Below, piece by piece: positions 1 through 64,000 of a stretch of 64,000 nucleotides of DNA (positions within the stretch are counted from its first letter, which is position 1; each line of letters starts with the position of its first letter). The position numbers and the translations under genes are program-made. The stretch spans positions 159,993-223,992 of the forward strand of contig JAZSOG010000025.1 in assembly GCA_045536845.1 (NCBI GenBank). The letters are read 5' to 3'. The notes under the pieces are model-generated. The model saw only the letters and a list, made by a program, of their open reading frames with translations, was not told the DNA's origin and ran no database searches. Source of the stretch: Kiritimatiellia bacterium. GTDB taxonomy: Bacteria; Verrucomicrobiota; Kiritimatiellia; RFP12; UBA1067.

Positions 1-414
1 CAGGACTTCGCCTTCGGGGACGAGACGCTTGTCGCGTATCTCGCCGATGGGACGGAGTGGACGAGTCGTGCGCGCGGCGTCAAACCGCTCCTCGATGCGA
101 TAGACAACGAACTTGCGAAGTTCGCTGGGGCCAGGTGCTATGATCGCATCGTCGGGCGAGCGGCCGCCTTCCTTTACGTGAAGCTCGGCGTTGCCGAGGT
201 CTATGCGCCCTTGATTGCGAAGGGGGCGGTTGCGATTTTCAGGCGCTACGGCATCCGTGTGCGTTTCCGCGAGGAGATCGCCGGCATCAGGAATCGCAAG
301 AACGACGGTCCGTGCCCGATGGAGCACACTGTGGCGGGCATTGCCGACACGGAAGTCGACGCGGCGATTGCCGCGATCCGCGCAACGGCGCTCCGCCTTT
401 CGTCTGGCCGCTGA
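1..414 (+). CDS. conserved hypothetical protein, 5'-truncated at window edge (possibly DUF1893/TM1506-like)
   Basis: Frame-1 reading frame open from nt 1 to TGA 412-414; motif NRKNDGPCPMEHTVAGIADTEVDAAIAAI; first gene of a tightly packed +strand operon. Confidence 0.4.
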   Translation, partial: QDFAFGDETLVAYLADGTEWTSRARGVKPLLDAIDNELAKFAGARCYDRIVGRAAAFLYVKLGVAEVYAPLIAKGAVAIFRRYGIRVRFREEIAGIRNRKNDGPCPMEHTVAGIADTEVDAAIAAIRATALRLSSGR

Positions 415-483
415 TCCAGGCGGGGCTTCTCCCGTGTTCTCGTCGGTAATTGCTGACAGACGAAGTTATGGTAGAATATACGC

Positions 484-1158
484 ATGAGAATCAAGATTGT
501 CAAAGGCGATATAACGACGCTCGCGGTTGATGCCATTGTCAACGCGGCGAATCAGGTAATGCTCGGAAATGCGCCGAAGAAACTTGTTTCGGAGGGTAAC
601 TTCGAGCGTAGCGAGAACCCGAGCAACGCGAGGGCGCTCAAGCGGTCGCGTGGTGGTGTTGACGGTGCAATCCATCGCGCGGCTGGCCACGAACTTTACG
701 AAGCGTGTCTTAAAGTGCCCGAGGTTAGGCCGGGCGTTCGCTGTCCGACTGGTGAGGCACGAATTACACCAGGCTTTAAGTTGCCTGCGAAGTTCGTGAT
801 CCACACCGTCGGCCCGGTCTATCGCGAAATAACCGCCCCTTGCGGGGGTTCGCGACCCATGGGGAAGCGAACACGCCGAGCGGAGCGAGTGCCGAGGCAG
901 CACGGGGAGCCGGAAAAGTTGGCGGCTTGCTACCGCAACTCGCTCGCCCTCGCCGCGGAGAACGGCTGCAAATCAATTGCCTTCCCTTGCATCTCGACAG
1001 GTGTGTATGGCTATCCGAAAGAAGAGGCGGCGAAGATTGCAGTGCGGGATGTGAGGGAGTTTCTAGCCGCAAAGAACGCAAAGGACGCAGAGGAGATGGA
1101 TGTGATCTTCTGCTGCTTCTCGGAGCGAGATGTGAAGGTGTATCAGGCAATCGTATGA
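484..1158 (+). CDS. Macro-domain protein (YmdB/MacroD-like ADP-ribose/O-acetyl-ADP-ribose hydrolase) carrying a ~25-aa basic insertion
   Basis: KIVKGDITTLAVDAIVNAAN, GGVDGAIHRAAG, HTVGPVY, IAFPCISTGVYGYP macro signatures; insertion REITAPCGGSRPMGKRTRRAERVPRQHGEPEK between conserved blocks. Confidence 0.85.
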   Translation: MRIKIVKGDITTLAVDAIVNAANQVMLGNAPKKLVSEGNFERSENPSNARALKRSRGGVDGAIHRAAGHELYEACLKVPEVRPGVRCPTGEARITPGFKLPAKFVIHTVGPVYREITAPCGGSRPMGKRTRRAERVPRQHGEPEKLAACYRNSLALAAENGCKSIAFPCISTGVYGYPKEEAAKIAVRDVREFLAAKNAKDAEEMDVIFCCFSERDVKVYQAIV

Positions 1159-1673
1159 CGCAATTCCTCTCCAATCGCGATATTTATGAGTCTGTCATCT
1201 GTGGTGTTGTGCCGCAGGTGAAGGAGCGGCTGTGGATTGCGACTGCGGATATCAAGGATATGTATGTCGATTCAGGTGGAAGAGATATGGTGCCGTTCTT
1301 GGAAGTGCTGGATGGAATGGTGAAGCGTGGCGTCGAGGTGCGGCTTATCCATGCGAAAGACCCTGGCCCGAACTGGCGAGATGACTTTGACCGCTATCCG
1401 ACGCTTTGGACGGCGATGGAGAGGATGCTTTGTCCGCGTGTCCATTTCAAGTGTATAATCGTTGATGGCGTGAAGGCATGCTTTGGCAGCGCCAATCTTA
1501 CCGGCGCTGGCATGGGCGCGAAGTCGGAGAAAAAGCGCAATTTCGAGAACGGCGTTCTCACCGACGACCCCGCACTTGTCGAACCGCTCGTCGAGCAGTT
1601 CGACTCCGTCTGGCGTGGTGCCTTCTGCCGCGATTGCGGCCGCCGCGACCACTGCGGCGATCCTGTGGTGTGA
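1155..1673 (+). CDS. small single-HKD phospholipase-D/Nuc-like protein with C-terminal Cys cluster
   Basis: ATG overlaps macro-gene stop (ATGA); HKD motif HFKCIIVDGVKACFGSANLTGAG; C-terminal CRDCGRRDHCG. Confidence 0.7.
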   Translation: MTQFLSNRDIYESVICGVVPQVKERLWIATADIKDMYVDSGGRDMVPFLEVLDGMVKRGVEVRLIHAKDPGPNWRDDFDRYPTLWTAMERMLCPRVHFKCIIVDGVKACFGSANLTGAGMGAKSEKKRNFENGVLTDDPALVEPLVEQFDSVWRGAFCRDCGRRDHCGDPVV

Positions 1674-1772
1674 TGACAAGCGCGCAATTGAATTTCAGAT
1701 GGGCACTCTCGTCGAGATCGGGCAGGGCGGCCGGGAATATGGTAAAATACTTTCAAAAGACTCGGTGGCGAC

Positions 1773-2288
1773 ATGAGAATACTTTTTCTTAGCGATATAC
1801 ATGGTGTGCCGGCGGCGCTTGATGCGGCGCTGGCGGCTGGTGCTTCGCTTGGCTATGACAAGATCGCGCTTTTGGGCGATTTGCTGTACCATGGGCCGAG
1901 GAACGGCGTTCCTAACTTCTACGACCCCGTGAAGGTCGCGGAGATGCTCGACGCGCACAAGGACGAGATCATCGCGGTGCGCGGCAATTGCGACGCGGAA
2001 GTCGACCAGATGATGGTCAAGTTCCCGATCACCGCCGACTACCAAGTGCTTGACGCGGGGAACAAGAAGTTCTTCCTCACGCACGGCCACTTGTGGAACG
2101 AATGGAAGCTTCCCCCAATCGGAATCGCCGACGTTCTCGTTCATGGCCACACTCACGTTCCCGAACTCAAGACGCTCGAGTGCGGAATGACGATCTTCAA
2201 TCCCGGGTCGGTGTCGCTCCCGAAGGGCGGCTCGTCGCGTTCGTTCGGCTACTATGACGGGGAGAACCTCAAGCACTATGTCATTTGA
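1773..2288 (+). CDS. YfcE/MJ0936-family metallophosphoesterase (phosphodiesterase)
   Basis: MRILFLSDIHG...GDLLYHGP...GNCD...THGH...HGHTH metallophosphoesterase motifs, 171 aa. Confidence 0.85.
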   Translation: MRILFLSDIHGVPAALDAALAAGASLGYDKIALLGDLLYHGPRNGVPNFYDPVKVAEMLDAHKDEIIAVRGNCDAEVDQMMVKFPITADYQVLDAGNKKFFLTHGHLWNEWKLPPIGIADVLVHGHTHVPELKTLECGMTIFNPGSVSLPKGGSSRSFGYYDGENLKHYVI

Positions 2289-2877
2289 TGCAGTGATACT
2301 TGCAAACGGCGACTTCCCGAAGAAGGATGGCGCCGCATGGAAAATTCTCGCGGGCGCAAAGCGCGTAGTCGCGTGTGACGGCGCGTCAGACGCCTACTGC
2401 CGGCGCTTCGGCAAGTCGCCTTTCGCAGTCGTTGGCGACATGGATTCCATCGGCCATCACCCTGAGGGTTCTGAAATCGTGACAGTTCCCGACCAGTCGA
2501 CGAACGACCTCTCGAAGGCGGTCGGCTGGTGCCGCGCTAAGGGCTTCAAGAAGCTTGTCGTTGTCGGCGCGATGGGAAAGCGCGAAGACCATCTTCTCGG
2601 CAACGTCTTCCGTGCGCTCGACCTCGGCGTCGAGATCGTGACTGAGTTCGGGCGCTTCGTCCCTGTTGCCGGCAAGGCGTCGTTCCGCGTCTCGAAGGGA
2701 GCGCCAGTGAGCGTGTTCGCAGTAGATCCTGCAACGCGCATGACTTCCACGGGTCTTGAATGGCCGCTTGCCGACGTGAAGTTCAAGAACCTCTATTGCG
2801 CGACTCTTAACCGCGCAAGCGCCGCGCGCGTCACGCTCACCACGACGAAACCTGTCCTCGTCTACATTGGCTCATGA
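2278..2877 (+). CDS. thiamine pyrophosphokinase
   Basis: ILANGDF...VVACDGASDAYC...AVVGDMDSIG (GDxDS motif) typical of TPK; start MSFDAV overlaps upstream stop. Confidence 0.75.
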   Translation: MSFDAVILANGDFPKKDGAAWKILAGAKRVVACDGASDAYCRRFGKSPFAVVGDMDSIGHHPEGSEIVTVPDQSTNDLSKAVGWCRAKGFKKLVVVGAMGKREDHLLGNVFRALDLGVEIVTEFGRFVPVAGKASFRVSKGAPVSVFAVDPATRMTSTGLEWPLADVKFKNLYCATLNRASAARVTLTTTKPVLVYIGS

Positions 2878-3398
2878 AAATCGTACTTGCAAGTGGCAGC
2901 CCACGGCGGGCGAAAATACTAAAGGACCTCGGCGTTGACTTCGAGGTCGTCAAGACAGACGCGCCTGAAGTCTCCTATCCCGCAGACCCCGAGCGGACGG
3001 TCAGAGAGAACGCGCTTGCAAAGGGCGCGGCGCTTCTTGGACGCAAGGGCGTCTTGAGCGCCGACACAATCGTGTGGTTCTCTGATCGCATCTACGGCAA
3101 GCCGCGCGATCTCGAAGAGGCGAAGGAGTTTCTGCGCGAGCTCGCAGGCAAAGTTCACACAGTCTTTACAGGAGTTGCGTTCGATGGCGAAGTGAAGGTC
3201 GTCCGCAGCGACGTAAAGTTCCGCGAACTTTCCGAGGCGACGATAGAGGAGTATGTCGCGCGCGTGAGGCCGACCGACCGCGCGGGCGCGTACGACATAG
3301 ACGAGTCTGGCGACTTGATCGTCGAGTCGTACTCTGGCAGCTATGAGAACATAATGGGGCTCCCCGTCGAGCCGCTCAAGGAATGGGGGATCGCATGA
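2874..3398 (+). CDS. maf: Maf-like nucleoside triphosphate pyrophosphatase
   Basis: MKIVLASGSPRRAKIL...VFTGVAF...ESGDLIVESYSGSYENIMGLP Maf signature. Confidence 0.9.
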   Translation: MKIVLASGSPRRAKILKDLGVDFEVVKTDAPEVSYPADPERTVRENALAKGAALLGRKGVLSADTIVWFSDRIYGKPRDLEEAKEFLRELAGKVHTVFTGVAFDGEVKVVRSDVKFRELSEATIEEYVARVRPTDRAGAYDIDESGDLIVESYSGSYENIMGLPVEPLKEWGIA

Positions 3399-4051
3399 AG
3401 GCAGTGGTAGTTCTTTCTGGCGGGCAAGATTCCGCGACGGCGCTCGCGATGGCCGTGAAGAAGCACGGCGCTGAGAATGTTGCGGCGATTACCTACGCCT
3501 ACGGCCAGCGCCATGCACTCGAGACGAAGTTCGCGCGCCGTCTCGCCAAGGGAATATTCAAGATCGCTTTGTGGAAGCGCGTGCCGCTTTCGTTCTATTC
3601 CTCGATCACCGACAACGCGCTTCTCTCGAAGGGCGTCGCAATCGAGAAGAAGAAGGGCGCGAAGTGCCCCAACACCGTCGTGGAAGGACGGAACGCCGTC
3701 TTCCTCACTCTTGCGTCCGTTTGGGCGAAGTCGCTTGGCGCAAATGAGGTGTGGACTGGCGTTTCGGAGGCGGACTTCTCGGGCTATCCCGACTGCCGCG
3801 CGGCGTTTATTCGCGCACACGAGAAGGCGACGCGCCTTGCGCTCGACTGGCCGGTCAAGTTCGTGACGCCGTTCATCCACAAGACGAAGGCGGAGGAGTG
3901 GGCCCTTGCGGCGAAGCTCGGTATCCTCGAAGTTATCGAGAACAGCACCCTCACCTGCTACAACGGCATCCCGGGACGCGGCTGCGGCAAATGTCCCGCC
4001 TGCCGTCTCCGCGCACGCGGCTACGAAGAATTCTCCCGCAGTCGGCCGTGA
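3395..4051 (+). CDS. queC: 7-cyano-7-deazaguanine synthase QueC
   Basis: MKAVVVLSGGQDSAT PP-loop, C-terminal Zn motif CYNGIPGRGCGKCPAC; start overlaps maf stop. Confidence 0.9.
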   Translation: MKAVVVLSGGQDSATALAMAVKKHGAENVAAITYAYGQRHALETKFARRLAKGIFKIALWKRVPLSFYSSITDNALLSKGVAIEKKKGAKCPNTVVEGRNAVFLTLASVWAKSLGANEVWTGVSEADFSGYPDCRAAFIRAHEKATRLALDWPVKFVTPFIHKTKAEEWALAAKLGILEVIENSTLTCYNGIPGRGCGKCPACRLRARGYEEFSRSRP

Positions 4052-4062
4052 TCTAGCGATCG

Positions 4063-4911
4063 TCAAGGTTCGTCGCCGCGATGCGCCCACATGGTCAGGT
4101 GTCTGCGGTACTTTGCGGGCGTTGCTCCGACGATGCGCTTGAAGGTGCGGATGAAGTGCGAGTGGTCGAAGAAACCGACGTCTGACGCGATGTCGCTTAT
4201 GCGGCGGTCGGTTGTGCCGAGAAGGGTTTTCGCGGCGTTGATGCGGACATTCACTATGTAGCTTGCTGGCGACATCTGCGTCAGCGAATGGAAGAGCCGC
4301 CTGAACTGCGCCGGTGAGTAATGCGCGATTTTTGCAAGCTCGTCGACAGTGATATCTTCGGCATAGTGTTCGTTTAGGTAGATGACTGACTTTCGAATCG
4401 GGTCATACCAGTTTGTCGTCTGCAACTTCTGTTGCGCGCGCCAGTACACGGTTGCAGTGCCGATGCGCTTCCCTTCGATGGAGACGACTGGACGCACCGT
4501 CACGCAGTTAAGGTTGGTGGAACGGTCTGCGACGAAACCATACACGCGCTCGATTATGGGAACGCCCGTCTCCATCACCTCGCGGTCGCGGTTCGCATAG
4601 ACGGCCGCCTGGTCCGGCGGATACAGCTCCTCGGACGTGTAGCCAATCATATCGGCTGACGAGCGCCAGCAAGATATGTCTGCGTTGTAGCGGTTGGTGT
4701 GGATAATTCGTCCTTCGGCGTCCTTCACCACCAGAGCGATGCTCGGCGTGTTTTCGAGAAGGTCACAGAGAAGCTGCATGGCCGGCCCCGCCTTTCTGAA
4801 GAAAGCGTCGCGCATCCTTTTGATGCGGGCGGGCGGGATTGTCTTCTTCGAGAACCTCGTGCGGAATTTCTTCATGAGCGAATTATACACTTTTTTGTTT
4901 GCAATGTGCAA
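4063..4911 (-). CDS. AraC-family transcriptional regulator with N-terminal PAS-like sensor domain
   Basis: C-terminal HTH_AraC (YIVNVRINAAKTLL...ISDIASDVGFFDHSHFIRTFKRIVGATPAKYR); divergent from Gfo/Idh/MocA gene; alternative start MKKFRTRF at 4875. Confidence 0.85.
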   Translation of the reverse strand: MHIANKKVYNSLMKKFRTRFSKKTIPPARIKRMRDAFFRKAGPAMQLLCDLLENTPSIALVVKDAEGRIIHTNRYNADISCWRSSADMIGYTSEELYPPDQAAVYANRDREVMETGVPIIERVYGFVADRSTNLNCVTVRPVVSIEGKRIGTATVYWRAQQKLQTTNWYDPIRKSVIYLNEHYAEDITVDELAKIAHYSPAQFRRLFHSLTQMSPASYIVNVRINAAKTLLGTTDRRISDIASDVGFFDHSHFIRTFKRIVGATPAKYRRHLTMWAHRGDEP

Positions 4912-5065
4912 GAAAGGCTTTCCAGATTATGCGATAATATAGGCATCATGAAAACAGCAAGCAAGGGACTTGAAATCTCATGACACTCTGCACGCTTTTC
5001 GCCGGCGCACACCTCGCCTATGCGCTTGGAGAAGCTTTCATAAAGTAGCAACAAGGATCCTAGAA

Positions 5066-6541
5066 ATGAACATGACAAGAAGAACTGCATTGAAGGGGCT
5101 GGCGGTGGCATCGTCGCTGTCGCTCTTTAACATAGGCTGCGCGAATTTCGGCATGAGCCGGGCGCGGCAGATCGCGAAGGGGTCGAAGATTCGCGTTGCG
5201 CTGATCGGGTGCGGGCTCCAGACGGCGAACATGATCGACGGCGTTCTCTGCGAGGACCTTGTCGCGATTGTCGATCCGGACCCGGCGCGGTTGGCGTGGC
5301 TGGACAGGCATGTCGCCGACACGTGCGGCGCGGCGGAAAGGGAGAACTACGCCAAGGCGCGGCGCTTTGCGACTTACCAGGACATGTTCGAAAAGATGGG
5401 CGGCGAGATAGACGCCATCGTCGTTGAGACGCCGAACCACCAGCATGTCCTTCCCGCCGTAATGGCGATGCGGCGCGGAATCCACGTCTATCTCGACAAG
5501 CCGCTTTGCCTCACGGCGGCGGAATGCGATCTCATTCTCGCGGAGGCGCGGAAGAACCCCGGGCTCGTCACGCAGTGCGGAACTTACGGGCACTCCTTCC
5601 CGTCGATGAAATATTGTGTCGACCGCATCGCGGAAGGGGCGCTTGGCGAAGTGCGCGAGGTGTGGGCGTACGACGACCGCTGCAACTCCATATACCAGCG
5701 CCCCGCGGCAGTTCCGCCGCCGAAGGGCATGGACTGGGACCTTTGGTGCGGCGGCTCGCCCGTATGCGACTTCTATCCCGAGAGCCCCGACCAGGATGGA
5801 ATGCATCCGCACGGTTGGCATTCGTGGATCGGCTACGGCAACGGTTCCATCGGCAACCTCGGCATGCACATCATGGATGTCGCGTTCTGGGCTCTCGGGC
5901 TGAAGGATCCTGACACCGTGAAATGCCACGAGGCGAAGTTTGCGCTTGACGGCGCATGGGCCTATCGCGACGCCTTCGAGTTCCACTACCCGACGTCGAA
6001 GTTCGGCTACGATGTCACGATGCACTGGTGGGACGGGCTCAACGACGGCGTTCCGTACGACATGGCGCACGTCAACAAGTACGGCGTTCCCCACAAGCGC
6101 GAATGGCTGAACATACCGCCGAAGGTGCTTGAGGTCGAGAAGGCCAACGGCTTTGAGAACGATCCTTTCTACAAGAACGGAATACTCTTTATCGGCACCA
6201 AGGGCAACCTCTGGTTCACGCACCACGGCGGCTACCGCTTCATGCCGCGCAAGAACGGCTGGTGCATGCCGCGCGTCGACAGACCGGACGACTTCAACTA
6301 CCGCATTGTCACGCCGAAGCACTTCCACGAGTTCTACGAGGCAATTCGCGCGGGAGAGCAGACGATAGACAACTTCGAGTACTCGGTTCCGCTTGCAAAG
6401 ACGGTCTGCCTCGGCAACATCTCCGCGCTTGCGGGGAAGGGAAGCGTCCTCAAGTGGGATGGACATCATGTCACGAACAACAAGGAGGCGGATAGCCATG
6501 TCACCCAGGACTATCGCAACGGGTGGAATCCTTTTGCTTGA
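5066..6541 (+). CDS. Gfo/Idh/MocA-family oxidoreductase with twin-arginine (Tat) signal
   Basis: MTRRTALKGLAVASSL Tat signal; Rossmann IRVALIGCGLQ; ETPNHQH motif; 491 aa. Confidence 0.85.
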   Translation: MNMTRRTALKGLAVASSLSLFNIGCANFGMSRARQIAKGSKIRVALIGCGLQTANMIDGVLCEDLVAIVDPDPARLAWLDRHVADTCGAAERENYAKARRFATYQDMFEKMGGEIDAIVVETPNHQHVLPAVMAMRRGIHVYLDKPLCLTAAECDLILAEARKNPGLVTQCGTYGHSFPSMKYCVDRIAEGALGEVREVWAYDDRCNSIYQRPAAVPPPKGMDWDLWCGGSPVCDFYPESPDQDGMHPHGWHSWIGYGNGSIGNLGMHIMDVAFWALGLKDPDTVKCHEAKFALDGAWAYRDAFEFHYPTSKFGYDVTMHWWDGLNDGVPYDMAHVNKYGVPHKREWLNIPPKVLEVEKANGFENDPFYKNGILFIGTKGNLWFTHHGGYRFMPRKNGWCMPRVDRPDDFNYRIVTPKHFHEFYEAIRAGEQTIDNFEYSVPLAKTVCLGNISALAGKGSVLKWDGHHVTNNKEADSHVTQDYRNGWNPFA

Positions 6542-6758
6542 GGTCGCGCTCGCGAAGGCCAAGGCGCTCGGCTACCGCGAGGGAATCAATCGCCTTTCGT
6601 TCGATGCGCCGCAGGACCGCTACGCCGGGCAGCTCAAGGAACTCGCGCGCATAATACGCGGCGAAATACCCAACCCGCCGGAGCTTTACCTCCACGACCT
6701 TAAGGTACACAAGGTGTCGCTCGACGCCTGCAACCTCAAGACCGAAGACATTAAGTGA
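6393..6758 (+). CDS. hypothetical small ORF (uncertain; may be remnant)
   Basis: TTG-initiated ORF overlapping 3' end of Gfo gene in another frame; plausible part starts MSPRTIATGG at ~6498; no recognisable domain. Confidence 0.2.
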   Translation: MQRRSASATSPRLRGREASSSGMDIMSRTTRRRIAMSPRTIATGGILLLEVALAKAKALGYREGINRLSFDAPQDRYAGQLKELARIIRGEIPNPPELYLHDLKVHKVSLDACNLKTEDIK

Positions 6759-7540
6759 TCGCGATCCTGGCAGCAGGCGTTCTCTCTCCGTTTTTCCTCG
6801 AAGTGACGCCCGAGGTGCGTTCGACCTACCAGTCCTTGGGCAAGATCGTCGAGGACCGTCCGATGCAGATCACGAACGTCCGCGCCGGATACGACGCGGG
6901 CGAATTCGGGCGTTTCGGTATACGCAACTGGGACGTAAGCTCTCTCACGGACCGACGGCACGACGCGCATCGCCACGCTCTCTACCACACTGAGTTCGGC
7001 CTGACATGGCAATACGGCTTCGACATCGCCGATGGCTGGCGGCTAAAGAGCGATATCACGCGCTCATGGACGATCTACCGAGGCTTTAAAAGCGGCTATG
7101 CGTCGTCGAACAGGACCTATTCGTGGTGGCAGATCGATCAGGAACTGTCAAATCCGTATATCGTGCCGTTTTACCGCTTGCGCAAGTGCTTTCACGGAAA
7201 CGACTATCTGTACTTCAGGGCAGGCGCGAAAAAGAAATTCACTTTCCTCGATGACTTCTATTTGACGCCGAGCGTGTATGTAGATGGCGGAAGTAGCCGC
7301 AACTACCGCCGTGCGATTGGCACGCGTCCCGACGGCAAACGGTGGCATGACGGTGTGTCGTCCATAACATTTCGGCTGGAGCTGGGGTGGACGGTTTCCG
7401 AGAATGTGTCCGCGTTCGTGTTCGCTGAGCAGTACGAGGTAGTGGGGCAGGCCGCACGCCATGCGATTGAGTCGAGCTCATACCGTTGCGCGCATAAAGA
7501 CTGGACACATGGCGGCATTGGCCTTCGTCTTCGCTTTTAA
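6755..7540 (+). pseudogene. possible outer-membrane beta-barrel gene remnant (no signal peptide)
   Basis: Alternating beta-strand pattern, aromatic-rich, C-terminal ...GIGLRLRF (terminal Phe typical of OMPs) but GTG start and no signal peptide; in-frame with upstream fragments separated by stops. Confidence 0.3.
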
Positions 7541-7636
7541 TCTAGAACGCAGCATCGAAAAATTTTTTCGGAAAAACTGCGGAAGGTGCACCTTTACCTT
7601 GCGGCGGAAAAGAACCGCCAGAAGGGAAGGTGCGAT

Positions 7637-9295
7637 ATGAACGACGACAAATATACTGAAAAAGGATTCTTCCGCAGGCTTTTTGAAATGTTTCAAGGCC
7701 TTAGGATGCCTCGAGATACGCGCGAATACAAACTTGCGCGAATTGAACTCCAGCGCCTCTCGGCGCCTCTCACGGCGATTGTCGTGCCGACTTTGTTTGG
7801 CATAGTTCTCTGTGTCGTGACGGCTATTTCGTCGCAGAGGACAGAATTGCCGCCCGTGGACATTGCAGATCCAATTGTGGATGAGCCGCCAATCGAGGAT
7901 CCGCCTGTGCCGGAACCAGAAGAGATTCCCCTGCCGGATGAACCCATTGAGTTTACTGTCGACACTCCGGATCCTGCGCCTGTCACGCCGCTGCCGCCGT
8001 CGCCCATCCAGACGCGCTCGACGGATATCTCCGTTAAGCCTGCGCCGATGGACGCCGTGCAGAACATAAAATCACCCGTGACTTTTAAAAGCATAAACGG
8101 AGGCCGCACCCCAGGAACGATCGGCATAGCGACGAGCGGGCGCGACAGCGGCGGAGGCGATCCGCATACCGAGGCGGCGGTCATGAAGGTCCTCTGGTGG
8201 CTCAAGGCGCATCAGAACACCGACGGCAGCTGGGGGACTGCGAACAAGGTCGCGAACACCGGCTTTGCGATTCTTACATATCTCGCGCACGGCGAATATC
8301 CAGGAAGTCCGTCGCCGTACAAGCGCGACTTTGGGCCCACCGTGCAGATGGCGCTCGACTACCTGATCGGCTGCATCCACACTGGCGCGGACAACGTGCC
8401 GCACTTCACGGGGACTGACGGCAACGAATACAGCTTCCTCATCGCGACCTACGCGCTCTGCGAGGCGTATGGCATGACGAAGAACCCGAACTGCAAGGAG
8501 GCGGCAGAGCAGTGCCTCTACCGCATCGTCGAGAACCAGTCCTCTACCGGCGGCTGGGACTACAAGCTGAACAGGAACTCGACGCGAGACGACCTCTCCT
8601 TCGCGGGATGGGCGATTCAGGCGCTCAAGGCCGGCAAGATGGCGGGTCTTCACCATGAAGGCCTCCAGACCGCGATCAACAAGGCGGTCAACTGCCTCAG
8701 GCGGCGTGGATACTCGAAGTCCGGCGGCTTTACATATACGCCGACGGCAAACAACAACGGCGGCAACACCGGTCTCGCCGGAGTGGGTGCGCTCGCGATG
8801 CAGTTCCTCGGGCACGGCACCGACCCCGAGGCGCTGAACGCGCTTGACGTGATGCGCGACTGGATGCCCGCGTTCGAGGCGGGCAAGGTCGCCGCGAAGA
8901 GCCCCGGCGGGAGCCCTCAGTACTACTGCTACTACGCGACGCAGTGCAAGTACCAGGCGGGCATGAAGGCGGGCGCGACGAAGCAAGACGTCGATTCGTG
9001 GGTGAAGTGGAATCTCGCAATGAGAAAGCTCTACCCTGCGTCGATCATCGACCTCCCCGAAAAGGTCGCGGATGTCAACGGGAAGGGGCACGCCCAGGGG
9101 TACTACCAAAACAACGACGCGCACTCGACCCGTCCCTACATGGACACGTGCCTCGCGGCTCTCCAGCTGATGGTCTACTACCGCTATCTTCCGACGACGT
9201 CGACGAAGGCGGGCGCGGACGATGCTGGCGAAAACGCCGACGGCGTCAATGGCTTCGACAGCTCCAAGGACGTCCCGGTCGTCGTATCCTTGTGA
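7637..9295 (+). CDS. prenyltransferase/squalene-oxidase-repeat (terpenoid cyclase-like alpha/alpha toroid) membrane-anchored protein
   Basis: N-terminal TM helix (LTAIVVPTLFGIVLCVVTAI), Pro-rich linker (PPVDIADPIVDEPPIEDPPVPEPEEIPLPDEP), then repeats with QNTDGSWG / NQSSTGGWDY motifs. Confidence 0.7.
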   Translation: MNDDKYTEKGFFRRLFEMFQGLRMPRDTREYKLARIELQRLSAPLTAIVVPTLFGIVLCVVTAISSQRTELPPVDIADPIVDEPPIEDPPVPEPEEIPLPDEPIEFTVDTPDPAPVTPLPPSPIQTRSTDISVKPAPMDAVQNIKSPVTFKSINGGRTPGTIGIATSGRDSGGGDPHTEAAVMKVLWWLKAHQNTDGSWGTANKVANTGFAILTYLAHGEYPGSPSPYKRDFGPTVQMALDYLIGCIHTGADNVPHFTGTDGNEYSFLIATYALCEAYGMTKNPNCKEAAEQCLYRIVENQSSTGGWDYKLNRNSTRDDLSFAGWAIQALKAGKMAGLHHEGLQTAINKAVNCLRRRGYSKSGGFTYTPTANNNGGNTGLAGVGALAMQFLGHGTDPEALNALDVMRDWMPAFEAGKVAAKSPGGSPQYYCYYATQCKYQAGMKAGATKQDVDSWVKWNLAMRKLYPASIIDLPEKVADVNGKGHAQGYYQNNDAHSTRPYMDTCLAALQLMVYYRYLPTTSTKAGADDAGENADGVNGFDSSKDVPVVVSL

Positions 9296-9296
9296 G

Positions 9297-9309
9297 AAAA
9301 TGGTATAAT
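9297..9309 (+). promoter_or_regulatory. extended -10 promoter AAAATGGTATAAT, leaderless (ATG 9317)
   Basis: TGgTATAAT ending 7 nt before ATG. Confidence 0.5.
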
Positions 9310-9316
9310 TAGGGCG

Positions 9317-10141
9317 ATGGGTGATGAGTTCACATGGAACGACCGCTACGCTGGCGACGAGGCCTGGACCGAATGGTTTGAAATCTGTTCGGTCGACCTC
9401 TGTCGCCCCGAGTTCGCCGCTCGGCTGCGCGAGCAGGTTTCCGCTGCGCTCTACTCTCGCCTCGCCCGCGCCGGAATCTCGCGCGAAGACGCGGGTGGCG
9501 AAGACCCTGTCGCCTTCTTCGACTCATACTTCAAGCTCAAGGGCTCGCGCGAGAAGAAGAAACCGCTTAAGTCCTACTTCGCCCACCGCATCAAGGACGA
9601 GGGCCTCGAGATGGTCGACTTCGTCTGCGGCACTCTTTTCGGCTCCGGCTCGGGCCGCGTCCGCGACATCGCCCTCGACTGGATATCGGTCATCAAGGGC
9701 TGGAAGCCGCGCACTGTCGCAGGAGAGGACGGCCGACGCCGTCTCGTGTGGGAGAACGCGGGGGACGCTAATCTCGCGGCCGTCGAGCAGTCGGAAGGGC
9801 CGCAGTCGCTTGACTTCCTCGATGAAGAGCCGCTTCGCGCAGAGTCCGAGCGGGTCATCGCCGCAGTCGCGCAGCGCGCGCGCCTTGCGCAAGACGCCGC
9901 CTCGCTTCTCGTCTACGCCACATCTCACGACATCTCGCTCACCGAGCCCTGCATACTCGCCGCGCTTGGCGCCGGGAAGTCGCAGGCTTACGCCTTGCGG
10001 GAGAAGGTCGTCGCGGCGCTTGAGCGGGAGCTTCGCGAAGTCGAGCTTGCGGACACGCCTCTTTTCGCGCGCGTCCTCGTCGCTGCAGCCGCGGCGCATT
10101 TGCCGCGCGACCTTCAAAAAGAACTGGGGGTGGAAGAATGA
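9317..10141 (+). CDS. hypothetical protein; C-terminus resembles sigma-70 region-4 HTH (speculative)
   Basis: 274 aa, leaderless start directly after TGGTATAAT; C-terminal DISLTEPCILAALGAGKSQAYALREKVVAALERELRE HTH-like; overlaps next gene by ATGA. Confidence 0.5.
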   Translation: MGDEFTWNDRYAGDEAWTEWFEICSVDLCRPEFAARLREQVSAALYSRLARAGISREDAGGEDPVAFFDSYFKLKGSREKKKPLKSYFAHRIKDEGLEMVDFVCGTLFGSGSGRVRDIALDWISVIKGWKPRTVAGEDGRRRLVWENAGDANLAAVEQSEGPQSLDFLDEEPLRAESERVIAAVAQRARLAQDAASLLVYATSHDISLTEPCILAALGAGKSQAYALREKVVAALERELREVELADTPLFARVLVAAAAAHLPRDLQKELGVEE

Positions 10142-11394
10142 ACGCCGCGTTCCAGAATGAGTGGCAGCTCTACCGGCGCGGCGCACAGCTTCCGCCGATC
10201 GTCGGCCTCGAGCCGAAGACCGACTCCGAGTTCGATGCCGATGTTGCCGTTGGGGAGGTAAGGATATTTGCCGACACGAACCGCCCGCTCGTCGCGCTCG
10301 TCGTCGAAGACCGCCGTCTTTCTGGGTGGCGCATCGTCCCGGTCTCGCCGTTCTGCGCGCCAGCTTCCGACCGCGAGCTGATGGTTGGCGAGCGAGTCTT
10401 CCAGCTTTGGAACGCGACGGTCGTCTCGCGCCGTTTCGCGTCGCGCAGCTGGAGAGTCGATGCGATTTCCGATTCCGATCTCGCGGAGATCCGCGGCGCA
10501 ATTGCCGCGGCGAATCCCGGGCGCGTCACTGCGGGCGACGGCGTGCAGGCGAAGTACGAGCGCGAGTTTCTCGTCGGAGAGGGGACGCTCGTTCCGTTCG
10601 CGGAGCCGCGCGCGGCGGATTTGCCGCGCTTTGGGTGGATGCAGATTTCGCTCAAGATCGCGGCGTCGCTCGCGCTGTGCCTTGTGGCGTGGTATGTCCT
10701 GATGATGGACTCCGGTCGCCAGATCGTCCGAAACTGGCGCGGGGGCTTCCATGCCGTCGACATCGCGCAGGAAGACGCGACCATCGATCTTGTCGACGCG
10801 CGCGAGGTGCGCGAGGCGCCGACGGAAATCGCGGAAGTAAATATCGACTTTACGCCGCCCTCGGTAACATGGTACGGTCCTGCGCCAGAAGTCTTCCGTC
10901 CCGCGAAGTTCGCGGACGTGAAGGGGCCGAAGGTGCCGGAGAGTATCAAGAAGTTCACGCTCGACCGCGACAGGTTCATTTCACCGATTTCCGCGCCGAT
11001 GGAAGTCGTGTTCCTTTCGGGTGGCGAACGGAAGTCTCACGCCCCTGCGCAGAGCGGTGAGCTCCGGTATGCGGCTGCAATCGCGCCGCTCGCGGAGCCT
11101 CCGAAGGTGACGTGCAAGCTTGTGAACGACACGCGGAGCGGGCTCTGCGTCGACAAGATACTGCGCATTGAAGGAGAAGTCGCGGAAGGAGCGAAGATCA
11201 CCGTGATGTTCGACTGGGATGTCGTCGAGGGATATGGCAAACTGTCCAGCACTGCCTCTGACTGCAAGGTCTGGATCAATTACGAGCTTATGGCGTTCTC
11301 GGGCAAAACGATTTCCCCCGAGTCTGTTTTCGTCACGCTCATCTGGCCTTCGAAGGATGGCGACGAGCGTACGCCCGTTCCTGTCGGCCAGTGA
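10138..11394 (+). CDS. hypothetical single-pass membrane protein (anti-sigma-like topology)
   Basis: 418 aa; cytoplasmic N-domain, TM helix ISLKIAASLALCLVAWYVLMM, ~230-aa C-terminal domain; translationally coupled to upstream gene. Confidence 0.5.
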   Translation: MNAAFQNEWQLYRRGAQLPPIVGLEPKTDSEFDADVAVGEVRIFADTNRPLVALVVEDRRLSGWRIVPVSPFCAPASDRELMVGERVFQLWNATVVSRRFASRSWRVDAISDSDLAEIRGAIAAANPGRVTAGDGVQAKYEREFLVGEGTLVPFAEPRAADLPRFGWMQISLKIAASLALCLVAWYVLMMDSGRQIVRNWRGGFHAVDIAQEDATIDLVDAREVREAPTEIAEVNIDFTPPSVTWYGPAPEVFRPAKFADVKGPKVPESIKKFTLDRDRFISPISAPMEVVFLSGGERKSHAPAQSGELRYAAAIAPLAEPPKVTCKLVNDTRSGLCVDKILRIEGEVAEGAKITVMFDWDVVEGYGKLSSTASDCKVWINYELMAFSGKTISPESVFVTLIWPSKDGDERTPVPVGQ

Positions 11395-11516
11395 AAAAAA
11401 TTATTGTTCATTAGGCATTGACGCGGTGGCGGCAAAATTGGTAGAATTTGCGGTGTCGAAGCGGCGAGGGCGCGTGCTTTCCCGACGAGACGGAACACAA
11501 GAAGGAAAGAATCAAG

Positions 11517-11879
11517 ATGGAAATCTATGTTGGTAACCTCGCATACGCGACGACCGACGATGGGCTCAAGGCGGCGTTCGCGCAGTTTGGCGAAGTTACC
11601 GCCGTTCGTGTCGTGACCGATCGCATGACCGGTCGCAGCAAGGGATTCGGCTTCGTCACGATGCCCGACGCCACCCAGGCGCAGGCCGCGATCGACGCCC
11701 TCAACGGACACGAACTCGACGGACGCACGGTCCGCGTCAATGAGTCGCAGCCTAAGCCTCGCGAAGAGCGTCGTGGCGGCTTCGGCGGTGGACGCGGCGG
11801 CTTCGGCGGCGGACGCGGCGGCTACGGTGATCGTGGCGGCTATGGCGATCGCGGCCCTCGTCGCGAGACACGCTGGTAA
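11517..11879 (+). CDS. RRM-type glycine-rich RNA-binding protein
   Basis: MEIYVGNLAYATTDDGL...KGFGFVTM RNP1/RNP2 motifs; C-terminal RGG/GGYGDRGG repeats; RBS GGAAAG. Confidence 0.9.
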   Translation: MEIYVGNLAYATTDDGLKAAFAQFGEVTAVRVVTDRMTGRSKGFGFVTMPDATQAQAAIDALNGHELDGRTVRVNESQPKPREERRGGFGGGRGGFGGGRGGYGDRGGYGDRGPRRETRW

Positions 11880-11958
11880 TCGATGGTTCGTCGATTCCAT
11901 TCAAACGGGAAGCGCGGCCCATTCGCCGCGCTTTTTGTTTTCAGGTGCATGATACGGC

Positions 11959-12567
11959 ATGGCAGTTTCGCTTGAGATAGAGAAGACGGTTGGCGATCCC
12001 GTGATGGGGATCGACGAGGCGGGGCGCGGCCCTCTCGCGGGCGGCGTATATGCCGCGGCCGTGTCTGTTCCTCTTGCGCTCGCGGAGCAGCTGCTCGTCG
12101 GCGCGTGGAGCGAGATAAACGATTCGAAGAAGCTGACGGAGAAAAAGCGCGAGCGCCTTGCGGCGGTCATCAAGTCTACGGACGGCTGCAAGTGGGCAAT
12201 CGCAAGCGCGAGCCCGAAGGAGATCGACGAGCTAAACATCTTGAACGCGACGCACCTCGCGATGCGAAGGGCGGCGGACGAAGTCGGCGCGGAACATATT
12301 CTCGTCGACGGACTTCCAGTGAAGACTCTGCCGCACGCAGTGAACGTCGTGAAGGGCGACGCCAAGTCTCTTCTAATCGCGGCGGCGTCGATTCTCGCGA
12401 AGACGGCGCGAGACGCCGACTGCCTTCGCCTCGAAGAGCTCTATCCCGGCTACGGTTTTGCAAAGCACAAGGGCTATCCGACGAAGGACCACATGGAGGC
12501 GCTTTCGCGTCTCGGCCCTTGTCCCGAACACCGCAGGAGTTTCGGCCCCGTTGCCAATGTGATTTGA
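11959..12567 (+). CDS. rnhB: ribonuclease HII
   Basis: GIDEAGRGPLAGGVYAAAV...DSKKL...HKGYPTKDHMEALSRLGPCPEHRRSF RNase HII signature. Confidence 0.9.
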   Translation: MAVSLEIEKTVGDPVMGIDEAGRGPLAGGVYAAAVSVPLALAEQLLVGAWSEINDSKKLTEKKRERLAAVIKSTDGCKWAIASASPKEIDELNILNATHLAMRRAADEVGAEHILVDGLPVKTLPHAVNVVKGDAKSLLIAAASILAKTARDADCLRLEELYPGYGFAKHKGYPTKDHMEALSRLGPCPEHRRSFGPVANVI

Positions 12568-12573
12568 TATAAT
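12563..12573 (+). promoter_or_regulatory. extended -10 promoter TTTGATATAAT upstream of thioredoxin-like gene
   Basis: TGaTATAAT; gene start 12599 with AAAGGAAC RBS. Confidence 0.5.
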
Positions 12574-12598
12574 ACCATTCAATACGAAAGGAACATCA

Positions 12599-13420
12599 AT
12601 GAAGAATACGATTCCGATGTTGTGCGCTGCGCTCTTTGCGCTGGCCGCGTTCGCCAAGACCTCAACTCCCGAAGGATGGCTCGACGACTACGATGCCGCC
12701 CTCAAGAAGGCCGCCGCCGAGAACAAGCATGTCGTCATCGATTTCTCGGGGAGCGACTGGTGTGGATGGTGCAAGCGTCTCGACGAGGAGGTGTTCGCGA
12801 CCGACGAATTCCGCAAGGGCGCCGCGGAGAAGTATGTTCTCCTGATGGTCGATTCTCCGCGCGACAAGTCGCTTCTCACTCCCGAGGCCGCGAAGAACAA
12901 CCCGAAGCTCGTTGAGAAGTTCAACGTCGAGGGCTTCCCGACGGTCGTTGTTCTCGATTCGAAGGGCGAGGAAGTGATGAGGACCGGCTACCAGGCGGGA
13001 GGCCCCGAGAAGTACCTCAAGATGCTCGACGAGGAGATCCGCTTCGCCCCTGAGATAAAGAAGTACATCAAGCCGATTGAAGACATCTTGAATCGTCACG
13101 ACGAGCAGATGAGGAAAGATTCCGAAGCGGTGATGGAGAAGGTCGAGGCGAAGTTCCCGAAGCCCGACAAGAAGATGTCGAAGTCCGAACGGCAGAAGTA
13201 CCAGAAGGATGCCATGGACTACATGCAGAAGATCATGTTCGAGGAAGTATACCCCAAGTATGTTCCGCTTATCGAGAAGTGCTTTGTCGAGGCGAAGGCG
13301 ATGAAGGTCCCCGAGGCCTTGGAAGAGCGCAAGAAGGAACTTATCGAAGGAGAGGAAAAGCATTTCGACATGCTGCGCCAGGCGATCAAGGAACACGAGG
13401 AGAAGAAGGGCGAGAAGTAG
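12599..13420 (+). CDS. secreted thioredoxin-fold protein (CGWC active site) with Lys/Glu-rich C-terminal extension
   Basis: Signal peptide MKNTIPMLCAALFALAAFA; VVIDFSGSDWCGWCKRLDEEVF thioredoxin_7-like motif. Confidence 0.75.
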   Translation: MKNTIPMLCAALFALAAFAKTSTPEGWLDDYDAALKKAAAENKHVVIDFSGSDWCGWCKRLDEEVFATDEFRKGAAEKYVLLMVDSPRDKSLLTPEAAKNNPKLVEKFNVEGFPTVVVLDSKGEEVMRTGYQAGGPEKYLKMLDEEIRFAPEIKKYIKPIEDILNRHDEQMRKDSEAVMEKVEAKFPKPDKKMSKSERQKYQKDAMDYMQKIMFEEVYPKYVPLIEKCFVEAKAMKVPEALEERKKELIEGEEKHFDMLRQAIKEHEEKKGEK

Positions 13421-13424
13421 TGTC

Positions 13425-14177
13425 ATGTGCAAGGTAATGGGAATCGTCAATGTCACGCCGGACTCGTTTTCCGACGGTGGCAAGTTCAACACCCCGGAGG
13501 AGGCGATCCGTCGCGCGAAGAACCTCGTCGAGGAAGGTGCGGCAATCATAGACATCGGCGGCGAGTCGACGCGCCCTGGCGCTACGCCTATATCGTGGGA
13601 AGAGGAGTGGGCGAGAATTGAACCTGTACTTGCAGGGCTCAAGCCCCTGCTCGCGACTTCCAGCTTTAGGCTTTCAGTAGACACATATCATCCCGAGACG
13701 GCTGAACGTGCCGTCGCGGCTGGCGTGAAGATAGTCAACTGCGTGTACGCAGAGCCGATTCCGGAGATGTGCCGCATAATTGTCGCCGCGGCACCGGAGA
13801 CGGAGCTCGTTCTTCCCGCGAAGGTCGTTGATTCGCAACTCGCGACTCTCAAGTCTCAGCTTGCGTCTCTTTCTTCTCGACTTTACCTTGATCCGATGAT
13901 CGGGTTCGGAACGACGCGCGAGGAGGATCTTGAGATTTTGCAGACTATCCCAGAGCTCGCGAAGAAGGGGCGCGTCCTCATCGGTGCAAGCCGCAAGCGC
14001 ATCGTAAAGCGCCTCACGGGCGAGAAGGTTCCCGGTAAGGATCTCGCGGGCAATCTCACGATTGCGCTTTGGGCCGCGATGAATGGTGCTGACGTCGTCA
14101 GGGTTCATGACGTACGCGAGACCGTACAGGCGCTCAAGGTCCTCTCCGCGCTCAAGGGGGAGGCGTTGCCGGAATGA
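13425..14177 (+). CDS. folP: dihydropteroate synthase
   Basis: MGIVNVTPDSFSDGG...IIDIGGESTRPGA...VHDV pterin-binding signature; start may be 13437. Confidence 0.9.
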   Translation: MCKVMGIVNVTPDSFSDGGKFNTPEEAIRRAKNLVEEGAAIIDIGGESTRPGATPISWEEEWARIEPVLAGLKPLLATSSFRLSVDTYHPETAERAVAAGVKIVNCVYAEPIPEMCRIIVAAAPETELVLPAKVVDSQLATLKSQLASLSSRLYLDPMIGFGTTREEDLEILQTIPELAKKGRVLIGASRKRIVKRLTGEKVPGKDLAGNLTIALWAAMNGADVVRVHDVRETVQALKVLSALKGEALPE

Positions 14178-15112
14178 CGCTTGCCGCGCTCGCCTTGTTC
14201 GCCGCACTCGGGTTCTCCGATTCGAAGACGCTCGCAGTCCAGATACACCTCGACCGCGCTGGCTTTTCGTGCAGCACGATCGACGGGCAGTGGGGCGCGA
14301 AGTCCGAACGGGCGCTTCGGCTCTACGAGTACACCCGCGCGAACGCCCGCAAGCCAGCGCTCGCGGCCACGCCGGAACAGGCATACGATCGCTACTTTGC
14401 AAACGCGCCCGATCCGTTTCGCATCGTCGAGGTGACGCGTGCCGACTTGGATGCGCTCGTCAAGATTCCCGACGATCCCGCCGAGCGCGCGAAGCTCGGA
14501 CGCATGGGCTACGAGTCGATAAAGGAGATGTTCGCGGAGCGCGGACACCTTTCGCAGATCGCGCTTTCGAAGATGAACCCAGGCGTCGACTGGGCGAACG
14601 TGAAGCCGGGGCTTAAGCTCGTCATTCCTAATTTTCCGCCGATAGAAGAAGAACTCGCGGCAGGCGACAGGGGTAAGCCGAACAGACCGAAGCGCCCAGA
14701 GGCAGCGCTTGTGAAGATATCGGTTTCGCTGAGCGAGATTCGCGTGTACGACGCCGAATCTAAGCTCCTCGCATTCTTTCCGTGTTCAATCGCGGCAGAC
14801 AAGGCGAAGGTTCCGCCGCATGGCGAACTGAAGATCACGAGCTACGTCGCGTGGCCGAACTTCACGTACACGCCTGACTTTACGCCAGCGGGGAAGAAGG
14901 TGCAGCGGCACATCTGGCCTGAGGGGGAGAACTGCCCAGTCGGCGTCGCGTGGATGGGGCTCAATCTCCCCGGCTACGGAATCCACGGAACGCCGCGCCC
15001 CGAGTCGATTGGCTTCACCGGCTCGCACGGATGCTTCCGCCTTGCGAACTGGAACGCCGCGCGGCTCTACGCGATGTGCCGCAGCGGAATGAAGGTCGTC
15101 ATTGATCCATGA
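14174..15112 (+). CDS. L,D-transpeptidase (YkuD domain) with N-terminal peptidoglycan-binding-like domain
   Basis: Catalytic motif GIHGTPRPESIGFTGSHGCFRLANWNAARLY; N-terminal LDRAGFSCSTIDGQWGAKSERALRLYE PG-binding-like. Confidence 0.85.
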   Translation: MTLAALALFAALGFSDSKTLAVQIHLDRAGFSCSTIDGQWGAKSERALRLYEYTRANARKPALAATPEQAYDRYFANAPDPFRIVEVTRADLDALVKIPDDPAERAKLGRMGYESIKEMFAERGHLSQIALSKMNPGVDWANVKPGLKLVIPNFPPIEEELAAGDRGKPNRPKRPEAALVKISVSLSEIRVYDAESKLLAFFPCSIAADKAKVPPHGELKITSYVAWPNFTYTPDFTPAGKKVQRHIWPEGENCPVGVAWMGLNLPGYGIHGTPRPESIGFTGSHGCFRLANWNAARLYAMCRSGMKVVIDP

Positions 15113-15576
15113 ATTTCCTCGCGATAGACTTCGAGACGACGGGCTACGACTTCGGCTGCGATAACGAGCCGTGGCAGCTCGGGTTCGCGCGTGTCGAGAA
15201 CGGCGTGATAGTCGAGACTGGCGAGTGGTTCTTCGATGTCGAAGGCGCTCCCGAGCGCGCGCATGAGCCGGACGCGCTCGGCACATTGCAGAGTTCCTTC
15301 GAAACATGGGCGCCGAAACTCGTGGGCGTTCGCCTCGTCGCGCACAACATCGCGTGCGAGCGAACGATCCTTACGCGCGTCGCGCCGCTTACGAAGTGGG
15401 GACCGTGGGTAGACACGATGAAGCTCGCGAAGGCAAGGTACCCGAAGCTTCCGTCGTACAAGCTCGGCGACCTCTGCGAGATGTTCGGGCAGGTGCCTCA
15501 GATCGACGGCCGCACGTGGCACGACGGGCTCTACGACGCCGTCGCCTGCGCGAACCTCGCGCTGTTCCTGAATTAG
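15109..15576 (+). CDS. DnaQ-like (DEDDh) 3'-5' exonuclease
   Basis: LAIDFETTG (Exo I), VAHNIACE (Exo II), WHDGLYDAVACA (Exo III). Confidence 0.8.
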   Translation: MNFLAIDFETTGYDFGCDNEPWQLGFARVENGVIVETGEWFFDVEGAPERAHEPDALGTLQSSFETWAPKLVGVRLVAHNIACERTILTRVAPLTKWGPWVDTMKLAKARYPKLPSYKLGDLCEMFGQVPQIDGRTWHDGLYDAVACANLALFLN

Positions 15577-15595
15577 TGATGGAATAGACGACAGG

Positions 15596-15608
15596 TTTTT
15601 GGTATAAT
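15596..15608 (+). promoter_or_regulatory. extended -10 promoter TTTTTGGTATAAT, leaderless (ATG 15615)
   Basis: TATAAT ends 6 nt before start codon of beta-CASP RNase gene. Confidence 0.55.
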
Positions 15609-15614
15609 CACGTC

Positions 15615-17015
15615 ATGAGAATAACTTTCTACGGAGCGGCGCAGACGACGACCGGCTCCATGCATCTTGTAGAGGCGAACGGCAAGCGGATACTGCTCGA
15701 CTGCGGGCTGTACCAAGGCCACCGCAAGGAGGCGTTCGAGAAGAACAGGAACCTCCCGGTCGATCCCGCGAAGATCGACTACGTGATTCTTTCGCATGCG
15801 CACATCGACCACAGCGGAAACCTGCCGCAGCTCGTCAGGCAGGGCTTTCGCGGGCGCGTTTTCGCAAGACAGTCGACGACCGATCTCTGCGACGTCATGC
15901 TGCGCGACTCGTGCTTTCTCCAGAAGCGCGACCTCGAGTACATCAACAAGAAGCGCCGCAAGGAAGGCAAGAAGCCGTTCGAGCCGCTTTACGAGGAGAG
16001 CGACGTCGACGCGCTTATGCAGCTGTTCGTTCCGACGCACATGCACGAGCCGCGCGAGATATGCCGCGGGATAACGCTCGAGTTCTTCAACGCGGGGCAC
16101 ATTCTCGGCTCGGCGCTCGTACAGCTCGATATCCGCTCCGATCACGGTCACAACCACCGTCTGCTTTTCTCCGGCGACCTCGGACAGCCGAACCAGCCGA
16201 TACTTCGCCACTATGAGTATCCCGCCGGCGCTGACATCCTTATCGTCGAGTCGACGTACGCCGACAAGTTCCACCCGAGCGCAGACGACGTCGAGTTGCG
16301 TCTCGAGAAGTACCTGAAGTACATCGACCGCCACAACGCGAAACTGCTCGTTCCTGCGTTCTCCGTCGGGCGCACGCAGCAGATCATCTACTACCTGAAC
16401 AAGCTGCGCGAGAAGGGCAAGGTGCCGCGCGAGGTCAAGGTCTACATTGACTCGCCTCTCTCGCAGAAGGCGACGCGCATCTACGCGAAGCACCGCGAGG
16501 TCTACAACGACGAGGCGAAGCGGATGCTTGCGGAGGGCAAGGACCCGCTCGAGTTCCCCGGCATGGTGTTCGTCGGGACTCCCGAGGAGTCGATGGCGCT
16601 CAACGACACGCCCGGACCTATGATCATCATCGCGGCGTCTGGCATGTGCGAAGGCGGGCGAGTTCTCCACCACCTGAAGCACTGCGTGCAGGACGAGGAC
16701 AACATCATCCTCATCTGCGGCTTCCAGGCCGAGAACACGCTAGGCCGTCGCATCGTCGAGAGGCGAGAGACGATCAAGGTCTTCGGCGAGGAGGTTCCGC
16801 TTCGTGCCAAGGTCGAGATCATCAACGCGCTCTCCGCGCATGCCGACCGCACCGGTCTCATCGACTGGATAAGCGAGGTGAAGGACAACGTGCGCAATGC
16901 GTTCGCGGTCCACGGCGAGCCCGAGAAGGTGGCGGCGATGGCCGACATCCTCAAGGAGCAGGGCATACGCAACGTCGTCGCGCCGATGCCAGGGCAGACT
17001 TACCAATTCGAATAA
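15615..17015 (+). CDS. MBL-fold/beta-CASP RNA-metabolising metallo-hydrolase
   Basis: HAHIDHSG metallo-beta-lactamase motif, beta-CASP region, 466 aa; leaderless start 6 nt after TGGTATAAT. Confidence 0.85.
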   Translation: MRITFYGAAQTTTGSMHLVEANGKRILLDCGLYQGHRKEAFEKNRNLPVDPAKIDYVILSHAHIDHSGNLPQLVRQGFRGRVFARQSTTDLCDVMLRDSCFLQKRDLEYINKKRRKEGKKPFEPLYEESDVDALMQLFVPTHMHEPREICRGITLEFFNAGHILGSALVQLDIRSDHGHNHRLLFSGDLGQPNQPILRHYEYPAGADILIVESTYADKFHPSADDVELRLEKYLKYIDRHNAKLLVPAFSVGRTQQIIYYLNKLREKGKVPREVKVYIDSPLSQKATRIYAKHREVYNDEAKRMLAEGKDPLEFPGMVFVGTPEESMALNDTPGPMIIIAASGMCEGGRVLHHLKHCVQDEDNIILICGFQAENTLGRRIVERRETIKVFGEEVPLRAKVEIINALSAHADRTGLIDWISEVKDNVRNAFAVHGEPEKVAAMADILKEQGIRNVVAPMPGQTYQFE

Positions 17016-17092
17016 GCTCGGACTTTCGCTCCACCGCCAACTTCGTCTTGGTGGCTGAAGGCTTCTCCTCGCCCATAACCCATCGGAGCGGA

Positions 17093-17105
17093 GATTTGGT
17101 ATAAT
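17093..17105 (+). promoter_or_regulatory. extended -10 promoter GATTTGGTATAAT upstream of gpmI
   Basis: followed by AAGGAGG RBS and ATG 17126. Confidence 0.55.
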
Positions 17106-17125
17106 ATATTCTTCAAGGAGGAAAA

Positions 17126-18712
17126 ATGAGACCTGTTGTTTTCATCATCCGTGACGGCTGGGGCGTTAATCCCCGCGCAGACGGCAATTCTGTTTATGGC
17201 GCAAAGACGCCTGTCATCGACCAGATCAGGGCGCGCTACCCGCACTGCCTTCTCGACTGCTGCGGCGAGGCGGTCGGGCTTCCCGACGGCTACCAGGGGT
17301 CTTCCGAGGTCGGTCACCTCAACATGGGCGCTGGGCGTATCGTCGTCCAGGAGCTGAAGCGCATAGACGACGGGCTTTCCTCGGGCGAACTCTTCAAGAG
17401 CCCGAAGTGGCAGAACCTCATCGCGAACTGGAAGAAGAACAACTCGCAGTTCCATTTCTTCGGCCTTCTCCAGGACGAGGGAGTTCACGCCCACCAGGAG
17501 CATCTCTTCAAGTTGATGAAGCGTGCGCGCCAGGAGTTCCCCGAAGGGAGCATCGTCGTTCATCCGTTCCTCGACGGCCGCGACACGCCGCCTCGTTCGA
17601 CCCTGGAGTACATCGCCCGCCTCAAGACCGAGCTCGCCGCCGTCGGGGGCGCCACGATCGGCACCGCGATGGGCCGCTACTACGGCATGGACCGCGTGAA
17701 GAACTGGAAGCTCACGAGCGAGGCGTACGACTGCATCGTCGGCTGCAAGGGCAAGAAGGCTGCGACGATCGAGGAGTGCGTCAAGGCGGAGTACGAGAGC
17801 GGCAAGACGCCCGACGGGACGCCCATGACCGACGAGTACATCCCATGCTACGTCATCGGCGACTACGCCGGCATGAAGGACGGCGACGTCGTGATGCACA
17901 CCAACTACCGCCAGGACCGCGCGATCCAGCTCACCCAGGCGTTTGTCTGCGACGACTACGCTGGCGAGCGCTGCGCGCGTCCGAAGGTGACGTACCTCGG
18001 CTTCACGCGCTACTGGGACGAGTTCGAGGACTACCTCCTCGGCGCGATGGGCGCGGGCGGTGGAATGGACAACCTTCTCGGAGAGGTCGTCTCTAAGGCC
18101 GGCATCAAGCAGCTCCGTCTCGCGGAGACGCAGAAGTTCCGCCACGTCACGAGCTTCTTCAACGGCAAGTCCACGACTCCTTCGGATGGCGAGGACCAGG
18201 TCGAGGTGAAGTCGCGCTTCGACCCCGCGACGTTCGCGTCGCACCCCGAGATGGACGCGTACAACGTGACCGACGAGCTTCTCAAGCGCCTTGAGAAGAA
18301 CCCCTACGGCTTCATCGTCGTCAACTACGCGAACTGCGACATGGTGGGCCATACGGGCGACGAGAAGGCCGCGACGAAGGCGGTCGAGGTCACGGACGAG
18401 TGCATCGGGAAGATCCTTCCTCGGCTCCTCGAGCTCGACGCGCACGTCCTCATTTTCGCCGACCACGGCAACGCCGAGCAGATGGTCGACTACAAGTCGG
18501 GGCTTACGAAGACTTCGCACACGCTGAACCTCGTCGACTGCTTCTATGTCGCGAACGATGCGGCAGGCGTGCGGCTTACCCCGCTTGCGAAGCTCTCGGC
18601 CGTCGCGCCGACAGCGCTGCAGATGCTCGGGATCCCGGTTCCGAGCGAAATGACGACGCCGTCGCTTCTCGCCGGCAAGGAGCCCTGGAGCAAAACCGCG
18701 CTCAACGTCTGA
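17126..18712 (+). CDS. gpmI: 2,3-bisphosphoglycerate-independent phosphoglycerate mutase
   Basis: MRPVVFIIRDGWG N-terminus, ~528 aa, AAGGAGG RBS 8 nt upstream. Confidence 0.9.
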   Translation: MRPVVFIIRDGWGVNPRADGNSVYGAKTPVIDQIRARYPHCLLDCCGEAVGLPDGYQGSSEVGHLNMGAGRIVVQELKRIDDGLSSGELFKSPKWQNLIANWKKNNSQFHFFGLLQDEGVHAHQEHLFKLMKRARQEFPEGSIVVHPFLDGRDTPPRSTLEYIARLKTELAAVGGATIGTAMGRYYGMDRVKNWKLTSEAYDCIVGCKGKKAATIEECVKAEYESGKTPDGTPMTDEYIPCYVIGDYAGMKDGDVVMHTNYRQDRAIQLTQAFVCDDYAGERCARPKVTYLGFTRYWDEFEDYLLGAMGAGGGMDNLLGEVVSKAGIKQLRLAETQKFRHVTSFFNGKSTTPSDGEDQVEVKSRFDPATFASHPEMDAYNVTDELLKRLEKNPYGFIVVNYANCDMVGHTGDEKAATKAVEVTDECIGKILPRLLELDAHVLIFADHGNAEQMVDYKSGLTKTSHTLNLVDCFYVANDAAGVRLTPLAKLSAVAPTALQMLGIPVPSEMTTPSLLAGKEPWSKTALNV

Positions 18713-18713
18713 T

Positions 18714-19064
18714 ATGGCGGTCGACAGGATAGAAAGGGTAGACAGTCTCCTCAAGCGGGTCATCGCCGAGGCGATGTTCTCCGTGATGCAGGGCGACACG
18801 GTCGCTCCCGGGCTAATCACCGTGACGGACGTCCACTGCGGGAAGGATCTCCGCGACGCAACCGTCAAGGTGTCGGTGTTCGGCGACGACGCCCTGAAGG
18901 AGACTGCGCTCCAGCACCTTAAGCACAACGCGAGGCGCTTCCAGCAGATCATAAACCGCGAAGTGCGGCTAAAGTTCACTCCGCGTCTTCTCTTCCAGCT
19001 CGACCGCTCGCTTGAGAAGGGCGACGAGGTGCTGGCGATCCTGGACAAGCTCGGAAATGGCTAA
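18714..19064 (+). CDS. rbfA: ribosome-binding factor A
   Basis: RIERVDSLLKRVIAEAM...LITVTDVHCGKDLRDATVKVSVFG typical RbfA. Confidence 0.9.
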   Translation: MAVDRIERVDSLLKRVIAEAMFSVMQGDTVAPGLITVTDVHCGKDLRDATVKVSVFGDDALKETALQHLKHNARRFQQIINREVRLKFTPRLLFQLDRSLEKGDEVLAILDKLGNG

Positions 19065-19740
19065 CCTCACGCAGCTAAGGATGCTCGAGGATCTCGACGG
19101 GCTTCTTCTCGTCGACAAGCCCGCCGGGATCGCGTTCTCGTCCGTCGTAAAGACGGTGAAGCGCAAGTTCAACCTCGTGAAGGTCGGTCACGGCGGCTCC
19201 TTGGACGCGATGGCCTCCGGGCTTTTCGTGGTTCTCATCGGCAGCGCGAACAAGTTTGTCGGCGACATAATGGGCGCAGACCGCTCGTACACGGGAACGA
19301 TGAAGTTCGGAGAGACGACAGATACGGGTGACCGCTATGGAAGGCCGATTCCTCTTCCTGGACGCGTGATGAAGCCGGAAGAGGCGAAGGGTGATCTCTT
19401 CCAGGCCGAGCCGCGCTTCTGCGCCGTCCGCCGCGAGGGCTCGGCGCAGTACGACATCGCCGACACGGGCGAGCACACTCAGTTTCTCGCGCATGTCTAC
19501 CGCTTCGAGGTCGACGAGAAGGATGCGTCTTCGGGAGAGTCCGCCTTTTCGCTCGTCGCCTCGAAGGGCGTGATAGTGCGCGCGCTCGCGCAGGACCTCG
19601 GCGCGACGCTCATGTCGCTCAGGCGCACGAAGATCGGCAAGCTTTCCGTTGACGACGCGATACCGTTTGACAAGCTCCTCGAAACAGACGTCGGGAACCT
19701 CCCGTCATGCGTAGTGCCGATTTCCAGAGCGTTGCGGTAG
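19057..19740 (+). CDS. truB: tRNA pseudouridine(55) synthase
   Basis: GLLLVDKPAGIAFSSVV...KVGHGGSLDAMASGLFVVLIG TruB signature; overlaps rbfA end. Confidence 0.9.
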   Translation: MANLTQLRMLEDLDGLLLVDKPAGIAFSSVVKTVKRKFNLVKVGHGGSLDAMASGLFVVLIGSANKFVGDIMGADRSYTGTMKFGETTDTGDRYGRPIPLPGRVMKPEEAKGDLFQAEPRFCAVRREGSAQYDIADTGEHTQFLAHVYRFEVDEKDASSGESAFSLVASKGVIVRALAQDLGATLMSLRRTKIGKLSVDDAIPFDKLLETDVGNLPSCVVPISRALR

Positions 19741-20543
19741 GCTTCTTCGACGGCGTCCACTTGGGGCACCAGTCCATACTGAAGGGCGCCGAGGCGGCGC
19801 TTACTTTCCGCAATCACCCGCTGGCCGTCCTTTCGCCCGACAGGGCGCCGCGGCTTTTGATGGACGCCGAGGAACGCCTTGCCGCGATCCGCTCGTGCGG
19901 CGTGGGCGAAGTCGTTGCGCTCAATTTCACGCCGGAGTTTGCTCGGCTTTCTCCAGAGGAGTTTCTTGCGATGGCGGGGATCACGCGCAAGGTAAAAGTC
20001 AGGTGCGGCGACAACTGGCGCTTCGGGCGCGGCGGAGCTGCCGACGCGACTTGGCTTCGCGCGCACGGGTATTCGGTCGAAGTCATCCCTGCCGTGGAGT
20101 ATCGCGGCGAAGCCGTTTCCTCGACGCGCATCCGCGCCGCGCTCGAGCGTGGCGAGGTCGAGGACGCAGGGGCGATGCTTGGGCGTCCGTTCGAGGTGCG
20201 CGGCGAGGTCTTCGCGGGGAAGGGCGAGGGTTCGCGTCTTGGCTATCCAACGGTGAACTTAAAGCCGAGTTCGCTCAACATTCGGCTCCCGCTCGGCGTC
20301 TATGCGGCCGAGGTGGGCGGAGTGTGCGCAGTTGCAAATTATGGCCTCGCGCCGACGTTCGGCGAGCGTGCGTGGGAAGAGCCGGTCGTGGAGGTTCATT
20401 TTCTGCGGCAGGCGCCTGATGTGCAGGGCGATGGCTTCGCGGAAGTGAAGCTTCTCCGCTTCCTGCGCCCGGAGCGCAGGTTTGATTCTCTCGATGCGCT
20501 TAAATCACAGATCGCGCGCGACTGCGCAGCGGCATTGGCGTGA
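19707..20543 (+). CDS. ribF: bifunctional riboflavin kinase/FMN adenylyltransferase
   Basis: VAVGFFDGVHLGHQSIL FAD-synthetase N-domain, C-terminal riboflavin kinase domain (GYPTVNL). Confidence 0.9.
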   Translation: MRSADFQSVAVGFFDGVHLGHQSILKGAEAALTFRNHPLAVLSPDRAPRLLMDAEERLAAIRSCGVGEVVALNFTPEFARLSPEEFLAMAGITRKVKVRCGDNWRFGRGGAADATWLRAHGYSVEVIPAVEYRGEAVSSTRIRAALERGEVEDAGAMLGRPFEVRGEVFAGKGEGSRLGYPTVNLKPSSLNIRLPLGVYAAEVGGVCAVANYGLAPTFGERAWEEPVVEVHFLRQAPDVQGDGFAEVKLLRFLRPERRFDSLDALKSQIARDCAAALA

Positions 20544-20629
20544 CGCTGCTACGGTGGTTTGCGGCTACATGACCTTAATCGACTCTAGCTGTCTCTTACT
20601 ATATTTCGTCCGCACCGTAATCTCATTTC

Positions 20630-20759
20630 GCTGTGCTTGATTTCAGCGTGGCAGTTTCGCTATAATACCCCCAACGCCGTTGATAATGAGGAATGTGGAA
20701 GAAAACATCGGAATGGGCGACAAAGACAAAAAGAGCAACACCAAAGGGGTGTCTCCCCA
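20630..20759 (+). repeat. island boundary repeat R1 (promoter TTGATT-18-TATAAT + conserved leader + GGGGTGTCTCCCC hairpin)
   Basis: TTGATTTCAGCGTGGCAGTTTCGCTATAATAC...AATGAGGAATGTGGAAGAAAACATCGGAATGG...AAAGGGGTGTCTCCCCA. Confidence 0.7.
20637..20666 (+). promoter_or_regulatory. sigma70-type promoter in repeat R1 (TTGATT-18 nt-TATAAT)
   Basis: -35 TTGATT 20637-20642, -10 TATAAT 20661-20666; identical arrangement in R2 (26189-26218). Confidence 0.55.
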
Positions 20760-21642
20760 GCGGTCCAAAGTCGGTGCGCGGCGCTGGTATGGCGCGGCGC
20801 GAGGGCTGGCAATCATTCTCCCATTCGAATTGGTTTTGCTGCCGTTCATGATCATGGTGTCTGCCTATCTTCCGCTTGCCATCGTGATTGGTGCATCGCT
20901 TGTTGGCTTGGCGGTTCCCGGCCGGCCACATGTTGGAAAGAGCGCGTGGAGGACTGCTCGAGAGTCGATGGTGTGGATTCTTGCCGCGCTTAATATCGTA
21001 GTCGTTGGGGCCTGTTTTTATTTCACTACCGGTTTCTTCGGTATTGCCTTAAACTCGGGTTTCGAGTCGGCTGTCAAGGATGCAGACCGTATAGTTGTGC
21101 GTGACGGCGGCGGAAGATGGAGTTCCAACCCGGAGAAGGATCATGTGCTCTTTGAGATAACGAACAAGGCGGAGATTGCGACATTCAACGAAATGTTCAG
21201 GTTTTGCGAGCGAGAATTGTTGCAATGCAAATGTAGCGGATATCCTGGCATCGACTGGTGGCGCGACGGACAGCGCATCGCGGTGGCGGGGATTCACCAT
21301 CGCCGTAAGCTCCGCGTTACCGGCATAAGCGGAGACTTGTGTTTCACCGGCGAATCAGGGTGCCGTGTCCAGGATTGGCTCGAAACGCATTGCGGGCTTA
21401 CGCAGGGCGACAATTCTCCGCGGTATCGTCGATGCATGATGGCTCGTGCGATAATTGAGAGTGAGGCGCTTGGTCGGGCGAAGACCAACGAAGGCAGGAA
21501 GCCGACGCTTGACGAGATTCGCGATGAGTTCAAGAAGAACGGGAAAGAGTTTCCGAAGTGTCCGGCCGGCGGCGAATATTCGCTTACCTTCGGCGAGGAT
21601 GGAACGCCGATGGTCAAGTGCACGGTTCCTCGCCATGATTGA
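20686..21642 (+). CDS. island membrane protein A (4 TM + Cys-rich soluble C-domain), N-terminal conserved leader MRNVEENIG..KGVSP
   Basis: Preceded by repeat R1 promoter; TM segments LAIILPFELVLLPFMIMVSAYLPLAIVIGASLVGLAV and MVWILAALNIVVVGACFYFTTGFFGIAL; no known domain. Confidence 0.5.
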   Translation: MRNVEENIGMGDKDKKSNTKGVSPQRSKVGARRWYGAARGLAIILPFELVLLPFMIMVSAYLPLAIVIGASLVGLAVPGRPHVGKSAWRTARESMVWILAALNIVVVGACFYFTTGFFGIALNSGFESAVKDADRIVVRDGGGRWSSNPEKDHVLFEITNKAEIATFNEMFRFCERELLQCKCSGYPGIDWWRDGQRIAVAGIHHRRKLRVTGISGDLCFTGESGCRVQDWLETHCGLTQGDNSPRYRRCMMARAIIESEALGRAKTNEGRKPTLDEIRDEFKKNGKEFPKCPAGGEYSLTFGEDGTPMVKCTVPRHD

Positions 21643-21655
21643 CAATCGGATGCGG

Positions 21656-21680
21656 CGCGGCGGATTTGCCGCGCTTTGCG
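21656..21680 (+). terminator. GC hairpin + T-tract (intrinsic terminator-like) after island gene A
   Basis: CGCGGC-GGATTT-GCCGCG CTTTGCG; a related hairpin GCGGC-GCATTTG-GCCGC occurs at 26169-26184 after gene E. Confidence 0.4.
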
Positions 21681-21690
21681 TCATGGGGAT

Positions 21691-21702
21691 TTGTGATATA
21701 AT
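21691..21702 (+). promoter_or_regulatory. island cassette promoter TTTGTGATATAAT (copy 1)
   Basis: GGATTTGTGATATAATACGGTGCATGATGAAACTGCGCG; ~40-nt block repeated at 24893-24935. Confidence 0.5.
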
Positions 21703-21747
21703 ACGGTGCATGATGAAACTGCGCGCGAGCACATGAGGTCTGGTGCT

Positions 21748-22770
21748 ATGAATGATTTGAAAAAGCCTTTGCCGGTCAAGATCGTCGAGACTCTGGGCTG
21801 GATATATGTCATGCTGTCAGTCCTGTTGTTTATACTGGCGATTGTGAATGCGTGTCGAGGTAGCGGCGAGTCGTTGTCCGGCATTCTCTTTGCCGTGCTG
21901 TTTGGACTTTGCCTGCTGTCGCTGCCAGTTGGCATGGTTTTCGCGCTGCGGCTCGGTAGGCGCACGTGGTTCCTTGTGCCGAATACGATTGTCATGAGTC
22001 TTTGTCTGATTGGCGCAATAGAAGCGCTTTGCAGCTCCGCGACGGCATTGCCATTCGTGCTTTTGGCGTTGCTTTTTGGAATCGGGCCGATGGTCCTTCT
22101 CTTTTTGCCGTCGTCAAGTCGGTGGTTCAATGAAATGTCCGGCGATGACTCTCCCAGCCCTTTCGGATGTGCCGGTATAGTTGTAGTAGGAGTGCTCTGG
22201 TTGGCTTTCGTCGGACCGTGTTTGTCCGAGATGTACTTTAGTAAGATAGGGATGCAAAATGCTTTGTCCCACGCGATGGCAGGGCGCGGACGAGCATTGT
22301 GGGGCTGCATTGTTTTCAACCATTCACGCGAATCTGGAAAAGATTGGGTTGACGCCTCTTCTTGCACGAACTCGACGCAGTTTGTCCAGGCGCTGTGGGC
22401 GAAGCTTGGCGAAGACAAAGCCCCATGCCCTTATCCAGACAGTTGGTGCATCGCCGTAAATCCTCCTGACAATGACAAATTCCCTGTAATGGTCACGGCG
22501 AACATCGATCCGCGCGAACTGCTGTGTTCTCAGGACAAGGACCAGCCCTTGAAGCTGACATGTCCGAAGGAGTGGGGCGGCACCTGCTTCAAGTTTTGCG
22601 AGAAGGCGGGTGTGATTGTCTACAAAGGAGGAGCCTCGCAAATTTTTAGAAATAAGTATGTGCGTCCAAGTTTGATATTCAATGACGGCATACCAAAGCC
22701 CGGCCCCGACACCTATTTCCTGACCCCGACCGGCCGCGTGGACATCTGTACCGCGGGTTCAAGAAACTAA
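21748..22770 (+). CDS. island membrane protein B (5 TM + Cys-rich C-domain)
   Basis: Start chosen at MNDLKK after GAGG RBS; five hydrophobic helices; C-terminal domain with 12 Cys; preceded by TTTGTGATATAATACG promoter module. Confidence 0.5.
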   Translation: MNDLKKPLPVKIVETLGWIYVMLSVLLFILAIVNACRGSGESLSGILFAVLFGLCLLSLPVGMVFALRLGRRTWFLVPNTIVMSLCLIGAIEALCSSATALPFVLLALLFGIGPMVLLFLPSSSRWFNEMSGDDSPSPFGCAGIVVVGVLWLAFVGPCLSEMYFSKIGMQNALSHAMAGRGRALWGCIVFNHSRESGKDWVDASSCTNSTQFVQALWAKLGEDKAPCPYPDSWCIAVNPPDNDKFPVMVTANIDPRELLCSQDKDQPLKLTCPKEWGGTCFKFCEKAGVIVYKGGASQIFRNKYVRPSLIFNDGIPKPGPDTYFLTPTGRVDICTAGSRN

Positions 22771-23336
22771 TGAGCGAAGTTCGGGAGAGTCTGCTTTGCA
22801 AAGCGGGCCGGCTGGTCCGTCGTAGGCCAATTTTGTGTGTTGCGTCGACGTTGGTCTTAGCAGTGGTCATTGTGGTCGTGGCTTTTGTAGCTTACGCCGG
22901 CTATTTTGTGTATCGGTTGCATGTTTTGCATGGCCAACGTGTCGAGAAGACATTTGTTGCTTTGGAAGGCTACGGGGGTGCGGATGCCTTTTATGAAAAA
23001 TGCAAGAAGATTGCTTCGCGCTTGCCGTTTGACGAGGGCATGTCATTTACGGGCATGCGATTGCGGCAAGGCGATTCTTCGACAGAAAATGGGAGATCGA
23101 ATGACGTGGGTTGCATATGGCGGGAGCTGTCGGAATTGGATCCTCAGTATGTGGTGAAGGAATCCGGCAGCAAATGTCTTGTGATTCAGGTGTCGGGCGG
23201 GTTCATGCACATGGGGCTTGTTGTCGCGTTAGGCGACGACTATCTCGGCACAGACAAGTTCCCGGCGGTGTGGGATGCGTCTGGCGATTGGAGCTGGAAA
23301 AGACTGGGCAAATATGTGTATTGGTACGAGGAGTGA
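22770..23336 (+). CDS. island membrane-anchored hypothetical protein C
   Basis: N-terminal TM ILCVASTLVLAVVIVVVAFVAYAGYFVY; start overlaps upstream stop (TAATG). Confidence 0.45.
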   Translation: MSEVRESLLCKAGRLVRRRPILCVASTLVLAVVIVVVAFVAYAGYFVYRLHVLHGQRVEKTFVALEGYGGADAFYEKCKKIASRLPFDEGMSFTGMRLRQGDSSTENGRSNDVGCIWRELSELDPQYVVKESGSKCLVIQVSGGFMHMGLVVALGDDYLGTDKFPAVWDASGDWSWKRLGKYVYWYEE

Positions 23337-23362
23337 CTTTCATTATTGACATGAGGCTGGCT

Positions 23363-23400
23363 GGGACATTGGTGGGGACATTGGGACATTGGGGACATTG
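23363..23400 (+). repeat. microsatellite (GGGACATTG[G])x4
   Basis: ctGGGACATTGGtGGGGACATTGGGACATTGGGGACATTGGgg. Confidence 0.8.
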
Positions 23401-23412
23401 GGGAGACACCCC
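23400..23412 (-). repeat. REP-like hairpin GGGGTGTCTCCCC (minus orientation) upstream of transposase
   Basis: Plus strand reads GGGGAGACACCCC; other copies at 20746-20758(+), 24414-24426(+), 24704-24715(+, 12/13), 26290-26302(+). Confidence 0.5.
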
Positions 23413-23792
23413 ATTTTCGTTTCGCTTTTCAGCGCCGATTTTGCCCATTGTCGCCGCTTATCGCAATTTCCCCAGGTTTCCCCCTTGCCTTTTCTCGCCC
23501 ATTATGCGATAATCCTTCCGTTCCTCGGAATTGAACACCGTTGGCGGACGGATACAAGGGGGAACCATGGAGAGTCTGCGGGTTGAAACGCCAGTAGTCC
23601 TTGGTCATCGTGCCGAGGGTGTTGATCGGCGGAACCGCAGACACCGCGTCGCGCGAGGGCTGGCTGGCCCGCAGGCCGCCGGAAGGCGGTGCACAACGCG
23701 CGCGGACTGGCCCGGCATGGCCCATTCCAGATTGCCGAACGCATGGCCGCGTGGCCGTGCGCATTCGGAAACTGCAATCGGAGGGCCACCAA

Positions 23793-24620
23793 ATGGCAAG
23801 AACGGCAAGAGTCAAGAGCGTTGGCGAGGGAACGGCGTACTATCACCTCGTTTCCCGCGCCAGCAACAAACAATTCCTATTTCGGAAATCAGCGGCGAAA
23901 GACCGCCTTGCGGAACTCGCTCGGAAGGCGGCCGAGTTCAGCGGGATCAAGCTTGTCGCATTCGCCGTGATGGACAACCATTACCACATACTCTGCAAGG
24001 TTACGCGCAGCTGCGACCCGGTTCCGCAGGAAGAGGTTGTCCGGCGTGTGGGCATCCTCAAGGGGACAAAGGCTGCTGAGTTTCTTGCGGAGCACTGGAG
24101 GGAGCTTGCGGCTGCGGGTTTTGACGCGACGCTCCAGTCCGAGCTCGGCCGCTACCGCGCACGCATGAACGACATAAGCGAGTTCATGAAGACGATGAAG
24201 GAGCTCTACGCGATATGGTACAACCGCGAGTACGACTACAGCGGCAGCATCTGGAGCGGTGTGTTCAAGTCGACGATGGTCGAGGGAGGCCGATACCTTG
24301 AGTACTGCCGCCGGTACATCATGATGAACCCCGTGCGTGCCGGGATTGTGTCGCAGGTGAAGGACTATCGCTGGGTTTGTGGCGCAGAACCCGAAGAAAC
24401 GGAAGGCTTCGCGGGGTGTCTCCCCGAATGGAGCGTGACGGCGAGGGTGGCGCAGGTCGGGGCGGGGAAGATCTTCGGCAGCGAGGCGTTCGTGCGGAAG
24501 TGGATAGACGGGCTCGGCGACAAGTTCCCCGCGGCGCGGACGGCGGCGCACGCCGTGGGGCGCATCGGCTTTTCGTCGCATGGCTGGCGGCTGGCGAAGA
24601 GGGACGAAAGGGCGGCATAG
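23793..24620 (+). CDS. IS200-like HuH (Y1) transposase / REP-associated tyrosine transposase-like
   Basis: HuH motif MDNHYHILCKV; downstream IWSGVFKSTMVEGGRYLEYCRRYIMMNPVRAGIV typical of PF01797-like transposases; 275 aa. Confidence 0.65.
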   Translation: MARTARVKSVGEGTAYYHLVSRASNKQFLFRKSAAKDRLAELARKAAEFSGIKLVAFAVMDNHYHILCKVTRSCDPVPQEEVVRRVGILKGTKAAEFLAEHWRELAAAGFDATLQSELGRYRARMNDISEFMKTMKELYAIWYNREYDYSGSIWSGVFKSTMVEGGRYLEYCRRYIMMNPVRAGIVSQVKDYRWVCGAEPEETEGFAGCLPEWSVTARVAQVGAGKIFGSEAFVRKWIDGLGDKFPAARTAAHAVGRIGFSSHGWRLAKRDERAA

Positions 24621-24703
24621 GCGGAATGCGGAAGAAATGAGACGATGCGCAGGGGAAAAGTGAGGGAAAGGAGCGGAAAGAGAATGAAAATAGGCGCTGC
24701 CTG

Positions 24704-24715
24704 TGGGGTGTCTCC
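24704..24715 (+). repeat. REP-like hairpin copy (GGGGTGTCTCCC) downstream of transposase, inverted relative to upstream copy
   Basis: Lies 84 nt after transposase stop; forms inverted pair with copy at 23400-23412. Confidence 0.45.
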
Positions 24716-24898
24716 CTTGGGCCACTACACTCGTTGCGCTTCCTTGGCCCGTCGTGGCGGCAAGGCTCGGCGGGCATCGCGAGGCGCGCGCCGGAGTCTA
24801 CTGCTGCGGCAGCAGGTCTGTCTTTAGGATGGCATTGCTACGCTTTAGATCGAACGCCAGCGTGCGCCCCAAGACTTCGCCTATAGCTTCCTTGGAAT

Positions 24899-24910
24899 TT
24901 GTGATATAAT
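24899..24910 (+). promoter_or_regulatory. island cassette promoter TTTGTGATATAAT (copy 2), 7 nt before ATG of gene D
   Basis: GGAATTTGTGATATAATACGACGCATGAGGAAAATGCGCG. Confidence 0.5.
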
Positions 24911-24917
24911 ACGACGC

Positions 24918-25397
24918 ATGAGGAAAATGCGCGAAAGCTTGTGGAATCGGGCTCGTTGCCTTTTGGGCTTGATTGCTGTCTGCGCCATGCCTTTTTTCAT
25001 TGTCGGCCTTCTGTTTGCAGATGAACTGTCGTTTTGGAGAATGGCGTTGGCTTATGCGATAGCGGTATGTTCGCGGCAGGGGTTCAAGTTGGCGTTTAAT
25101 GGACGAAGGAAGGTGTGGCCTATAGTTGCTGCATGTCTGTTGCTGCCCATTGCCATTATCTGTGCGGCATTTGTCGCGTGGCGTCCAGAGCATTGGGCGG
25201 TTTGCGGGTGTGGTCAGCCGTTGGATTACATCGTTCCGGCGCAGTTCTATCCTGGCCCCATTGTCTCGGCGGGAATATTGATTATCGCGTCGCTATGGTG
25301 CGAGCATGACGCGTTTCGCGGGCTTGGTGCAAAGATTCTTTTCTACGCGGCTTGTATGGTGATGGCTTGGTTTGCGTTGAATTTTGCCGAGCAATGA
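24918..25397 (+). CDS. island membrane protein D (4 TM)
   Basis: Leaderless start 7 nt after TTTGTGATATAAT; four hydrophobic helices; no known domain. Confidence 0.45.
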   Translation: MRKMRESLWNRARCLLGLIAVCAMPFFIVGLLFADELSFWRMALAYAIAVCSRQGFKLAFNGRRKVWPIVAACLLLPIAIICAAFVAWRPEHWAVCGCGQPLDYIVPAQFYPGPIVSAGILIIASLWCEHDAFRGLGAKILFYAACMVMAWFALNFAEQ

Positions 25398-25435
25398 AAG
25401 ACACCTTCAGTGACATGCCCAGCGGAACTTAGCAG

Positions 25436-26110
25436 ATGAAAAGAAGAAAGCAGAGATGGTGTTGGCGAATGGACATGGATGTCTTGCGCTGTGTTTTGTT
25501 CTTTTCATTCCTTGTCTTGTTGCTTGCGGCGCTGGGATTGTTGGTAAATGGCATAGTGATTGTGGTGAGGATGTGTCTGCGCGGTTCTGCATTGGGCTTT
25601 GTACTCTTGGCGGCGGTAATCTTGCCCGTCGCTGGTTTTTTCATTGTGCGACGTATTCTGAGAAATCGGGAGCTCAATTCGCTGTTGTCGCGGGGTGTCG
25701 ACTTCGGGTTGAAGGCCGAGTCGCTTCAGATGGTTGACGAGATCATCGAGAAGCACGGGAGGCGCTGTCGCCGGACGGTGGCATTAAAGGCGGAGATCGC
25801 GCCGATGGTTCGATCAATCACCAGTCGCTACAATTCGATTCGCCTCGGGAAGAAGACGGTTTTTAACAGTCATGATCTGCGAACGGGCGTGTCGGGCGGC
25901 TTCAAGGGACGCCCGGCTGACAGTTATTTTGCAATTGCATATGAAGACGAGTCTTGCTATCTTGTCAAATGTTCGCCTTCGGATGAAGCAATATACTACG
26001 ACGAGTACGAATGGATGCGCGAGCCGATTCCATATGCGAGCGACATCCGCCACTATATAGCTTTGCGCTATCAGGAGCTGATGGGGCCTGACACCCGAAA
26101 CCGCGCTTGA
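25436..26110 (+). CDS. island membrane protein E (2 TM + soluble C-domain)
   Basis: TM helices VLFFSFLVLLLAALGLLVNGIVIVV and FVLLAAVILPVAGFFIV; start possibly 25469. Confidence 0.45.
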   Translation: MKRRKQRWCWRMDMDVLRCVLFFSFLVLLLAALGLLVNGIVIVVRMCLRGSALGFVLLAAVILPVAGFFIVRRILRNRELNSLLSRGVDFGLKAESLQMVDEIIEKHGRRCRRTVALKAEIAPMVRSITSRYNSIRLGKKTVFNSHDLRTGVSGGFKGRPADSYFAIAYEDESCYLVKCSPSDEAIYYDEYEWMREPIPYASDIRHYIALRYQELMGPDTRNRA

Positions 26111-26185
26111 TTCCCTTGTGTCGGTTTTGCTGAACCAACTACGTCTTCGGGTGAGAAGCCTAATAGTCGCGGCGCATTTGCCGCG

Positions 26186-26303
26186 CACTTGATTTCAGCG
26201 TAGCAGTTTCGCTATAATACGCGCACCACCTTGAAATGAGGAATGTGAAAGAAAACATCGGAATTGACGATAAAAAGTGCAACGCCAAAGGGGTGTCTCC
26301 CCA
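26186..26303 (+). repeat. island boundary repeat R2 (copy of R1)
   Basis: TTGATTTCAGCGTAGCAGTTTCGCTATAATAC...AATGAGGAATGTGAAAGAAAACATCGGAATTG...AAAGGGGTGTCTCCCCA. Confidence 0.7.
26189..26218 (+). promoter_or_regulatory. sigma70-type promoter in repeat R2
   Basis: TTGATT 26189-26194, TATAAT 26213-26218. Confidence 0.55.
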
Positions 26304-26388
26304 TTTGATCCAAGAGTCCGCGCCAGAGGCGGACGAATATGATGACTGGGACACATGGGATCAGCGCTTCAAGGCTTTGCTGGGCTGA
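26236..26388 (+). CDS. 50-aa ORF carrying the conserved island leader MRNVKENIGIDDKKCNAKGVSP
   Basis: Driven by repeat R2 promoter; first 23 codons ~85% identical at nt level to start of protein A; acidic Trp-rich tail DEYDDWDTWDQRF. Confidence 0.3.
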   Translation: MRNVKENIGIDDKKCNAKGVSPHLIQESAPEADEYDDWDTWDQRFKALLG

Positions 26389-26542
26389 TTTCGCTCGGAA
26401 CAGCCGGGGACACGATAGGCCCGTTTTTCGCCTGTTCGCCGTAGTTTTGGCGAAGGTGGATGTCTTTCGTGTATTTCGTGGTTAATCCTCCGCGGCGCAT
26501 TCCCCCAAAAAATTGTGAAACGCCAAGTCGCATTAGTGTGGA

Positions 26543-26554
26543 TTATGCTATAAT
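26543..26554 (+). promoter_or_regulatory. -10 element ATGCTATAAT, near-leaderless phosphohexomutase start 26564
   Basis: TATAAT ends 9 nt before ATG. Confidence 0.4.
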
Positions 26555-26563
26555 TATCTCGAT

Positions 26564-27937
26564 ATGGGATTCTTCAAGGCATACGACATGCGCGGCACCT
26601 TTGGTGTCGACTTCGACCTCGATACAGTCTACAAGGTGGGGCTTGCCCTGCCGAAAGTAGTCAAGGGAAAACGCTGGCTCGTGGGGCGCGACTGCCGCAC
26701 GACGAGCGACGCAGTTCACGATGCGCTCGTGAAGGGGCTTTCCGAGTCTGGCGCGGGAGTGAGCGACTTGGGGCACTGCACGACGCCGATGGTCTACTAC
26801 TTCACCGCCGCAGACGGCTTCGACGGCAGCGTGATGATCACCGCCTCGCACAATCCGCCGACGGACAACGGCTTAAAAGTTTCAAAGGCGACAGCGCTCC
26901 CCGTCGGCTACGCGAACGGTCTTAACGAAGTTGAGCGACTGGTCGGCGAAATGCAGTCGACGGCCGACGGCCGAAGGCCTTCGGTGAAGGATCTTCCCGA
27001 TGCACTTTCGCGCTACATCGCCTGGCAAAAAGGCCGTGTCAGCACCGCAGCGCTTTCTGGGCTAAAGTTCGCCGTGGACTGCTCGAACGGAATGTCCTCG
27101 CTTTTCGTACGCGAGATGTTCCCGGATGCGGTGCTGCTCAACGACACTCCCGACGGGACCTTCCCCGCCCATTCCCCGAATCCGCTCAAGGCCGAAGCGC
27201 GAGAGCAGATTGCCAAGGTTGTGCGCGAGAAGGGGCTTGACTGCGGCGTCATATTCGACGGCGACGCAGACCGCGCGATGTTCGTCGACGAGCGCGGCGA
27301 ATTCGTCCAGCCTGACTATTTGATTCCAATTGTGGCGAGAGCCACGATGGGAAGTGAAGAGTTAAGAGTTAAGAGTGAAGAGTTGGGGAAGGCCAAGATA
27401 ATTCATGATGTAAGGACATCGCGCGGCGCGATAGAGACGTTGCGCGAGGACGGCTTCGAGCCGGAGATGGTTCCTGTTGGCCATGCCTTTGCAAAGCCGA
27501 TCCTTCGCAAGATTGGCGCTCTTTGCGGCGGTGAGCTTGCGGGGCACTACTACTTTTCGGAGTTCTTCGGGTGTGACTCCGGTCTTCTCGCGGCGACGCG
27601 CATCCTCGGCGAGATCGCGAAGGCGAAGCAAGCGGGAAAGACTTTCTCAGAGATGATGAAGCCGATAGTCTCGCGCTACGCCAACTCGGGCGAAATCAAT
27701 TTCAAAGTTGATGATAAAGAAGCGGCCATCGAGCGCGTTCTCGCTGTCGCGAAGTCGCTTGGCGAAGAAACCGGCCGAAGCGAGATAGACGGCTATCGCC
27801 TTGAATACCGCGACGGCTGGATTTCCGTTCGCAAGTCCAACACCGAGCCGTATCTCCGCCTTCTCGTCGAATGTCGGACAAGGGAAATGCTCGACAATCG
27901 GGTTGGCCGTCTCTCTGACGCAATTGAGGGGAAGTGA
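26564..27937 (+). CDS. phosphomannomutase/phosphoglucomutase family protein
   Basis: Active-site TASHNPPTDNG; 4-domain alpha-D-phosphohexomutase layout; contains heptanucleotide repeat insertion (GSEELRVKSEELGK). Confidence 0.9.
   Translation: MGFFKAYDMRGTFGVDFDLDTVYKVGLALPKVVKGKRWLVGRDCRTTSDAVHDALVKGLSESGAGVSDLGHCTTPMVYYFTAADGFDGSVMITASHNPPTDNGLKVSKATALPVGYANGLNEVERLVGEMQSTADGRRPSVKDLPDALSRYIAWQKGRVSTAALSGLKFAVDCSNGMSSLFVREMFPDAVLLNDTPDGTFPAHSPNPLKAEAREQIAKVVREKGLDCGVIFDGDADRAMFVDERGEFVQPDYLIPIVARATMGSEELRVKSEELGKAKIIHDVRTSRGAIETLREDGFEPEMVPVGHAFAKPILRKIGALCGGELAGHYYFSEFFGCDSGLLAATRILGEIAKAKQAGKTFSEMMKPIVSRYANSGEINFKVDDKEAAIERVLAVAKSLGEETGRSEIDGYRLEYRDGWISVRKSNTEPYLRLLVECRTREMLDNRVGRLSDAIEGK
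27354..27381 (+). repeat. heptanucleotide tandem repeat (T[G/T]AAGAG)x4 inside phosphohexomutase gene
   Basis: TGAAGAGTTAAGAGTTAAGAGTGAAGAG encoding SEELRVKSEEL. Confidence 0.7.
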
Positions 27938-28806
27938 TGATCGTTGACTTCCACGTCCATTCTACGGCAAGTGACGGCACGTTTGCGCCGCGCGACATCG
28001 CGGCGGAAGCTGTGCGCGGCGGATATGCCGCGATTGCGCTCACCGACCACGACAACTGCGACGGGATCGGCGAGTTCCTTGGCGCGGAGCCGGGGCTAAA
28101 GAAAGTCGCTGGCGTGGAACTTTCGATAGAGCCAGGGGTTGGGTTTGACAAGTTCCATCTCCTTGCGCTCGGCATTGACCCGGCGAACGAATCGCTCAAG
28201 GCGTTCCTCAAGAGCATCCTTGACGGGCGCAACGCGAGGAACGAGCGCATCGTCGGCAACTTCAGGCGCATCGGCATCGAGATGGTCGACGTGCCGAAGG
28301 GCACAAGGCCTGTCTACGACTATGCCCATGGCGATGTCCTCGCGCGTCCGCATTTCGCGCGCTGGCTTATTGACAACGGATATGCGGCCGATATAGGAGA
28401 GGCGTTCGCAAAGTATCTTCTCCCAGATTCGCCCGCCGAGACGCGGTGCTACGAGGAGCGCTATCATCCGTCGCAGGAAGAGTCGTTTCGCATCGTCCAC
28501 GCGGCTGGTGGGCTCTGCGTGATGGCGCACCCAAAGTATTGGCGGCGCGAGTGGAAGACGACGGAGCCAGACTATGCTGCGGCTGCGCACGAACTTGCGC
28601 GGTTGAAGGAGAAGGGGTTGGACGGGCTTGAGGCGCTCTACCGCGCGAATTCTGTCGAGGAGAATGTCGCCTTCACGCGCATAGCCGATTCCATTGGCCT
28701 TCTCAAGAGCGCTGGAAGCGACTTCCACGGAGCCAACAAGCCGACGATTCCGCTTGGCATGCAAGTGTCGGAATCGTTCATCGCCCCGCTGCTTGAGCGG
28801 CTTTAG
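27934..28806 (+). CDS. PHP-domain (TrpH/YciV-like) phosphoesterase
   Basis: MIVDFHVHSTASDG...IALTDHD PHP motifs. Confidence 0.85.
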   Translation: MMIVDFHVHSTASDGTFAPRDIAAEAVRGGYAAIALTDHDNCDGIGEFLGAEPGLKKVAGVELSIEPGVGFDKFHLLALGIDPANESLKAFLKSILDGRNARNERIVGNFRRIGIEMVDVPKGTRPVYDYAHGDVLARPHFARWLIDNGYAADIGEAFAKYLLPDSPAETRCYEERYHPSQEESFRIVHAAGGLCVMAHPKYWRREWKTTEPDYAAAAHELARLKEKGLDGLEALYRANSVEENVAFTRIADSIGLLKSAGSDFHGANKPTIPLGMQVSESFIAPLLERL

Positions 28807-28875
28807 CGGTGATGCATTGGGGAGAGACCCTGTTTGAAGTTGCTAATTTGCACTAAACTTGATAATTTTGTTAAG

Positions 28876-28932
28876 TTATAATTTTTCTGTTGAGTGTTTG
28901 TGCGCATATATGCTAAAATAAGTGCGCACATA
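28876..28932 (+). promoter_or_regulatory. AT-rich vapBC promoter with paired palindromic boxes (putative antitoxin operator)
   Basis: TTATAAT -10-like at 28876-28882; TTGTGCGCATAT (28899-28910) and AGTGCGCACATA (28921-28932) share self-complementary TGCGCA core; RBS AGGAGG before ATG 28943. Confidence 0.4.
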
Positions 28933-28942
28933 AGGAGGAAGA

Positions 28943-29194
28943 ATGAATATAACTTTGGCAGCGCCGCCCAATGTCATCCAGAATGTTCGGTGTTGGGCTG
29001 AAGAGCAGGGGACAAGTCTCAACCAGTATATTCGCGATTTGCTGATTGCGAAGGATCGCGAGATTCGTCTTGAGCGCAAGTCCCTTGCTGACGAGTTCTA
29101 TTCTTTTGCGATGGCGAACTCTATCGAGATGGAGCCTGGATACAAGTATAGCCGCGTTGATGCCGCCGAGCGGTCGTTGGAGTGCGACAAATGA
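28943..29194 (+). CDS. vapB: antitoxin of VapBC-type toxin-antitoxin module
   Basis: 83-aa ORF immediately upstream of and overlapping PIN-domain gene; AT-rich promoter with palindromic TGTGCGCA boxes upstream. Confidence 0.6.
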   Translation: MNITLAAPPNVIQNVRCWAEEQGTSLNQYIRDLLIAKDREIRLERKSLADEFYSFAMANSIEMEPGYKYSRVDAAERSLECDK

Positions 29195-29598
29195 GGTTCT
29201 TTGACACGAATGTCCTTGTCTATGCCGCGAGTAGGCAGGATCCGCGCAAAAGGGAAATCGCGCTCGGTTTGCTGCGGCATGCGCTTGAAGTGAACCACGA
29301 CGGGGTGATTTCGCTTCAGATACTCCAGGAGTTCACCAACGTCATGTTGAAAAGGTCCCTTGCGACGGACGAGCAGATCGAGGGCTACTACTCGTATTAC
29401 TACCGTCTCGTCAGGAGCGAGGTGACGTCGGACATGCTGCGCGAGGCGATCCACATTCGGCGCCAATACGGAATACAGTATCACGATGCCGTGATGATTG
29501 CAGCGGCGAAGAAGCTTGGGTGCCATGAAATTGTCACGGAAGACCTGAACGACGGACAAGTCTACTGCGGCATGGCCGTGGTCAATCCATTCAAATAA
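29191..29598 (+). CDS. vapC: PIN-domain ribonuclease toxin VapC
   Basis: MRFFDTNVLVYA (Asp in first strand), conserved acidic residues EDLND..., 135 aa; ATGA overlap with antitoxin. Confidence 0.8.
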   Translation: MRFFDTNVLVYAASRQDPRKREIALGLLRHALEVNHDGVISLQILQEFTNVMLKRSLATDEQIEGYYSYYYRLVRSEVTSDMLREAIHIRRQYGIQYHDAVMIAAAKKLGCHEIVTEDLNDGQVYCGMAVVNPFK

Positions 29599-29608
29599 AA
29601 TGGGGCGG

Positions 29609-29620
29609 TTTTGGTATAAT
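29609..29620 (+). promoter_or_regulatory. extended -10 promoter TTTTGGTATAAT upstream of secreted protein/rSAM operon
   Basis: GGTTTTGGTATAAT; gene start 29645. Confidence 0.5.
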
Positions 29621-29644
29621 TTCAGGCAAAGGAACGCAACAGTG

Positions 29645-30640
29645 AAAATGAAGATTGGAGTTGGTCTTGCCGCGCTGTCGGCTCTCGCGGCGGAAGGGAA
29701 GGACTTTGACCGCGCCGAGCTGAACGCGATGCTAGACAAGCTCGCCGCCTCGCCGGAACCGAAGGTTCGCCGCGGGCCGCAGGCGACATGCTATAAAATG
29801 GCGATGCCGCAACCTGAGCGCTTCGAGTATGTTTGCAAGAAGTGCGGAACGCACACCGTCTATCCTGCGAATACGCGGCAGATGGCCAGCTGGCTTGCAC
29901 GTTACCGCGACGACGAGGCAAGTCTCAAGGCCATTGGGCTCGACATCTCGCTCGATGAGTCGGTGCTTTGCCAGAAGTGCAAGTCGGCAAAGGATATTGG
30001 ACTTCCTGAGGAGCTTGGCGTCCCAACTGGCGGAACGATTATCGACAGACCTAAAGAAGAGGCGGCGGCTAAGGAGTTTGGATGGGAAATCGGCGGCAGA
30101 GTTGAAATAATCCATTGCTACGACACCTCGGACATTTACTATGTTTGGCCTACGCCCAGAGACTGTTGGATAAGCGCAAAGTATGTGTCGGAGACGGGGG
30201 AAATTCTTGGCGACAGCGTGAATGTCCGCATCGCGCCGCGAATCGACGCCAAGGTGGTGTGGCTTGTCAGCAAGTCCGACAAGCCGGTTAGGCGCCTGCC
30301 CGCCAAACCGGGCGATCCTGCGGAGTGGGTGCGTATAGAGGCCAGAAAGGAGTGGTTCCAGATAAGCGAAGAGACGACAGGCCGGCATAGTTTCCCCGTG
30401 CCCAAGAAGTTGTTGGGGGATTTGTCCTATGGCAGTGGGGCTTCCTCCAATCCTGCCCGCTTCAACAAACTGGCTTGGGTCATCGACGGCAAGCGGACGA
30501 TTGTCCGCACCTATGACGCAAGGATTTTGAAGGCGTTCCTGACCGGCAAGACGATTTGGAAACGGGAGTTTGACGAGGAGGTTTCTGTCAAGAATGCGCT
30601 TCCCCGCCTCAGGGAGCTGCTGGGAGAGCCGAAGAAGTGA
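29645..30640 (+). CDS. secreted hypothetical protein with two CxxC pairs, translationally coupled to radical-SAM/SPASM gene
   Basis: Signal peptide MKIGVGLAALSALAA; YVCKKCGTH...LCQKCKSAKD zinc-ribbon-like; stop TGA overlaps GTG start of next gene. Confidence 0.5.
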   Translation, partial: KMKIGVGLAALSALAAEGKDFDRAELNAMLDKLAASPEPKVRRGPQATCYKMAMPQPERFEYVCKKCGTHTVYPANTRQMASWLARYRDDEASLKAIGLDISLDESVLCQKCKSAKDIGLPEELGVPTGGTIIDRPKEEAAAKEFGWEIGGRVEIIHCYDTSDIYYVWPTPRDCWISAKYVSETGEILGDSVNVRIAPRIDAKVVWLVSKSDKPVRRLPAKPGDPAEWVRIEARKEWFQISEETTGRHSFPVPKKLLGDLSYGSGASSNPARFNKLAWVIDGKRTIVRTYDARILKAFLTGKTIWKREFDEEVSVKNALPRLRELLGEPKK

Positions 30641-31623
30641 CGACGATTCTTCCATCTGTCGCCGTTCTGGAGATGACGTACCGCTGCAACCACGCGTGCA
30701 GGTTCTGCTCGTGTCCGTGGTTCGCGGGAATGCTGAAGCCCGGGCCGGAGATGGAAGTAGACGAGTGGAAGCGGCTTATCGAGGCGTATGCGTCTGTGGG
30801 CGTGACGCAGTTTTCGTTCACCGGTGGCGAGGCGCTCCTGAAGGAAGGGTGCCTTGAGCTGATGGACTTTGCGTCGAAGCGGGCGCAGGCGGGGCTTCTC
30901 TCCAACGGACGCGCCATGACGGAAGATGTCCTGCGGTTCTGCGCCGAGCGCGGCATACACGTCATGATGAGCATGCCGGGCCTCACGTCGTTCGCGGCGA
31001 ACACCGACAGCGACACGTCCGTTGAACACATTCTCTCCATGTTCGGCAGGGCGCACGAGCTTGGCTGCGCGACGACCGTCGGCATCGCCGTCACGAAGCT
31101 CAATCTGCCAGAGCTCTACGAGACGATTTCCGCCGCTCTCGTCGCTGGCGCGGATTCACTGCTCCTCAACCGCTTCCTCCCGGGAGGACGCGGCCTTTCG
31201 CATCCGGAGCTTATGCTGACGGCGGAGGAGGTGCGCCAGATCGCCGATGTCGCGGAAGAGGTTCTCTCTCGCGCGAAGCGCCACGGGCATTTCGGGACGG
31301 AGCTTCCCGACTGCATGATCGACGCTGGGAAATACGAGTATCTCAACGTCACGACCGGCTGTTCGGCGGCGACGGACTTCTTCACCGTCGGGCCGAACGG
31401 GATGCTGCGCGTCTGCAACCACAGTCCGGTCGAGCTCGTGAAGTGGGACGAGTGGGAGAAACTCCCGGAATGCGGGGAGTGGATGCACTACGTGCGGCAC
31501 GACTATCTGCCGAAGATGTGCGACGGTTGCGACAAGGCCGCGAAGTGCCTTGGCGGTTGCCGAGAGGCCGCGCGCGTGTTCAGTGGCTCGCCAACCGCCC
31601 CCGACCCGTTGATGGAAGGGTAG
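30637..31623 (+). CDS. radical SAM / SPASM-domain maturase
   Basis: CNHACRFCSC (Cx3Cx2C) 4Fe-4S/SAM motif; C-terminal SPASM CSAATDFFTVGPNGMLRVCNHSP...CDGCDKAAKCLGGC (Cx2Cx5Cx3C). Confidence 0.85.
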   Translation: MTTILPSVAVLEMTYRCNHACRFCSCPWFAGMLKPGPEMEVDEWKRLIEAYASVGVTQFSFTGGEALLKEGCLELMDFASKRAQAGLLSNGRAMTEDVLRFCAERGIHVMMSMPGLTSFAANTDSDTSVEHILSMFGRAHELGCATTVGIAVTKLNLPELYETISAALVAGADSLLLNRFLPGGRGLSHPELMLTAEEVRQIADVAEEVLSRAKRHGHFGTELPDCMIDAGKYEYLNVTTGCSAATDFFTVGPNGMLRVCNHSPVELVKWDEWEKLPECGEWMHYVRHDYLPKMCDGCDKAAKCLGGCREAARVFSGSPTAPDPLMEG

Positions 31624-31648
31624 GCGGGTCTTCGCCTTGGGCGGCTAT

Positions 31649-31660
31649 TTTTGGTATAAT
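31649..31660 (+). promoter_or_regulatory. extended -10 promoter TTTTTGGTATAAT upstream of purA (near-leaderless)
   Basis: TATAAT ends 11 nt before ATG 31672. Confidence 0.5.
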
Positions 31661-31671
31661 ATGGGCCAGTT

Positions 31672-32949
31672 ATGAATACTGTACTCGTTGGCGCCCAGTG
31701 GGGCGATGAAGGCAAGGGCAAGGTTATTGACTTCCTGACCGAGGAAGCGGATGTCGTAGTCCGCTTCCAGGGCGGCTCGAACGCGGGCCATACCGTCGTC
31801 GTCGGAGACAAGAAATACGTTCTCCACCTCGTGCCCTCGGGCGTTCTGCACGACGGCAAGCACTGCGTAATCGGCAACGGCGTCGTAATGGACCCGTTCG
31901 ATCTCATAAAGGAACTTGAGCAGGTCGAAAGCTGGGGCTTCGAGCTCAAGGGGCGCTTCCATATCTCCGAGCGCGCGCACATGGTCATGCAGTGGCACCG
32001 CGCGATCGACAAGGCCGAGGAGGCCGCGCGTCCCGAAGGTCGCAAGATCGGCACTACCGGGCGTGGCATCGGCCCTGCCTATGCCGCTAAGGTCGGTCGC
32101 TACGGTATGCGCGTCGGCGACATCCTGCGGCCCGACTTCCTCGATCTCGTCCGCGTCCAGGTCGAGGACGCGAACCGCGCGCTCGCGGCGCTCGGCGCGC
32201 AGCCGCTCGATCCCGAGGAGATGGTGCGCCTCTATTCCCCCATGGTGACGGCGCTAATGCCATACGTCACGGACACCATCCAGTTCCTCCACGAGAACCT
32301 CGACGCCAAGAAATCGGTCCTTTTCGAAGGTGCCCAGGCGACGATGCTCGACATCGACTTCGGCACCTATCCCTTCGTCACGTCGTCGAATCCGACGGCT
32401 GGCGGCGCATGCACTGGCTCGGGCGTTCCCCCGCGCGCGATAGACCGCGTGATCGGCGTCCTCAAGCTCTACACGACGCGCGTCGGAGAAGGTCCGTTCC
32501 CGACCGAGCTTTTCGACGAAGACGGCGAGACGCTGAGGAAGCGTGGCGGCGAATTCGGCGCGACGACGGGTCGCCCGAGGCGCTGCGGATGGTTTGACGC
32601 GGTTGTCGCGCGCTATGCCCAGCGTGTAAACGGCGTCGACTTCTGGGCGATGACGAAGCTCGACGTCCTCGACACTTTACCTGTCGTTAAGATCTGCACT
32701 GGCTACAAGCGCGACGACGGTTTTGTCTACCAGACGTTCCCCGCTGACCTTGCGGTTCTCAAGCGCTGCACGCCAGTTTACGAGGAACTTCCCGGCTGGC
32801 AGTGCGAGACGTCGCATATAACCGACTATTCCGAACTTCCCGAAAACGCGAAGAAGTACGTGAATCGCATCCTCGACCTCGTCGGCGGTAAGCTTGGCGT
32901 CCTCTCGGTCGGCCCAGCTCGCGAGACCACTCTGAGGATTAACGTTTAA
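31672..32949 (+). CDS. purA: adenylosuccinate synthetase
   Basis: VLVGAQWGDEGKGKVIDFLTE P-loop, GTTGRGIGPAY, typical PurA 425 aa. Confidence 0.95.
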   Translation: MNTVLVGAQWGDEGKGKVIDFLTEEADVVVRFQGGSNAGHTVVVGDKKYVLHLVPSGVLHDGKHCVIGNGVVMDPFDLIKELEQVESWGFELKGRFHISERAHMVMQWHRAIDKAEEAARPEGRKIGTTGRGIGPAYAAKVGRYGMRVGDILRPDFLDLVRVQVEDANRALAALGAQPLDPEEMVRLYSPMVTALMPYVTDTIQFLHENLDAKKSVLFEGAQATMLDIDFGTYPFVTSSNPTAGGACTGSGVPPRAIDRVIGVLKLYTTRVGEGPFPTELFDEDGETLRKRGGEFGATTGRPRRCGWFDAVVARYAQRVNGVDFWAMTKLDVLDTLPVVKICTGYKRDDGFVYQTFPADLAVLKRCTPVYEELPGWQCETSHITDYSELPENAKKYVNRILDLVGGKLGVLSVGPARETTLRINV

Positions 32950-32981
32950 TAGGGGTCAGGAGTCAGGGGACAGGAGTCAGT

Positions 32982-33662
32982 ATGGGATTGCGGCATTTGG
33001 CCGTCATCATGGACGGTAACGGCAGGTGGGCCAAAAAGCACCATCTGCCGCGGCTCGCAGGTCACAGAGCCGGTGCCGAGTCTCTTGACCGCACGATGCA
33101 CTGGTGCAAAGAGGCTGGGATAAGCTACCTGACCGTCTATGCTTTCTCTACCGAGAACTGGAAGCGCTCGAAGGGCGAGGTCGCGGGGCTGATGAAGCTC
33201 CTTTCCCACTTCATCAAGGCGAAGGAGAAGGAGCTTATCAAGAACGGCATCGCGTTTCGCGTCATCGGACGGCGCGAGGATCTTTCGCCAAAACTCCAGA
33301 AGGAAATCGTCGCGCTGGAGGAGAAGACGAAAGGCGGGGATTTCACGCTTGTCGTCGCGCTTTCCTACGGCGGGCGAGACGAGATCGTCAGGGCAGCAGC
33401 CAAGTTTGCGGAGCAGGGTCGTGGAGAGAATCTGGAAGAGGCGTTTGCGAATTGCCTCGATACTGCGGGGATTCCCGATCCGGACTTGATTGTGAGAACA
33501 TCGGGTGAGCTGCGGCTTTCCAATTTCCTGCTCTGGCAGGCGGCGTATGCCGAGTTCTATTTCACCGACGTCCTCTGGCCGGACTTCGACAAGGCCGAGT
33601 TCGACAAGGCGATCGCCAGCTTCTCGAAGCGCGAGCGCCGAATGGGAGGAAGACTTAAATGA
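32982..33662 (+). CDS. uppS: undecaprenyl-diphosphate synthase (cis-isoprenyl transferase)
   Basis: HLAVIMDGNGRWA...YLTVYAFSTENWKR...RTSGELRLSNFLLWQAAYAEFYF. Confidence 0.9.
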   Translation: MGLRHLAVIMDGNGRWAKKHHLPRLAGHRAGAESLDRTMHWCKEAGISYLTVYAFSTENWKRSKGEVAGLMKLLSHFIKAKEKELIKNGIAFRVIGRREDLSPKLQKEIVALEEKTKGGDFTLVVALSYGGRDEIVRAAAKFAEQGRGENLEEAFANCLDTAGIPDPDLIVRTSGELRLSNFLLWQAAYAEFYFTDVLWPDFDKAEFDKAIASFSKRERRMGGRLK

Positions 33663-34372
33663 ATCCAGTTCTTAAGAGAACTCTAACGGGGTTGGCGGTT
33701 GGTGCGGTGGTGATTTGTGTCGCACTCTTTGCTCCGCCGATGGCAATAACATCGGTTGCCGTGTGCTTGATTTTGCTGTCGGCAATCGAGTTTGCTTTCT
33801 TGATGCGCAAGAAGAAGCCGAGCATATGGAGCTGGGAAGTCTTGGACGCACTGGGGTTCATTTTCGGAGTGGGGCTGATTGTAAACGGACTTTGGGCGCT
33901 CGCCAAGATCCCGGCTCTGTATGGCGATGCAATGTGCGGAGGTTTGCGTCTTGGTAATGTGATGCTTCTTTATGTAATTGCCATCGTGAAGTTCTCTGAT
34001 GTAGGTGGTTTCGCGTTCGGCCTCACTTCCGCCAAGCTGATGAAGGGTGGCAACCACAAGATGTGCCCGACGATTTCGCCGAACAAGAGCTGGGAAGGGC
34101 TCTTCGGCTCTGTCTTTGCGTCGTGTTTAGTTTCGTGCTGTTTTATGGGTGCGACTGGTTTTAGCGTCGCCAAGTCACTCGCGTGCGGCGTGACTGCCGC
34201 GCTCGTGGGGACGGCGGGCGACCTCGTTGAGTCGAAGTTCAAGCGCTGGGTCGGCGTCAAGGATTCTTCGACGATGAAGATCACGAACGGAATGGGTGGA
34301 TTCCTCGACATGATCGACTCTCTTCTCTTCGCGCCCGCCGCACTCTATTTCCTCATGGGGCTCAAGTTCTGA
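33659..34372 (+). CDS. cdsA: phosphatidate cytidylyltransferase-family protein (CdsA-like) with substituted catalytic motif
   Basis: Multi-TM; C-terminal CTP_transf_1 block SKFKRWVGVKDSSTMKITNGMGGFLDMIDS aligns to consensus S..KR..GVKDSG..IPGHGG.LDR.DS but His and Arg are replaced (GMGG...DMIDS). Confidence 0.75.
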   Translation: MNPVLKRTLTGLAVGAVVICVALFAPPMAITSVAVCLILLSAIEFAFLMRKKKPSIWSWEVLDALGFIFGVGLIVNGLWALAKIPALYGDAMCGGLRLGNVMLLYVIAIVKFSDVGGFAFGLTSAKLMKGGNHKMCPTISPNKSWEGLFGSVFASCLVSCCFMGATGFSVAKSLACGVTAALVGTAGDLVESKFKRWVGVKDSSTMKITNGMGGFLDMIDSLLFAPAALYFLMGLKF

Positions 34373-34373
34373 A

Positions 34374-35759
34374 ATGACGCGTTCCCGCGAGGCATGGATT
34401 CTCTTCCTGGCGACGCGTGTCGTCGGTCTCGCGGTAGATGCCGCAGTAATCGGCTTTGCCTATCTCTGCGCGTTTGCGCTAAGGTTCGACTTCCAGGAGC
34501 CGACGTCGCTCGGCGGGTGGGGAACAGTCGCGCGGCTCTACGTGACTGTTTGTGCCGTCCACCTCGCTTCGCTCCTGTTCTTCGGCTGCTATCGCCTCGC
34601 GTGGCGCAGGATACGCGGGAGCGAGCTCCCGCAGTATGTTGGCGCGATGATGTTTGCTTGCGGCGTCCTGACGCTGATGCGGTATTTCCTGCCGAATGTT
34701 TCGCTTTCGCATATCCGCCCGCCTTATTCCGTGACGGTCATATCGTTTTTCCTCGGCACGATAGGCATTATTGGTGTCCGTGTCCTATGGCGCGTCTATT
34801 GGACGAGCCGCGTGAGGGAAGACGAGCTCTTGGAGCGCAATGTAAAGCACTTTGACGGTGCGGCGGCGCGGAAGTTCCTCGCCGACAAGGTCGTTATGGT
34901 GACTGGCGCGGGCGGGTCTATTGGCTCGGAGATCGTTCGCCAGGTTGCGGCCGCGGGCGCAAAGAAAATACTTATGGTCGAGCGCGGCGAAAACGCTCTT
35001 TACGAAATCGACCGCAGGATACACGACTCGCGGTGCGTTCCTCTCATGTACGACATCAACGACCGCGGCAAGATGGAGTCGCTTTTCGCCGCCGAGAAGC
35101 CGGAAGTCGTTCTCCACGCGGCGGCGTACAAGCATGTTCCGATGGTCGAGATGAACCCAGAGGAGGGGTGGCGCAACAACACCGAGGCGACGAAGTTGCT
35201 TGCGGAGCTTTCTGCCGCGCACGGCGTCAAGAGGTTTGTCCTTATTTCGACTGACAAGGCGGTGAACCCCGTTTCAGTCATGGGCAAGACGAAGCTCGCC
35301 GCCGAGCAGGCGATTATGGCTCTGAACAACTCCCCCACTCCTCCACTCCCCCACGCCCCCACTTCTTTTTGCGCCGTCCGCTTTGGCAATGTCTTCGGCT
35401 CGTCGGGTTCGGTCGTGCCGCTTTTTAAGGAGCTTATCGCAAAGCGACTCCCGATTACCGTGACGCATCCCGACATGAAGCGGTACTTTATGACGACTGA
35501 GGAGGCGGTGTCGCTCGTCCTTCAGGCGGCGTCGCGCGACGAGAGGGCGATTTATACGCTCGACATGGGCGAGCCGGTGAAGATTCTCGACCTTGCGGAG
35601 GGTATGATAGAGCAGGCGGGCTACCGCCCATACGTTGACATCCCGATTGTGTTTACGGGTATTCGCCCCGGCGAGAAGCTTTTCGAGGAATTGGACGTCT
35701 CAGAGCGATCTTGCTACAAGACGGATATGGCGAAGATCTACATTACAAAGGGTGTTTGA
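34374..35759 (+). CDS. membrane-bound polysaccharide biosynthesis protein CapD/WbpM/PglF-like (NDP-sugar 4,6-dehydratase/epimerase)
   Basis: 4 N-terminal TM helices; Rossmann VMVTGAGGSIGSEI; YKHVP... SDR-extended motifs. Confidence 0.85.
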   Translation: MTRSREAWILFLATRVVGLAVDAAVIGFAYLCAFALRFDFQEPTSLGGWGTVARLYVTVCAVHLASLLFFGCYRLAWRRIRGSELPQYVGAMMFACGVLTLMRYFLPNVSLSHIRPPYSVTVISFFLGTIGIIGVRVLWRVYWTSRVREDELLERNVKHFDGAAARKFLADKVVMVTGAGGSIGSEIVRQVAAAGAKKILMVERGENALYEIDRRIHDSRCVPLMYDINDRGKMESLFAAEKPEVVLHAAAYKHVPMVEMNPEEGWRNNTEATKLLAELSAAHGVKRFVLISTDKAVNPVSVMGKTKLAAEQAIMALNNSPTPPLPHAPTSFCAVRFGNVFGSSGSVVPLFKELIAKRLPITVTHPDMKRYFMTTEEAVSLVLQAASRDERAIYTLDMGEPVKILDLAEGMIEQAGYRPYVDIPIVFTGIRPGEKLFEELDVSERSCYKTDMAKIYITKGV

Positions 35760-35788
35760 CGCCGAGTTTTGGGGATTTGGAGGGGGAA

Positions 35789-36268
35789 ATGATGCATCCT
35801 AAGTTCAAAAACGAATACAATCTGCCGGGGCGCGAGCTTCTGCCGCACCGCGAGCCGTTCCTTTTTCTCGACCGCCTTATTTCGGCCGATGAGACTGGCT
35901 GCCTTGGCGAATATACGTTCACTGAGGAGAAAAACGACTTTTTCAAGGGTCATTTCCCGGGTGCGCCGGTCGTTCCCGGCGTAGTCCTCGTCGAGTCGAT
36001 GTGCCAGTGTGCCGGTGCTGGGATAGTCGCCCAGAACGTCATGGGGGGGATGGATCGCGACAGGAAGAATCGTTTCGTCCTCGCGGCGGTCTCGTCCGCC
36101 AGGTTCCGTCGTCCCGTTGTCCCTGGTGACACTTTCACAATTGTGGCCGAGAACATAAAGGCGCGTTCACGCATAAGGACTTTTGCGGTCAAGGGATATG
36201 TAGGCGACGAAATTGCCGCGGAATGCGAGATAACCTGCCTTCTCGACACCCGTCCAGTGACGTGTTAA
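35789..36268 (+). CDS. fabZ: 3-hydroxyacyl-ACP dehydratase
   Basis: LPHREPFLFLD...GHFPGAPVVPGVVLVESMCQ hot-dog fold signature. Confidence 0.85.
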   Translation: MMHPKFKNEYNLPGRELLPHREPFLFLDRLISADETGCLGEYTFTEEKNDFFKGHFPGAPVVPGVVLVESMCQCAGAGIVAQNVMGGMDRDRKNRFVLAAVSSARFRRPVVPGDTFTIVAENIKARSRIRTFAVKGYVGDEIAAECEITCLLDTRPVTC

Positions 36269-36300
36269 CCTTGGCTAAACCCTTCACATTTGGGGCAAGA

Positions 36301-36311
36301 TTTGGTATATT
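36301..36311 (+). promoter_or_regulatory. -10-like TTTGGTATATT upstream of nifJ
   Basis: TGgTATATT variant; RBS AAAGGAAC; ATG 36356. Confidence 0.4.
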
Positions 36312-36355
36312 AACCTTCACGTTTTCTGATTTCACAACCAAAGGAACAAAGCAAA

Positions 36356-39937
<3,582 letters not shown>

Positions 39938-40067
39938 GCGCAGCTCATCCTCCGAAGCCGCCGTTAGGCGCGAAGGAGGATTGAACCAAAACGAAGGCGT
40001 GGCACTTGTTGCCGCGCCTTCGTTTTATGGTATTCTTCCCGGCTGCAGGATTGCGGCGGGGGTGGGG

Positions 40068-40079
40068 TTTTGATATAAT
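40068..40079 (+). promoter_or_regulatory. extended -10 promoter TTTTGATATAAT upstream of mannitol-DH-family gene
   Basis: TGaTATAAT; ATG 40105. Confidence 0.5.
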
Positions 40080-40104
40080 TTGCACGGCAAAACGAAAGGA
40101 ACGC

Positions 40105-41241
40105 ATGGAAACGAAGATATTGCAGTTTGGCGAGGGGAACTTCCTCAGGTGCTTCATCGACTGGATGGTCCAGAAGATGAACGACAATGCCGGTTTCGAC
40201 GGCGCGGTCCAGATAATTCAGCCAATCGGCGACGAGCTCTGTGTTCCAGCGAAGATCCTGAACGACCGCGGCGGAAAGTACCACACTTGTCTTCGTGGCA
40301 TCATCGGCGGCAAGACCGTCGAGGAGATTGAGGAGATTTCCTGCGTCAAGGGCGTCGACATTCCGGCGAACGTCGAGAAGTACGCGACGATTCCGTCGCT
40401 CAGGTTTGTCGTTTCCAACACGACTGAGGCGGGCATTCAGTATGTAAAGGGTGAGAACACCTTCCCGGCGAAGGTCCTGCGGCTCCTGCGGGCCCGGTTT
40501 GCCGCGAAGCTGCCCGGCCTCGTCTTCATTCCGTGCGAACTCATCGAGCACAACGGCGACAATCTCAGGAAGTGCGTTCTCCAGCATCTTGCCGATGAGC
40601 CGGATGCCGCGCTTGGCGAGTGGATCGAGAAGGAGTGCGTCTTCTGCTCTACGCTCGTCGACCGCATAGTGGCGGGCCGTCCCGATCCCGAGTCAGCCGC
40701 GCGCTATGCCGAGCAGCTTGGCGAGAAGGATGATGTTCTCGTCTGCGGCGAGCCGTTCCACTTCTTCGTCGTCGAGACTCCCGTCGGCTTCGATCTTGAA
40801 AGCGAATTTCCGCTCAAGGCGGCCGGTGTCAACGTCGTCTACACGCCCGACATGCAGCCCTACCGCACGCGCAAGGTGCGCTTTTTGAACGCGACGCACA
40901 CGACGATGGTGTACCGCGGGCTCGAGAAGGGCTTCACCGAGGTCGCGCAGTGCATCGCAGACCCCGAGTTCAACAAGTTCGTCCGCCAGGTGATCTTCGA
41001 CGAGATCTTCCCGACGGTGAACCTCCCTGACGCGGAGAAGAAGGAGTACGCCGAGAGCGTCCTCGAGCGCTTCGCCAATCCCTTCGCCCACCACCAGCTC
41101 AAGTCGATCGCGCTCAACACGATCGCGAAGTGGAAGACGCGGTGCCTCCCTGTCGTCTGCGACTACTACAAGCTCTACGGCAAGCTCCCGGCCGCGATGA
41201 TCGAGGGCTACGAGGCCATTGCCCGCCACTACGACGCATAG
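40105..41241 (+). CDS. mannitol dehydrogenase-family oxidoreductase (tagaturonate/altronate reductase UxaB-like)
   Basis: N-terminal ILQFGEGNFLRCF dinucleotide-binding motif characteristic of this family; 378 aa. Confidence 0.6.
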   Translation: METKILQFGEGNFLRCFIDWMVQKMNDNAGFDGAVQIIQPIGDELCVPAKILNDRGGKYHTCLRGIIGGKTVEEIEEISCVKGVDIPANVEKYATIPSLRFVVSNTTEAGIQYVKGENTFPAKVLRLLRARFAAKLPGLVFIPCELIEHNGDNLRKCVLQHLADEPDAALGEWIEKECVFCSTLVDRIVAGRPDPESAARYAEQLGEKDDVLVCGEPFHFFVVETPVGFDLESEFPLKAAGVNVVYTPDMQPYRTRKVRFLNATHTTMVYRGLEKGFTEVAQCIADPEFNKFVRQVIFDEIFPTVNLPDAEKKEYAESVLERFANPFAHHQLKSIALNTIAKWKTRCLPVVCDYYKLYGKLPAAMIEGYEAIARHYDA

Positions 41242-41256
41242 TCGGGAAAAACGACA

Positions 41257-43236
41257 ATGAAAACTGCAAAGACATCTGCGGCGGCGAGGTTCTACCTTGC
41301 TGCCATATTTTCCGTTTCGGCGCTCTGCTCGTTCTGCGCGGAGGACAAGATCTGGGACGACCGTCCAGGCGACAAATGGGAGAATTCGTGGTATCCTCTC
41401 GGCAACGGCCGTCTCGGCTGCATGGTCGACGGCGGCGCGCGGAAGCTCCGCATACAGTTCAACGTCGACTCCCTCTGGACCGGCGACAAAAACCTGACAA
41501 AGGACATAGGCGACGACCGGGCGGACGCGAACTACAACACGATGGGCGCGTACCAGAACTTCGGCGAGCTTGAGATCGAGCTCCCAAAGCTTCCCGATGG
41601 CGAGATTACTGAATACCGTCGCGAACTCAACCTCTCCACGGCTACATATTCAGACAGGTTCAAGGTCGGAGCCATTGCCATTCGCCGCAGGATATTCGTA
41701 AGTGCCCCTGCCGACGCGGTATTCATCGAGACATACATGGACCCAGGCGACAAGCCAGGAGCCATCGAACAGAGTATCTCAATCAATGGTGCGCATGGAG
41801 AACCGAAGGAGACGTCTTCGCTGAACGGTAATCCCGTGCAGTTGTCGGGGCGGCTTGCAAATGGTCTCGAGTATGCTGCTCGTGCTGAGTTCATGGCGCT
41901 CGGTTCCAAGCTCCAATCGGTCGTCGTGCTTAGGGCGGCAACGGGAAAAACGCTCTTTTCTTCGGTAAAGCGGGAGTGGTTCGACAAGATTCTCGCCCGC
42001 CATGTTGCGGACTACAGGAAATACTATGACCGCATGACGCTTGACCTCGGGAAGGGCGACATGACCGTTCCGACACGTGAGCGGCTCGCGCGTGTAAAGA
42101 AAGGCGGCAAGGATCCCGCGCTTATCGCGCTTATGTTCAACTTCGGGCGCTACCTTCTCATTTCCGGCTCGCGTCCGGGCACGCTCCCCGCGAACCTGCA
42201 GGGAATATGGAACAACTCAAACAAGCCTGCCTGGCACTGCGACTACCACACGAACATCAACATCCAGATGAACTACTGGGGCGCGGATTCGGCGAACCTC
42301 TCCGACTGCTTCACGCCGCTTTCCGACTGGATGATGAAATCTCTCCCAGTCGCTGAGGCGGGCACTCGCGCGGCCTTCCCGAACTCGAAGGGCTACGCCT
42401 ACCGCACGAGCGCGAACGCCGTTGGCGGCGGCGGCTGGCGCTGGAACTTCGCGGGCGCGCCGTGGCTCGCGGCGCAGTGCTACGACCACTGGCTATTCAC
42501 TCGCGACATGAAGTACCTAAGGGAAGTCTGCTGGCCTCTTATGAAGGGCGCGGCGGAGTTCATGATCTCGACGCAGCTCAAGGAGCGTCCCGACGGCACG
42601 ATCGTCGTGAAGGACGGCTGGAGCCCCGAGCATGGCCCTCGCGAGGACGGCGTTGCGCACGACCAGCAAATCATGCGCGAGCTTTTCCGTTCGATTATCG
42701 CCGCGGCGAAGGAACTTAAGATCGACGACGCGTTCGTGAAGGAGGTCGCGCGCATAGAGCCAAAGCTCCTGAAGGACAAGATCGGCAGCTGGGGCCAGCT
42801 CCAGGAATGGGAGACCGACCGCGACAAGAAGGGCGACCAGCATCGCCACACGAGCCACCTCTACGCCGTGTATCCCGGTTCTACGATTTCGCCCAAGGCG
42901 ACGCCCGAGCTCGCCGAGGCGGCGAAGGTCGCGCTTGCGGGCCGTACCTTGACGGGCGATTCGCGCCGTAGCTGGACCTGGCCGTGGCGTGCCGCTCTCT
43001 GGGCGCGCCTCGGTGAGGGCGACAAGGCGGGCGAGATGCTAGATTCCCTGCTCCGCTACAACACCCTCGACAACATGTTCGCGACGCACCCGCCGTTCCA
43101 GATCGACGGCAACCTCGGAATGGTCGCTGCCGTGTGCGAAATGCTTATGGAGAGGGCCATTCCCTCCTCCTGGCCCCACGGCTCCGCTAAGGGCCTCCGG
43201 ACCCGCGAAGGCAAGGTTATAGACGTAAATTGGTAG
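41257..43236 (+). CDS. glycoside hydrolase family 95 (alpha-L-fucosidase-like), secreted
   Basis: Signal peptide; GH95 N-terminal motifs SWYPLGNGRLGCMV and RIQFNVDSLWTG; ...QIDGNLG near C-terminus. Confidence 0.75.
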   Translation: MKTAKTSAAARFYLAAIFSVSALCSFCAEDKIWDDRPGDKWENSWYPLGNGRLGCMVDGGARKLRIQFNVDSLWTGDKNLTKDIGDDRADANYNTMGAYQNFGELEIELPKLPDGEITEYRRELNLSTATYSDRFKVGAIAIRRRIFVSAPADAVFIETYMDPGDKPGAIEQSISINGAHGEPKETSSLNGNPVQLSGRLANGLEYAARAEFMALGSKLQSVVVLRAATGKTLFSSVKREWFDKILARHVADYRKYYDRMTLDLGKGDMTVPTRERLARVKKGGKDPALIALMFNFGRYLLISGSRPGTLPANLQGIWNNSNKPAWHCDYHTNINIQMNYWGADSANLSDCFTPLSDWMMKSLPVAEAGTRAAFPNSKGYAYRTSANAVGGGGWRWNFAGAPWLAAQCYDHWLFTRDMKYLREVCWPLMKGAAEFMISTQLKERPDGTIVVKDGWSPEHGPREDGVAHDQQIMRELFRSIIAAAKELKIDDAFVKEVARIEPKLLKDKIGSWGQLQEWETDRDKKGDQHRHTSHLYAVYPGSTISPKATPELAEAAKVALAGRTLTGDSRRSWTWPWRAALWARLGEGDKAGEMLDSLLRYNTLDNMFATHPPFQIDGNLGMVAAVCEMLMERAIPSSWPHGSAKGLRTREGKVIDVNW

Positions 43237-43282
43237 AAGCGCAAATTTTGCGTAAAATTCGCACTTGAAAGCTGAGACACAT

Positions 43283-43294
43283 TTTCGGTATAAT
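43283..43294 (+). promoter_or_regulatory. -10 promoter TTTTCGGTATAAT upstream of fusA
   Basis: ATG 43332 with AAAGGGAAAG RBS. Confidence 0.45.
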
Positions 43295-43331
43295 ATACGC
43301 TCATTTTGCAAAGAAAGGGAAAGACTGAAAA

Positions 43332-45434
43332 ATGGCTAAGCGCGACATTCCGCTCGATCACGTGAGGAACTTCGGCATCATGGCGCACATTGACGGTGGC
43401 AAGACCACTACGTCGGAGCGCATCCTCTACTATTCCGGCAAGAACTACAAGATCGGCGAGGTGCATGACGGCGCCGCGACGATGGACTTCATGGTCCAGG
43501 AGCAGGAGCGCGGCATCACGATCCAGTCCGCCGCTACGTGCGTTCAGTGGGGCGACTACCGCCTCTCGCTGATCGACACTCCCGGACACGTGGACTTCAC
43601 GGCCGAAGTCGAACGTTCGCTTCGCGTCCTCGACGGCGCTGTCGCGCTCTACTGCGCGGTCGGCGGCGTGCAGCCCCAGTCCGAGCAGGTGTGGCGCCAG
43701 TCCGAGAAGTACAAGGTGCCGAAGATTGCGTTCGTCAACAAGATGGACCGCGTCGGCGCGAACTTCTACAGCGTCATGGAGCAGATGAAGAACCAGCTCG
43801 GCGCGAACCCGGTTCCGGTCGTCATCCCGATCGGCGCGGCGGAGTCGTTCGAGGGTGTCATCGACCTCATCAAGATGAAGGCGCTCTACTTCGACATGAA
43901 GAGCCTCGGCAAGACGGTCCTCGAGAAGGACATCCCCGAGGAGTACGTCGAGAAGGCGAAGGAGTGGCGCCAGAAGATGCTCGAGTCGGCGGCCGAGCAG
44001 GACGACGCGCTCATGGAGAAGTTCTTCGCGGGCGAGGAGCTCACGAACGAGGAGATCGAGATGGGCCTCCGCAAGGGCTGCCTCTCTCGCGCCATCACCC
44101 CCGCGTTCTGCGGCACGGCGTTCAAGGACAAGGGCATCCAGCCGCTCCTCGACGGCGTGTGCAAGTATCTTCCCTCCCCGCTCGACACGGGCGCTGCGGT
44201 TTCGCAGGACAACCCCGACGAGAAGCGCGAGGTCAGCGACGACGAGCCTTTCTGCGGTCTTGCGTTCAAGATCATGAACGACCCCCGCTCCGGCGGCAAG
44301 ATCACGTTCGTGCGCGTTTACTCGGGCACGATGAAGCTCGGCGCCGAGATGCTCGACTCCACGATCAACAAGGAGCAGCGCATTTCCCGCCTCTTCCGCA
44401 TGCACGCCGCCAAGCAGGAGCCTCTTGACGAAGCCCACGCCGGCGACATCGTCGCGTGCGTCGGCCTCGCCGAGACGCGCACGGGCGACACGCTCTGCGA
44501 CCCCGAGCATCCGATCACGCTCGAGTCGATCGACTTCCCCGCGCCCGTCATCTCGGTCGCCGTCAAGCCAAAGAGCCGCGGCGACAACGAGAAGCTCGGC
44601 GTCGCGCTACACGCGCTCGCGATGGAAGACCCGACCTTCGTCGTCAGCTTCGACCAGGAGACTTCCGAGACGATCATCGCCGGCATGGGCGAGCTCTACC
44701 TCGAGGTCATCGTCGACCGTCTGAAACGCGAATTCAACGTCGAGTGCGACGTTGGCGCTCCTCAGGTTGCGTACCGCGAGACGATCACCGTTCCCGTCGA
44801 CAACGAGTACAAGCACGTCAAGCAGTCCGGTGGTCGCGGCCAGTACGCGCACGTCTGCCTCAAGCTCGCCCCGCAGGAGCCCGGCAAGGGCTTCGAGTTC
44901 GTCAACGAAGTCAAGGGCGGCGTGATTCCGACGGAGTACATCCCGGCGGTCGAGAAGGGCGTCAAGAAGGCGCTCGAGTCCGGCCCGCTCGCTGGCTTCC
45001 CGGTCGTGGACGTCAAGGCGACGGTCTACTTCGGTTCTTACCACGAAGTCGACTCGAACGAATTCGCGTTCATCACCTGCGCGATGCAGTGCTTCAAGCA
45101 GGCGTTCATGAAGGCGAAGCCTCAGCTTCTCGAGCCGATGATGGACGTCGAGGTTGTCGTTCCCGAGCAGTACATGGGCGCGGCGAACGGCTCGATCAAC
45201 CAGCGTCGTGGCCGCATCGAGGGCATGGAGGACCGCACGGGAGTCAAGCTCCTCAAGGCGACGGTTCCGCTCGGCGAAATGTTCGGCTACTCGAACGCGA
45301 TCCGTACGGTCACCCAGGGCCGCGGCTCGTTCACGATGATCTTCAAGCAGTATGAGCCTGTCCCGAAGAACATCGCTTCCGAGGTCGTCGAGAAGCGCAT
45401 CAAGGAAGGCAAGGTCCGTCCGATGGCCGACTAA
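43332..45434 (+). CDS. fusA: translation elongation factor G
   Basis: [21 protein letters not shown]1 motif, DTPGHVDF, 700 aa EF-G layout. Confidence 0.95.
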
Positions 45435-45458
45435 CGGCCTTCCCCACGGATGAAAAAC

Positions 45459-45492
45459 CGGCCGCGGCACATCTGCCGCGGTCGATTTTTTT
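45459..45492 (+). terminator. Rho-independent terminator of fusA
   Basis: CCGCGGCA-CATC-TGCCGCGG stem-loop followed by TCGATTTTTTT. Confidence 0.8.
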
Positions 45493-45995
45493 ATCCGCAA
45501 GGCGGTGGCGCGTCCGCGGAGGGGAGAGTTTCGGCTTAAGGTGGGAAATCGCCGCACCGCCCGATGGCTCGCGGGGCTCGCGTTTTGTAGCGAGCCAAGC
45601 CGAGCGAAGCGAGTGCCGAGCCGTGCCTCGGCGTCTATCACTGGTTGCGTGCGCAAGTCACTCTTACGCCTGCGACCTTCCGCCTGCCTCACCCGCGACC
45701 ATCGGCTCGGCTTGGCGATAGCCTTGTGGCAGAAAAACACATGCCGCCGAAACACCCCCTCCGCTCCCGCGCAATTTGCCGGGCCGAAAGGCTGAGGAGC
45801 GTCGAACCGATGGTCTAAGCGTAGCGCAGGCCTCGCTATCGGGCGGCGCGACGATAGCCATAAAACACACTGTGCTGTCAACGAGAACAAGGTGGCGAAA
45901 TTGGGTTGTCAGAAAAGGTGGGTGGGTGTTCCTAACTGGGTATAAGCGCAAGAATGGGCTTGCGCACAATAGAAAGGCGCATCGAAAATAGCGCT

Positions 45996-46025
45996 GTGGG
46001 GTCAAGCTCTGGCCCCATTTTTTTT
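45996..46025 (+). terminator. Rho-independent terminator ending the fusA-yceD intergenic transcript
   Basis: TGGGGTC-AAGCTCT-GGCCCCA followed by TTTTTTTT, immediately before yceD TGGTATAAT promoter. Confidence 0.6.
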
Positions 46026-46033
46026 GGTATAAT
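46021..46033 (+). promoter_or_regulatory. extended -10 promoter TTTTTGGTATAAT, near-leaderless yceD (ATG 46042)
   Basis: overlaps T-tract of preceding terminator. Confidence 0.5.
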
Positions 46034-46041
46034 ATTGGCCA

Positions 46042-46497
46042 ATGGAGACAAAACTGACAATAGACACGTCGCGCGTCGATCCCGAGGGCGAGGAGCTCGA
46101 GGGCGAAGTCGACTGCGTTGACCTCGACGAGCCGTTCGTGAAGCCGTTCGGCGGCGTCCGCTATGTCCTCCATGCCCAGGTCTTTGGCTCGGAACTTCTC
46201 GTGAGGGGCCGTCTTGAGCAGGACTTCGACCTCGTGTGCAGCCGTTGCGGCAAGGATTTCGATGACACGATCAAGGTCGAGGACTTCACGGCGTCCTTTG
46301 AAATCAACGAGGATTCGCCAGAGGTCGATTTGACGGAAGAGCTAAGAGAGAGTATAATACTCACCCTACCGACATACCCGGTCTGCGACGAGACCTGCCC
46401 GGGAGTCGAACAGACGGTCGAAATGCCGTCAGACGATCGGTGGAACGTGCTCGACAGTTTGAACAAGCAAGGAGAAAGAGAAAATGGCAAGTCCTAA
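46042..46497 (+). CDS. yceD: YceD/DUF177 family protein
   Basis: Acidic 151-aa protein with CSRCGKDF...PVCDETC Cys motifs, immediately upstream of rpmF-plsX as in many bacteria. Confidence 0.8.
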   Translation: METKLTIDTSRVDPEGEELEGEVDCVDLDEPFVKPFGGVRYVLHAQVFGSELLVRGRLEQDFDLVCSRCGKDFDDTIKVEDFTASFEINEDSPEVDLTEELRESIILTLPTYPVCDETCPGVEQTVEMPSDDRWNVLDSLNKQGERENGKS

Positions 46498-46666
46498 GAA
46501 TCGTGTGTCCAAGCGCCGTAAACGTGAGCGTGTAGCTTCCCTCGAGAAGCCCATCCTCGCCCAGATCGGCACCTGCCCCGAGTGCGGCGCGGCCGTCCGT
46601 TCCCACCGCGCATGCCCCAAGTGCGGCACCTACAAGGGCCGCAAGGTCGCCGCTGCGGCGAAGTAA
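46484..46666 (+). CDS. rpmF: 50S ribosomal protein L32
   Basis: MASPKNRVSKRRKRER...CPECGAAVRSHRACPKCGTYKGR. Confidence 0.9.
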   Translation: MASPKNRVSKRRKRERVASLEKPILAQIGTCPECGAAVRSHRACPKCGTYKGRKVAAAAK

Positions 46667-46690
46667 GACTCTTCCGGGAGATTTCCGCAT

Positions 46691-47745
46691 ATGACGCGGA
46701 TTGCTCTTGATGCAATGGGTGGCGACCACGCCCCCGGCGAGATAGTCGTCGGTGCGGTTGAGGCCGCCGTCGGGATCCCTGGCGTCAAGGTCCTGCTCGT
46801 CGGGCAGCTCGCGCCGATACAGGCCGAGCTCGACAAGCTCCCCAAGGACCTCAAGAAGTCGGCGCAGCTCGCGATCGAGCATGGTACGCTCGAGATCGTC
46901 CATGCGCCTGATGTCGCGGAGATGGATGAATCGCCGGTCGACGCCGTCCGCAAGAAAAAGGACTGCTCGATCAACGTCGCGATGCGCCTCGTAAAGGAAG
47001 GCCGCGCCGACGCTTTCGTGTCGGCCGGCAACTCCGGCGCAGTTGCGACGAGCGCAATCTTGACTCTCGGGCGAATCCCGGGCGTCAAGCGTCCTGCAAT
47101 CGCGACCGTGATGCCCAACAGGACGCCCAAGCGTCCGCTTCTCGTCCTCGACGCTGGCGCGAACATGGACTGCCACCCCGAGTGGCTCGTCCAGTTCGCG
47201 ATCATGGGCAACGCCTACTCGAAGGCCGTCTTGAGACGCACTACTCCTGCCGTCGGCCTTATCTCGATCGGCACCGAGGACTGCAAGGGCAACGAGATGA
47301 CGAAGCAGACCTTCCCGCTCCTCAAGGGAGTGAAGGACCTCAACTTCGTCGGCAATATCGAAGGCAAGGACCTCTATAAGGGCCAGATCGACGTCGCGGT
47401 CTGCGACGGCTTCGTCGGCAACGTCGTCCTCAAGACGACCGAGTCGATTGCGAAGGCCATCGGCTACTGGCTCAAGCGCGAGTGCTTCCGCGGGCCTTGG
47501 CGCGTTCTTGGCGCGCTTCTCCTCAAGGGAGCGTTCCGCGCGCTCAAGAAGCAGCTCGACCCCGAGATATACGGCGGTGCGCCTCTTCTTGGCGTTCCTG
47601 GCGCCGTCATCATCGGGCACGGCAGCTCTTCGCACAAGGCAATTTACTACGCCGTAAAGGCCGGCGTCGCTGCGGCGACCAACGACGTGTCTGGGCTAAT
47701 CGAGAAAGCGATCGCCACGCACGCCGAAGATCAGAAGCAGCAGTA

Positions 47746-47746
<1 letters not shown>
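46691..47746 (+). CDS. plsX: phosphate acyltransferase PlsX
   Basis: [16 protein letters not shown]...GNSGAV...DAGANMDC PlsX signature. Confidence 0.9.
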
Positions 47747-50349
<2,603 letters not shown>

Positions 50350-50361
50350 CGGCCTTTCCCG

Positions 50362-50607
50362 ATGAAGGCACTTGCGACACTTTTTGCCCTTGCCGCGGCG
50401 TCTGCGTTCGCCGCGCCCGAGGTCGACATTGTGCTCAGGCCCTTCGTCCCGCGCTCTGCGCCGACGAACGAGGTGGTGCTGGACGGCGTGCTTTACCGCG
50501 ACGGGAGAGGCCGCATCGGAGCGGACACCCTCCTGCGGTACGATATGCTCGTCGGCGCAAGCAGGGTTGCTTTCCGTCCGTGCGCAAAGAAGGGAGATGC
50601 AAAGTGA
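50362..50607 (+). CDS. small secreted hypothetical protein
   Basis: 81 aa, signal peptide MKALATLFALAAASAFAAPE; stop overlaps next GTG start. Confidence 0.35.
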   Translation: MKALATLFALAAASAFAAPEVDIVLRPFVPRSAPTNEVVLDGVLYRDGRGRIGADTLLRYDMLVGASRVAFRPCAKKGDAK

Positions 50608-51158
50608 AGATAAAGTTCCTGAAGGTAAAGGGCACATGGCGCGAGGTCGCCGACGCTGCCAGGACGACGATCCGCCGCGAAGAGGGCGAGGGCGAACCGA
50701 GCTCCAAGTGGAAAAAGCGCATCTTGCTCGCGGAGCATTCGCCAGTCCGCAAGCTCTGCTTCAACTGGAAGTGGGTGGACCTGCCTTACTGGGTGTCGGT
50801 CCATTTCGTGCGCCATAAATTCGGCATAGAGCACTTTGTCTCGACGCAGCGTACCGACAGGACCGGCGTCCAGCGCGACGCGAACCGCCAGGACGCGCCC
50901 GTCATGCACGAGTGCTTCGCGAACGCCCAGGCCGTGATGTTCATTTCGCGCCGCCGCCTCTGCGGGCAGGCGAGCGCTGAAACGCGCGCGGCGTGGAAGG
51001 CCGTCGTCGACGAAATCGCTAAAAAGGAGCCAGAAGTTGCGGCTTGCTGCGTGCCGGAATGCGTCTATCGCGGGTTCTGCCCCGAGTTCAAGCCGTGCGG
51101 CTACTGCGGCACCCCCGCGTGGAAAAAAGCAGTAGACGCCTACCGCGAAGTGAAATAA
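50604..51158 (+). CDS. ThyX-like (FAD-dependent thymidylate synthase fold) degenerate protein with Cys-rich C-terminal tail
   Basis: GTG start after AAGGGAG RBS; aligns to ThyX blocks: LAEHSP (HE[ST]PFEH), HFVRHKFGIEHFVSTQRT (cf. RHRxxSxxExSxRY) but RHR->RHK and SxRY->TQRT; tail CCVPECVYRGFCPEFKPCGYCG. Confidence 0.4.
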   Translation: MKIKFLKVKGTWREVADAARTTIRREEGEGEPSSKWKKRILLAEHSPVRKLCFNWKWVDLPYWVSVHFVRHKFGIEHFVSTQRTDRTGVQRDANRQDAPVMHECFANAQAVMFISRRRLCGQASAETRAAWKAVVDEIAKKEPEVAACCVPECVYRGFCPEFKPCGYCGTPAWKKAVDAYREVK

Positions 51159-51169
51159 TTTGATATAAT
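51158..51169 (+). promoter_or_regulatory. extended -10 promoter AATTTGATATAAT upstream of rpoZ-smpB
   Basis: TGaTATAAT; ATG 51198. Confidence 0.5.
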
Positions 51170-51197
51170 ACGCGCTTCCAACGGAGAAAAGATAGAG

Positions 51198-51476
51198 ATG
51201 AACAACGAACTTTTGAAGAAGGCCCACGAGAAGATTCCTTCTGTCCCTGTGCTTGTGAACCTGATTTCCAAGCGCGAGCGCGAGCTCATCAACGGCGCGA
51301 AGCCGCTTGTGAAGCCCCAGTCGCTCGACGAGGACAAGTGCGACATCGCGCTCCGCGAGGTTGCAGAGGGCAAGCTTATCGCGGAAATCGACTTCGACGC
51401 CATCGCCAAGGCGGAAGACGCCAAGACGAAGTGGAATCTGAAGCACATCAACGTGAATTCGCTCTACTCGGACTAA
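51198..51476 (+). CDS. rpoZ: DNA-directed RNA polymerase subunit omega
   Basis: VLVNLISKRERELINGAKPLV...IALREVAEGKL matches RpoZ pattern. Confidence 0.75.
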   Translation: MNNELLKKAHEKIPSVPVLVNLISKRERELINGAKPLVKPQSLDEDKCDIALREVAEGKLIAEIDFDAIAKAEDAKTKWNLKHINVNSLYSD

Positions 51477-51929
51477 GTGGCCGACAAGAAGTTCAATCCG
51501 GTCTTCGCCGAGAACAGAAAGGCGAGGCATGACTATACCGTGCTCGAGACAATCGAGTGCGGTATAGTGCTTACGGGAACGGAGGTAAAAAGCGTCCGAC
51601 ACGGCGAGGTGTCGCTCTCGGGGAGCTACGGCGCTGTTCTCAAGGGCGAGCTTTGGCTCGTCGGCGCAGACATCGCGGCCTACAAGTTCGGCAACCGATT
51701 CAACCACGAGCCGAAGTCGATGCGCAAGCTCCTCGTCCACGCGAAGGAGGTGCGCGACCTCCAGCTCAAGACCGAGGCGAAGGGGCTTACGCTCATACCG
51801 CTCAGGGTTTTCCTCAAGAACGGACGCGTAAAAGTCGACCTCGGCGTGTGCCGCGGAAAGCAGCTCCACGACAAGCGCGACGCACTCAAGAAAAAGGCCC
51901 TCAGGCGTGACCTTGAAAGGGGCGACTGA
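51477..51929 (+). CDS. smpB: SsrA-binding protein
   Basis: GTG start adjacent to rpoZ stop; ENRKARHDY...LTGTEVKS...LIPLRVFLKNGRVKVDLGVCRGKQ. Confidence 0.9.
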   Translation: MADKKFNPVFAENRKARHDYTVLETIECGIVLTGTEVKSVRHGEVSLSGSYGAVLKGELWLVGADIAAYKFGNRFNHEPKSMRKLLVHAKEVRDLQLKTEAKGLTLIPLRVFLKNGRVKVDLGVCRGKQLHDKRDALKKKALRRDLERGD

Positions 51930-51930
51930 T

Positions 51931-51942
51931 TTTTGGTATAAT
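51931..51942 (+). promoter_or_regulatory. extended -10 promoter TTTTGGTATAAT upstream of secY
   Basis: ATG 51986 with AAGGAAAGAGAG RBS. Confidence 0.5.
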
Positions 51943-51985
51943 ACATAAAAGTTTTCGCAAAAAAGAAGGAAAGAGAGATCAAAAA

Positions 51986-53386
51986 ATGGCGATGATGAAG
52001 GGATTTTCGAACGCATTCCGCATCCCGGAGCTTCGGAAGAAAATCTTGATTACGCTCGGCCTCGTGTTCGTGTGCCGTCTTGTTTCGCAGATTCCGACGC
52101 CTGGCGTCGACTGGCAGGCGCTTCAGCGCATTATCACCGACTTCAAGAGCTCGTCCGCCGGCGGCGGCATGCTTGACTGGTTCGAGGTGTTCACCGGCGG
52201 TGCGCTCGGGCAGTGCGCCATCGGCTTCCTCTCGATCTGGCCCTACATCTCTGCGCAGATCGTCATCCAGCTCCTCGGCTCGGTCATTCCCGCTCTCGAG
52301 AAGCTGAAGAAGGAAGGCGAGTCTGGCCGCCAGCAGCTCGCTCAGATTACGCGCTATCTCACGATTGTCCTCTGCGTCGTCCAGTCCTGGGGCATCGCGA
52401 CCGTCCTCAGCCACCCGGCCATGCTCGGCCCGGCGTTCGCGGGCACCGAGATCGTCGCAAATCCCGGCATCGGCTTCCACCTGATGACGGTGATTGGCAT
52501 GACTACCGCGTCGCTCTTCGTCATGTGGCTCGCCGACCAGATCACGACCTTCGGCATCGGCAACGGCGCGTCACTGATCATCATGATCAACATCACGTCG
52601 CGTCTCCCGCAGGCGCTCATCGGCGCGTGGGAGCGCTACATCGGCCTCGGCGGCGTCAAGGCCTCGGCTCCGATCGCCGAGCTTCCGATCCTCATCCTGT
52701 TCTTCCTCATCGTCGTCATGGGCACCGTGATGCTCACGCAAGGCGTCAGGAAGGTGACGATCCACTCCACCCGCCGTTCGGTGGGCGGCGGCAACACGTA
52801 CGGCATGCAGCAGACGTTCATGCCGCTGCGCGTCAACTATACGGGCGTCATGCCGATCATCTTCGCGCAGCCGCTCATCCAGATCCCGGCCGCGGTTCTC
52901 GTCAAGATGACCGACGCGACCTCGGGCGGCATCTCCGGCAGTCTCAACCGCTTCGGCCAGGCGCTCGCCGACCCCGGCTCCGCGCTCCACGTCGTGATTT
53001 ACGCCGCGCTCATCATGTTCTTCGCGTTCTTCTGGGTAGCGACCCAGTTCAACGCAATCGACATCTCCGAGAACCTCAAGAAGGACGGCAGCTACGTCCC
53101 TGGCATCCGCCCGGGTCGTGCGACTGCCGAGTACCTTGACGACATGATGACGAAGATCACGCTCATCGGCGGCACGGGGCTTCTCATCGTGGCTCTCATC
53201 CCGATGCTCCTCATGGGCTGGATGCGCCTCCCGTGGGTGATCGCGTCGTTCTTCGGCGGCACGTCGCTCCTCATTATCGTGGGCGTCGCGCTCGATACGC
53301 TCCGCATCATGGAGTCGCATCTCCTCGTCCGCAAGTACGAGGGCTTCCTCTCGCACGGTTCGCTCCGCGGCCGCGGCGGGATGTAA
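51986..53386 (+). CDS. secY: preprotein translocase subunit SecY
   Basis: 10 TM, ELRKKILITLGLVFVCRL..., GNGASLIIMINI, 466 aa. Confidence 0.95.
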   Translation: MAMMKGFSNAFRIPELRKKILITLGLVFVCRLVSQIPTPGVDWQALQRIITDFKSSSAGGGMLDWFEVFTGGALGQCAIGFLSIWPYISAQIVIQLLGSVIPALEKLKKEGESGRQQLAQITRYLTIVLCVVQSWGIATVLSHPAMLGPAFAGTEIVANPGIGFHLMTVIGMTTASLFVMWLADQITTFGIGNGASLIIMINITSRLPQALIGAWERYIGLGGVKASAPIAELPILILFFLIVVMGTVMLTQGVRKVTIHSTRRSVGGGNTYGMQQTFMPLRVNYTGVMPIIFAQPLIQIPAAVLVKMTDATSGGISGSLNRFGQALADPGSALHVVIYAALIMFFAFFWVATQFNAIDISENLKKDGSYVPGIRPGRATAEYLDDMMTKITLIGGTGLLIVALIPMLLMGWMRLPWVIASFFGGTSLLIIVGVALDTLRIMESHLLVRKYEGFLSHGSLRGRGGM

Positions 53387-53436
53387 GTCGCATTTCCCGC
53401 GCCCGTCGGCATGCGGGTTCGGTTGATTCAGTTCTG

Positions 53437-53490
53437 CGGCCGCGCGAATGGGCTTTGACCCGACGCGCGGCCGTTCTGCTCTTCTCTTTG
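53437..53490 (+). terminator. terminator-like hairpin after secY
   Basis: CGGCCGCGCG ...17 nt... CGCGCGGCCG then TTCTGCTCTTCTCTTT. Confidence 0.45.
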
Positions 53491-53505
53491 CCTATATGCG
53501 CATTG

Positions 53506-53517
53506 TTTTGGTATAAT
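53506..53517 (+). promoter_or_regulatory. extended -10 promoter TTTTGGTATAAT upstream of TMEM43-like gene
   Basis: ATG 53550 with AAAGGAC RBS. Confidence 0.5.
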
Positions 53518-53549
53518 ATACGATCACTAGCAACGAAAGGACTTTAACA

Positions 53550-54758
53550 ATGGCGGTGACGGAAACGACGACCCAATCGTGGGGATCTAGGCTCGGTGAC
53601 TCGATCAAGGGCGTGATAGCAGGTGTTGTGCTTTTCCTCCTTGGCTTCCCGGTACTCTTCTGGAACGAAGGCAACTCTGTCAAGACGGCAAAGGCGCTTG
53701 ACGAAGGCGAGGGCGCGTGCATCCCCGTCGAGTCGATAGAGAAGGTCGACTCCGAGATGGAAGGCCAGCTTGTCCACATGACCGGCCTCGCCACGACACA
53801 GGACGTCCTTTCCGACGATCAGTTCGGCGTTTCCACGACGGCAATCGCGCTGAAGCGCACGACCGAGATGCTCCAGTGGGTCGAGCACTCCAAGACCGAG
53901 GAGAAGAAGAACCTCGGCGGCAGCGTCACCAAGACCACGACCTACACCTACACCCAGGAGTGGCTCGAGAGCGCGGTCGATTCGAGCGGCTTTAAGGAAC
54001 AGGGCCACGACAACCCCGGTTTCATCGAATTCCCCTCCGAGGAGAAGCGCGCGGCGAATGTGACGTTTGGCGCGTTCCGCCTGAACGAGCGCCAGATCTC
54101 CCGCATCGGCGCCGAGCAGGCGTATGCGTTCCCGACCGACTTCGTGTGCAAGGTCGAGCGCGTCCAGCGCCAGGGTGCGACAATCTACGTTCCCAACAAG
54201 GCCACGCGCGACAACGCGCTCAACAACCGTGACGTCGCCTCGCAGGCGCGGATCGGCGATATGCGCGTGAAGTTCACCGTCGTGCTGCCGCACAACATCT
54301 CGCTCGTCGCGAAGCAGAGGGGCGACACGTTCGTTAGCTATATCGCGAAGACGAAGAAGAAAGTCGATCTTCTCTGCGACGGCGCGAAGGACGCCGCCGA
54401 GATGTTCGAGGACGCGCGCGACGCGAACGCGATGCTGACATGGCTCGTCCGCCTCGGCGGTTTCCTCCTCATGTTCTTCGGCCTTTCGATGATCCTGAAG
54501 CCGCTCTCCGTTCTCGCGGACGTGCTCCCGATCCTCGGCAACGTCGTCGAGATGGGCGCCGGGCTTGTCGCGGGCATTGTTGCGCTCGTCTGCTCGCTCG
54601 TCACGATCGCTATAGCGTGGATCTTCTACCGTCCTGTCCTTGCGATCTTCCTGCTCGTCCTCGCGGCAGGCGGAATCTTTCTCCTCTGGAAGAAGCGCCA
54701 GGCGAAGAAGGCGGCCGCCGCCCCCGCGGAGCCTGCCGCGCCTTCCGCGGCGTTCTGA
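53550..54758 (+). CDS. TMEM43/DUF1625-like membrane protein (1 N-terminal TM, large extracytoplasmic domain, 3 C-terminal TM)
   Basis: Topology from hydrophobic segments VIAGVVLFLLGFPVLFW and three C-terminal helices; family assignment from architecture only. Confidence 0.45.
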   Translation: MAVTETTTQSWGSRLGDSIKGVIAGVVLFLLGFPVLFWNEGNSVKTAKALDEGEGACIPVESIEKVDSEMEGQLVHMTGLATTQDVLSDDQFGVSTTAIALKRTTEMLQWVEHSKTEEKKNLGGSVTKTTTYTYTQEWLESAVDSSGFKEQGHDNPGFIEFPSEEKRAANVTFGAFRLNERQISRIGAEQAYAFPTDFVCKVERVQRQGATIYVPNKATRDNALNNRDVASQARIGDMRVKFTVVLPHNISLVAKQRGDTFVSYIAKTKKKVDLLCDGAKDAAEMFEDARDANAMLTWLVRLGGFLLMFFGLSMILKPLSVLADVLPILGNVVEMGAGLVAGIVALVCSLVTIAIAWIFYRPVLAIFLLVLAAGGIFLLWKKRQAKKAAAAPAEPAAPSAAF

Positions 54759-54804
54759 TGGACCTTTTACCAAACACATACCACTCATCAAAAGGAAAAT
54801 CGAC

Positions 54805-55719
54805 ATGAAGAAACTCACGGCATTCGCGCTTGCGGCGCTTGCGTCCGCGGCTGTCTTCGCTGAAGGCGGGAACCTCCGCTATTCGATCATGGTCAACAAG
54901 TTCGAGAACAAGGCCAACTGGCGCGGCCAGTGGGAGCTTGGCGACGCCTGGGGTACGATCCTCACCGACCAGCTCGTCCAGAGCGGCAAGTTCATCGTGC
55001 TCGGCGAGGCCGATATGCGCGGCGCAGCCATGCAGGAGCAGGACCTCGCGGCTTCGGGCCGCACGGCTGGCGGCAAGAAGGCCCCCAAGATGGGCCGTAT
55101 GACCCCGGCGCAGCTGCTCGTGAAGGGCGCGATTACGCACGTCCAGGAGACGAAGGGTGGCGGTGGCGGCATCTCGCTCGGCAAGGGTCTCTTGAGCGGC
55201 ATCTCGCTCGGTGCGAGCGGCGGTTCGGCCGAGATCAACATCACGATCTACCTCGTTGACTCCGCGACCGCGCAGGTCAAGGCGTCGAAGTCCGTCATCG
55301 GCAAGAGCGGCAAGCGCGGCATTGGCATCGGCTACCACGGCAGCAAGCTCGGCGGCCTCACCGGCAACCTCGCCGGCTTCGAGAAGGACAACATGGGCCA
55401 GGCCTGCACCGACGCCGTCGCGCAGGCAGTTGAGTTCCTTGTCGCCCAGCTCGACTCGATTCCGTGGGAGGGCTCGGTCTCGCTCGTCAAGTCGGACAAG
55501 CTCGTCGTCAACCGCGGTACTCGCGAAGGCGTCGAGGTCGGCATGAAGTTCGACGTCGGCAAGGTCGAGGAAATCGTCGACGAGGACACTGGAGAGGTTC
55601 TCGACAGCGAACTCACGAAGATCGGCACTGTGACCGTCACCGAGGTCAAGGAGAAGATCTGCTACACGACCGCGCTCGAAGGCGCCGAGAAGGGCATGGG
55701 CGTGCAGCCCGCCAAGTGA
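54805..55719 (+). CDS. CsgG/HfaB-family-like secreted protein (no lipobox Cys)
   Basis: Signal peptide MKKLTAFALAALASAAVFA; block VNKFENKANW...LGDAWGTILTDQLVQSGKFIVLGEADMRGAAMQEQDL...AQLLVKGAITHV fits CsgG-family pattern; Gly-rich loops. Confidence 0.5.
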   Translation: MKKLTAFALAALASAAVFAEGGNLRYSIMVNKFENKANWRGQWELGDAWGTILTDQLVQSGKFIVLGEADMRGAAMQEQDLAASGRTAGGKKAPKMGRMTPAQLLVKGAITHVQETKGGGGGISLGKGLLSGISLGASGGSAEINITIYLVDSATAQVKASKSVIGKSGKRGIGIGYHGSKLGGLTGNLAGFEKDNMGQACTDAVAQAVEFLVAQLDSIPWEGSVSLVKSDKLVVNRGTREGVEVGMKFDVGKVEEIVDEDTGEVLDSELTKIGTVTVTEVKEKICYTTALEGAEKGMGVQPAK

Positions 55720-55740
55720 TGTGTGCGTCATCGCGCCAGT

Positions 55741-55752
55741 TTATGGTATAAT
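55741..55752 (+). promoter_or_regulatory. extended -10 promoter TTATGGTATAAT upstream of NifU-like/GGGtGRT pair
   Basis: ATG 55787 with AAAGGAG RBS. Confidence 0.5.
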
Positions 55753-55786
55753 TTCCGGTCAAGTTTTCACAACAAAGGAGACAAAA

Positions 55787-56479
55787 ATGGTCTACTCGAC
55801 TGAAGTTGAGCATCAGTGCCCGCTCATGAAGGGGTGCAACCACGGTCCCGCGCCGATTCCCGAAGAGGGGAAGTGGGTGCAGGCAAAGCAGATAAAGGAC
55901 ATCAGCGGCTACACGCACGGCGTGGGCTGGTGTGCGCCTCAGCAGGGAGCGTGCAAGCTCTCGCTGAACGTCAAGAACGGCGTGATCGAGGAAGCCCTCG
56001 TCGAGACGATCGGCTGCTCGGGCATGACCCACTCCGCCGCCATGGCCTCGGAGATTCTCGTCGGCAAGACGATTCTCGAGGCGCTTAACACGGACCTCGT
56101 CTGCGACGCGATCAACACCGCGATGCGCGAGCTCTTCCTTCAGATCGTCTACGGCCGCACGCAGAGCGCGTTCTCCGAGGGCGGTCTCGTGATCGGCGCC
56201 GGCCTTGAGGACCTCGGCAAGGGTCTTCGCTCGATGGTCGGCACGATGTACGCGACGAAGGCAAAGGGCCCCCGCTACCTCGAGATGACCGAGGGCTACT
56301 GCACGCGCATGGCGCTCAACAAGGACGGCGAGGTTATCGGCTACGAGTTCGTCAGCCTCGGCAAGATGACCGACTTCATCAAGAAGGGACTCTCCCCGAA
56401 CGAGGCGTGGGAGAAGGCGAAGGGCCACTACGGCCAGTTCGAGGGCGCTGCGAAGTACATCGACCCCCGCAAGGAATAA
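55787..56479 (+). CDS. IscU/NifU-N-terminal-domain-like protein
   Basis: Block VGWCAPQQGACKLSLNVKNGVIEEALVETIGCSGMTHSAAMASEILVGKTILEALNTDLVCDAI parallels IscU scaffold (three Cys positions). Confidence 0.5.
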   Translation: MVYSTEVEHQCPLMKGCNHGPAPIPEEGKWVQAKQIKDISGYTHGVGWCAPQQGACKLSLNVKNGVIEEALVETIGCSGMTHSAAMASEILVGKTILEALNTDLVCDAINTAMRELFLQIVYGRTQSAFSEGGLVIGAGLEDLGKGLRSMVGTMYATKAKGPRYLEMTEGYCTRMALNKDGEVIGYEFVSLGKMTDFIKKGLSPNEAWEKAKGHYGQFEGAAKYIDPRKE

Positions 56480-56497
56480 GCGAAAGGAGATTCCGAA

Positions 56498-57535
56498 ATG
56501 GCTACCAAGAAGACTGCAAAGAAGGCCTCCGCCGAGAAGCTTTTCGAGGGATACGAGCGTCGCGAAGCCAAGATCCTCGCCGCGCTGAAGCTCTACGGCA
56601 TCAAGTCGATACTCGAGTGCCGCGACATCTGCAAGAAGGCCGGCATCGACCCCTACAAGATCGTCGAGGAAACCCAGCCGATCTGCTTTGAGAACGCCAA
56701 GTGGGCCTACACCGTCGGCGCTGCGATGGCGATCAAGAAGGGCTGCGTCAAGGCCAAGGACGCCGCCGCCGAAATCGGCGTCGATCTCCAGGCGTTCTGC
56801 ATCCCCGGCTCCGTCGCGGAGAACCGCCAGGTCGGCCGCGGACACGGCAACCTGGGCGCGATGCTCCTTGACGACGCGACCGAGTGCTTCGCGTTCCTCG
56901 CGGGCCACGAGTCGTTCGCCGCTGCCGAGGGCGCGATCAAGATCGCCCTCAACGCGAACAAGGTCCGCAAGACGAACCTCCGCGTCATCCTGAACGGCCT
57001 CGGCAAGGACGCCGCGTACATTATCAGCCGCATCAACGGCTTCACGTACGTCAAGACGGCGTTCAACAACAAGACCGAGAAGGTCAAGGTCGTCTCGAAG
57101 AAGGCGTTCTCGAAGGGCCCGCGCGCTGCGGTCAACTGCTACGGCGCGGACAACGTCCCCGAAGGCGTCGCGATCATGAAGCTCGAGAACGTGGGTGTCT
57201 CTATCACGGGCAACTCCACGAACCCGACCCGCTTCCAGCACCCTGTCGCCGGCACCTACAAGAAGTGGTGCATCGAGAACGGCAAGAAGTACTTCTCCGT
57301 CGCTTCTGGCGGCGGCACCGGCCGTACGCTCCACCCCGACAACATGGCCGCCGGTCCTTCCAGCTACGGCATGACCGACACCATGGGCCGCATGCACTCC
57401 GACGCGCAGTTCGCGGGCTCGAGCTCGGTTCCTGCGCACGTCGAGATGATGGGCCTCATCGGCATGGGCAACAACCCGATGGTCGGCGCGACGGTTGCCG
57501 TCGCAGTCGCCGTCGAGGAGAGCTTCAAGAAGTAA
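56498..57535 (+). CDS. GGGtGRT-family protein (conserved protein of unknown function)
   Basis: Contains exact family motif SGGGTGRT (VASGGGTGRTLHPD); ~345 aa as typical for family. Confidence 0.65.
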   Translation: MATKKTAKKASAEKLFEGYERREAKILAALKLYGIKSILECRDICKKAGIDPYKIVEETQPICFENAKWAYTVGAAMAIKKGCVKAKDAAAEIGVDLQAFCIPGSVAENRQVGRGHGNLGAMLLDDATECFAFLAGHESFAAAEGAIKIALNANKVRKTNLRVILNGLGKDAAYIISRINGFTYVKTAFNNKTEKVKVVSKKAFSKGPRAAVNCYGADNVPEGVAIMKLENVGVSITGNSTNPTRFQHPVAGTYKKWCIENGKKYFSVASGGGTGRTLHPDNMAAGPSSYGMTDTMGRMHSDAQFAGSSSVPAHVEMMGLIGMGNNPMVGATVAVAVAVEESFKK

Positions 57536-57658
57536 TCTTCCCAAAAGCAGGAAAGGGAGCGCGGAACGGTTATCCGCGCTCCCTTTTTGTTTGCACAATG
57601 CCAATCCTGCCATCCTTTGAGACGTTTGTTTCTGGAGAGCTACGGGCGCCGCTCGATT

Positions 57659-57670
57659 TTATGGTATAAT
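57659..57670 (+). promoter_or_regulatory. extended -10 promoter TTTATGGTATAAT upstream of fabG
   Basis: ATG 57736. Confidence 0.45.
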
Positions 57671-57735
57671 AACCAATAATAACAAGCGAAGTAGAAGTAA
57701 AGAAGGATTTTGCGCGACAAGCTGGAGGAATTCGC

Positions 57736-58458
57736 ATGAAGAAGGTCATAGTAACTGGTTCCAGCCGTGGCATCGGGCGGGCTACGGCGCTGGGGCTTGC
57801 GCGAGCCGGATACGATCCCGTCCTGCATTGTGTCAGCAGGATTGACGCGGCGGAGGAAGTGTCTAAGGCCGTGAAGGAGCTCGGCTGCACGGGCGAGATT
57901 TTGCGGTTCGACGTGTCGAACAGGGACGAGTCGAAGGCGGCGCTCGACGCGTGGGTCGCGGCGAACGGCGCTCCGTACGGTGTCGTCCTCAACGCCGGCA
58001 TTGTGGACGACAACGCGTTCCCCGCGCTCGAGGACGAGCAGTGGGACCGCGTCGTGCGGACGGACCTCGACGGGTTCTACAATGTCTTGAAGCCACTTGT
58101 CCTTCCTATGGTCCAGGCCAGGGCGGGAGGGCGCATCGTCGTGCTGTCGTCCGTGTCCGGCGTCGCCGGGAACCGCGGGCAGACGAACTACGCCGCGGCC
58201 AAGGCCGGCGTGATCGGCGCCGCCAAGTCACTGGCCGTCGAACTTGCGCGGCGCAACATCACCGTCAACTGCATCGCGCCAGGCATGATCGAGACCGACA
58301 TGACGAGCGCCATGTCTGCCGAGGAAGCCGTTAAATCCGTTCCCATGGGGCGCTTTGGCAAGCCGGACGAAGTTGCCGCCGCAGTTCTTTTCCTGATGTC
58401 GGACGGGGCCTCGTACATAACGCGGCAGGTGATACAGGTCAACGGAGGCATGTGCTGA
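57736..58458 (+). CDS. fabG: 3-oxoacyl-ACP reductase (SDR)
   Basis: VIVTGSSRGIGRA, NAG, YAAAK catalytic motif. Confidence 0.85.
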   Translation: MKKVIVTGSSRGIGRATALGLARAGYDPVLHCVSRIDAAEEVSKAVKELGCTGEILRFDVSNRDESKAALDAWVAANGAPYGVVLNAGIVDDNAFPALEDEQWDRVVRTDLDGFYNVLKPLVLPMVQARAGGRIVVLSSVSGVAGNRGQTNYAAAKAGVIGAAKSLAVELARRNITVNCIAPGMIETDMTSAMSAEEAVKSVPMGRFGKPDEVAAAVLFLMSDGASYITRQVIQVNGGMC

Positions 58459-58534
58459 TGCGAAGGGGCGTCGGCCTACGGTTCCTGCACGTGGAGCGTC
58501 GTGGTGAAGCGACGCATTGCCCCATTTGCGACAA

Positions 58535-58547
58535 ATTATGGTATAAT
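58535..58547 (+). promoter_or_regulatory. extended -10 promoter AATTATGGTATAAT upstream of acyl-CoA ligase
   Basis: ATG 58565/58577. Confidence 0.45.
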
Positions 58548-58564
58548 GTCTCACAGACAACATT

Positions 58565-60238
58565 TTGGAGCAAATCATGACAATTCGCGGATTGCTTGAG
58601 AAGAACGTCGCCGAGAGGCCTGGTCGCAATGCGCTCGTATGGAGCGAGAACAAGACGTGGATGCGTCGCACCTGGCGGGAGTACTTTGCCCGCGTGCGCG
58701 ACGTCGCCGAGGGGTACGGAACGCGCTTCGACCTGAAGCCGCGCGAGGAGAACGTGGCGATCATCCTCGGCAACTCCCCCACCTGGCTCGAGGCATATCT
58801 CGCCCAGTCCGGCGCAGGCGTCTCGGTCGTTCCGCTCGACCCCAAGCTCCACGACGCCGAAGTCGAGTACATTCTCGCGGACTCCGAGGCCGTCGTGGTG
58901 ACGACCGACGTCCACCACCTCAAGATGATGATGGCCCTCGCGCCAAAGCTTCCGAAGCTCAGGGGCATTGTCTGCGTTGACGGCATCATCAACGAGGGGC
59001 AGAACATCGGCAAGGTCAAGGTCGTCGGGTTCGAGAAGCTCCGCATCTCGGGCGGTGGCGCGTGGTATGACGCGCACGTTGCCCGCGAGGATGACGTCGC
59101 CTCGATCATCTACACTTCCGGCACGACTGGCAAGCCCAAGGGCGCGATGCTCACGCACAGGAATTTCATAAGCGACATAGACGGGGCGTTCAAGACTTTC
59201 CACGCGGATGTCGGCGAGAACGACAGCTTCTTTACCGTGCTCCCGCTCTTTCACGCCTTCAGCTTCACGGCGAACTTCCTCGGGCCGCTCTTCGTCGGTT
59301 GCGAGATGCAGTTCGTGGAGTCGATCCGCACCGTTGCGCGCGACATGAAGCTCCTCAAGCCCTCCGTCCTCTGCGCTGTGCCGCTCCTTTGCGAGAAGCT
59401 CTACGACAAGATACAGGAGGGCCTCGATTCCTCGAAGATTGCGCGTACGCTCCTTGCGATAGGCATCAGGGGACCTGTGATGCACATGGTCCTCCAGAAG
59501 CTTGGCGGCAGGCTCCGCTACATGATCACCGGTGGTGCGCCGTGCCCCAAGCACGTCCTCGAGTGCTTTAGGAAGCTTCATGTCAATTTTGTCGAGGGCT
59601 ACGGCCTCACCGAGTGTTCGCCCGTCGTTTCCGTCACGAGCGCCGACTGCTGCAAGGTCGGCACGATCGGCAAGCCGTGTGCGGGGGTCGAAGTTCGTCT
59701 CGCCGAAATGAACGAGGCCGGCGTCGGCGAACTACAGGTGAAGGGCCCGATCGTCATGAAGGGCTACTTCCACAACGAAAAGGCGACGCAGGAGGCGTTC
59801 GACGGCGAGTGGTTCGCGACTGGCGACCTCGCTTCCATCGACGAGGACGGGCTCATCACGATCCGCGGCAGGAAGAAGGCGCTTATCGTCAACCGCGAGG
59901 GCAAGAACATCTACCCAGAAGAGGTCGAGAACATCATCGGCAAGGACCCTGCGATCCAGGACGTCGTTGTCGTCGGCTATACGATGGGCGGCGATCCCGG
60001 CGAGAAGGTGGGCGCAATCGTCTATCCGAACGAGGAGTGGTTCAAGGAGCAGAACGGCGGCGCGCTTCCAGATTGGGCCGAGGTCGAGAAGGCCGCGATC
60101 AAGCGTACGCAGGAGCGTAGCGCCGAGCTCGCCGACTACAAGCGCGTCCGCAAGGTTGTCGTGTGGAAGGAACCCCTTGAGCGCACCTCTATCGGCAAGG
60201 TCCGCCGCGTCGCCTACAAGGGCAATCTGGACGAGTAG
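58565..60238 (+). CDS. long-chain-fatty-acid--CoA ligase (AMP-dependent synthetase)
   Basis: AMP-binding motif IIYTSGTTGKPKGAML; YGLTE; GWFATGDLA; start may be MTIRGLL at 58577. Confidence 0.85.
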   Translation: MEQIMTIRGLLEKNVAERPGRNALVWSENKTWMRRTWREYFARVRDVAEGYGTRFDLKPREENVAIILGNSPTWLEAYLAQSGAGVSVVPLDPKLHDAEVEYILADSEAVVVTTDVHHLKMMMALAPKLPKLRGIVCVDGIINEGQNIGKVKVVGFEKLRISGGGAWYDAHVAREDDVASIIYTSGTTGKPKGAMLTHRNFISDIDGAFKTFHADVGENDSFFTVLPLFHAFSFTANFLGPLFVGCEMQFVESIRTVARDMKLLKPSVLCAVPLLCEKLYDKIQEGLDSSKIARTLLAIGIRGPVMHMVLQKLGGRLRYMITGGAPCPKHVLECFRKLHVNFVEGYGLTECSPVVSVTSADCCKVGTIGKPCAGVEVRLAEMNEAGVGELQVKGPIVMKGYFHNEKATQEAFDGEWFATGDLASIDEDGLITIRGRKKALIVNREGKNIYPEEVENIIGKDPAIQDVVVVGYTMGGDPGEKVGAIVYPNEEWFKEQNGGALPDWAEVEKAAIKRTQERSAELADYKRVRKVVVWKEPLERTSIGKVRRVAYKGNLDE

Positions 60239-60266
60239 TGACTAGTGGCTAGTGACTAGTGGCTAG
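60236..60266 (+). repeat. 14-nt tandem repeat (TAGTGACTAGTGGC)x2+TAG, stop codons in all three + frames
   Basis: TAGTGACTAGTGGCTAGTGACTAGTGGCTAG between acyl-CoA ligase stop and next gene. Confidence 0.8.
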
Positions 60267-60274
60267 AGATTGGT

Positions 60275-61225
60275 GTGAATAGATACTTAATTTGGCTTGA
60301 GTGGCCCGAGAGGTGCTTTCGGGCGAACGACGGGGACCTGAAGCTTTTCAGGTCTCTCGTTCCGAAGGGGAGTCGCGTCGTGCGTGTCAAAAGCGAGTGC
60401 GCGTTCCTGAAGGCGCTCCCGTCTGCGACGCATGCGGTCGTATGGCACTTCAAGAAGGAGTGGTTTGCGAGCGCGCCGAAACTCAAGGTCCTTGCGACGC
60501 CGGCTGCCGGCCGCGAACTCGTCGCGTGGCGTGACGCGCCGAAGGGCGTTAAGGTCCATTTCGGCTCATTCCACGGTCCAATCATCTCCGAAACGGTCCT
60601 CGGCTTCCTTCTCGCGTGGACTCGCGGGTTCTTCTGGAAGGGCCCTATGTGGCCGCGCGAGGAGCTTGCAGAGCATTGTGGCGACCTCGAGGGCACGACG
60701 GCCTTGATTGCCGGCTTTGGGCGCATCGGCCGCGCAATCGCCGAGCGTCTCGAGCCGTTCGGCGTCGAGTGCTTTGGAATCACTCGGCACGGGGTTTTCA
60801 CGCTGGCGGACTTTCATAAGGGACGCCCAACAGCCAAAAAAATCCCCATCCCGCTGCTCCGCCGTGCCGACTGGTTTATCCTCGCGCTACCATCCGACAC
60901 CGGAACCGACGACTTTCTCGACGCGCGGCTTATCCGCCGCCTGCCGAAGAAGTGCGTCGTCGTCAACGTCGGCCGCGGAAACGCAGTGGACGAGGATGCG
61001 CTCCTTGCGGCAATCAAGGAAGGACGGCTCGCCGGCGCCTATCTCGATGTCTTCAAGCACGAACCGACGGCCCTCAATCCTAGGATCGGTCCGCGGGGTA
61101 AGGGACTTGCCGCGGCGAAACGCGTGCCGTGGAACCTCATCCGCATGCCGCATGCCTGCGCCTTCTCGTCGCGGTACATGAAAGAGTGTTTCCGGGAACT
61201 CGCTAGGGAGGGCGTTCTCAGGTGA
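60275..61225 (+). CDS. D-isomer-specific 2-hydroxyacid dehydrogenase family protein
   Basis: NAD-binding GTTALIAGFGRIGRAIAERL; GTG start; stop overlaps tsaE start. Confidence 0.8.
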   Translation: MNRYLIWLEWPERCFRANDGDLKLFRSLVPKGSRVVRVKSECAFLKALPSATHAVVWHFKKEWFASAPKLKVLATPAAGRELVAWRDAPKGVKVHFGSFHGPIISETVLGFLLAWTRGFFWKGPMWPREELAEHCGDLEGTTALIAGFGRIGRAIAERLEPFGVECFGITRHGVFTLADFHKGRPTAKKIPIPLLRRADWFILALPSDTGTDDFLDARLIRRLPKKCVVVNVGRGNAVDEDALLAAIKEGRLAGAYLDVFKHEPTALNPRIGPRGKGLAAAKRVPWNLIRMPHACAFSSRYMKECFRELAREGVLR

Positions 61226-61659
61226 AGGGCGTTTTCGAGGTTTCGAGCGTCGAGGAGACGTGGTCGCTTGCGAAAGAGCTCGCCAAGGAACTTAAGCCAG
61301 GCGACATCGTATGCCTTGAAGGCGACCTTGGCGCTGGCAAGACGACTTTCACGCAGGGGCTCGCTGCCGCGCTTGGGGTGCCAGGGCGCGTGACCTCGCC
61401 CACTTTCTGCATCGTTCAGGAACACCAGTCGCCCGAAGTCTTGCTTGTCCACATGGACCTTTACCGGCTCCATGGCGAGGAGGATGTGGAGGCAATCGGC
61501 TGGGAGGATTATCTCGCAAGGGGAGCCATTTTTGCCATAGAGTGGCCAGAGCGCGCTGGATCGCTGATTCCCCAGGCGGCCAGGCATGTCGGCTTCCACC
61601 ATATGGGGGAAGAAAGGCGTAGAATCTCCATTGACACGGAGGGTAAATTTGCGGTATAA
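61222..61659 (+). CDS. tsaE: tRNA threonylcarbamoyladenosine biosynthesis ATPase TsaE
   Basis: Walker A LEGDLGAGKTTFTQGL, SPTFCIVQEH, 145 aa. Confidence 0.85.
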   Translation: MKGVFEVSSVEETWSLAKELAKELKPGDIVCLEGDLGAGKTTFTQGLAAALGVPGRVTSPTFCIVQEHQSPEVLLVHMDLYRLHGEEDVEAIGWEDYLARGAIFAIEWPERAGSLIPQAARHVGFHHMGEERRRISIDTEGKFAV

Positions 61660-61660
61660 T
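61649..61660 (+). promoter_or_regulatory. -10 promoter TTTGCGGTATAAT, leaderless Wza-like gene (ATG 61670)
   Basis: located inside 3' end of tsaE. Confidence 0.45.
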
Positions 61661-61669
61661 ATACAATAC

Positions 61670-62338
61670 ATGGTTAAACTATGCAAACGAATCGCCGTCT
61701 TGGCGTGTTTCGTCTGTGTGCTTATGTGCGCAGGCGGATGCGAGACTATTGCCAAAATGCTTTCGTCCGACGACCAGCCAGGGTCGGCGGTCGGCCCTGT
61801 TTATTTTGAGCCTCGCGTACGTCCTGGCATCGCCCTTGTTGTAGTTGTCGGCTCTGGTGCGACCCCGCCTGTCAACATGCAGGTCCTTGTCGACCAGAAC
61901 GGCGATATCACGCTTCCGCATCTCCTGCAGTCGCCTGTCGCGTGCGACGGGTTGACGCTCGATGCCCTCAAGCAGAAGCTTGTCAAGCTCTACTCCGAAT
62001 TCTACAAGCAGCCGCAGGTCACGGTTACCTTTGCGCCGTACGACGGCAAGGGCGTGAGCCCGTGGGGAACCGTCACGGTCCTTGGCGAGGTTGCGATGCC
62101 TGGTCCCGTCAACATGCCTTCTACGATGGACCTCACGGTTACGAAGGTTCTCCAGGCCGCTGGCGGTCTGAGGCCGTTCGCAAACAAGTCCAAGATCCGC
62201 GTGAGCCGCTGCGACAAGGACGGCAAGAAGTCGACTTACATCATAGACCTAATCGAAATTGGCGAGAAGGGCAGGATCGAGAAGGACATCGTCCTCCGCG
62301 CCGGCGACGTGGTCTGGGTGCCTGAGACATGGTATTGA
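61670..62338 (+). CDS. Wza-like polysaccharide export lipoprotein (Poly_export + SLBB)
   Basis: Lipobox-like LMCAGGC; GDITLPHL...VTVLGEV...VLQAAGG...AGDVVWVPE motifs; leaderless start 9 nt after TATAAT. Confidence 0.7.
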   Translation: MVKLCKRIAVLACFVCVLMCAGGCETIAKMLSSDDQPGSAVGPVYFEPRVRPGIALVVVVGSGATPPVNMQVLVDQNGDITLPHLLQSPVACDGLTLDALKQKLVKLYSEFYKQPQVTVTFAPYDGKGVSPWGTVTVLGEVAMPGPVNMPSTMDLTVTKVLQAAGGLRPFANKSKIRVSRCDKDGKKSTYIIDLIEIGEKGRIEKDIVLRAGDVVWVPETWY

Positions 62339-62364
62339 TTTCCACAACAATGGGGAGTAAACAA

Positions 62365-63351
62365 ATGAAGAAACTACTGATGGTGGTCACGATGGCGATG
62401 GCGTCTGTGCTGTTCGCTCAAGACAAGACGATGTCGTCAGCTGACGCTCGTGGCAAGATCGGCGACATAATCTCGGATCCTGCGTCCATGACTTCAGTGA
62501 TGAAGCAGCTGGCCGCGGCCGACCAGGCGTCGTTCCTCGCCGATGTCAACGCGGCGATCTCGAAGATGCCCGGCTCCCCCGAGGAGAAGACCTCGAAGTT
62601 TGTTGCCGTGAACTCTGCGGCCCTCAAGGGCGCCCAGAAGGGCAACCTCACCACGCTCGTCGCCGAGGTGTTCGCCACGGTTCCTCCGGAGTCGCTCACT
62701 GCCATCAACGAGCAGTTCGCGGCCGGCATGTTCAACCGTGCGGCTGATCCCTCCAAGACCTACACCGACGAGGAGTACAAGAAGACGTCGCTCGCGCTGC
62801 TCGACAAGGTCCAGGAGCGCAACGCGACCGCCGACAACGCTGGCGTGCGCAACACGTTCGCGATCCTGATGCTCCTCCGCGCGTCCAACGGCAGCCCCGC
62901 CGATCTCCGCGACACGCTCGTCAACGACCTCAAGAACGAGGAGACGAGGAACCTTGCGCAGAACGAGTGGATCTCCCCCGCACTCGGCCAGGGTCAGGAG
63001 AAGACCTATGATCCGATGCTCGGCGCCGCCGATGCCGGCAACCAGCCCAATCTCAACATGGTTCTCGTGGTTCCGCTCAAGTCCGCCGGCGACGCGCTTG
63101 CCGCAGACCTCGCGAGCGAGTGCAGCCTTTCGGACACCTCCTCTTCGATCACTGCTCTCATCGCCCCTGTGTTCGGTGACCAGAACACCCTGGACCTCGC
63201 CGACGGCGTCGATCCCCTGGCGAGCGGCGGTCTTTCGAGGATTCCCCGTACGATGGATCCCAGCGCCAAGTACAATCCCGCCAACAAGCGCGGCTCGACC
63301 ATCGTCGAGACGCCCTATGAGCCGGGTCCGTATGATGGCCAGGACTACTAA
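62365..63351 (+). CDS. secreted hypothetical protein
   Basis: Signal peptide MKKLLMVVTMAMASVLFA; no recognisable domain; Ala/Asp-rich. Confidence 0.45.
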   Translation: MKKLLMVVTMAMASVLFAQDKTMSSADARGKIGDIISDPASMTSVMKQLAAADQASFLADVNAAISKMPGSPEEKTSKFVAVNSAALKGAQKGNLTTLVAEVFATVPPESLTAINEQFAAGMFNRAADPSKTYTDEEYKKTSLALLDKVQERNATADNAGVRNTFAILMLLRASNGSPADLRDTLVNDLKNEETRNLAQNEWISPALGQGQEKTYDPMLGAADAGNQPNLNMVLVVPLKSAGDALAADLASECSLSDTSSSITALIAPVFGDQNTLDLADGVDPLASGGLSRIPRTMDPSAKYNPANKRGSTIVETPYEPGPYDGQDY

Positions 63352-63380
63352 TGATAGTTTGAGAACTGGAGGTAAAAATA

Positions 63381-64000
63381 ATGAACGTTAAGTTTTCAGC
63401 TCTTGCCACGGCGATGGTCGTGTCCGCATCGGTTCTGACCGCGTCTGCTGACGTTGTCGACAGGCCCAGTGGCTTCAAGATTGGCGAGCGCATGACGCTC
63501 CGCCCGTACGTTGCGCTTTCGTACACCTACGACTCCAACGTCGATTCGGCCAAGCATGCCAAGGATGGCTCCACCTGGGTCGTCAACCCTGGCCTCGGCG
63601 CTGAGTACAAGGGCGACAACTGGGAGATCGCTGGCCGTGCGTGGTACAGGTATCATGCCTACAACCGCTACAGCAACCAGCTCAACGAGTCCAGCTTCGG
63701 CGAGAACCTCACGTTCAAGTGGGCTGACTCCCTCCCGAACGAGAAGGGCTGGAGCGTCCTCCTTTCGGAGAGCTTCACCCAGATCGCCCAGGACGACGAC
63801 ATGACCGAGCACAGCGGCAGGGGCATTGGCCGCGACCGCAAGACGTTCCAGGCGGCTGCCATCGTTGAGCGTCGCATCAACGAGCATCTCCATGCTGCTC
63901 TCGATGCCTCCTACTACATGCTCGACTATGACAACGACGTCAAGGAGTACGCGCCGCTCTATGGCTGGAAGCGTGCGCTCGTTGGTGGCGAGATTGGCTA
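63381..64000 (+). CDS. putative outer-membrane beta-barrel protein, 3'-truncated at window edge
   Basis: ATG at 63381 with GGAGG RBS; signal peptide MNVKFSALATAMVVSASVLTASA; aromatic-rich alternating pattern; runs off end. Confidence 0.4.
   Translation, partial: MNVKFSALATAMVVSASVLTASADVVDRPSGFKIGERMTLRPYVALSYTYDSNVDSAKHAKDGSTWVVNPGLGAEYKGDNWEIAGRAWYRYHAYNRYSNQLNESSFGENLTFKWADSLPNEKGWSVLLSESFTQIAQDDDMTEHSGRGIGRDRKTFQAAAIVERRINEHLHAALDASYYMLDYDNDVKEYAPLYGWKRALVGGEIG

Follow-up and report, generated by a model that had tools for sequence, protein, structure and literature searches.

A dispersed 124-nt promoter-leader repeat and a RAYT-like Y1 transposase gene in a hypervariable accessory-gene locus of rumen Kiritimatiellae

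What occupies the 6 kb that separate ribF from the phosphohexomutase gene (PGM) in this DNA, and what do the repeated modules within it do? We analysed a window of 64,000 nucleotides in which this segment, hereafter the island, spans positions 20544-26563. A preliminary description had called the island AT-richer than its surroundings, and computing GC in windows bore this out: GC is 0.549 in the island and 0.605 in the remaining window, and the island is the lowest of all 6-kb windows, about 3 SD under the mean. The five cassette ORFs have a GC3 of 0.575-0.627 compared with 0.81 ± 0.06 in 14 other window genes; the GC3 of the transposase gene, 0.78, is host-like. The five island proteins had been described as free of recognisable domains, and searches of Pfam, NCBIfam and PADLOC indeed returned zero matches to them, but they belong to real, conserved families of Kiritimatiellae. 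The ORF1 family is Kiritimatiellae-specific (43 homologues), and the Kiritimatiellae family of ORF2 is large and diverse (at least 171 homologues). The segment is best explained as a hypervariable accessory-gene locus of rumen Kiritimatiellae, in which small membrane or secreted proteins behave as exchangeable cassettes. The features are collected in Table 1, and the comparison data are metagenome assemblies and MAGs throughout.

Table 1. Repeats, motifs and genes in and next to the island, in window coordinates
Feature	Position	Strand	Basis or description
R1, full R copy fused in frame to ORF1	20636..20763	+	repeat search, R2 alignment, nhmmer E=1.4e-37
Promoter TTGATT-18-TATAAT, sigma-70-type, inside R1	20637..20666	+	10/12 positions match
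ORF1, 318 aa	20686..21642	+	disordered R-derived leader, three TM helices, alpha/beta + Cys-rich domain, pilin-like fold
GGGGTGTCTCCCC matches	20746, 23400, 24413, 24705, 26290	+, -, +, +, +	motif search, <=1 mismatch
Motif GGGGTGTCTCCCC, 3' end of R1	20746..20758	+	encodes G-V-S-P of ORF1 N-terminus
GC-rich terminator-like hairpin CGCGGCGGATTTGCCGCGC after ORF1	21656..21674	+	repeat search, 95% identity to second copy
P2 copy 1: extended -10 promoter TGATATAAT + degenerate stub MMKLRAST*, upstream of ORF2	21678..21730	+	repeat search
ORF2, 340 aa	21748..22770	+	4-5 TM helices, C-terminal beta-rich domain
ORF3, 188 aa	22770..23336	+	single TM
Microsatellite (GGGACATT)n	23373..23404	.	TRF
Partial R (3' half), inverted, ~390 nt upstream of transposase	23397..23443	-	nhmmer E=9e-7, profile positions 74-120
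HUH Y1 transposase, 275 aa from ATG	23793..24620	+	Pfam Y1_Tnp 53 bits
Internal motif copy in transposase gene, other frame (G-C-L-P)	24413..24425	+	variable protein segment
Partial degenerate R, motif GGGGTGTCTCCCT, downstream of transposase	24655..24718	+	nhmmer E=0.023
P2 copy 2: promoter + N-terminus (MRKMRES) of ORF5	24886..24938	+	repeat search
ORF5, 159 aa	24918..25397	+	~4 TM helices
ORF6, 224 aa	25436..26110	+	2 TM helices + soluble domain
Terminator-like hairpin, second copy, immediately upstream of R2	26168..26186	+	repeat search, terminator scan
R2, full R copy, canonical 3' end CCCCATTTGATC	26188..26310	+	repeat search, R1 alignment, nhmmer E=9e-37
50-aa ORF, R leader + last 26 ORF7 codons	26236..26388	+	comparison with relatives
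Diverged solo R 3' half, AGGGTCTCTCCCC variant, outside island, just after PHP-domain gene	28816..28849	-	nhmmer E=0.32, weak

Variation between strains is evident at this locus, as had been suspected. Four close relatives (L020, L021, L022 and L027) share ribF and/or PGM with the window at 93-98% amino-acid identity, and each differs in the content and order of its cassettes. Other permutations occur in L054, L066, L081, L097 and L104. ORF3 is 98% identical in L020 and deleted in L021, and ORF5 is 99% identical in L020, L021 and L081. The microsatellite noted earlier reiterates CCCCAATGT, the 3' flank of an inverted motif copy (see below), and its repeat number varies among the relatives compared (L007, L013, L020, L021, L022 and L027). 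A deletion between the two direct repeats that leaves ribF adjoining PGM had also been envisaged; it was found in none of the four relatives, all of which keep an island of other content.

The two direct repeats of about 125 nt had been taken for the ends of the island. The repeats are real: R1 (20636-20759) and R2 (26188-26303, extending to 26310) are about 88% identical with indels of 2 and 6 nt, and their similarity sets in abruptly at CTTGATTTC and stops just past GGGGTGTCTCCCCA. They are not island ends, however: both belong to R, a dispersed 124-nt element that has sharp ends of its own. In the 32 copies with differing flanks on which we built an nhmmer profile, consensus conservation is at least 90% from CTTGATTTC and drops past CCCCATTTGATC. 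We counted 68 copies in 66 rumen metagenome contigs; the 64 kb hold two full and two to three partial copies, all in or next to the island. R comprises a sigma-70 promoter with a short 5' UTR, followed by an ATG, a leader about 22 codons long and rich in Lys, and the hairpin motif AAAGGGGTGTCTCCCCATTTGATC. The promoter had been predicted correctly, being present in both copies and the best promoter-like match of the region. The leader, described as conserved and translated, is an open frame in both copies, but the substitutions between R1 and R2 are mostly non-synonymous, so conservation acts on the DNA and not on the peptide. The N-termini predicted from R are of the MGDKKSNAKGVSPHLI type. 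The length and similarity of the R copies would suffice for them to recombine through RecA with no transposase involved, which counts against the REP/RAYT-like reading given below.

This dispersed distribution bears on a secondary suggestion of the preliminary description, that the direct repeats could mediate excision of the whole segment. In this reading, an ordinary horizontally acquired island is flanked by attL/attR-like duplications of its insertion site, which would enable excision of the 6 kb. The lower GC, the atypical GC3 of the cassette genes and the direct repeats near both ends fit such an origin, but the presence of R in many other loci and contexts already contradicts it. In addition, ribF is adjacent to PGM in no relative, the island lacks an integrase, and L027, in which a single R beside ribF precedes ORF7, with the transposase after that, is a permutation and not an excision product. 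Searches of phage, viral and plasmid collections gave no match. We consider an acquired island of this kind very improbable.

Many unrelated ORFs have R immediately on their 5' side, and R reads in frame into them in about half of the distinct contexts. When the longest nearby ORF was taken in each of 40 distinct contexts, it shared the frame of the leader in 21, where one third would be expected, an enrichment that is modest and drawn from partly redundant contexts. By BLASTP, the in-frame bodies of at least 100 aa form 16 unrelated families, 13 of which have a hydrophobic segment within 50 residues, and some carry lipoboxes. The R-ORF1 fusion is present in the window, L012 and L073; in L012 an R module also precedes a Tat-signal metallophosphatase, in L013 and L059 a 252-aa protein carries the R leader, in L104 and L070 an R copy replaces ORF5 upstream of ORF6, and in L081 the body is a transposase fragment. 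The earlier claim that promoter-leader modules are joined to different downstream ORFs was therefore upheld. Approximately one third of R copies run into a stop within a few codons past the junction.

Such fusions could be mimicked if assemblers had joined unrelated contigs at a short repeat, as the comparison loci are all metagenome contigs or MAGs and many transposase and ORF2 contigs are short (1-2 kb). However, the 124 nt of R fall short of the final k-mer (141) in many assemblies and of typical read length, and the junctions recur across independent samples and assemblers, R1-ORF1 in the three loci named above and an R-lipoprotein junction in six loci. The fused frames also yield coherent signal peptides. 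We give an assembly artefact almost no credence.

R might instead be a conserved 5' region, comprising promoter and N-terminus, in a variable surface-protein multigene family like Mycoplasma vsp/vlp/vsa. Duplication, gene conversion and RecA-dependent recombination would then be the sole means of its spread and homogenisation, and the transposase would be a bystander in a recombination-prone island. Identity of about 90% over 124 nt is enough for homologous recombination, the bodies are mostly membrane proteins or lipoproteins, and R variants co-segregate with bodies: the GNAKGVSP variant is paired with a 164-aa lipoprotein in six loci. Consistent with this account, we found no empty site (R flanks without R) among the available loci, and transposition of R as a unit therefore stays a proposal. 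Yet the 16 body families, which include the Tat-signal phosphatase and the transposase fragment, are unrelated in sequence and thus are not a paralogous family. The first junction of R with an unrelated gene is beyond the reach of homologous recombination, and the sharp ends of R would be left needing explanation. The copies that stop soon after the junction argue against it as well, as does the hairpin motif, which is kept in otherwise unrelated flanks of diverged transposases far from cassette islands (L119 and L121, see below). On balance, we regard a multigene family as unlikely.

The hairpin motif GGGGTGTCTCCCC has five matches in the window at one mismatch or fewer, where 0.05 are expected, and all five are inside the island. 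The stem-loop reported earlier stands insofar as the motif is present in both repeats, but the hairpin is weak: the stem is 4 bp of GC, or 8 bp with a bulge in canonical copies, and its energy is about -5 kcal/mol as single-stranded DNA (z about -2). The transposase had been described as an IS200-like HuH enzyme. It is an HUH Y1 enzyme with the HuH motif NHYH, but it lacks the IS200 motifs: its Y motif, RYIMMNP, is of the class-2, RAYT-like YIxxNP form, and the REP-associated tyrosine transposase model of NCBIfam scores higher (REP_Tyr_transpos 56.7 bits, IS200 25 bits, each below cutoff). An alternative TTG start at 23601 would give a protein of 339 aa. The transposase looks functional, because H63, H65 and Y175 are invariant across 16 homologues, dN/dS is 0.12-0.2 and codon usage is host-like.

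The motif recurs around this gene. The partial R at 23397-23443 forms the left edge of a conserved transposase unit, and a terminator scan picked it out as terminator-like for the + strand; the copy at 24655-24718, conserved in L020 and L021, is its inverted partner. An inverted R copy lies upstream beside every transposase homologue with enough flank. The flanking motifs co-vary, with GGGGTGGCTCCCC on both sides in L025. Further, the L119 transposase (71% identity, with unrelated neighbourhood and flanks) keeps CTTTCGCGGGGTGTCTCCCCAC at -202 and +50, and motif retention near the L121 transposase is similar; both homologues are far from any cassette island. Co-location and co-variation of the sequences suggest that enzyme and motif are linked. 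That the motif is shared between R and the transposase flanks had been missed in the preliminary description.

Several breakpoints between strains fall at the motif or at most 8 nt away. The similarity of R1 and R2 gives out there, at 20759/26303. Collinearity of L027 with the window stops at 20759; similarity to L021 is back at 20743, and ORF1 there keeps an older, different leader. The conserved transposase unit begins at 23395 in L007, L013, L022 and L086, and its right edge, 24604, does not coincide with a motif. The 50-aa ORF is the remnant of a 417-bp deletion in ORF7, relatives having at this site a 52-aa leader ORF that overlaps (GTGA) a 139-codon ORF7. This deletion starts at 26310 and, given its 2-nt microhomology, may have arisen by simple slippage. 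Tandem duplications of motif modules occur in L020, L022, L036, L063 and L081.

Junctions 0-8 nt from the motif and in frame, with bodies that often open with a hydrophobic helix and lack their own start codon, would also be expected of an integron-like platform, in which R is a fixed expression site, the hairpin is the recombination site and the HUH enzyme inserts promoterless, start-less ORFs site-specifically. R1-ORF1 compared with L021 even resembles recombination of two motif copies sharing only about 17 nt. Nevertheless, the cassettes have no recognisable attC-like 3' site, the common GC-rich terminator following some of them only; R is not limited to a single platform at each locus but is present in many copies and places; half of the contexts are not in frame; and no circular or free cassettes were observed. 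We hold such a platform to be improbable.

A second family of promoter modules, P2, was found as described. TTTGTGATATAATACG, together with a conserved stub of an N-terminus, is present in two exact copies (21692 and 24900), and the module recurs in 15 different contexts. The hairpin CGCGGCGGATTTGCCGCGC also follows ORF1 homologues in L059/L079. The analogies drawn with polymorphic toxin/immunity loci and shufflons fared worse: Pfam, NCBIfam and PADLOC searches of the island proteins found no toxin or immunity domain, invertase or integrase, and all island modules have one orientation, leaving these analogies without positive evidence. No support was found for toxin/immunity, shufflon or integron readings.

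We lean, by a little, towards a REP/RAYT-like system whose repeat is a portable promoter-leader and a recombination point for accessory membrane-protein genes. Counting against it are the weak hairpin, the few R copies in the 64 kb, the failure to find an empty site among the available loci, the right edge of the transposase unit, the possible slippage in ORF7 and the modest in-frame enrichment. The class-2 RAYT-like transposase would bind the motif on single-stranded DNA and cut and rejoin next to it. By this activity R could be copied elsewhere, as a non-autonomous REP/PATE-like element, and could be fused at the motif with gene bodies new to it. Homologous recombination between R copies of about 90% identity may then reshuffle cassettes between strains, and may move them from one locus to another, with ribF-PGM and metallophosphatase-QueH as at least two such loci. 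Once established, R would provide transcription, a start codon and a positively charged N-terminal region ahead of a signal or TM helix, whereas in the opposite orientation the motif and its T-rich flank would act as a terminator.

How does this locus compare with known systems? Mycoplasma vsp/vlp/vsa loci and shufflons rely on paralogous genes and on site-specific invertases of the tyrosine or serine type. They likewise place the same promoter and N-terminus on different surface-protein bodies and vary in content between strains, but the island has no invertase, its copies are all direct and its bodies are unrelated. Correia elements have terminal inverted repeats, TA duplications and another transposase class, and supply no start codon or leader. 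These Neisseria elements, promoter-bearing MITEs and outward IS promoters resemble R as dispersed small repeats that give promoters or terminators to adjacent genes; R differs in supplying a start codon and leader. Rickettsia palindromic elements (RPE) and other intragenic MITEs are short palindromic repeats translated in frame within many unrelated host proteins (PMC10969869). An RPE, however, inserts internally, adds a surface loop and has no known adjoining cognate transposase, whereas R occupies the very 5' end and contributes a promoter and start codon.

Closer to the enzyme are IS200/IS605 elements with their PATEs (e.g. ISDra2, IS608), which share the Pfam Y1_Tnp domain and short subterminal hairpins; the weak best PDB sequence matches are to ISDra2 TnpA, and the motif copies flanking the L119 gene share one strand, which is the arrangement of an IS. 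TTGAT, present at both R ends, is the target pentanucleotide of ISDra2 (PMC2806898), perhaps a coincidence since TTGATT is also the -35 box. Unlike in these elements, the Y motif here is not Y[IV]ENQ, the flanking copies in the window are inverted, tnpB/omega RNA is absent, the enzyme is twice as long and there is no sign of identical multi-copy IS units.

REP/RAYT (TnpA_REP) systems, or 'REPtrons', are said to have been described by Nunvar (2010), Bertels & Rainey (2011) and Ton-Hoang (2012). Compared with canonical REPs, the palindrome here is very short, weak and without a GT[AG]G foot, and the unit is 124 nt with a promoter, start codon and open leader. R is found at gene 5' ends or inside coding sequence, whereas REPs are in 3' intergenic regions, and the R copies seen cluster in variable loci. 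The island transposase is under the NCBIfam RAYT cutoff, and has a long C-terminal domain as in subclass 2.1, where REPs were not found (PMC6006769). On the side of likeness, the Y motif of the HUH Y1 enzyme is of class 2, YIxxNP (Quentin et al. 2018, PMC6006769), its codon usage resembles that of the host and it is under purifying selection. Its gene lies between inverted copies of a short palindromic motif that is also found elsewhere in the genome; motif copies can act as terminators, and one lies inside the enzyme gene, as in subclass 2.4.

In a window with a GC content of ~60%, the segment between ribF and a four-domain phosphohexomutase gene (PGM) had been described as an AT-richer cassette island bounded by direct repeats. 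The composition bore this out: GC was 0.549 in the island (20544-26563) against 0.605 elsewhere, the minimum among all 6-kb windows. The island holds six genes, all on the plus strand, five of which encode small proteins (the cassette genes ORF1, ORF2, ORF3, ORF5 and ORF6) and one a Y1 HUH transposase. GC3 of the five cassette genes was 0.58-0.63, compared with a mean of 0.81 +/- 0.06 for 14 other window genes, and the transposase gene had a host-like value of 0.78. Homologues of the window proteins carry Kiritimatiellae names, and the related loci come from rumen and gut MAGs.

Features of the island and its neighbourhood (positions in the window)
Feature	Position	Strand	Remark
ribF	19707-20543		left neighbour of island
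R1	20636-20759	+	copy of the R element
ORF1	20686-21642	+	predicted TM helices
P2 module	21692	+	TTTGTGATATAATACG promoter and N-terminal stub
ORF2	21748-22770	+	predicted TM helices
ORF3	22770-23336	+	predicted TM helices
Microsatellite	23373-23404		(GGGACATT)n
R 3' half	23397-23443	-	R profile E=9e-7; ~390 nt upstream of transposase gene
Y1 HUH transposase	23793-24620	+	
Degenerate R copy	24655-24718	+	R profile E=0.023
P2 module	24900	+	TTTGTGATATAATACG promoter and N-terminal stub
ORF5	24918-25397	+	predicted TM helices
ORF6	25436-26110	+	predicted TM helices
R2	26188-26310	+	copy of the R element
PGM	26564-27937		right neighbour of island
Diverged solo R 3' half	28816-28849	-	AGGGTCTCTCCCC...CAATG; directly after PHP-domain gene

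Repeated promoter modules in front of different genes had suggested a polymorphic toxin/orphan immunity array or a shufflon-like invertible locus. None of the five cassette proteins matched Pfam, NCBIfam or PADLOC, and these collections showed no domain of toxin, Rhs, CDI or immunity type; this speaks against both toxin/immunity and known defence systems. A polymorphic toxin array has a toxin gene with a variable C-terminal domain, followed by immunity genes and displaced toxin-tip modules; the module shared by the cassettes here is 5' rather than 3'. An invertible locus has a site-specific invertase and inverted recombination sites around its gene segments; no recombinase was found, and all copies of R and of the P2 module, as well as the cassettes, lie on the plus strand. 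An integron has an IntI tyrosine recombinase beside attI/Pc and cassettes that end in attC; here there was no integrase among the island ORFs and no attC-like repeat at the cassette 3' ends. These three readings fail because their defining enzymes or domains were not found. The theme common to the cassette proteins is probably an envelope location, which would fit a role in surface variation.

The two direct repeats, R1 and R2, were where the preliminary description had put them, were ~88% identical and ended abruptly. They do not mark the ends of the island; both are copies of a dispersed element, R. A search pattern made from the R leader and motif, AACNNNAAAGGGGTGTCTCCCCA, found 68 copies in 66 metagenome contigs, and the readable sample origins were rumen or gut. 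A profile search found two full copies in the 64-kb window. The boundaries of R were visible in an alignment of 32 copies with differing downstream flanks, in which column identity rose from ~0.4-0.6 to at least 0.9 at CTTGATTTC and dropped again past CCCCATTTGATC. The 124-nt consensus (GC 0.47) consists, in order, of -35 and -10 boxes, an ATG, an open Lys-rich leader and the motif, and a typical leader peptide reads M(R/K)NVKENI(G/E)MGDKKSNAKGVSPHLI. In canonical copies the motif pairs into a stem of 8 bp with a bulge, CAAAGGGG/CCCC(A)TTTG. The stem is 4-8 bp long, weak (~-5 kcal/mol as single-stranded DNA) and without GTAG. Some copies have no promoter half and retain the 3' half, and on the opposite strand the motif with its T-rich flank matches a terminator pattern. 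The other sequence features first described also held: the TTGATT-18-TATAAT promoter and the microsatellite were present, the GGGGTGTCTCCCC motif occurred five times against 0.05 expected, always within the island, and the TTTGTGATATAATACG module had two exact copies in the window. Rfam gave zero families at gathering score for the whole window and one chance snoRNA match for the island in E-value mode; thus, R is not a known riboswitch or leader. Viral contigs and plasmids contained neither the R pattern nor similarity to the island; nothing points to a phage or plasmid origin.

A classical MITE has terminal inverted repeats and a target-site duplication. The ends of the R consensus are not mutual inverted repeats, and their only common feature is a direct TTGAT, found 5' in CTTGATTTC and 3' in ATTTGATC (26188-26193 and 26305-26309 in the window). 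TTGAT is the target of ISDra2, which inserts after that pentanucleotide (PMC2806898). As TTGATT doubles as the -35 box, the likeness could be coincidental. A BLAST comparison of both flanks of each R copy with all loci gave no true empty site, only a tandem R-R arrangement in contig L081. A candidate copy at 43265 (nhmmer E=0.057) was rejected as a generic TTGAAA-17-TATAAT promoter. Beyond the solo R 3' half near the PHP-domain gene, 28850-29100 is very AT-rich (GC ~0.49), with promoter-like sequence and a small ORF from 28944 (MNITLAAPPNVIQNVRCWAEEQGTSLNQYIRDLLIAKDREI...) that resembles a ribbon-helix-helix or antitoxin-type protein.

R stands in front of unrelated genes, often in frame with them. 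R1 reads in frame into ORF1. Peptides such as ...NAKGVSPHLILFLALVF... would span leader-body junctions. In a fragment from a 95%-identical strain (L012), a second R copy after ORF2 reads in frame into a Tat-signal metallophosphatase/MBL protein, and in L013 and L059 a 252-aa protein replaces ORF1 behind a related leader (MATENNNEKGVSPQRS). The frame continued for at least 100 codons in 30 of the 68 metagenome copies, into 16 body families unrelated by BLASTP. A strongly hydrophobic segment lay at most 50 residues downstream in 13 of these families, some bodies contain lipoboxes as read from the listed sequences (e.g. MGDKKKKGNAKGVSP|HLILFLALVFLTGGC), and many in-frame bodies by themselves lack a start codon and a charged N-region. 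The longest nearby ORF was in the leader frame in 21 of 40 distinct contexts, which is above one third, though not overwhelmingly. At other copies, the leader ends after 3-15 codons and is followed by a gene in a different frame. For example, the 139-codon ORF7 in relatives of the window has its start overlapped (GTGA) by a leader ORF of 52 aa; the 50-aa ORF behind R2 in the window is a 417-bp deletion derivative of this arrangement. Distant members of the ORF1 family do not have the GVSP leader, and therefore the leader is an addition rather than an ancestral part of the protein. It is predicted to be disordered in the AF2 model of ORF1. The TTTGTGATATAATACG module behaves like R, placing a promoter and an M(R/M)K(L/M)R(E/A)S stub in 15 different contexts. 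In L081 (minus strand; hairpin at 2128 in reverse coordinates), two tandem R copies lie where the window and three relatives hold one, and the frame of an R copy continues into the interior of a transposase fragment of 45% identity (…RARMNDVSEFIKTFKELFNVWYKRER).

The ribF-PGM locus is reshuffled between strains. A genome scan found four MAG loci that have ribF and/or PGM in common with the window at 93-98% amino-acid identity, and we derived their layouts from BLASTN against the window. L027 contains ribF, R-ORF7, an inverted motif and the transposase. L022 contains a tandem inverted motif, the transposase, a P2 module with another gene, ORF2, R-ORF7 and PGM. L020 runs from a variant ORF2 through ORF3, the transposase, ORF5, ORF6, an R with duplicated motif and ORF7 to PGM. 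L021 begins with ribF, an R promoter, a duplicated PGM promoter, an extra ORF and ORF1 with an older leader, and continues with ORF2 (ORF3 is deleted), the transposase, ORF5, ORF6, R-ORF7 and PGM. Further permutations were found in metagenome contigs L054, L066, L081, L097 and L104. The cassette families recur between a metallophosphatase gene and queH, a second locus that also has a transposase unit of 92-94% identity. All comparison loci are metagenome assemblies, and many of these used a k-mer of 141, which exceeds the length of R. Identical junctions recur in independent samples, and chimeric assembly is unlikely.

A number of breakpoints fall at the motif. There, collinearity with L027 stops (20759), similarity to L021 resumes (20743) and the conserved transposase unit starts (23395). 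R1 and R2 diverge after 20759/26303, and the ORF7 deletion begins 7 nt past the motif. The right boundary of the conserved transposase unit does not coincide with a motif. Compared with L021, the R1-ORF1 junction looks like a join of two motif copies that share only ~17 nt, which is little homology for RecA-dependent recombination. Tandem duplications of motif modules had periods of 23, 24, 44 and 51 nt (L036, L020, L022, L063), and the microsatellite is the reiterated 3' flank of the inverted motif copy, with a strain-variable repeat number.

Other rearrangements were seen in these loci. In L021, a ~130-nt PGM promoter region (…GTGGATTATGYTATAAT) is present in duplicate (3020-3140 and 9050-9195), and therefore a housekeeping promoter has also been recruited as a module; the extra copy, between the R promoter and ORF1, would drive an additional small membrane ORF. 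PGM of L021 (9200-10602) matches the window protein at lower identity in overlapping segments (residues 1-201 and 135-454), which suggests an internal duplication, frameshift or misassembly. Three contigs of the metallophosphatase-queH locus (L001, L002 and L005) have an identical ORF1 homologue and differ between the ORF2 homologue and DUF6717, where they encode 105+482+239 aa, 105+245+149 aa or nothing. This interval contained no transposase and no motif at up to two mismatches beyond a degenerate ORF1-leader copy.

The transposase had been described as IS200-like. The class-2 (TnpA_REP-like) enzymes are marked by YIxxNP and the IS200/IS605 enzymes by Y[IV]ENQ (Quentin et al., PMC6006769). 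NH[YFI]H and RY[IV]xxNPxRAG were invariant in 16 homologues; the window protein reads NHYH and RYIMMNPVRAG and thus has the HuH, catalytic Tyr and YIxxNP of a class-2 TnpAY1. At 275 aa with YIMMNP, it departs from IS200/IS605 enzymes in both Y motif and size (~150 aa). The top-ranked NCBIfam family was NF047646 (REP-associated tyrosine transposase), at 56.7 bits below its cutoff of 80, followed by NF033573 (IS200), at 25.2 bits below its cutoff of 55. Pfam Y1_Tnp scored 53 bits against a gathering score of 23; RAYTs also have this domain, and therefore it does not discriminate them from IS200/IS605. Several homologues are labelled RayT by JGI. A PDB sequence search gave only weak matches (E ~0.01) of ISDra2 type, and E. 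coli TnpA_REP was not matched. The gene is apparently functional, with dN/dS of 0.12-0.2 indicating purifying selection. Its dS between the window and L013, L007 or L021 was 0.12-0.29, compared with 0.19 for ribF between the window and L021. These values are compatible with horizontal transfer of the gene and equally with its absence, because the window shares no housekeeping gene with L007 or L013. Within 23601-23792, the 25 codons before the transposase ATG (…AWPIPDCRTHGRVAVRIRKLQSEGHQ) are conserved at the protein level in the 62%-identical homologue P0133, so the true start may be upstream (TTG 23601), or the 5' UTR may be constrained.

The motif of R also flanks this conserved enzyme gene. 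In the window, the R 3' half upstream and the degenerate R copy downstream form an inverted, outward-pointing pair, and a third motif copy lies inside the gene at a variable protein segment. A gene between inverted repeat copies, as in a REPtron, was likewise found in L020, L021, L025 and L121, and the upstream inverted copy accompanied every homologue with enough flank (L007, L013, L020-L022, L025-L028). The loop differs by lineage (TGTCT, TGGCT, TGCCT, TGTCA, TCTCT) around a constant G4/C4 stem, and in L025 both flanking copies have the same variant, GGGGTGGCTCCCC. In L119, a 71%-identical homologue has neighbours unrelated to those in the window, with a GDSL lipase gene on one side and an adh_short (short-chain dehydrogenase family) gene on the other. 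The alignment of this homologue to the window is confined to the coding region; CTTTCGCGGGGTGTCTCCCCAC nevertheless occurs at -202 and +50, and L121 is similar. That the motif persists where the flanks are otherwise unrelated is the best argument for pairing it with the enzyme. In IS200/IS605, both ends carry subterminal hairpins on one strand, and insertion is 3' of a fixed tetra- or pentanucleotide; the flanking motifs are inverted in the window and on the same strand in L119. In RUG14528, a 73%-identical transposase homologue is closely preceded by same-strand arrays of three to five variant motifs AGGGTCTCTCCCC (L036 5581-5821, L034 5741-5821), of which three are spaced by exactly 23 nt. 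Both contigs end inside the transposase gene, which suggests at least two copies in RUG14528. The homologue in L025 (6001-6995) has a ~167-nt internal duplication between identical internal motifs (6621 and 6788), which appears to be a rearrangement at the intragenic motif. By tblastn it matches in two segments (query residues 1-212 and 159-275), and its reading frame may be disrupted.

Taken together, we conclude with considerable confidence that R is a promoter-leader element with dispersed copies and that the cassette locus in which it lies is hypervariable. REPs are where E. coli TnpA_REP cuts and joins single-stranded DNA; IS200/IS605 TnpA acts likewise at its own ends. By analogy, the HUH enzyme would cut and join single-stranded DNA at GGGGTGTCTCCCC, with the cut predicted a few nt 3' of GGGGTGTCTCCCCA. 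These reactions would carry R to further sites and attach it to new bodies, homologous recombination among R copies may account for much of the later shuffling, and R would drive transcription and translation of the downstream protein. We lean, by a modest margin, toward this full statement, in which a RAYT-like enzyme acts with R as a portable promoter-leader and recombination point for cassettes. It is weakened by the weak hairpin, the missing empty site, the count of only two full copies in 64 kb, the right boundary away from the motif and the restriction to metagenome data. A further possibility, which we consider improbable, is an HUH-transposase-driven analogue of integrons: the R 3' hairpin motif would serve for recombination on single strands, and there the RAYT-like enzyme would join a portable promoter, start codon and charged leader to promoterless, start-less ORFs. 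If so, in-frame N-terminal fusions would be created and exchanged, diversifying the envelope proteome of rumen Kiritimatiellae, and a class-2 TnpAY1 subclass with no REPs or role on record would gain a cellular function.

RAYT-type HUH enzymes and their repeats have, to our knowledge, no settled cellular role. In the long RAYT subclasses, those with a C-terminal domain, associated repeats have yet to be reported (PMC6006769). Under the portable promoter-leader reading, the repeat linked to the class-2 enzyme could act on the cell in an obvious manner, by supplying promoter, start codon and the charged N-terminal part of a signal or TM segment. If real, this link would supply a concrete activity, cutting and joining at GGGGTGTCTCCCC, and a mechanism for fast surface-protein turnover in an abundant, uncultured gut lineage. 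The repeat would also make N-terminal protein fusions from the 5' end, of which we found no description in searchable papers. For annotation, gene callers will mis-start R-fused genes, and assemblies will break at R elements.

RAYT/REP systems comprise tens to hundreds of dispersed repeats per genome and one enzyme gene per repeat family. The searchable literature contained no such element in Kiritimatiellae and no REP or MITE that bears a promoter and leader. With ISDra2 there is a single coincidence, the TTGAT at both ends of R (PMC2806898). R delivers promoters as Correia-type MITEs do, and it is translated in frame like the palindromic repeats (RPEs) of Rickettsia (PMC10969869). Set against REP/RAYT, the system is better placed as a variant than as a true member: the enzyme scores below the curated RAYT cutoff and the motif differs from a canonical REP, a stable 20-40 nt palindrome with a 5' GT[AG]G foot, whereas the class-2 catalytic motifs and the inverted flanking repeats are common to both. 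Judged by these sequence features, the system would work most like a REP/RAYT REPtron.

Follow-up and report, generated by a model that had tools for sequence, protein, structure and literature searches.

The leader shared by otherwise unrelated open reading frames in this DNA appears, on the sequences compared, to belong to a module of about 125 bases, made of a predicted promoter, a start codon, nine codons and a small hairpin, that stands before unrelated membrane-protein genes of rumen Kiritimatiellae. We consider it probable that this module is a REP-like, portable promoter and start-codon unit of one repeat family with the repeats bracketing a RAYT-like Y1 gene, and that its solo copies drive genes and fuse to them. 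The window, by which we mean the whole 64-kb stretch analyzed, contains two well preserved copies, A and B, which with related features lie at the following positions.

20636..20767, plus strand: module copy A (R_A), from nhmmer (E=2.3e-33) and alignment with copy B
20637..20666, plus strand: predicted sigma-70-like promoter of copy A, TTGATT-18-TATAAT, score 10/12
20710..21642, plus strand: gene of protein A, a membrane protein with a Cys-rich C-terminal domain; start at ATG2 (or at ATG1, 20686)
20746..20758, plus strand: hairpin GGGGTGTCTCCCC of copy A, read as GVSP, from the motif search
26188..26311, plus strand: module copy B (R_B), nhmmer E=2.2e-32
28812..28849, minus strand: weak, degenerate copy of the hairpin arm (AGCAAC..AGGGTCTCTCCCCAATG), outside the island described below, nhmmer E=0.038

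The repeated leader reported by the first-pass annotation is confirmed. Copy A (20636-20767) shares 85% identity with copy B (26188-26311); between 20636-20759 and 26188-26303, 106 of 124 aligned columns were the same (85.5%, or 91% over ungapped columns). Identity was 84% from ATG to hairpin and fell to background level in the 100 nt on either side. As that annotation had also stated, A and B have the same predicted promoter (TTGATT-18-TATAAT, 10/12 in both), and the GVSP codons coincide with the hairpin. Copy A comprises promoter, purine-rich leader, ATG1 (20686), ATG2 (20710), hairpin and the junction to protein A, and carries a 6-nt tandem duplication (GACAAA), while copy B has its promoter at 26189-26218, ATG1 at 26236, ATG2 mutated to ATT, its hairpin at 26290-26302 and the 3′ end CATTTGATC. 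Allowing at most one mismatch, GGGGTGTCTCCCC occurs five times in the window (20746+, 23400-, 24413+, 24705+ with one mismatch, and 26290+) against 0.05 expected, a number reached in 0 of 100 shuffles, and these sites are the only occurrences of GGGG-N5-CCCC in the 64 kb. All five lie in one low-GC island of 6 kb between ribF and a phosphomannomutase gene, with none in the remaining 58 kb. As single-stranded DNA the hairpin has a predicted energy of -5 to -6 kcal/mol, and in H-type copies it extends to CAAAGGGG/CCCCaTTTG with the A bulged. A profile HMM built from 80 copies, all from outside the window, was used to search the window with nhmmer, and in addition to A and B it recovered a minus-strand copy C (23395-23471, E=1.5e-12) and a marginal copy D (24653-24716, E=0.076). 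The two weaker relatives of the peptide noted earlier thus survive as diverged module copies; as leaders they do not, being flanks of the transposase gene, and the ORF through C is not conserved, its ATG missing or a stop following 4-9 codons past the hairpin in many relatives.

Scanning of rumen metagenomes gave at least 80 loci with at least 82 distinct module copies; the scan pattern demanded an exact hairpin, so that hairpin invariance across the 82 copies is an ascertainment effect. They form a repeat family with a sharp 3′ boundary. Among the 82 copies listed, the conserved stretch runs from the -35 box to 8 nt beyond the hairpin and then collapses, column conservation being 0.6-0.8 at the -35 box and after it, 0.9-1.0 on approaching the hairpin and 0.3-0.4 past ATTTGATC. 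TATAAT was present in 49 and TTGATT in 38 of these 82 copies. The MRNV methionine, formerly taken as the conserved start, does not hold that position, because its ATG occurs in 40 of the 82 copies and ATG2 (20710 in the window) in 74. In 66 of 71 copies the module was fused to a sense ORF of at least 100 codons or lay at most 250 nt upstream of one, and many copies in the listed loci sit inside ORFs. Module-led genes in tandem were found in L077, L101, L112 and the window, and inverted doublets of a second hairpin type in L002 and L113.

Within the island, the other hairpins are arranged around the transposase gene.

23363..23399, minus strand: microsatellite-like reiteration of the 3′ flank of the C hairpin, (CCCCAATGT)n
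23391..23486, minus strand: diverged module copy C (nhmmer E=1.5e-12), upstream of the transposase gene and pointing away from it, hairpin at 23400-23412
23485..23513, plus strand: predicted transposase promoter TTGCCT-17-GATAAT, overlapping the palindromic -10 region of copy C
23517..23792, plus strand: conserved structured 5′ leader of the transposase mRNA, from predicted structure and covariation
23793..24620, plus strand: RAYT-like Y1 (HUH) transposase gene, 275 aa, Pfam Y1_Tnp E=2.3e-14
24413..24425, plus strand: hairpin copy inside the transposase ORF (frame A-G-C-L-P-E), from the motif search
24634..24721, plus strand: degenerate module copy D (nhmmer E=0.076), directly after the transposase stop, hairpin GGGGTGTCTCCCT at 24705-24717

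The HUH motif of the predicted enzyme is H63-Y64-H65 and its candidate catalytic tyrosine is Y175 (RYIMMNPVRAG), with H63, H65 and Y175 invariant in alignment A7; a ~60-residue insertion separates HUH from Tyr, and there is an additional C-terminus of ~70 residues. The NCBIfam model REP_Tyr_transpos (NF047646) scored 56.7 bits, under its cut-off of 80, and the IS200 model 25 bits, far under its cut-off of 55. The best PDB match in a profile search was TnpA_REP (4ER8, E=9.7e-5), aligned over the YxxxNPV region. Copy C is present at the same position in all close loci, D at the same place after the stop in six (window, L008, L009, L019, L057, L101), and inverted flanking hairpins, 23400(-) and 24705(+) in the window, are likewise found in L005-L010, L057, L081 and L093, with the exception of L018, in which both are on the same strand. 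At the level of sequence, hairpin type pairs with transposase lineage. The loop is TGTCT in lineages of 74-97% identity and NCTGT in a ~52% lineage, the intragenic copy included, which in other lineages occupies the same codon position and has the loop of that lineage's flanking hairpins. In the ~52%-identity clade, with its different loop (GGGGYCTGTCCCC), GGGG[CT]CTGTCCCC flanks the gene and interrupts it at the same codon, and in L012-L015 the gene is flanked by GGGGCCTGTCCCC. The inverted C and D in every close locus, the loop type following the lineage and the match to TnpA_REP together link the module to the transposase. The reiteration beside C accounts for the Pro/Cys tract noted earlier, and on the plus strand C is terminator-like for the protA-B-C genes (TGGGGAGACACCCCA+TTTTCGTTTC). 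The 5′ leader of the transposase mRNA has 89 predicted pairs, with 97.9% of cells paired, and compensatory changes in 11 pairs against 3.4±1.5 in shuffles (0/500) and 0-3 in slid controls. The GGAGG Shine-Dalgarno is paired in this predicted structure, and a search of the leader against Rfam gave no match.

In-frame fusions join the module to unrelated genes. Among 74 distinct copies, ORFs of at least 100 codons running through the hairpin were in frames 0, +1 and +2 in 32, 3 and 10 cases, and by our count about 13 of 20 distinct long cargo families were in frame (binomial P=0.004 against 1/3). Because ORFs of at least 100 codons are frequent by chance in this GC-rich DNA (antisense controls reached 75-228 codons), a class of downstream genes with their own start is weakly supported. 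At least 13 cargo families are mutually unrelated (BLASTP, best E 0.09), most are membrane or exported proteins, and in 12 of 13 a hydrophobic segment lies no more than ~60 residues from the junction. In copy A, also found in L065, the sequence upstream of the hairpin is that of the module and the sequence downstream is protein A's own. Downstream of the DUF6717-hairpin junction, L005 has protein A and L055 an unrelated 243-aa protein. For the Metallophos cargo a 91%-identical homolog with a different native N-terminus exists, and in L085 the first ~16 codons of the metallophosphoesterase are replaced by the module. That graft is the right end of a 4.7-kb insertion into a conserved HAD-phosphoesterase junction, the other end of which is without a hairpin. 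Copies with AAT before the hairpin create an ATG in the +1 frame that opens onto ORFs of 618 and 801 codons.

The earlier proposal of one leader on variable cargo therefore holds for the family, with its 32 of 74 copies in frame and at least 13 unrelated cargo families. It also withstands the refuting condition set with it, as conservation extends beyond promoter and hairpin and frame-breaking indels are few (two of 82 copies, against five with in-frame ones). The proposal fails for the second cargo named in the window.

26236..26388, plus strand: 50-aa ORF, a chimera and not a gene, from alignment A3 and tblastn
26406..26413, no strand assigned: remnant of a second-type hairpin; relatives have GGGGACAGRCCCC and the window a 7-nt deletion

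The stand-alone 50-aa ORF is a deletion remnant, in which loss of ~420 nt left module B fused to the final 26 codons of a gene for ~135 aa (alignment A3, tblastn) that is intact in five relatives (L008, L009, L010, L017, L019). P0071 has an independent deletion with another breakpoint, and both deletions begin at the 3′ end of the module. Tandem duplications of the hairpin and its flank were found in L008 (24 nt), L010 (44 nt), L054, P0058, P0070 and P0082. The 3′ side of the hairpin is best read as a rearrangement hotspot, where downstream genes are joined, deleted or locally duplicated.

In the explanation that we favor, the leader would be the translated part of the repeated module, which would consist of a sigma-70-type promoter, a purine-rich leader of ~45 nt, a conserved ATG and nine codons rich in Lys and Asn, then a small REP-like hairpin (CAAAGGGG-TGTCT-CCCCaTTTG) and ~8 more conserved bases (ATTTGATC). 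The family would include the inverted repeats bracketing the RAYT-like Y1 gene of rumen Kiritimatiellae, and solo copies dispersed before sense-oriented genes would supply a predicted promoter. About 40% of copies would in addition provide membrane or exported proteins with a start codon and a short N-terminal tail of positive charge, and the remainder would act as a promoter and a 5′ UTR with a short incidental ORF. By analogy with E. coli TnpA_REP in vitro, we infer that the Y1 enzyme recognizes the hairpin on single-stranded DNA and catalyzes cleavage and rejoining beside it; such cleavage would produce the junctions, adjacent deletions and duplications. Weighing against this reading are the inferential footing of the Y1 step, the presence of the transposase in 7 of the 80 loci listed and in 5 of the 25 of at least 5 kb, the small hairpin (4-5 bp) without the GTAG tag of canonical REPs, the confinement of the motif to one island of the window, and the L085 insertion, of which a single end bears the module. 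Existing units could, moreover, be shuffled without a transposase, by homologous recombination between the 125-bp repeats.

The last point leads to the strongest rival, which we judge possible but unlikely, namely that the module is an ordinary repeat, a successful promoter and 5′ end that has spread between paralogous and neighboring loci and is maintained through duplication together with homologous recombination or gene conversion, with a passive hairpin (for example an antisense terminator) and a non-catalytic transposase that merely shares repeats nearby. In its favor, most copies lie on contigs without a transposase, A and B, as direct repeats of 125 bp, could recombine, the hairpin with its T-rich run scores as terminator-like on the opposite strand, and the microhomology TTTGNTNAAG at the junction of the phosphoesterase graft fits illegitimate recombination. 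However, homologous recombination makes no new junctions at a fixed point 8 nt past a 13-nt hairpin with more than 13 unrelated genes, and it explains neither the loop type that follows the transposase lineage, intragenic copy included, nor the recurrent deletions and duplications anchored at the hairpin. A bolder form of the transposase reading is that the RAYT-like HUH transposase and hairpin-ended expression adaptors constitute a gene-capture system, with strands cut and transferred a few bases beyond the 3′ side of the hairpin; we regard it as quite unlikely. If true, capture would put a promoter, a start codon and a cytoplasmic N-terminal tail onto 5′-truncated genes of membrane or secreted proteins, giving an analog of the integron platform built on the single-strand hairpin chemistry of a domesticated Y1 enzyme, which would itself be controlled by a structured leader RNA of ~275 nt and a cognate hairpin in its own ORF.

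A protein-level signal, in which selection keeps MGDKKSNAKGVSPHLI as an N-terminal peptide for targeting or sorting in a set of envelope proteins, is very unlikely. It would account for the frame from ATG2 to the hairpin, which is kept in ~95% of copies, for the intact frame of L126 despite a 63-nt deletion, and for in-frame cargo that is nearly all membrane or exported and has a Lys-rich tail like the n-region of a signal peptide. The substitutions point instead to conservation at the nucleotide level. Of the differences counted in the leader, 18 were synonymous and 81 changed the amino acid, a synonymous share of 18% where chance would give 15%, and entropies were 0.37, 0.42 and 0.56 at codon positions 1, 2 and 3, with no third-position excess and no codon periodicity. 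By these two measures no purifying selection on leader amino acids was found, and the leader is accordingly a real graft conserved as DNA, not as peptide, contrary to the protein-level conservation suggested earlier. Furthermore, ATG2 is lost in 8 of the 82 copies listed, about half of copies run into ORFs of 7-50 codons whose tails are arbitrary, a different reading frame crosses the hairpin in the +1-frame fusions and in the transposase gene, where the same 13-mer gives GCLP (it also occurs in non-coding and antisense contexts), and homologs of protein A are called from the ATG2 equivalent (MATENDNEKGVSPQ...) or function without the whole hairpin block that encodes GVSP.

The RNA-level attenuator also suggested earlier fared no better, and a regulon controlled at attenuation or translation by leader, short ORF and hairpin is highly improbable. 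The module does stand at the transcript 5′ end, its order of short ORF and then hairpin resembles attenuation by a leader peptide, and in five relatives the stop of the leader ORF overlaps the GTG of the downstream gene. Yet the leader RNAs folded no better than shuffles (z=+0.91 and +0.11) and formed nothing more than a 4-5 bp hairpin of -7 kcal/mol, without a U-tract after it in the sense orientation; an Rfam search gave no match at E<=1, and the motif turns up in either orientation, within an ORF and at places that have no promoter. Switching of the expression site (a shufflon or phase variation), by which inversions or exchanges between hairpins would swap cargo behind an active promoter in a population, is suggested by the inverted hairpins A and C in one island and by a layout like that of Mycoplasma and Ureaplasma systems with a recombination site just past a conserved 5′ end (PMC2268961, PMC3047005), but is extremely improbable, as the reciprocal junctions (module to flank of C, C to protein A) are absent among 138 hairpin sites, an A-C inversion in the window would leave only antisense sequence behind the promoter, and variation lies between genomes, not within samples.

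As a REP-like module associated with a Y1 enzyme, the system resembles REP/REPIN-RAYT pairs (E. coli TnpA_REP, PDB 4ER8; Pseudomonas REPINs) in its best structural-database match, in a gene bracketed by inverted short hairpin repeats with a sequence own to each enzyme lineage, in the bulged base of the H-type hairpin and in the inverted doublets of the second hairpin type. TnpA_REP requires the bulge for binding, and in vitro it cuts beside the hairpin at variable distance and transfers strands (PMC3479197). The REP system also requires GTAG at the foot of the hairpin (PMC3479197, PMC3733652), whereas the module hairpin has neither GTAG nor CGTC, its 5′ flanks being CAAA, AAAT, TCGC or CTGT. 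Further differences are the short stem of 4-5 bp (8 with the bulge), an NCBIfam RAYT score under cut-off, a hairpin copy within the transposase ORF, and a repeat that forms part of a promoter and start-codon module and often lies in coding sequence instead of being extragenic. RAYT/REP genomes have tens to hundreds of repeats, mostly extragenic, beside one transposase gene; the counts here are five sites in the window and at least 82 module copies in the metagenome loci. IS200/IS605 elements (IS608, ISDra2) share the Y1 fold (Pfam Y1_Tnp) and adjacent deletions that begin at the element end, and the right end of IS608 similarly has a subterminal hairpin followed by ~8-10 nt to the boundary. 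The module boundary sequence contains TTGAT, the target pentanucleotide of ISDra2. Here, in contrast, the flanking hairpins are inverted and not on the same strand, the IS200 model scores below cut-off, and no multi-copy autonomous element of IS200/IS605 type with defined left and right ends was seen.

Class 1 integrons have a short platform ORF (ORF-11) that can provide translation initiation for cassettes. Like the attI/Pc platform, the module is a promoter-bearing site before interchangeable unrelated genes that can fold as a single-strand hairpin; unlike it, there is no tyrosine-recombinase integrase or attC, the associated enzyme is of the HUH class, and each cassette has its own copy of the promoter module, in a comparison drawn from static junctions. 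In the expression-site systems vsa/Vpma of Mycoplasma and MBA of Ureaplasma, a short site just inside the ORF links a conserved promoter and 5′ coding end to variable bodies of lipoproteins or membrane proteins (PMC2268961, PMC3047005), but their recombinases are of the tyrosine class and a single clone switches with high frequency, whereas the module cargo proteins are mutually unrelated and no switching was seen among the hairpin sites. Nijveen et al. (2012, PMC3575422) define putative mobile promoters as stretches of at least 50 nt that are at least 80% identical and stand before non-homologous genes, and note that such elements, some Correia repeats among them, can reach into the ORF. With 85-91% identity between A and B over 124 nt and at least 82 copies before at least 13 unrelated ORF families, the module falls within this definition, its promoters being predicted. 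It shares with promoter-carrying Correia, ERIC and REPIN repeats highly similar promoter regions before non-homologous genes, and differs from them in regularly donating a start codon and a 16-residue N-terminus and in ending at a transposase-type hairpin with a base-precise 3′ boundary.

The repeated sequence lies in an island of about 6 kb whose GC content is 52-55%, compared with 62-66% in the flanks, and which carries unannotated membrane-protein genes together with one Y1 transposase gene. The source genome is Kiritimatiellae-like, its nearest proteins and loci coming from MAGs of rumen and gut origin that carry the label Kiritimatiellae or Lentisphaerae. The features used below are as follows.

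19707-20543: ribF, bordering the island on the left
about 20544-26563: the island
20636-20759, plus strand: module copy A, with start codons ATG1 (20686) and ATG2 (20710)
23395-23471, minus strand: module copy C
23793-24620: transposase gene
24653-24716, plus strand: module copy D
26188-26303, plus strand: module copy B
26564-27937: phosphomannomutase gene, bordering the island on the right

With at most one mismatch, the hairpin GGGGTGTCTCCCC occurs at 5 sites in the window, all within the island, compared to an expectation of 0.05, and the 64 kb hold no GGGG-N5-CCCC besides those five. The 13-mer was considered as a genome-wide REP and rejected, since the remaining 58 kb of the window have no copy. 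Copies A and B, both of which start with TTGATT-18-TATAAT, are 85.5% identical (91% over ungapped columns), and beyond them similarity on either side is at background level. A profile made from non-window copies alone recovered A and B at E~1e-33 and copy C at E=1.5e-12, with D marginal at 0.076. The first-pass annotation was thus correct in describing a closely similar stretch with the same promoter. The two weaker relatives of the leader that it listed are module copies C and D; the ORF through C is unconserved, many loci having no ATG or a stop after 4-9 codons. Both copies flank the transposase gene, inverted and with the hairpins outermost, a layout found in every close relative, and the transposase ORF itself contains a fifth hairpin, translated there as A-G-C-L-P-E.

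A metagenome scan with the pattern AACNNNAAWGGGGTGTCTCCCCA gave at least 80 loci, all in rumen-type assemblies, and metagenome and genome loci combined comprised at least 138 hairpin sites and at least 82 distinct module copies; viral contigs scanned for the hairpin arm had no match. Conservation begins at the -35 box, climbs to the hairpin, extends through ATTTGATC, and collapses beyond. TATAAT is present in 49 of the 82 listed copies and ATG2, 27 nt before the hairpin, in 74, while the MRNV start ATG1 is found in only 40, with ACG, ATA or ATT in the rest. The distance from ATG2 to the hairpin changes in five in-frame variants (+6 or +9 nt) and two -1 frameshifts. When the 40-aa leader translation was used as a database query, the matches were 37 short ORFs (27-70 aa) and no others; known long carriers such as the database protein P0001 were missed, and the search is therefore unusable for counting cargo, the sequence joined 3' of the hairpin. 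Annotators of rumen Kiritimatiellae MAGs should treat the dozens of 27-70-aa "proteins" that begin MRKVKENIEMGDKK... as by-products of the repeat.

The leader had been proposed to be a conserved N-terminal peptide with KGVSP near its end, maintained at either the protein or the RNA level, and the analysis supports neither. Differences from the consensus were 18 synonymous and 81 non-synonymous, where 15% synonymous is expected at random, and entropies by codon position were 0.37, 0.42 and 0.56 (0.47, 0.70 and 0.57 between the two ATGs), so we see no sign of selection on the peptide in these substitution patterns. GGGGTGTCTCCCC encodes G-V-S-P in two forward frames (GGG GTG TCT CCC; GGT GTC TCC CCn) and G-C-L-P in the third, and GVSP is therefore present even with cargo in frame +2. 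Copies in which AAT precedes the hairpin gain a +1-frame ATG, opening ORFs of 618 and 801 codons. At the RNA level there was no support past the small hairpin: at E<=1 the island had nothing in Rfam but a chance snoRNA match, and an attenuator or riboswitch reading was dropped because both leaders fold no more stably than shuffled sequences.

What the module appears to donate, judging from sequence comparison, is a promoter, a start codon and an N-terminal tail, supplied to at least 13 unrelated genes across base-precise junctions. Of the 74 distinct listed copies that have 450 nt or more of downstream sequence, 32 are in frame with ORFs of at least 100 codons, compared to 3 in frame +1 and 10 in frame +2, and the thirteen in-frame cargo families have no detectable similarity to one another. 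In 12 of these 13 families a strongly hydrophobic segment follows soon past the junction, some with lipobox-like Cys residues. Pfam and NCBIfam left nearly all of the island proteins and ten cargo proteins examined without annotation, the exceptions being a Metallophos domain and a CarboxypepD_reg-like domain. The Metallophos cargo begins MGDKNSNAKGVSPHLIKVAGNRL..., while a 91%-identical homologue begins MARQVQPREFKGMENRLLKIAGNRL.... Grafting onto unrelated ORFs, as first proposed, thus holds for the in-frame copies, but others are upstream elements only, whose leader ORF stops after 7-50 arbitrary codons; at three loci (L049, L079 and L040) a start and signal peptide are predicted in the cargo itself. 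Counting both kinds, 66 of 71 copies are fused to, or at most 250 nt upstream of, a sense ORF of at least 100 codons, which is a weak threshold in this GC-rich DNA. In one derivative, L126, an in-frame deletion of 63 nt has removed the hairpin and ATG2, leaving ATG1 as the sole usable start.

The gene joined to copy A encodes protein A. Many protein A homologues begin MATENDNEKGVSPQ..., equivalent to the window's ATG2, 10-15 nt past a DUF6717 gene and without the promoter module, and other homologues are without an 18-nt block (hairpin plus 5 nt). Copy A, which also occurs in locus L065, matches the module as far as the hairpin and protein A beyond it. Protein A homologues lie mostly 9-15 nt after the DUF6717 gene and upstream of queH (L001-L007, L009 1144-1470, L123-L125); the DUF6717 copy in L009 is frameshifted. 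Since this chromosomal site differs from the window island, DUF6717 and protein A form a two-gene unit, conserved as a pair, which has changed islands. The 50-aa ORF at copy B had been taken as a stand-alone carrier of the leader. Five related genomes have about 420 nt after module B that the window is without, and the last 26 codons of the ORF are the C-terminus of a ~135-aa gene intact in those genomes. The window deletion starts exactly past CCCCATTTGATC, and in a database protein, P0071, another deletion has arisen independently with almost the same starting point. By this comparison, the 50-aa ORF is a deletion chimera and no conserved gene.

The few bases 3' of the hairpin are a rearrangement hotspot, where events of more than one kind are located. 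Besides these two deletions, they include cargo swaps (such as DUF6717-hairpin-protein A in L005 vs DUF6717-hairpin-243-aa protein in L055), tandem duplications of the hairpin and its flank (L008, L010, L054, P0058, P0070, P0082), and the (CCCCAATGT)n tract at 23363-23399. The Metallophos graft can be followed at the DNA level in L085 (reverse strand 4920-9651) compared with L001 4603-4658 and L123. There the conserved genes for a HAD hydrolase and the metallophosphoesterase are separated by an insertion of 4.7 kb containing an AraC-like regulator gene, a 622-aa ORF and a WbsX-like gene. The insertion replaces 56 nt, among them the first ~16 codons, and has the module at its right end only; no second hairpin was found at the left end. 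TTG(A/C)T..AAG motifs precede both native breakpoints.

We suggest that the module is a REP-like, transposase-associated portable cassette of promoter and start codon. The Y1 enzyme would recognise the single-strand hairpin and nick and rejoin DNA just 3' of it, creating the junctions, and selection would retain those from which a useful envelope protein is made, whether by in-frame fusion or by a start belonging to the cargo. The alternative, that the module is a passive repeat and the junctions are not made by the Y1 enzyme, is plausible but rather unlikely. An inversion or shufflon reading was rejected, as there were no reciprocal junctions among the 138 hairpin sites listed. If the Y1 enzyme does make the junctions, a domesticated HUH transposase would here be concretely seen to rewire gene expression and to generate fusion proteins. 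Genes would then be captured by a new route, one distinct from that of integrons, whose platform the module resembles in outcome, and the 13-nt hairpin plus 8 nt would be a testable substrate.

REP/RAYT systems are widespread; the matching of hairpin type to enzyme lineage is the hallmark of such pairs. The 275-aa transposase matches Pfam Y1_Tnp, and in NCBIfam the RAYT model scores above the IS200 model, yet below its cut-off. A PDB search with the single sequence gave weak matches only, and a 12-sequence profile was needed, whose best match was E. coli TnpA_REP (4ER8) over an alignment spanning the catalytic-Tyr motif. Hairpins of another type, GGGG[CT]CTGTCCCC, flank the transposase relatives of ~52% identity, in most cases inverted with respect to each other, and also interrupt these genes at the same codon, which argues that hairpin type tracks enzyme lineage. 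This second type, with its own conserved 5' arm (..ttttacaacggtttcgc or ..gaaaaacgggcctatcgc), is also found at the 3' ends of cargo genes and as REPIN-like inverted doublets. A remnant with 7 nt deleted lies at window 26406-26413, and sites in related loci are as follows.

L002: 2702/2732
L113: 407/437
L008: 5114
L009: 7047

In TnpA_REP, a bulged hairpin and a 5' tag are needed, cleavage occurs beside the hairpin at a variable distance, and strand transfer is possible (PMC3479197). The present system is like REP/RAYT in its lineage-matched hairpin and in the bulged A of H-type copies, where the hairpin extends to CAAAGGGG/CCCCaTTTG. It differs from strictly defined RAYT/REP systems in that the GTAG tag is absent and the curated score is below cut-off, and from IS200/IS605 in hairpin orientation. 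The module works like a mobile promoter (PMC3575422), with REP/RAYT features in addition.

CRISPR-like arrays with a ~33-nt repeat containing GTTTCAATTCACGCCCG..GGGCGAC and a period of ~66 nt lie 0.3-2.3 kb upstream of transposase genes of the ~52% clade (L012 706-1709, L013 6-937). In the window, a degenerate copy of the hairpin arm, AGCAACTTCAAACAGGGTCTCTCCCCAATG, is a weak match (nhmmer E=0.038) at 28812-28849 on the minus strand, outside the island and just past a gene ending at 28806. A GC-rich palindrome, GCGCGGCG-NATTYGCCGCGC, followed by T-rich sequence, occurs after several genes in 5 copies, 78-100% identical, on the plus strand (10610, 11912, 21655, 26167, 28014), one directly upstream of the copy B -35 box; it looks like an intrinsic terminator. 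A second promoter-and-start module, TTGTGATATAATAC...GCATGAKGAAAMTGCGCG, precedes two unrelated genes at 21678-21730 and 24886-24938 on the plus strand (81% identical over 53 nt). Its start at 24918 is the real start of a 159-aa protein (MRKMRES...), while that at 21710 opens a mere 8-codon ORF ahead of a gene starting at 21748.

The transposase mRNA has a ~275-nt leader between promoter and ATG (23517-23792, plus strand), which is conserved in transposase lineages at three levels of protein identity (93%, 74% and 52%). Over its 89 predicted base pairs 97.9% of alignment cells are paired, with 11 compensatory pairs compared to 3.4+/-1.5 in shuffles (0/500) and 0-3 in slid controls. It is thus well supported as a structured RNA. 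Rfam had no match to it, the GGAGG ribosome-binding site is paired in the predicted structure, and the leader is a candidate for a new cis-regulatory RNA, one that belongs to a RAYT-like gene.

Follow-up and report, generated by a model that had tools for sequence, protein, structure and literature searches.

A 64,000-nt stretch of a Kiritimatiellia bacterium genome (below, the window) contains a gene for a HuH-type transposase, around which a 13-nt self-pairing motif, GGGGTGTCTCCCC, recurs. The locus raises the question of whether this hairpin and the enzyme form a cognate pair and, if so, to what kind of system they belong. The original prediction, made from the window alone, described an IS200-like enzyme flanked by inverted copies of its hairpin, which it took for a distinct REP family that may have seeded the repeats of the surrounding island. 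Here, we describe the enzyme, the hairpins, the leader RNA of the gene, and the dispersed hairpin copies, and weigh what they may do together.

The gene (23793–24620, plus strand) encodes a RAYT/TIRYT-like Y1 HuH tyrosine enzyme of 275 aa, as judged by Pfam, NCBIfam, homologues, and Foldseek. The ORF scores 54 bits with Pfam Y1_Tnp (PF01797; cut-off, 23), an insertion dividing the match in two, in agreement with the assignment to the Y1 type that had been based on the motif NHYHIL (residues 62–67) and the C-terminal block YIMMNPVRAGIV (residues 175–186). When an AF2 model (pLDDT 79) was submitted to Foldseek, the E. coli RAYT structure 4ER8 was the top match (E 7e-6), followed by IS608 and ISDra2 TnpA; the first 30 matches were, without exception, RAYT, IS608, ISDra2, or IS200 TnpA proteins. 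Residues N62, H63, and H65 of the HuH motif and the catalytic Y175 are invariant across 36 homologues, which argues for retained nuclease/ligase chemistry. So are N179 and P180 of the Tyr motif YIMMNP (Y175-I-M-M-N179-P180), which conforms to the Y---NP signature of class 2 TnpA-Y1 enzymes (PMC6006769). A helical insertion of about 55 aa separates the HuH from the Tyr motif, after which the protein ends in a small C-terminal domain. No C-terminal HTH (Bac_DnaA_C, HTH_23, or HTH_28) was matched by Pfam at E ≤ 1, and the last 60 aa bear only a weak HEAT-like resemblance. With the NCBIfam REP_Tyr_transpos equivalog NF047646 the protein scores 56.7 bits, under the cut-off of 80. A single transposase gene copy is present in the 64 kb of the window; a weak tblastn match at 63071–63241, considered as a second one, was rejected, as it lies inside a 340-aa secreted protein.

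A search of the window for GGGGTGTCTCCCC gave five matches (four exact, one with one mismatch) versus 0.05 expected, a count reached in none of 100 shuffles. All five fall within 20.7–26.3 kb, and the motif is absent from the remaining 58 kb; allowing two mismatches added one match, at chance level. The left (upstream) cognate hairpin is an exact copy on the minus strand at 23400–23412 (plus strand, GGGGAGACACCCC; it fits the motif GGGGWSAS). It lies 393 nt ahead of the ATG, at the left edge of the conserved unit, and as single-stranded DNA folds with −5.0 kcal/mol (z −3.2). Tandem 8- to 9-nt units of GGGACATT (minus strand, CAATGTCCC) adjoin it at 23360–23399, their number varying by strain: L002 has one, L019 and L079 have two, and both L055 and the window have three to four. 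The right (downstream) hairpin is present in the predicted plus orientation, 85 nt past the stop codon, at 24705–24717 rather than 24704–24715, and it is degenerate, with one mismatch (GGGGTGTCTCCCT). Its stem is weakened, and its fold is no better than that of shuffled sequence (z 0.14). Homologues of 88%–90% identity (L096, L097, L158) have the exact motif at this position; the local unit may be decaying, its right-end copy being mutated in this strain. An exact copy inside the gene was also correctly foreseen, although it starts at 24413 and not 24414 (24413–24425, plus strand; codons 207–211, A-G-C-L-P). The two other exact copies, both on the plus strand, are at 20746–20758 and 26290–26302. 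The left and right ends have in common a 12- to 13-nt inverted core, GGGAGACACCCC, outside which their similarity is marginal (score 38 versus a shuffled maximum of 34 in an extended TIR alignment). The 5′ flanks of the hairpin copies are AAA, AAT, TGT, and CGC; inspection of these flanks did not find the GT[AG]G foot of canonical REPs.

The inverted arrangement around the gene (23400, minus; 24705, plus) had been claimed from this one locus, and it is conserved in about 75 homologous loci of 47%–94% identity. These have a GGGG-N5-CCCC hairpin upstream on the minus strand, a second on the plus strand within the ORF at codon 205–207, and a third downstream, also on the plus strand. This three-site layout is kept across more than 50% protein divergence and in unrelated genomic contexts. 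Loops read TGTCT in a first clade, as opposed to TCTGT, CCTGT, or ACTGT in a second; they are lineage specific and concordant among the copies of one locus (e.g., L113, L116, L117, L128, L147). The TGTCT-loop motif itself flanks the transposase gene in lineages of 65%–94% identity. Two local variations were seen: inverted hairpin doublets adjoin the gene in L088, L141, L142, and L151, and some lineages (L114, L118) have an extra sense hairpin ~40 nt ahead of the ATG, near the RBS. Inverted flanks combined with a lineage-specific, concordant loop mark a cognate pair of enzyme and hairpin, as in REPtrons.

The in-gene hairpin occurs in nearly all homologues, with a loop that matches the flanking copies. 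Of 40 codon comparisons at this site, 38 show identity (background, 53%–64%); the residues between G208 and P211 vary (CL, FN, FD, CH, SD), and GGG and CCC are invariant. The site is in a disordered linker between the catalytic and C-terminal domains, where residues 203–214 have pLDDT <50. Judging by this codon pattern, the in-gene copy is under constraint at the nucleotide level. In-frame REPs have been reported within tnpA-REP genes of subclass 2.4 (Quentin et al., 2018, PMC6006769), and there, too, the cognate palindrome leaves the transposase frame intact and occupies a peripheral or flexible region. However, in subclass 2.4 variable insertions separate the HuH from the Tyr motif, whereas the present family has just one site, past the Tyr motif, which is fixed family-wide and whose sequence tracks that of the flanking copies.

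The transposase gene has a sigma-70-like promoter at 23485–23513 on the plus strand (TTGCCT, 17 nt, TG-GATAAT), detected by a promoter scan and conserved 5′ of the leader in homologues, and a structured 5′ leader of ~270 nt (23520–23792, plus strand), detected by RNAalifold and covariation. In 19 diverse loci, RNAalifold predicted 54 pairs; 96.5% of the alignment cells are paired, compared with 42%–47% in slid controls, and 22 pairs show compensatory changes. The 5′ end of the leader (23522–23527) pairs in this fold with the Shine-Dalgarno sequence GGAGGG (23780–23785), and the leader probably holds expression of the enzyme low. An nhmmer search with the leader gave 52 matches, solely just 5′ of transposase homologues. 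Neither the leader nor the solo module described below matched Rfam at gathering thresholds, the sole sub-threshold match being a eukaryotic snoRNA model (E 0.085). This structured RNA, specific to these genes, was previously unannotated.

The hairpins at 20746 and 26290 coincide, as predicted, with the repeats at the island borders: they are contained in direct repeats of ~120 nt (20636–20759 and 26188–26303, 85%–90% identical), which border a variable, lower-GC segment between ribF and the phosphomannomutase (PMM) gene. The five island ORFs have no Pfam match; a prophage or integrative element was rejected as the explanation of the island, as it contains no integrase or phage gene. Both repeats belong to copies of a "type A" solo module. 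Copy 1 (20603–20758, plus strand) consists of the 5′ end ATTTCGTCCGC, a promoter (TTGATT-18-TATAAT, 20637–20666), a purine-rich leader containing a small ORF, and the hairpin, and it continues in frame into a 320-aa membrane ORF (20680–21642). Copy 2 (26168–26310, plus strand) is composed of a terminator-like stem-loop (26168–26185), a promoter (26189–26218), a leader, the hairpin, and ATTTGATC. Its small ORF is joined to the 3′-terminal ~25 codons of a gene for ~150 aa, giving a 50-aa ORF (26236–26388, plus strand), the result of a ~420-nt deletion; the full gene is kept in L019, L055, L029, and L079.

The motif also recurs outside the locus, in line with the original prediction. Each of four related rumen Kiritimatiellae MAGs has 7–9 copies of a 17-mer that contains it, distributed over separate contigs (~6e-4 expected per genome). 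The dispersed hairpins are the 3′ ends of a 150- to 175-nt module in which a sigma-70-like promoter is followed by a leader and then the hairpin, always ~75 nt 3′ of the strong promoter, co-oriented with transcription, and within a small ORF. The modules read into the neighbor gene, often encoding a signal peptide or membrane segment. A long co-directional ORF is found 3′ of 82% of modules and 79% of random positions, a comparison made uninformative by the GC-rich DNA. Solo copies of the hairpins of other clades were too few in short metagenome contigs to judge promoter modules. Near-identical promoter segments 5′ of unrelated genes, within and between related genomes, have been described as reused, putative mobile promoters (Nijveen, Matus-Garcia, and van Passel, 2012, PMC3575422); unlike those, the modules found here have defined ends, one of them the hairpin cognate to a linked HuH enzyme, and include a start codon and a leader ORF.

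We conclude that the system is of the RAYT/TIRYT type, a variant of an already known one. GGGGWSAS is the published terminal-inverted-repeat motif of TIRYT/TIRtron elements (Di Nocera, 2013, PMC3733652); TIRYTs largely correspond to subclass 2.1 of Quentin et al. (2018) and to group 1 of Bertels, and 16-mers flanking group 1 RAYTs number ~12 per replicon (PMC5581495). As in TIRtrons, a RAYT-like Y1 gene lies between partly self-complementary inverted repeats containing this motif (GGGGAGAC here, GGGGACAG in the second clade), the gene copies are apparently few (one in 64 kb), and the HuH and Tyr motifs are NH[YF]H and Y---NP; some TIRs likewise belong to moderately abundant dispersed families. 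The unit differs from TIRtrons in lacking a C-terminal HTH (DnaA_C-like) domain by Pfam, in the helical insertion, which resembles that reported for subclass 2.3, in the third hairpin within the gene, in the structured leader, in solo copies that are the ends of promoter-leader modules, and in its host phylum, Kiritimatiellota.

REPtrons (E. coli YafM, 4ER8; Pseudomonas REPINs) provide the best structural match, and in them, too, inverted cognate palindromes flank the gene, enzyme lineage and repeat co-vary, and copies are dispersed. In contrast to REPs, the present hairpins have a GC stem of only 4 bp and no GT[AG]G foot and number about ten per genome instead of hundreds, and the protein is under the NCBIfam RAYT cut-off. 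Of the proposed distinct REP family, the absence of the foot stands, but the classification does not: GGGGAGAC fits the known TIRYT motif, and with 7–9 copies per related MAG the set is a low-copy family, not classical REPs. In this lineage, the solo modules carry single hairpins rather than the BIME-like inverted pairs for which the original prediction suggested a test; in other lineages, doublets are seen beside the gene.

Sequence changes are concentrated at the hairpins: deletions, tandem duplications, and breakpoints between strains tend to fall within ~10 nt of one. Homology between strains begins at 23391, beside the left hairpin; the ~420-nt deletion in module copy 2 begins 6–8 nt past 26302; and L035 has, relative to L070, a deletion of 28 nt past CCCCATTT. 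Hairpin units are tandemly duplicated in L055, L103, L130, L138, and L144. In L048, the transposase gene is truncated, with a breakpoint ~10 nt 5′ of the in-gene hairpin site, and the orthologous module beside ribF is followed by three different sequences. When module flanks were compared by BLAST with all retrieved loci, no clean filled/empty site pair was found, only hairpin-adjacent deletions or replacements; in the fusA-DUF177 intergenic region of the window and L035, the entire spacer differs, and no insertion boundaries are definable. Hairpins are able to promote replication slippage and deletion without any enzyme.

We consider it likely that the locus is a REPtron/TIRtron-type unit, composed of a class 2 Y1 HuH enzyme, inverted cognate hairpins, and a third copy in the gene, with hairpin-directed reshuffling as its probable activity. 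Covariation of loop and enzyme lineage and the hairpin-adjacent breakpoints suggest that the enzyme acts on the hairpin and may have seeded the island repeats; the unit itself may be mobile. If it works like E. coli TnpA-REP and the TnpA of IS608 and ISDra2, the enzyme would bind the hairpin extruded in single-stranded DNA, nick a few nucleotides 3′ of the stem, around the junction of ATTT and GATC, and be able to rejoin the cut ends. Such cutting and rejoining would spread and reshuffle hairpin-ended segments, making the ribF-PMM interval a rearrangement hot spot. Because the dispersed copies end promoter-plus-leader modules that read into the neighbor gene, hairpin-adjacent events would alter what the module promoters drive. 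Since each solo module carries only one hairpin, a two-ended excision mechanism is not evident.

A bolder version, to which we assign a small chance, is that enzyme and hairpin constitute a promoter-delivery or cassette-exchange system, in which cleavage and religation of modules a few nucleotides beyond the hairpin would exchange the secreted or membrane gene that is expressed or fused to the leader. If true, gut Kiritimatiellae would vary their surface by a HuH-driven route through single-stranded DNA, and the dedicated structured leader RNA would keep the enzyme in check.

It is also conceivable, though unlikely, that the hairpin is chiefly regulatory, an RNA stem-loop or double-stranded operator, and that the HuH protein is a domesticated binder controlling a regulon of secreted and membrane proteins along with its own mRNA, rearrangements being secondary. 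The fixed, sense placement of module hairpins downstream of a strong promoter and within a small ORF would suit such a role, as would the elaborate leader and the sense hairpins of the transposase transcript, located in the ORF, in the 3′ UTR, and, in L114 and L118, near the RBS. However, the upstream hairpin is antisense and outside that transcript, the HuH and Tyr catalytic residues are invariant, deletions, duplications, and breakpoints concentrate at hairpins, and inverted flanks are the known REPtron/TIRtron arrangement.

That 23391–24717 is an autonomous IS200/IS605-type insertion sequence transposing as a whole seems very unlikely. It is true that homologues occur in differing contexts (the PMM vicinity in the window, a gap between GDSL lipase and dehydrogenase genes in L088, downstream of a folC-like gene in L089) and that many are on 1- to 2-kb contigs, as expected if repeats break assemblies. 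Yet the NCBIfam IS200 model NF033573 gives 25.2 bits, short of its cut-off of 55, a Y---NP Tyr motif replaces Y---Q (PMC6006769), the end hairpins face each other on opposite strands, whereas those of IS608 are on the same strand, there is no tnpB, the element appears not to be multi-copy (one in 64 kb), and at least five related genomes of 93%–97% identity have the gene at this position. IS608 and ISDra2 TnpA share with the enzyme the HuH/Y1 fold, the recognition of small subterminal hairpins (assumed here by analogy), and the expected cleavage of single-stranded DNA a few nucleotides from the hairpin, but the protein described here has about twice their length.

Also very unlikely is that ordinary duplication and gene conversion spread a family of paralogous genes whose conserved 5′ ends (a promoter and the codons of the N terminus, ...KGVSPQ/H...) are the type A copies, which would share the 13-mer with the transposase flanks by descent only: G-V-S-P follows a Lys-rich start in frame in four of five window copies, ~10 of 42 unique copies run in frame into long ORFs with hydrophobic N termini, one indel is a multiple of three, and third codon positions of the small ORF are slightly more variable (0.41 versus 0.28–0.32 bits), but sequences 3′ of the hairpin are mutually unrelated, with similarity stopping sharply at ATTTGATC, most small ORFs reach a stop after 18–60 codons, tandem copies and 5′ or 3′ fragments occur (L049, L044, L062, L054), substitutions between copies are mostly non-synonymous, and the identical 13-mer and loop flank the transposase gene in the divergent lineages described above.

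Read as a REPtron/TIRtron-type unit, the locus bears on a widespread group of enzymes. RAYT-like enzymes of the TIRYT type and subclasses 2.1–2.3 were reported without recognizable cognate hairpins (PMC6006769); the family described here gives a compact, sequence-defined enzyme/hairpin pair. With a fixed stem, a 5-nt loop that co-varies with the enzyme, and three conserved sites around and in the gene, its rules of recognition and cleavage are directly testable. In an uncultured rumen lineage, it connects a RAYT-like enzyme with promoter-leader modules that can be reused and with the rearrangement, at strain level, of genes encoding secreted proteins.

The 275-aa product of the ORF at 23793-24620 is a Y1 HuH enzyme, as the original prediction held: it scores 54 bits against Pfam Y1_Tnp (cut-off 23), and N62-H63-x-H65 and Y175-x3-N179-P180 are without variation in an alignment of 36 homologues. 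Y---NP is the class-2 signature, that of REP-associated tyrosine transposases, or RAYTs (Quentin et al., PMC6006769). Of the profiles proposed for checking the assignment, Y1_Tnp scored above its cut-off, and the NCBI RAYT equivalog gave 56.7 bits, under its cut-off of 80; the IS200 model gave 25 bits (cut-off 55). With an AlphaFold model (pLDDT 79), Foldseek ranked 4ER8, the REP-associated transposase of E. coli, first (E 7e-6) and IS608 and ISDra2 TnpA next; profile-sequence matches to these proteins were weak. Compared with these ~150-aa enzymes, the transposase has an extra helical insertion of ~55 aa between the HuH and Tyr motifs and an extra C-terminal domain of ~65 aa, for which Pfam returned no match. 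Residues 197-260 of this domain (24385-24575) are weakly HEAT-like (alphaRep / PBS-lyase-type repeats, E 0.001). A Kiritimatiellae MAG encodes the closest named homologue, and the identical protein is found on 14 metagenome contigs from rumen or gut.

A motif scan of the window located the hairpin 13-mer GGGGTGTCTCCCC in exact form at 20746 (+), 23400 (-; the left hairpin), 24413 (+) and 26290 (+), and a one-mismatch copy, GGGGTGTCTCCCT, at 24705-24717 (+). Copies were present at the sites first noted, with two coordinates wrong by one base and the downstream copy inexact. The five matches compare with 0.05 expected, and none of 100 shuffles contained five; a two-mismatch search added only one match, at chance level. 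Every copy lies within a 5.6-kb segment of lower GC between ribF (end 20543) and a phosphomannomutase (PMM) gene (26564-27937), and none was found in the remaining 58 kb. Modelled in single-stranded form, the exact copies have folding energies of -5.0 to -6.3 kcal/mol (z -2.3 to -3.2); for the mutated downstream copy no fold is favoured. None of the five ORFs in the variable segment (320, 354, 188, 159 and 224 aa; 20680-23336 and 24918-26110) had a Pfam match; several have hydrophobic N-termini. A hairpin with another loop, GGGGACAGACCCC, is intact 3' of a ~150-aa gene in L093 (~5129-5141; L-numbers denote metagenome or MAG loci fetched for comparison), is represented in the window by a degenerate or truncated form, GGGGACAC (about 26399-26410), and is likewise degraded in L079, so one genome may hold two loop types side by side.

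When loci with homologues of 47-94% identity were fetched and every GGGG-N5-CCCC mapped, three positions recurred in about 75 of them: an upstream hairpin, 170-440 nt ahead of the ATG and in minus orientation, an in-gene hairpin in plus orientation at codon 205-207, and a downstream hairpin, also plus, 40-160 nt past the gene. The inverted flanks first seen in the window alone are a property of the family. The stem is fixed and the loop varies by lineage: homologues at or above 65% identity form a clade with TGTCT (TGCCA in some in-gene copies there), and those at about 50-55% a clade with TCTGT, CCTGT or ACTGT. In-gene and downstream copies share ACTGT in L113, L128 and L147, and CCTGT occupies every site in L116 and L117. 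The architecture is kept in unrelated contexts, between GDSL lipase and dehydrogenase genes (L088) or after a folC-like gene (L089). Agreement of loops inside loci, together with conservation of architecture across contexts, is the signature of a putative cognate enzyme/repeat pair. The in-gene hairpin encodes a low-confidence linker (pLDDT <50, residues 203-214), in which the two residues that separate G208 from P211, both invariant, vary (CL, FN, FD, CH, SD); the hairpin's codons stay the same in 38 of 40 comparisons, against 53-64% for conserved degenerate residues elsewhere. By this measure the in-gene hairpin is under constraint at the DNA level.

The transposase promoter (TTGCCT-17-GATAAT, 23485-23513) is separated from the ATG by a structured 5' leader about 270 nt long (23520-23792, +), which is conserved in both hairpin clades and missing in some lineages. 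RNAalifold on 19 diverse loci gave 54 pairs, with 96.5% of cells paired (42-47% with partners slid) and compensatory changes in 22 pairs (7-16 in slid controls); values as high as these came up in 0 of 500 shuffles. The leader's 5' end (23522-23527) pairs in this structure with the Shine-Dalgarno sequence (23780-23785). A profile of the leader matched 52 times, only directly upstream of transposase homologues, and an Rfam scan gave no significant match. The hairpin itself might alternatively be read as a regulatory RNA or operator; we consider this unlikely.

Several rearrangements lie beside hairpins. In other strains (L001, L002, L004-L007) a second PMM gene, 86% identical to 26564-27937, is directly upstream of the left hairpin, placing the transposase unit between two PMM paralogues; in the window and L008 a 188-aa ORF (22770-23336) takes its place. 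Homology between strains and window starts at 23391, 9 nt from the left hairpin, beside which an 8-11-nt unit (CCCAATGT...) occurs in one to four copies by strain. Compared with L019, L055, L029 and L079, the window has lost about 420 nt, from 6-8 nt past the hairpin end at 26302, and a 50-aa fusion ORF is the leftover of a ~150-aa gene. L035 has a 28-nt deletion relative to L070 that starts 4 nt past the hairpin. The hairpin unit is duplicated in L055, the in-gene hairpin is present in three copies in L103, and arrays of 2-4 copies adjoin the gene in L130, L138 and L144. Only a 3' fragment of the transposase gene is left in L048, cut off some 10 nt ahead of the in-gene hairpin. Beyond the orthologous hairpin module after ribF the sequence takes three forms, one in the window, one in L030 and L052, and one in L079. 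In these comparisons, hairpins mark rearrangement points. No clean insertion/empty-site pair was found among the fetched loci. That the transposase unit is an autonomous IS seems very improbable.

The hairpins at 20746 and 26290 are the ends of ~120-nt direct repeats, which bears out the predicted link to the boundary repeats of the island. AAWGGGGTGTCTCCCCA, scanned for in one genome of each species, was present at 77 loci: ~38 belong to about eleven Kiritimatiellae / 'Lentisphaerae' MAGs from rumen or goat gut, and the others are singletons in unrelated taxa. The motif does recur beyond the locus: four MAGs have 7-9 matches each, on separate contigs, against ~6e-4 expected per genome at uniform composition. 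In the Kiritimatiellae loci a 150-175-nt module has the hairpin at its 3' end; the module starts with ATTTCGTCCGC (alternative forms occur) and continues with a promoter (TTGATT-18-TATAAT, the region's top-scoring promoter matches), a purine-rich leader of ~75 nt with a predicted small ORF (MRKVKENIEMGDKKSNAKGVSPHLI...), the hairpin and ATTTGATC, beyond which similarity ends abruptly. An nhmmer profile found two full modules in the window and matched the 3' part of the module to the 45 nt before the left hairpin (E 3e-6). The hairpin is apparently low-copy, its dispersed copies being promoter-leader modules. In about 10 of 42 unique copies the reading frame continues into a long ORF whose N-terminus is hydrophobic, the 320-aa ORF of the window among them; the remainder stop after 18-60 codons, with the next gene start nearby. 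That the dispersed copies are paralogous 5' gene ends also seems very improbable.

Other repeats were also noted. A 53-nt direct repeat (21678-21730 and 24886-24938, 81% identical) has TTTGTGATATAATAC and the starts of the 354-aa and 159-aa ORFs; this second reused promoter/5' end directly follows the hairpin module in L033 and L034. A GC-rich repeat (~400-500 nt) that contains a long palindrome, sought in the window and not found there, recurs in related genomes, often directly upstream of the module (L035 404-935 and 1680-2054; also L020, L026, L033, L037, L040, L049, L070, L073, L084 and L085). In L035 its copies are inverted around a module and a lipoprotein gene. The spacer between fusA and a DUF177-like gene is wholly different in this 93% identical relative (350-2131; window 45513-45994): in L035 the spacer carries a module and a truncated lipoprotein gene, and in the window its own long inverted repeat. 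A second palindrome, GCGGC-NNATYT-GCCGC, gave 16 strand-hits at about 12 sites (0.2 expected), including 10091, 10612, 11914, 21657, 26169 and 45464. Since several sites are intergenic and T-runs follow some (11914; 45464, after fusA), these look like members of one shared family of terminator-type stem-loops; the copy at 26168 forms the 5' edge of a module.

RAYT-like genes with flanking terminal inverted repeats (TIRs) sharing GGGGWSAS have been described as TIRtrons encoding TIRYTs, with families of moderate abundance among the TIRs (Di Nocera et al., PMC3733652). The upstream arms GGGGAGAC and GGGGACAG match this consensus; the element belongs with the described TIR class and not with the distinct REP family first proposed. 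Most TIRYTs fall in subclass 2.1, equivalent to Bertels group 1; REP-like structures were not found for subclasses 2.1 and 2.3, and subclass 2.4 genes contain in-frame REPs (Quentin et al., PMC6006769). The 16-mers flanking group 1 genes occur ~12 times per replicon (Bertels et al., PMC5581495). Our family has the NHYH motif and the beta3:alphaC insertion in common with subclasses 2.1 and 2.3; subclass 2.1 has an HTH tail, whereas none was seen here in the Pfam search.

The best-supported reading, resting on the observed enzyme identity, architecture, covariation and hairpin-adjacent rearrangements, is a REPtron/TIRtron-type unit. The original observation and, largely, its RAYT-like interpretation are upheld, with a low-copy GGGGWSAS TIR replacing the new REP family. 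The leader probably limits the enzyme's expression by occluding the ribosome-binding site. E. coli TnpA-REP and IS608/ISDra2 are the models from which binding, cleavage position and mobility are inferred. By this analogy, the enzyme would recognise its own hairpin, which presumably extrudes when the DNA is single-stranded, and would nick and rejoin DNA a few nt 3' of the stem; hairpin-ended segments would in this way be made and reshuffled.
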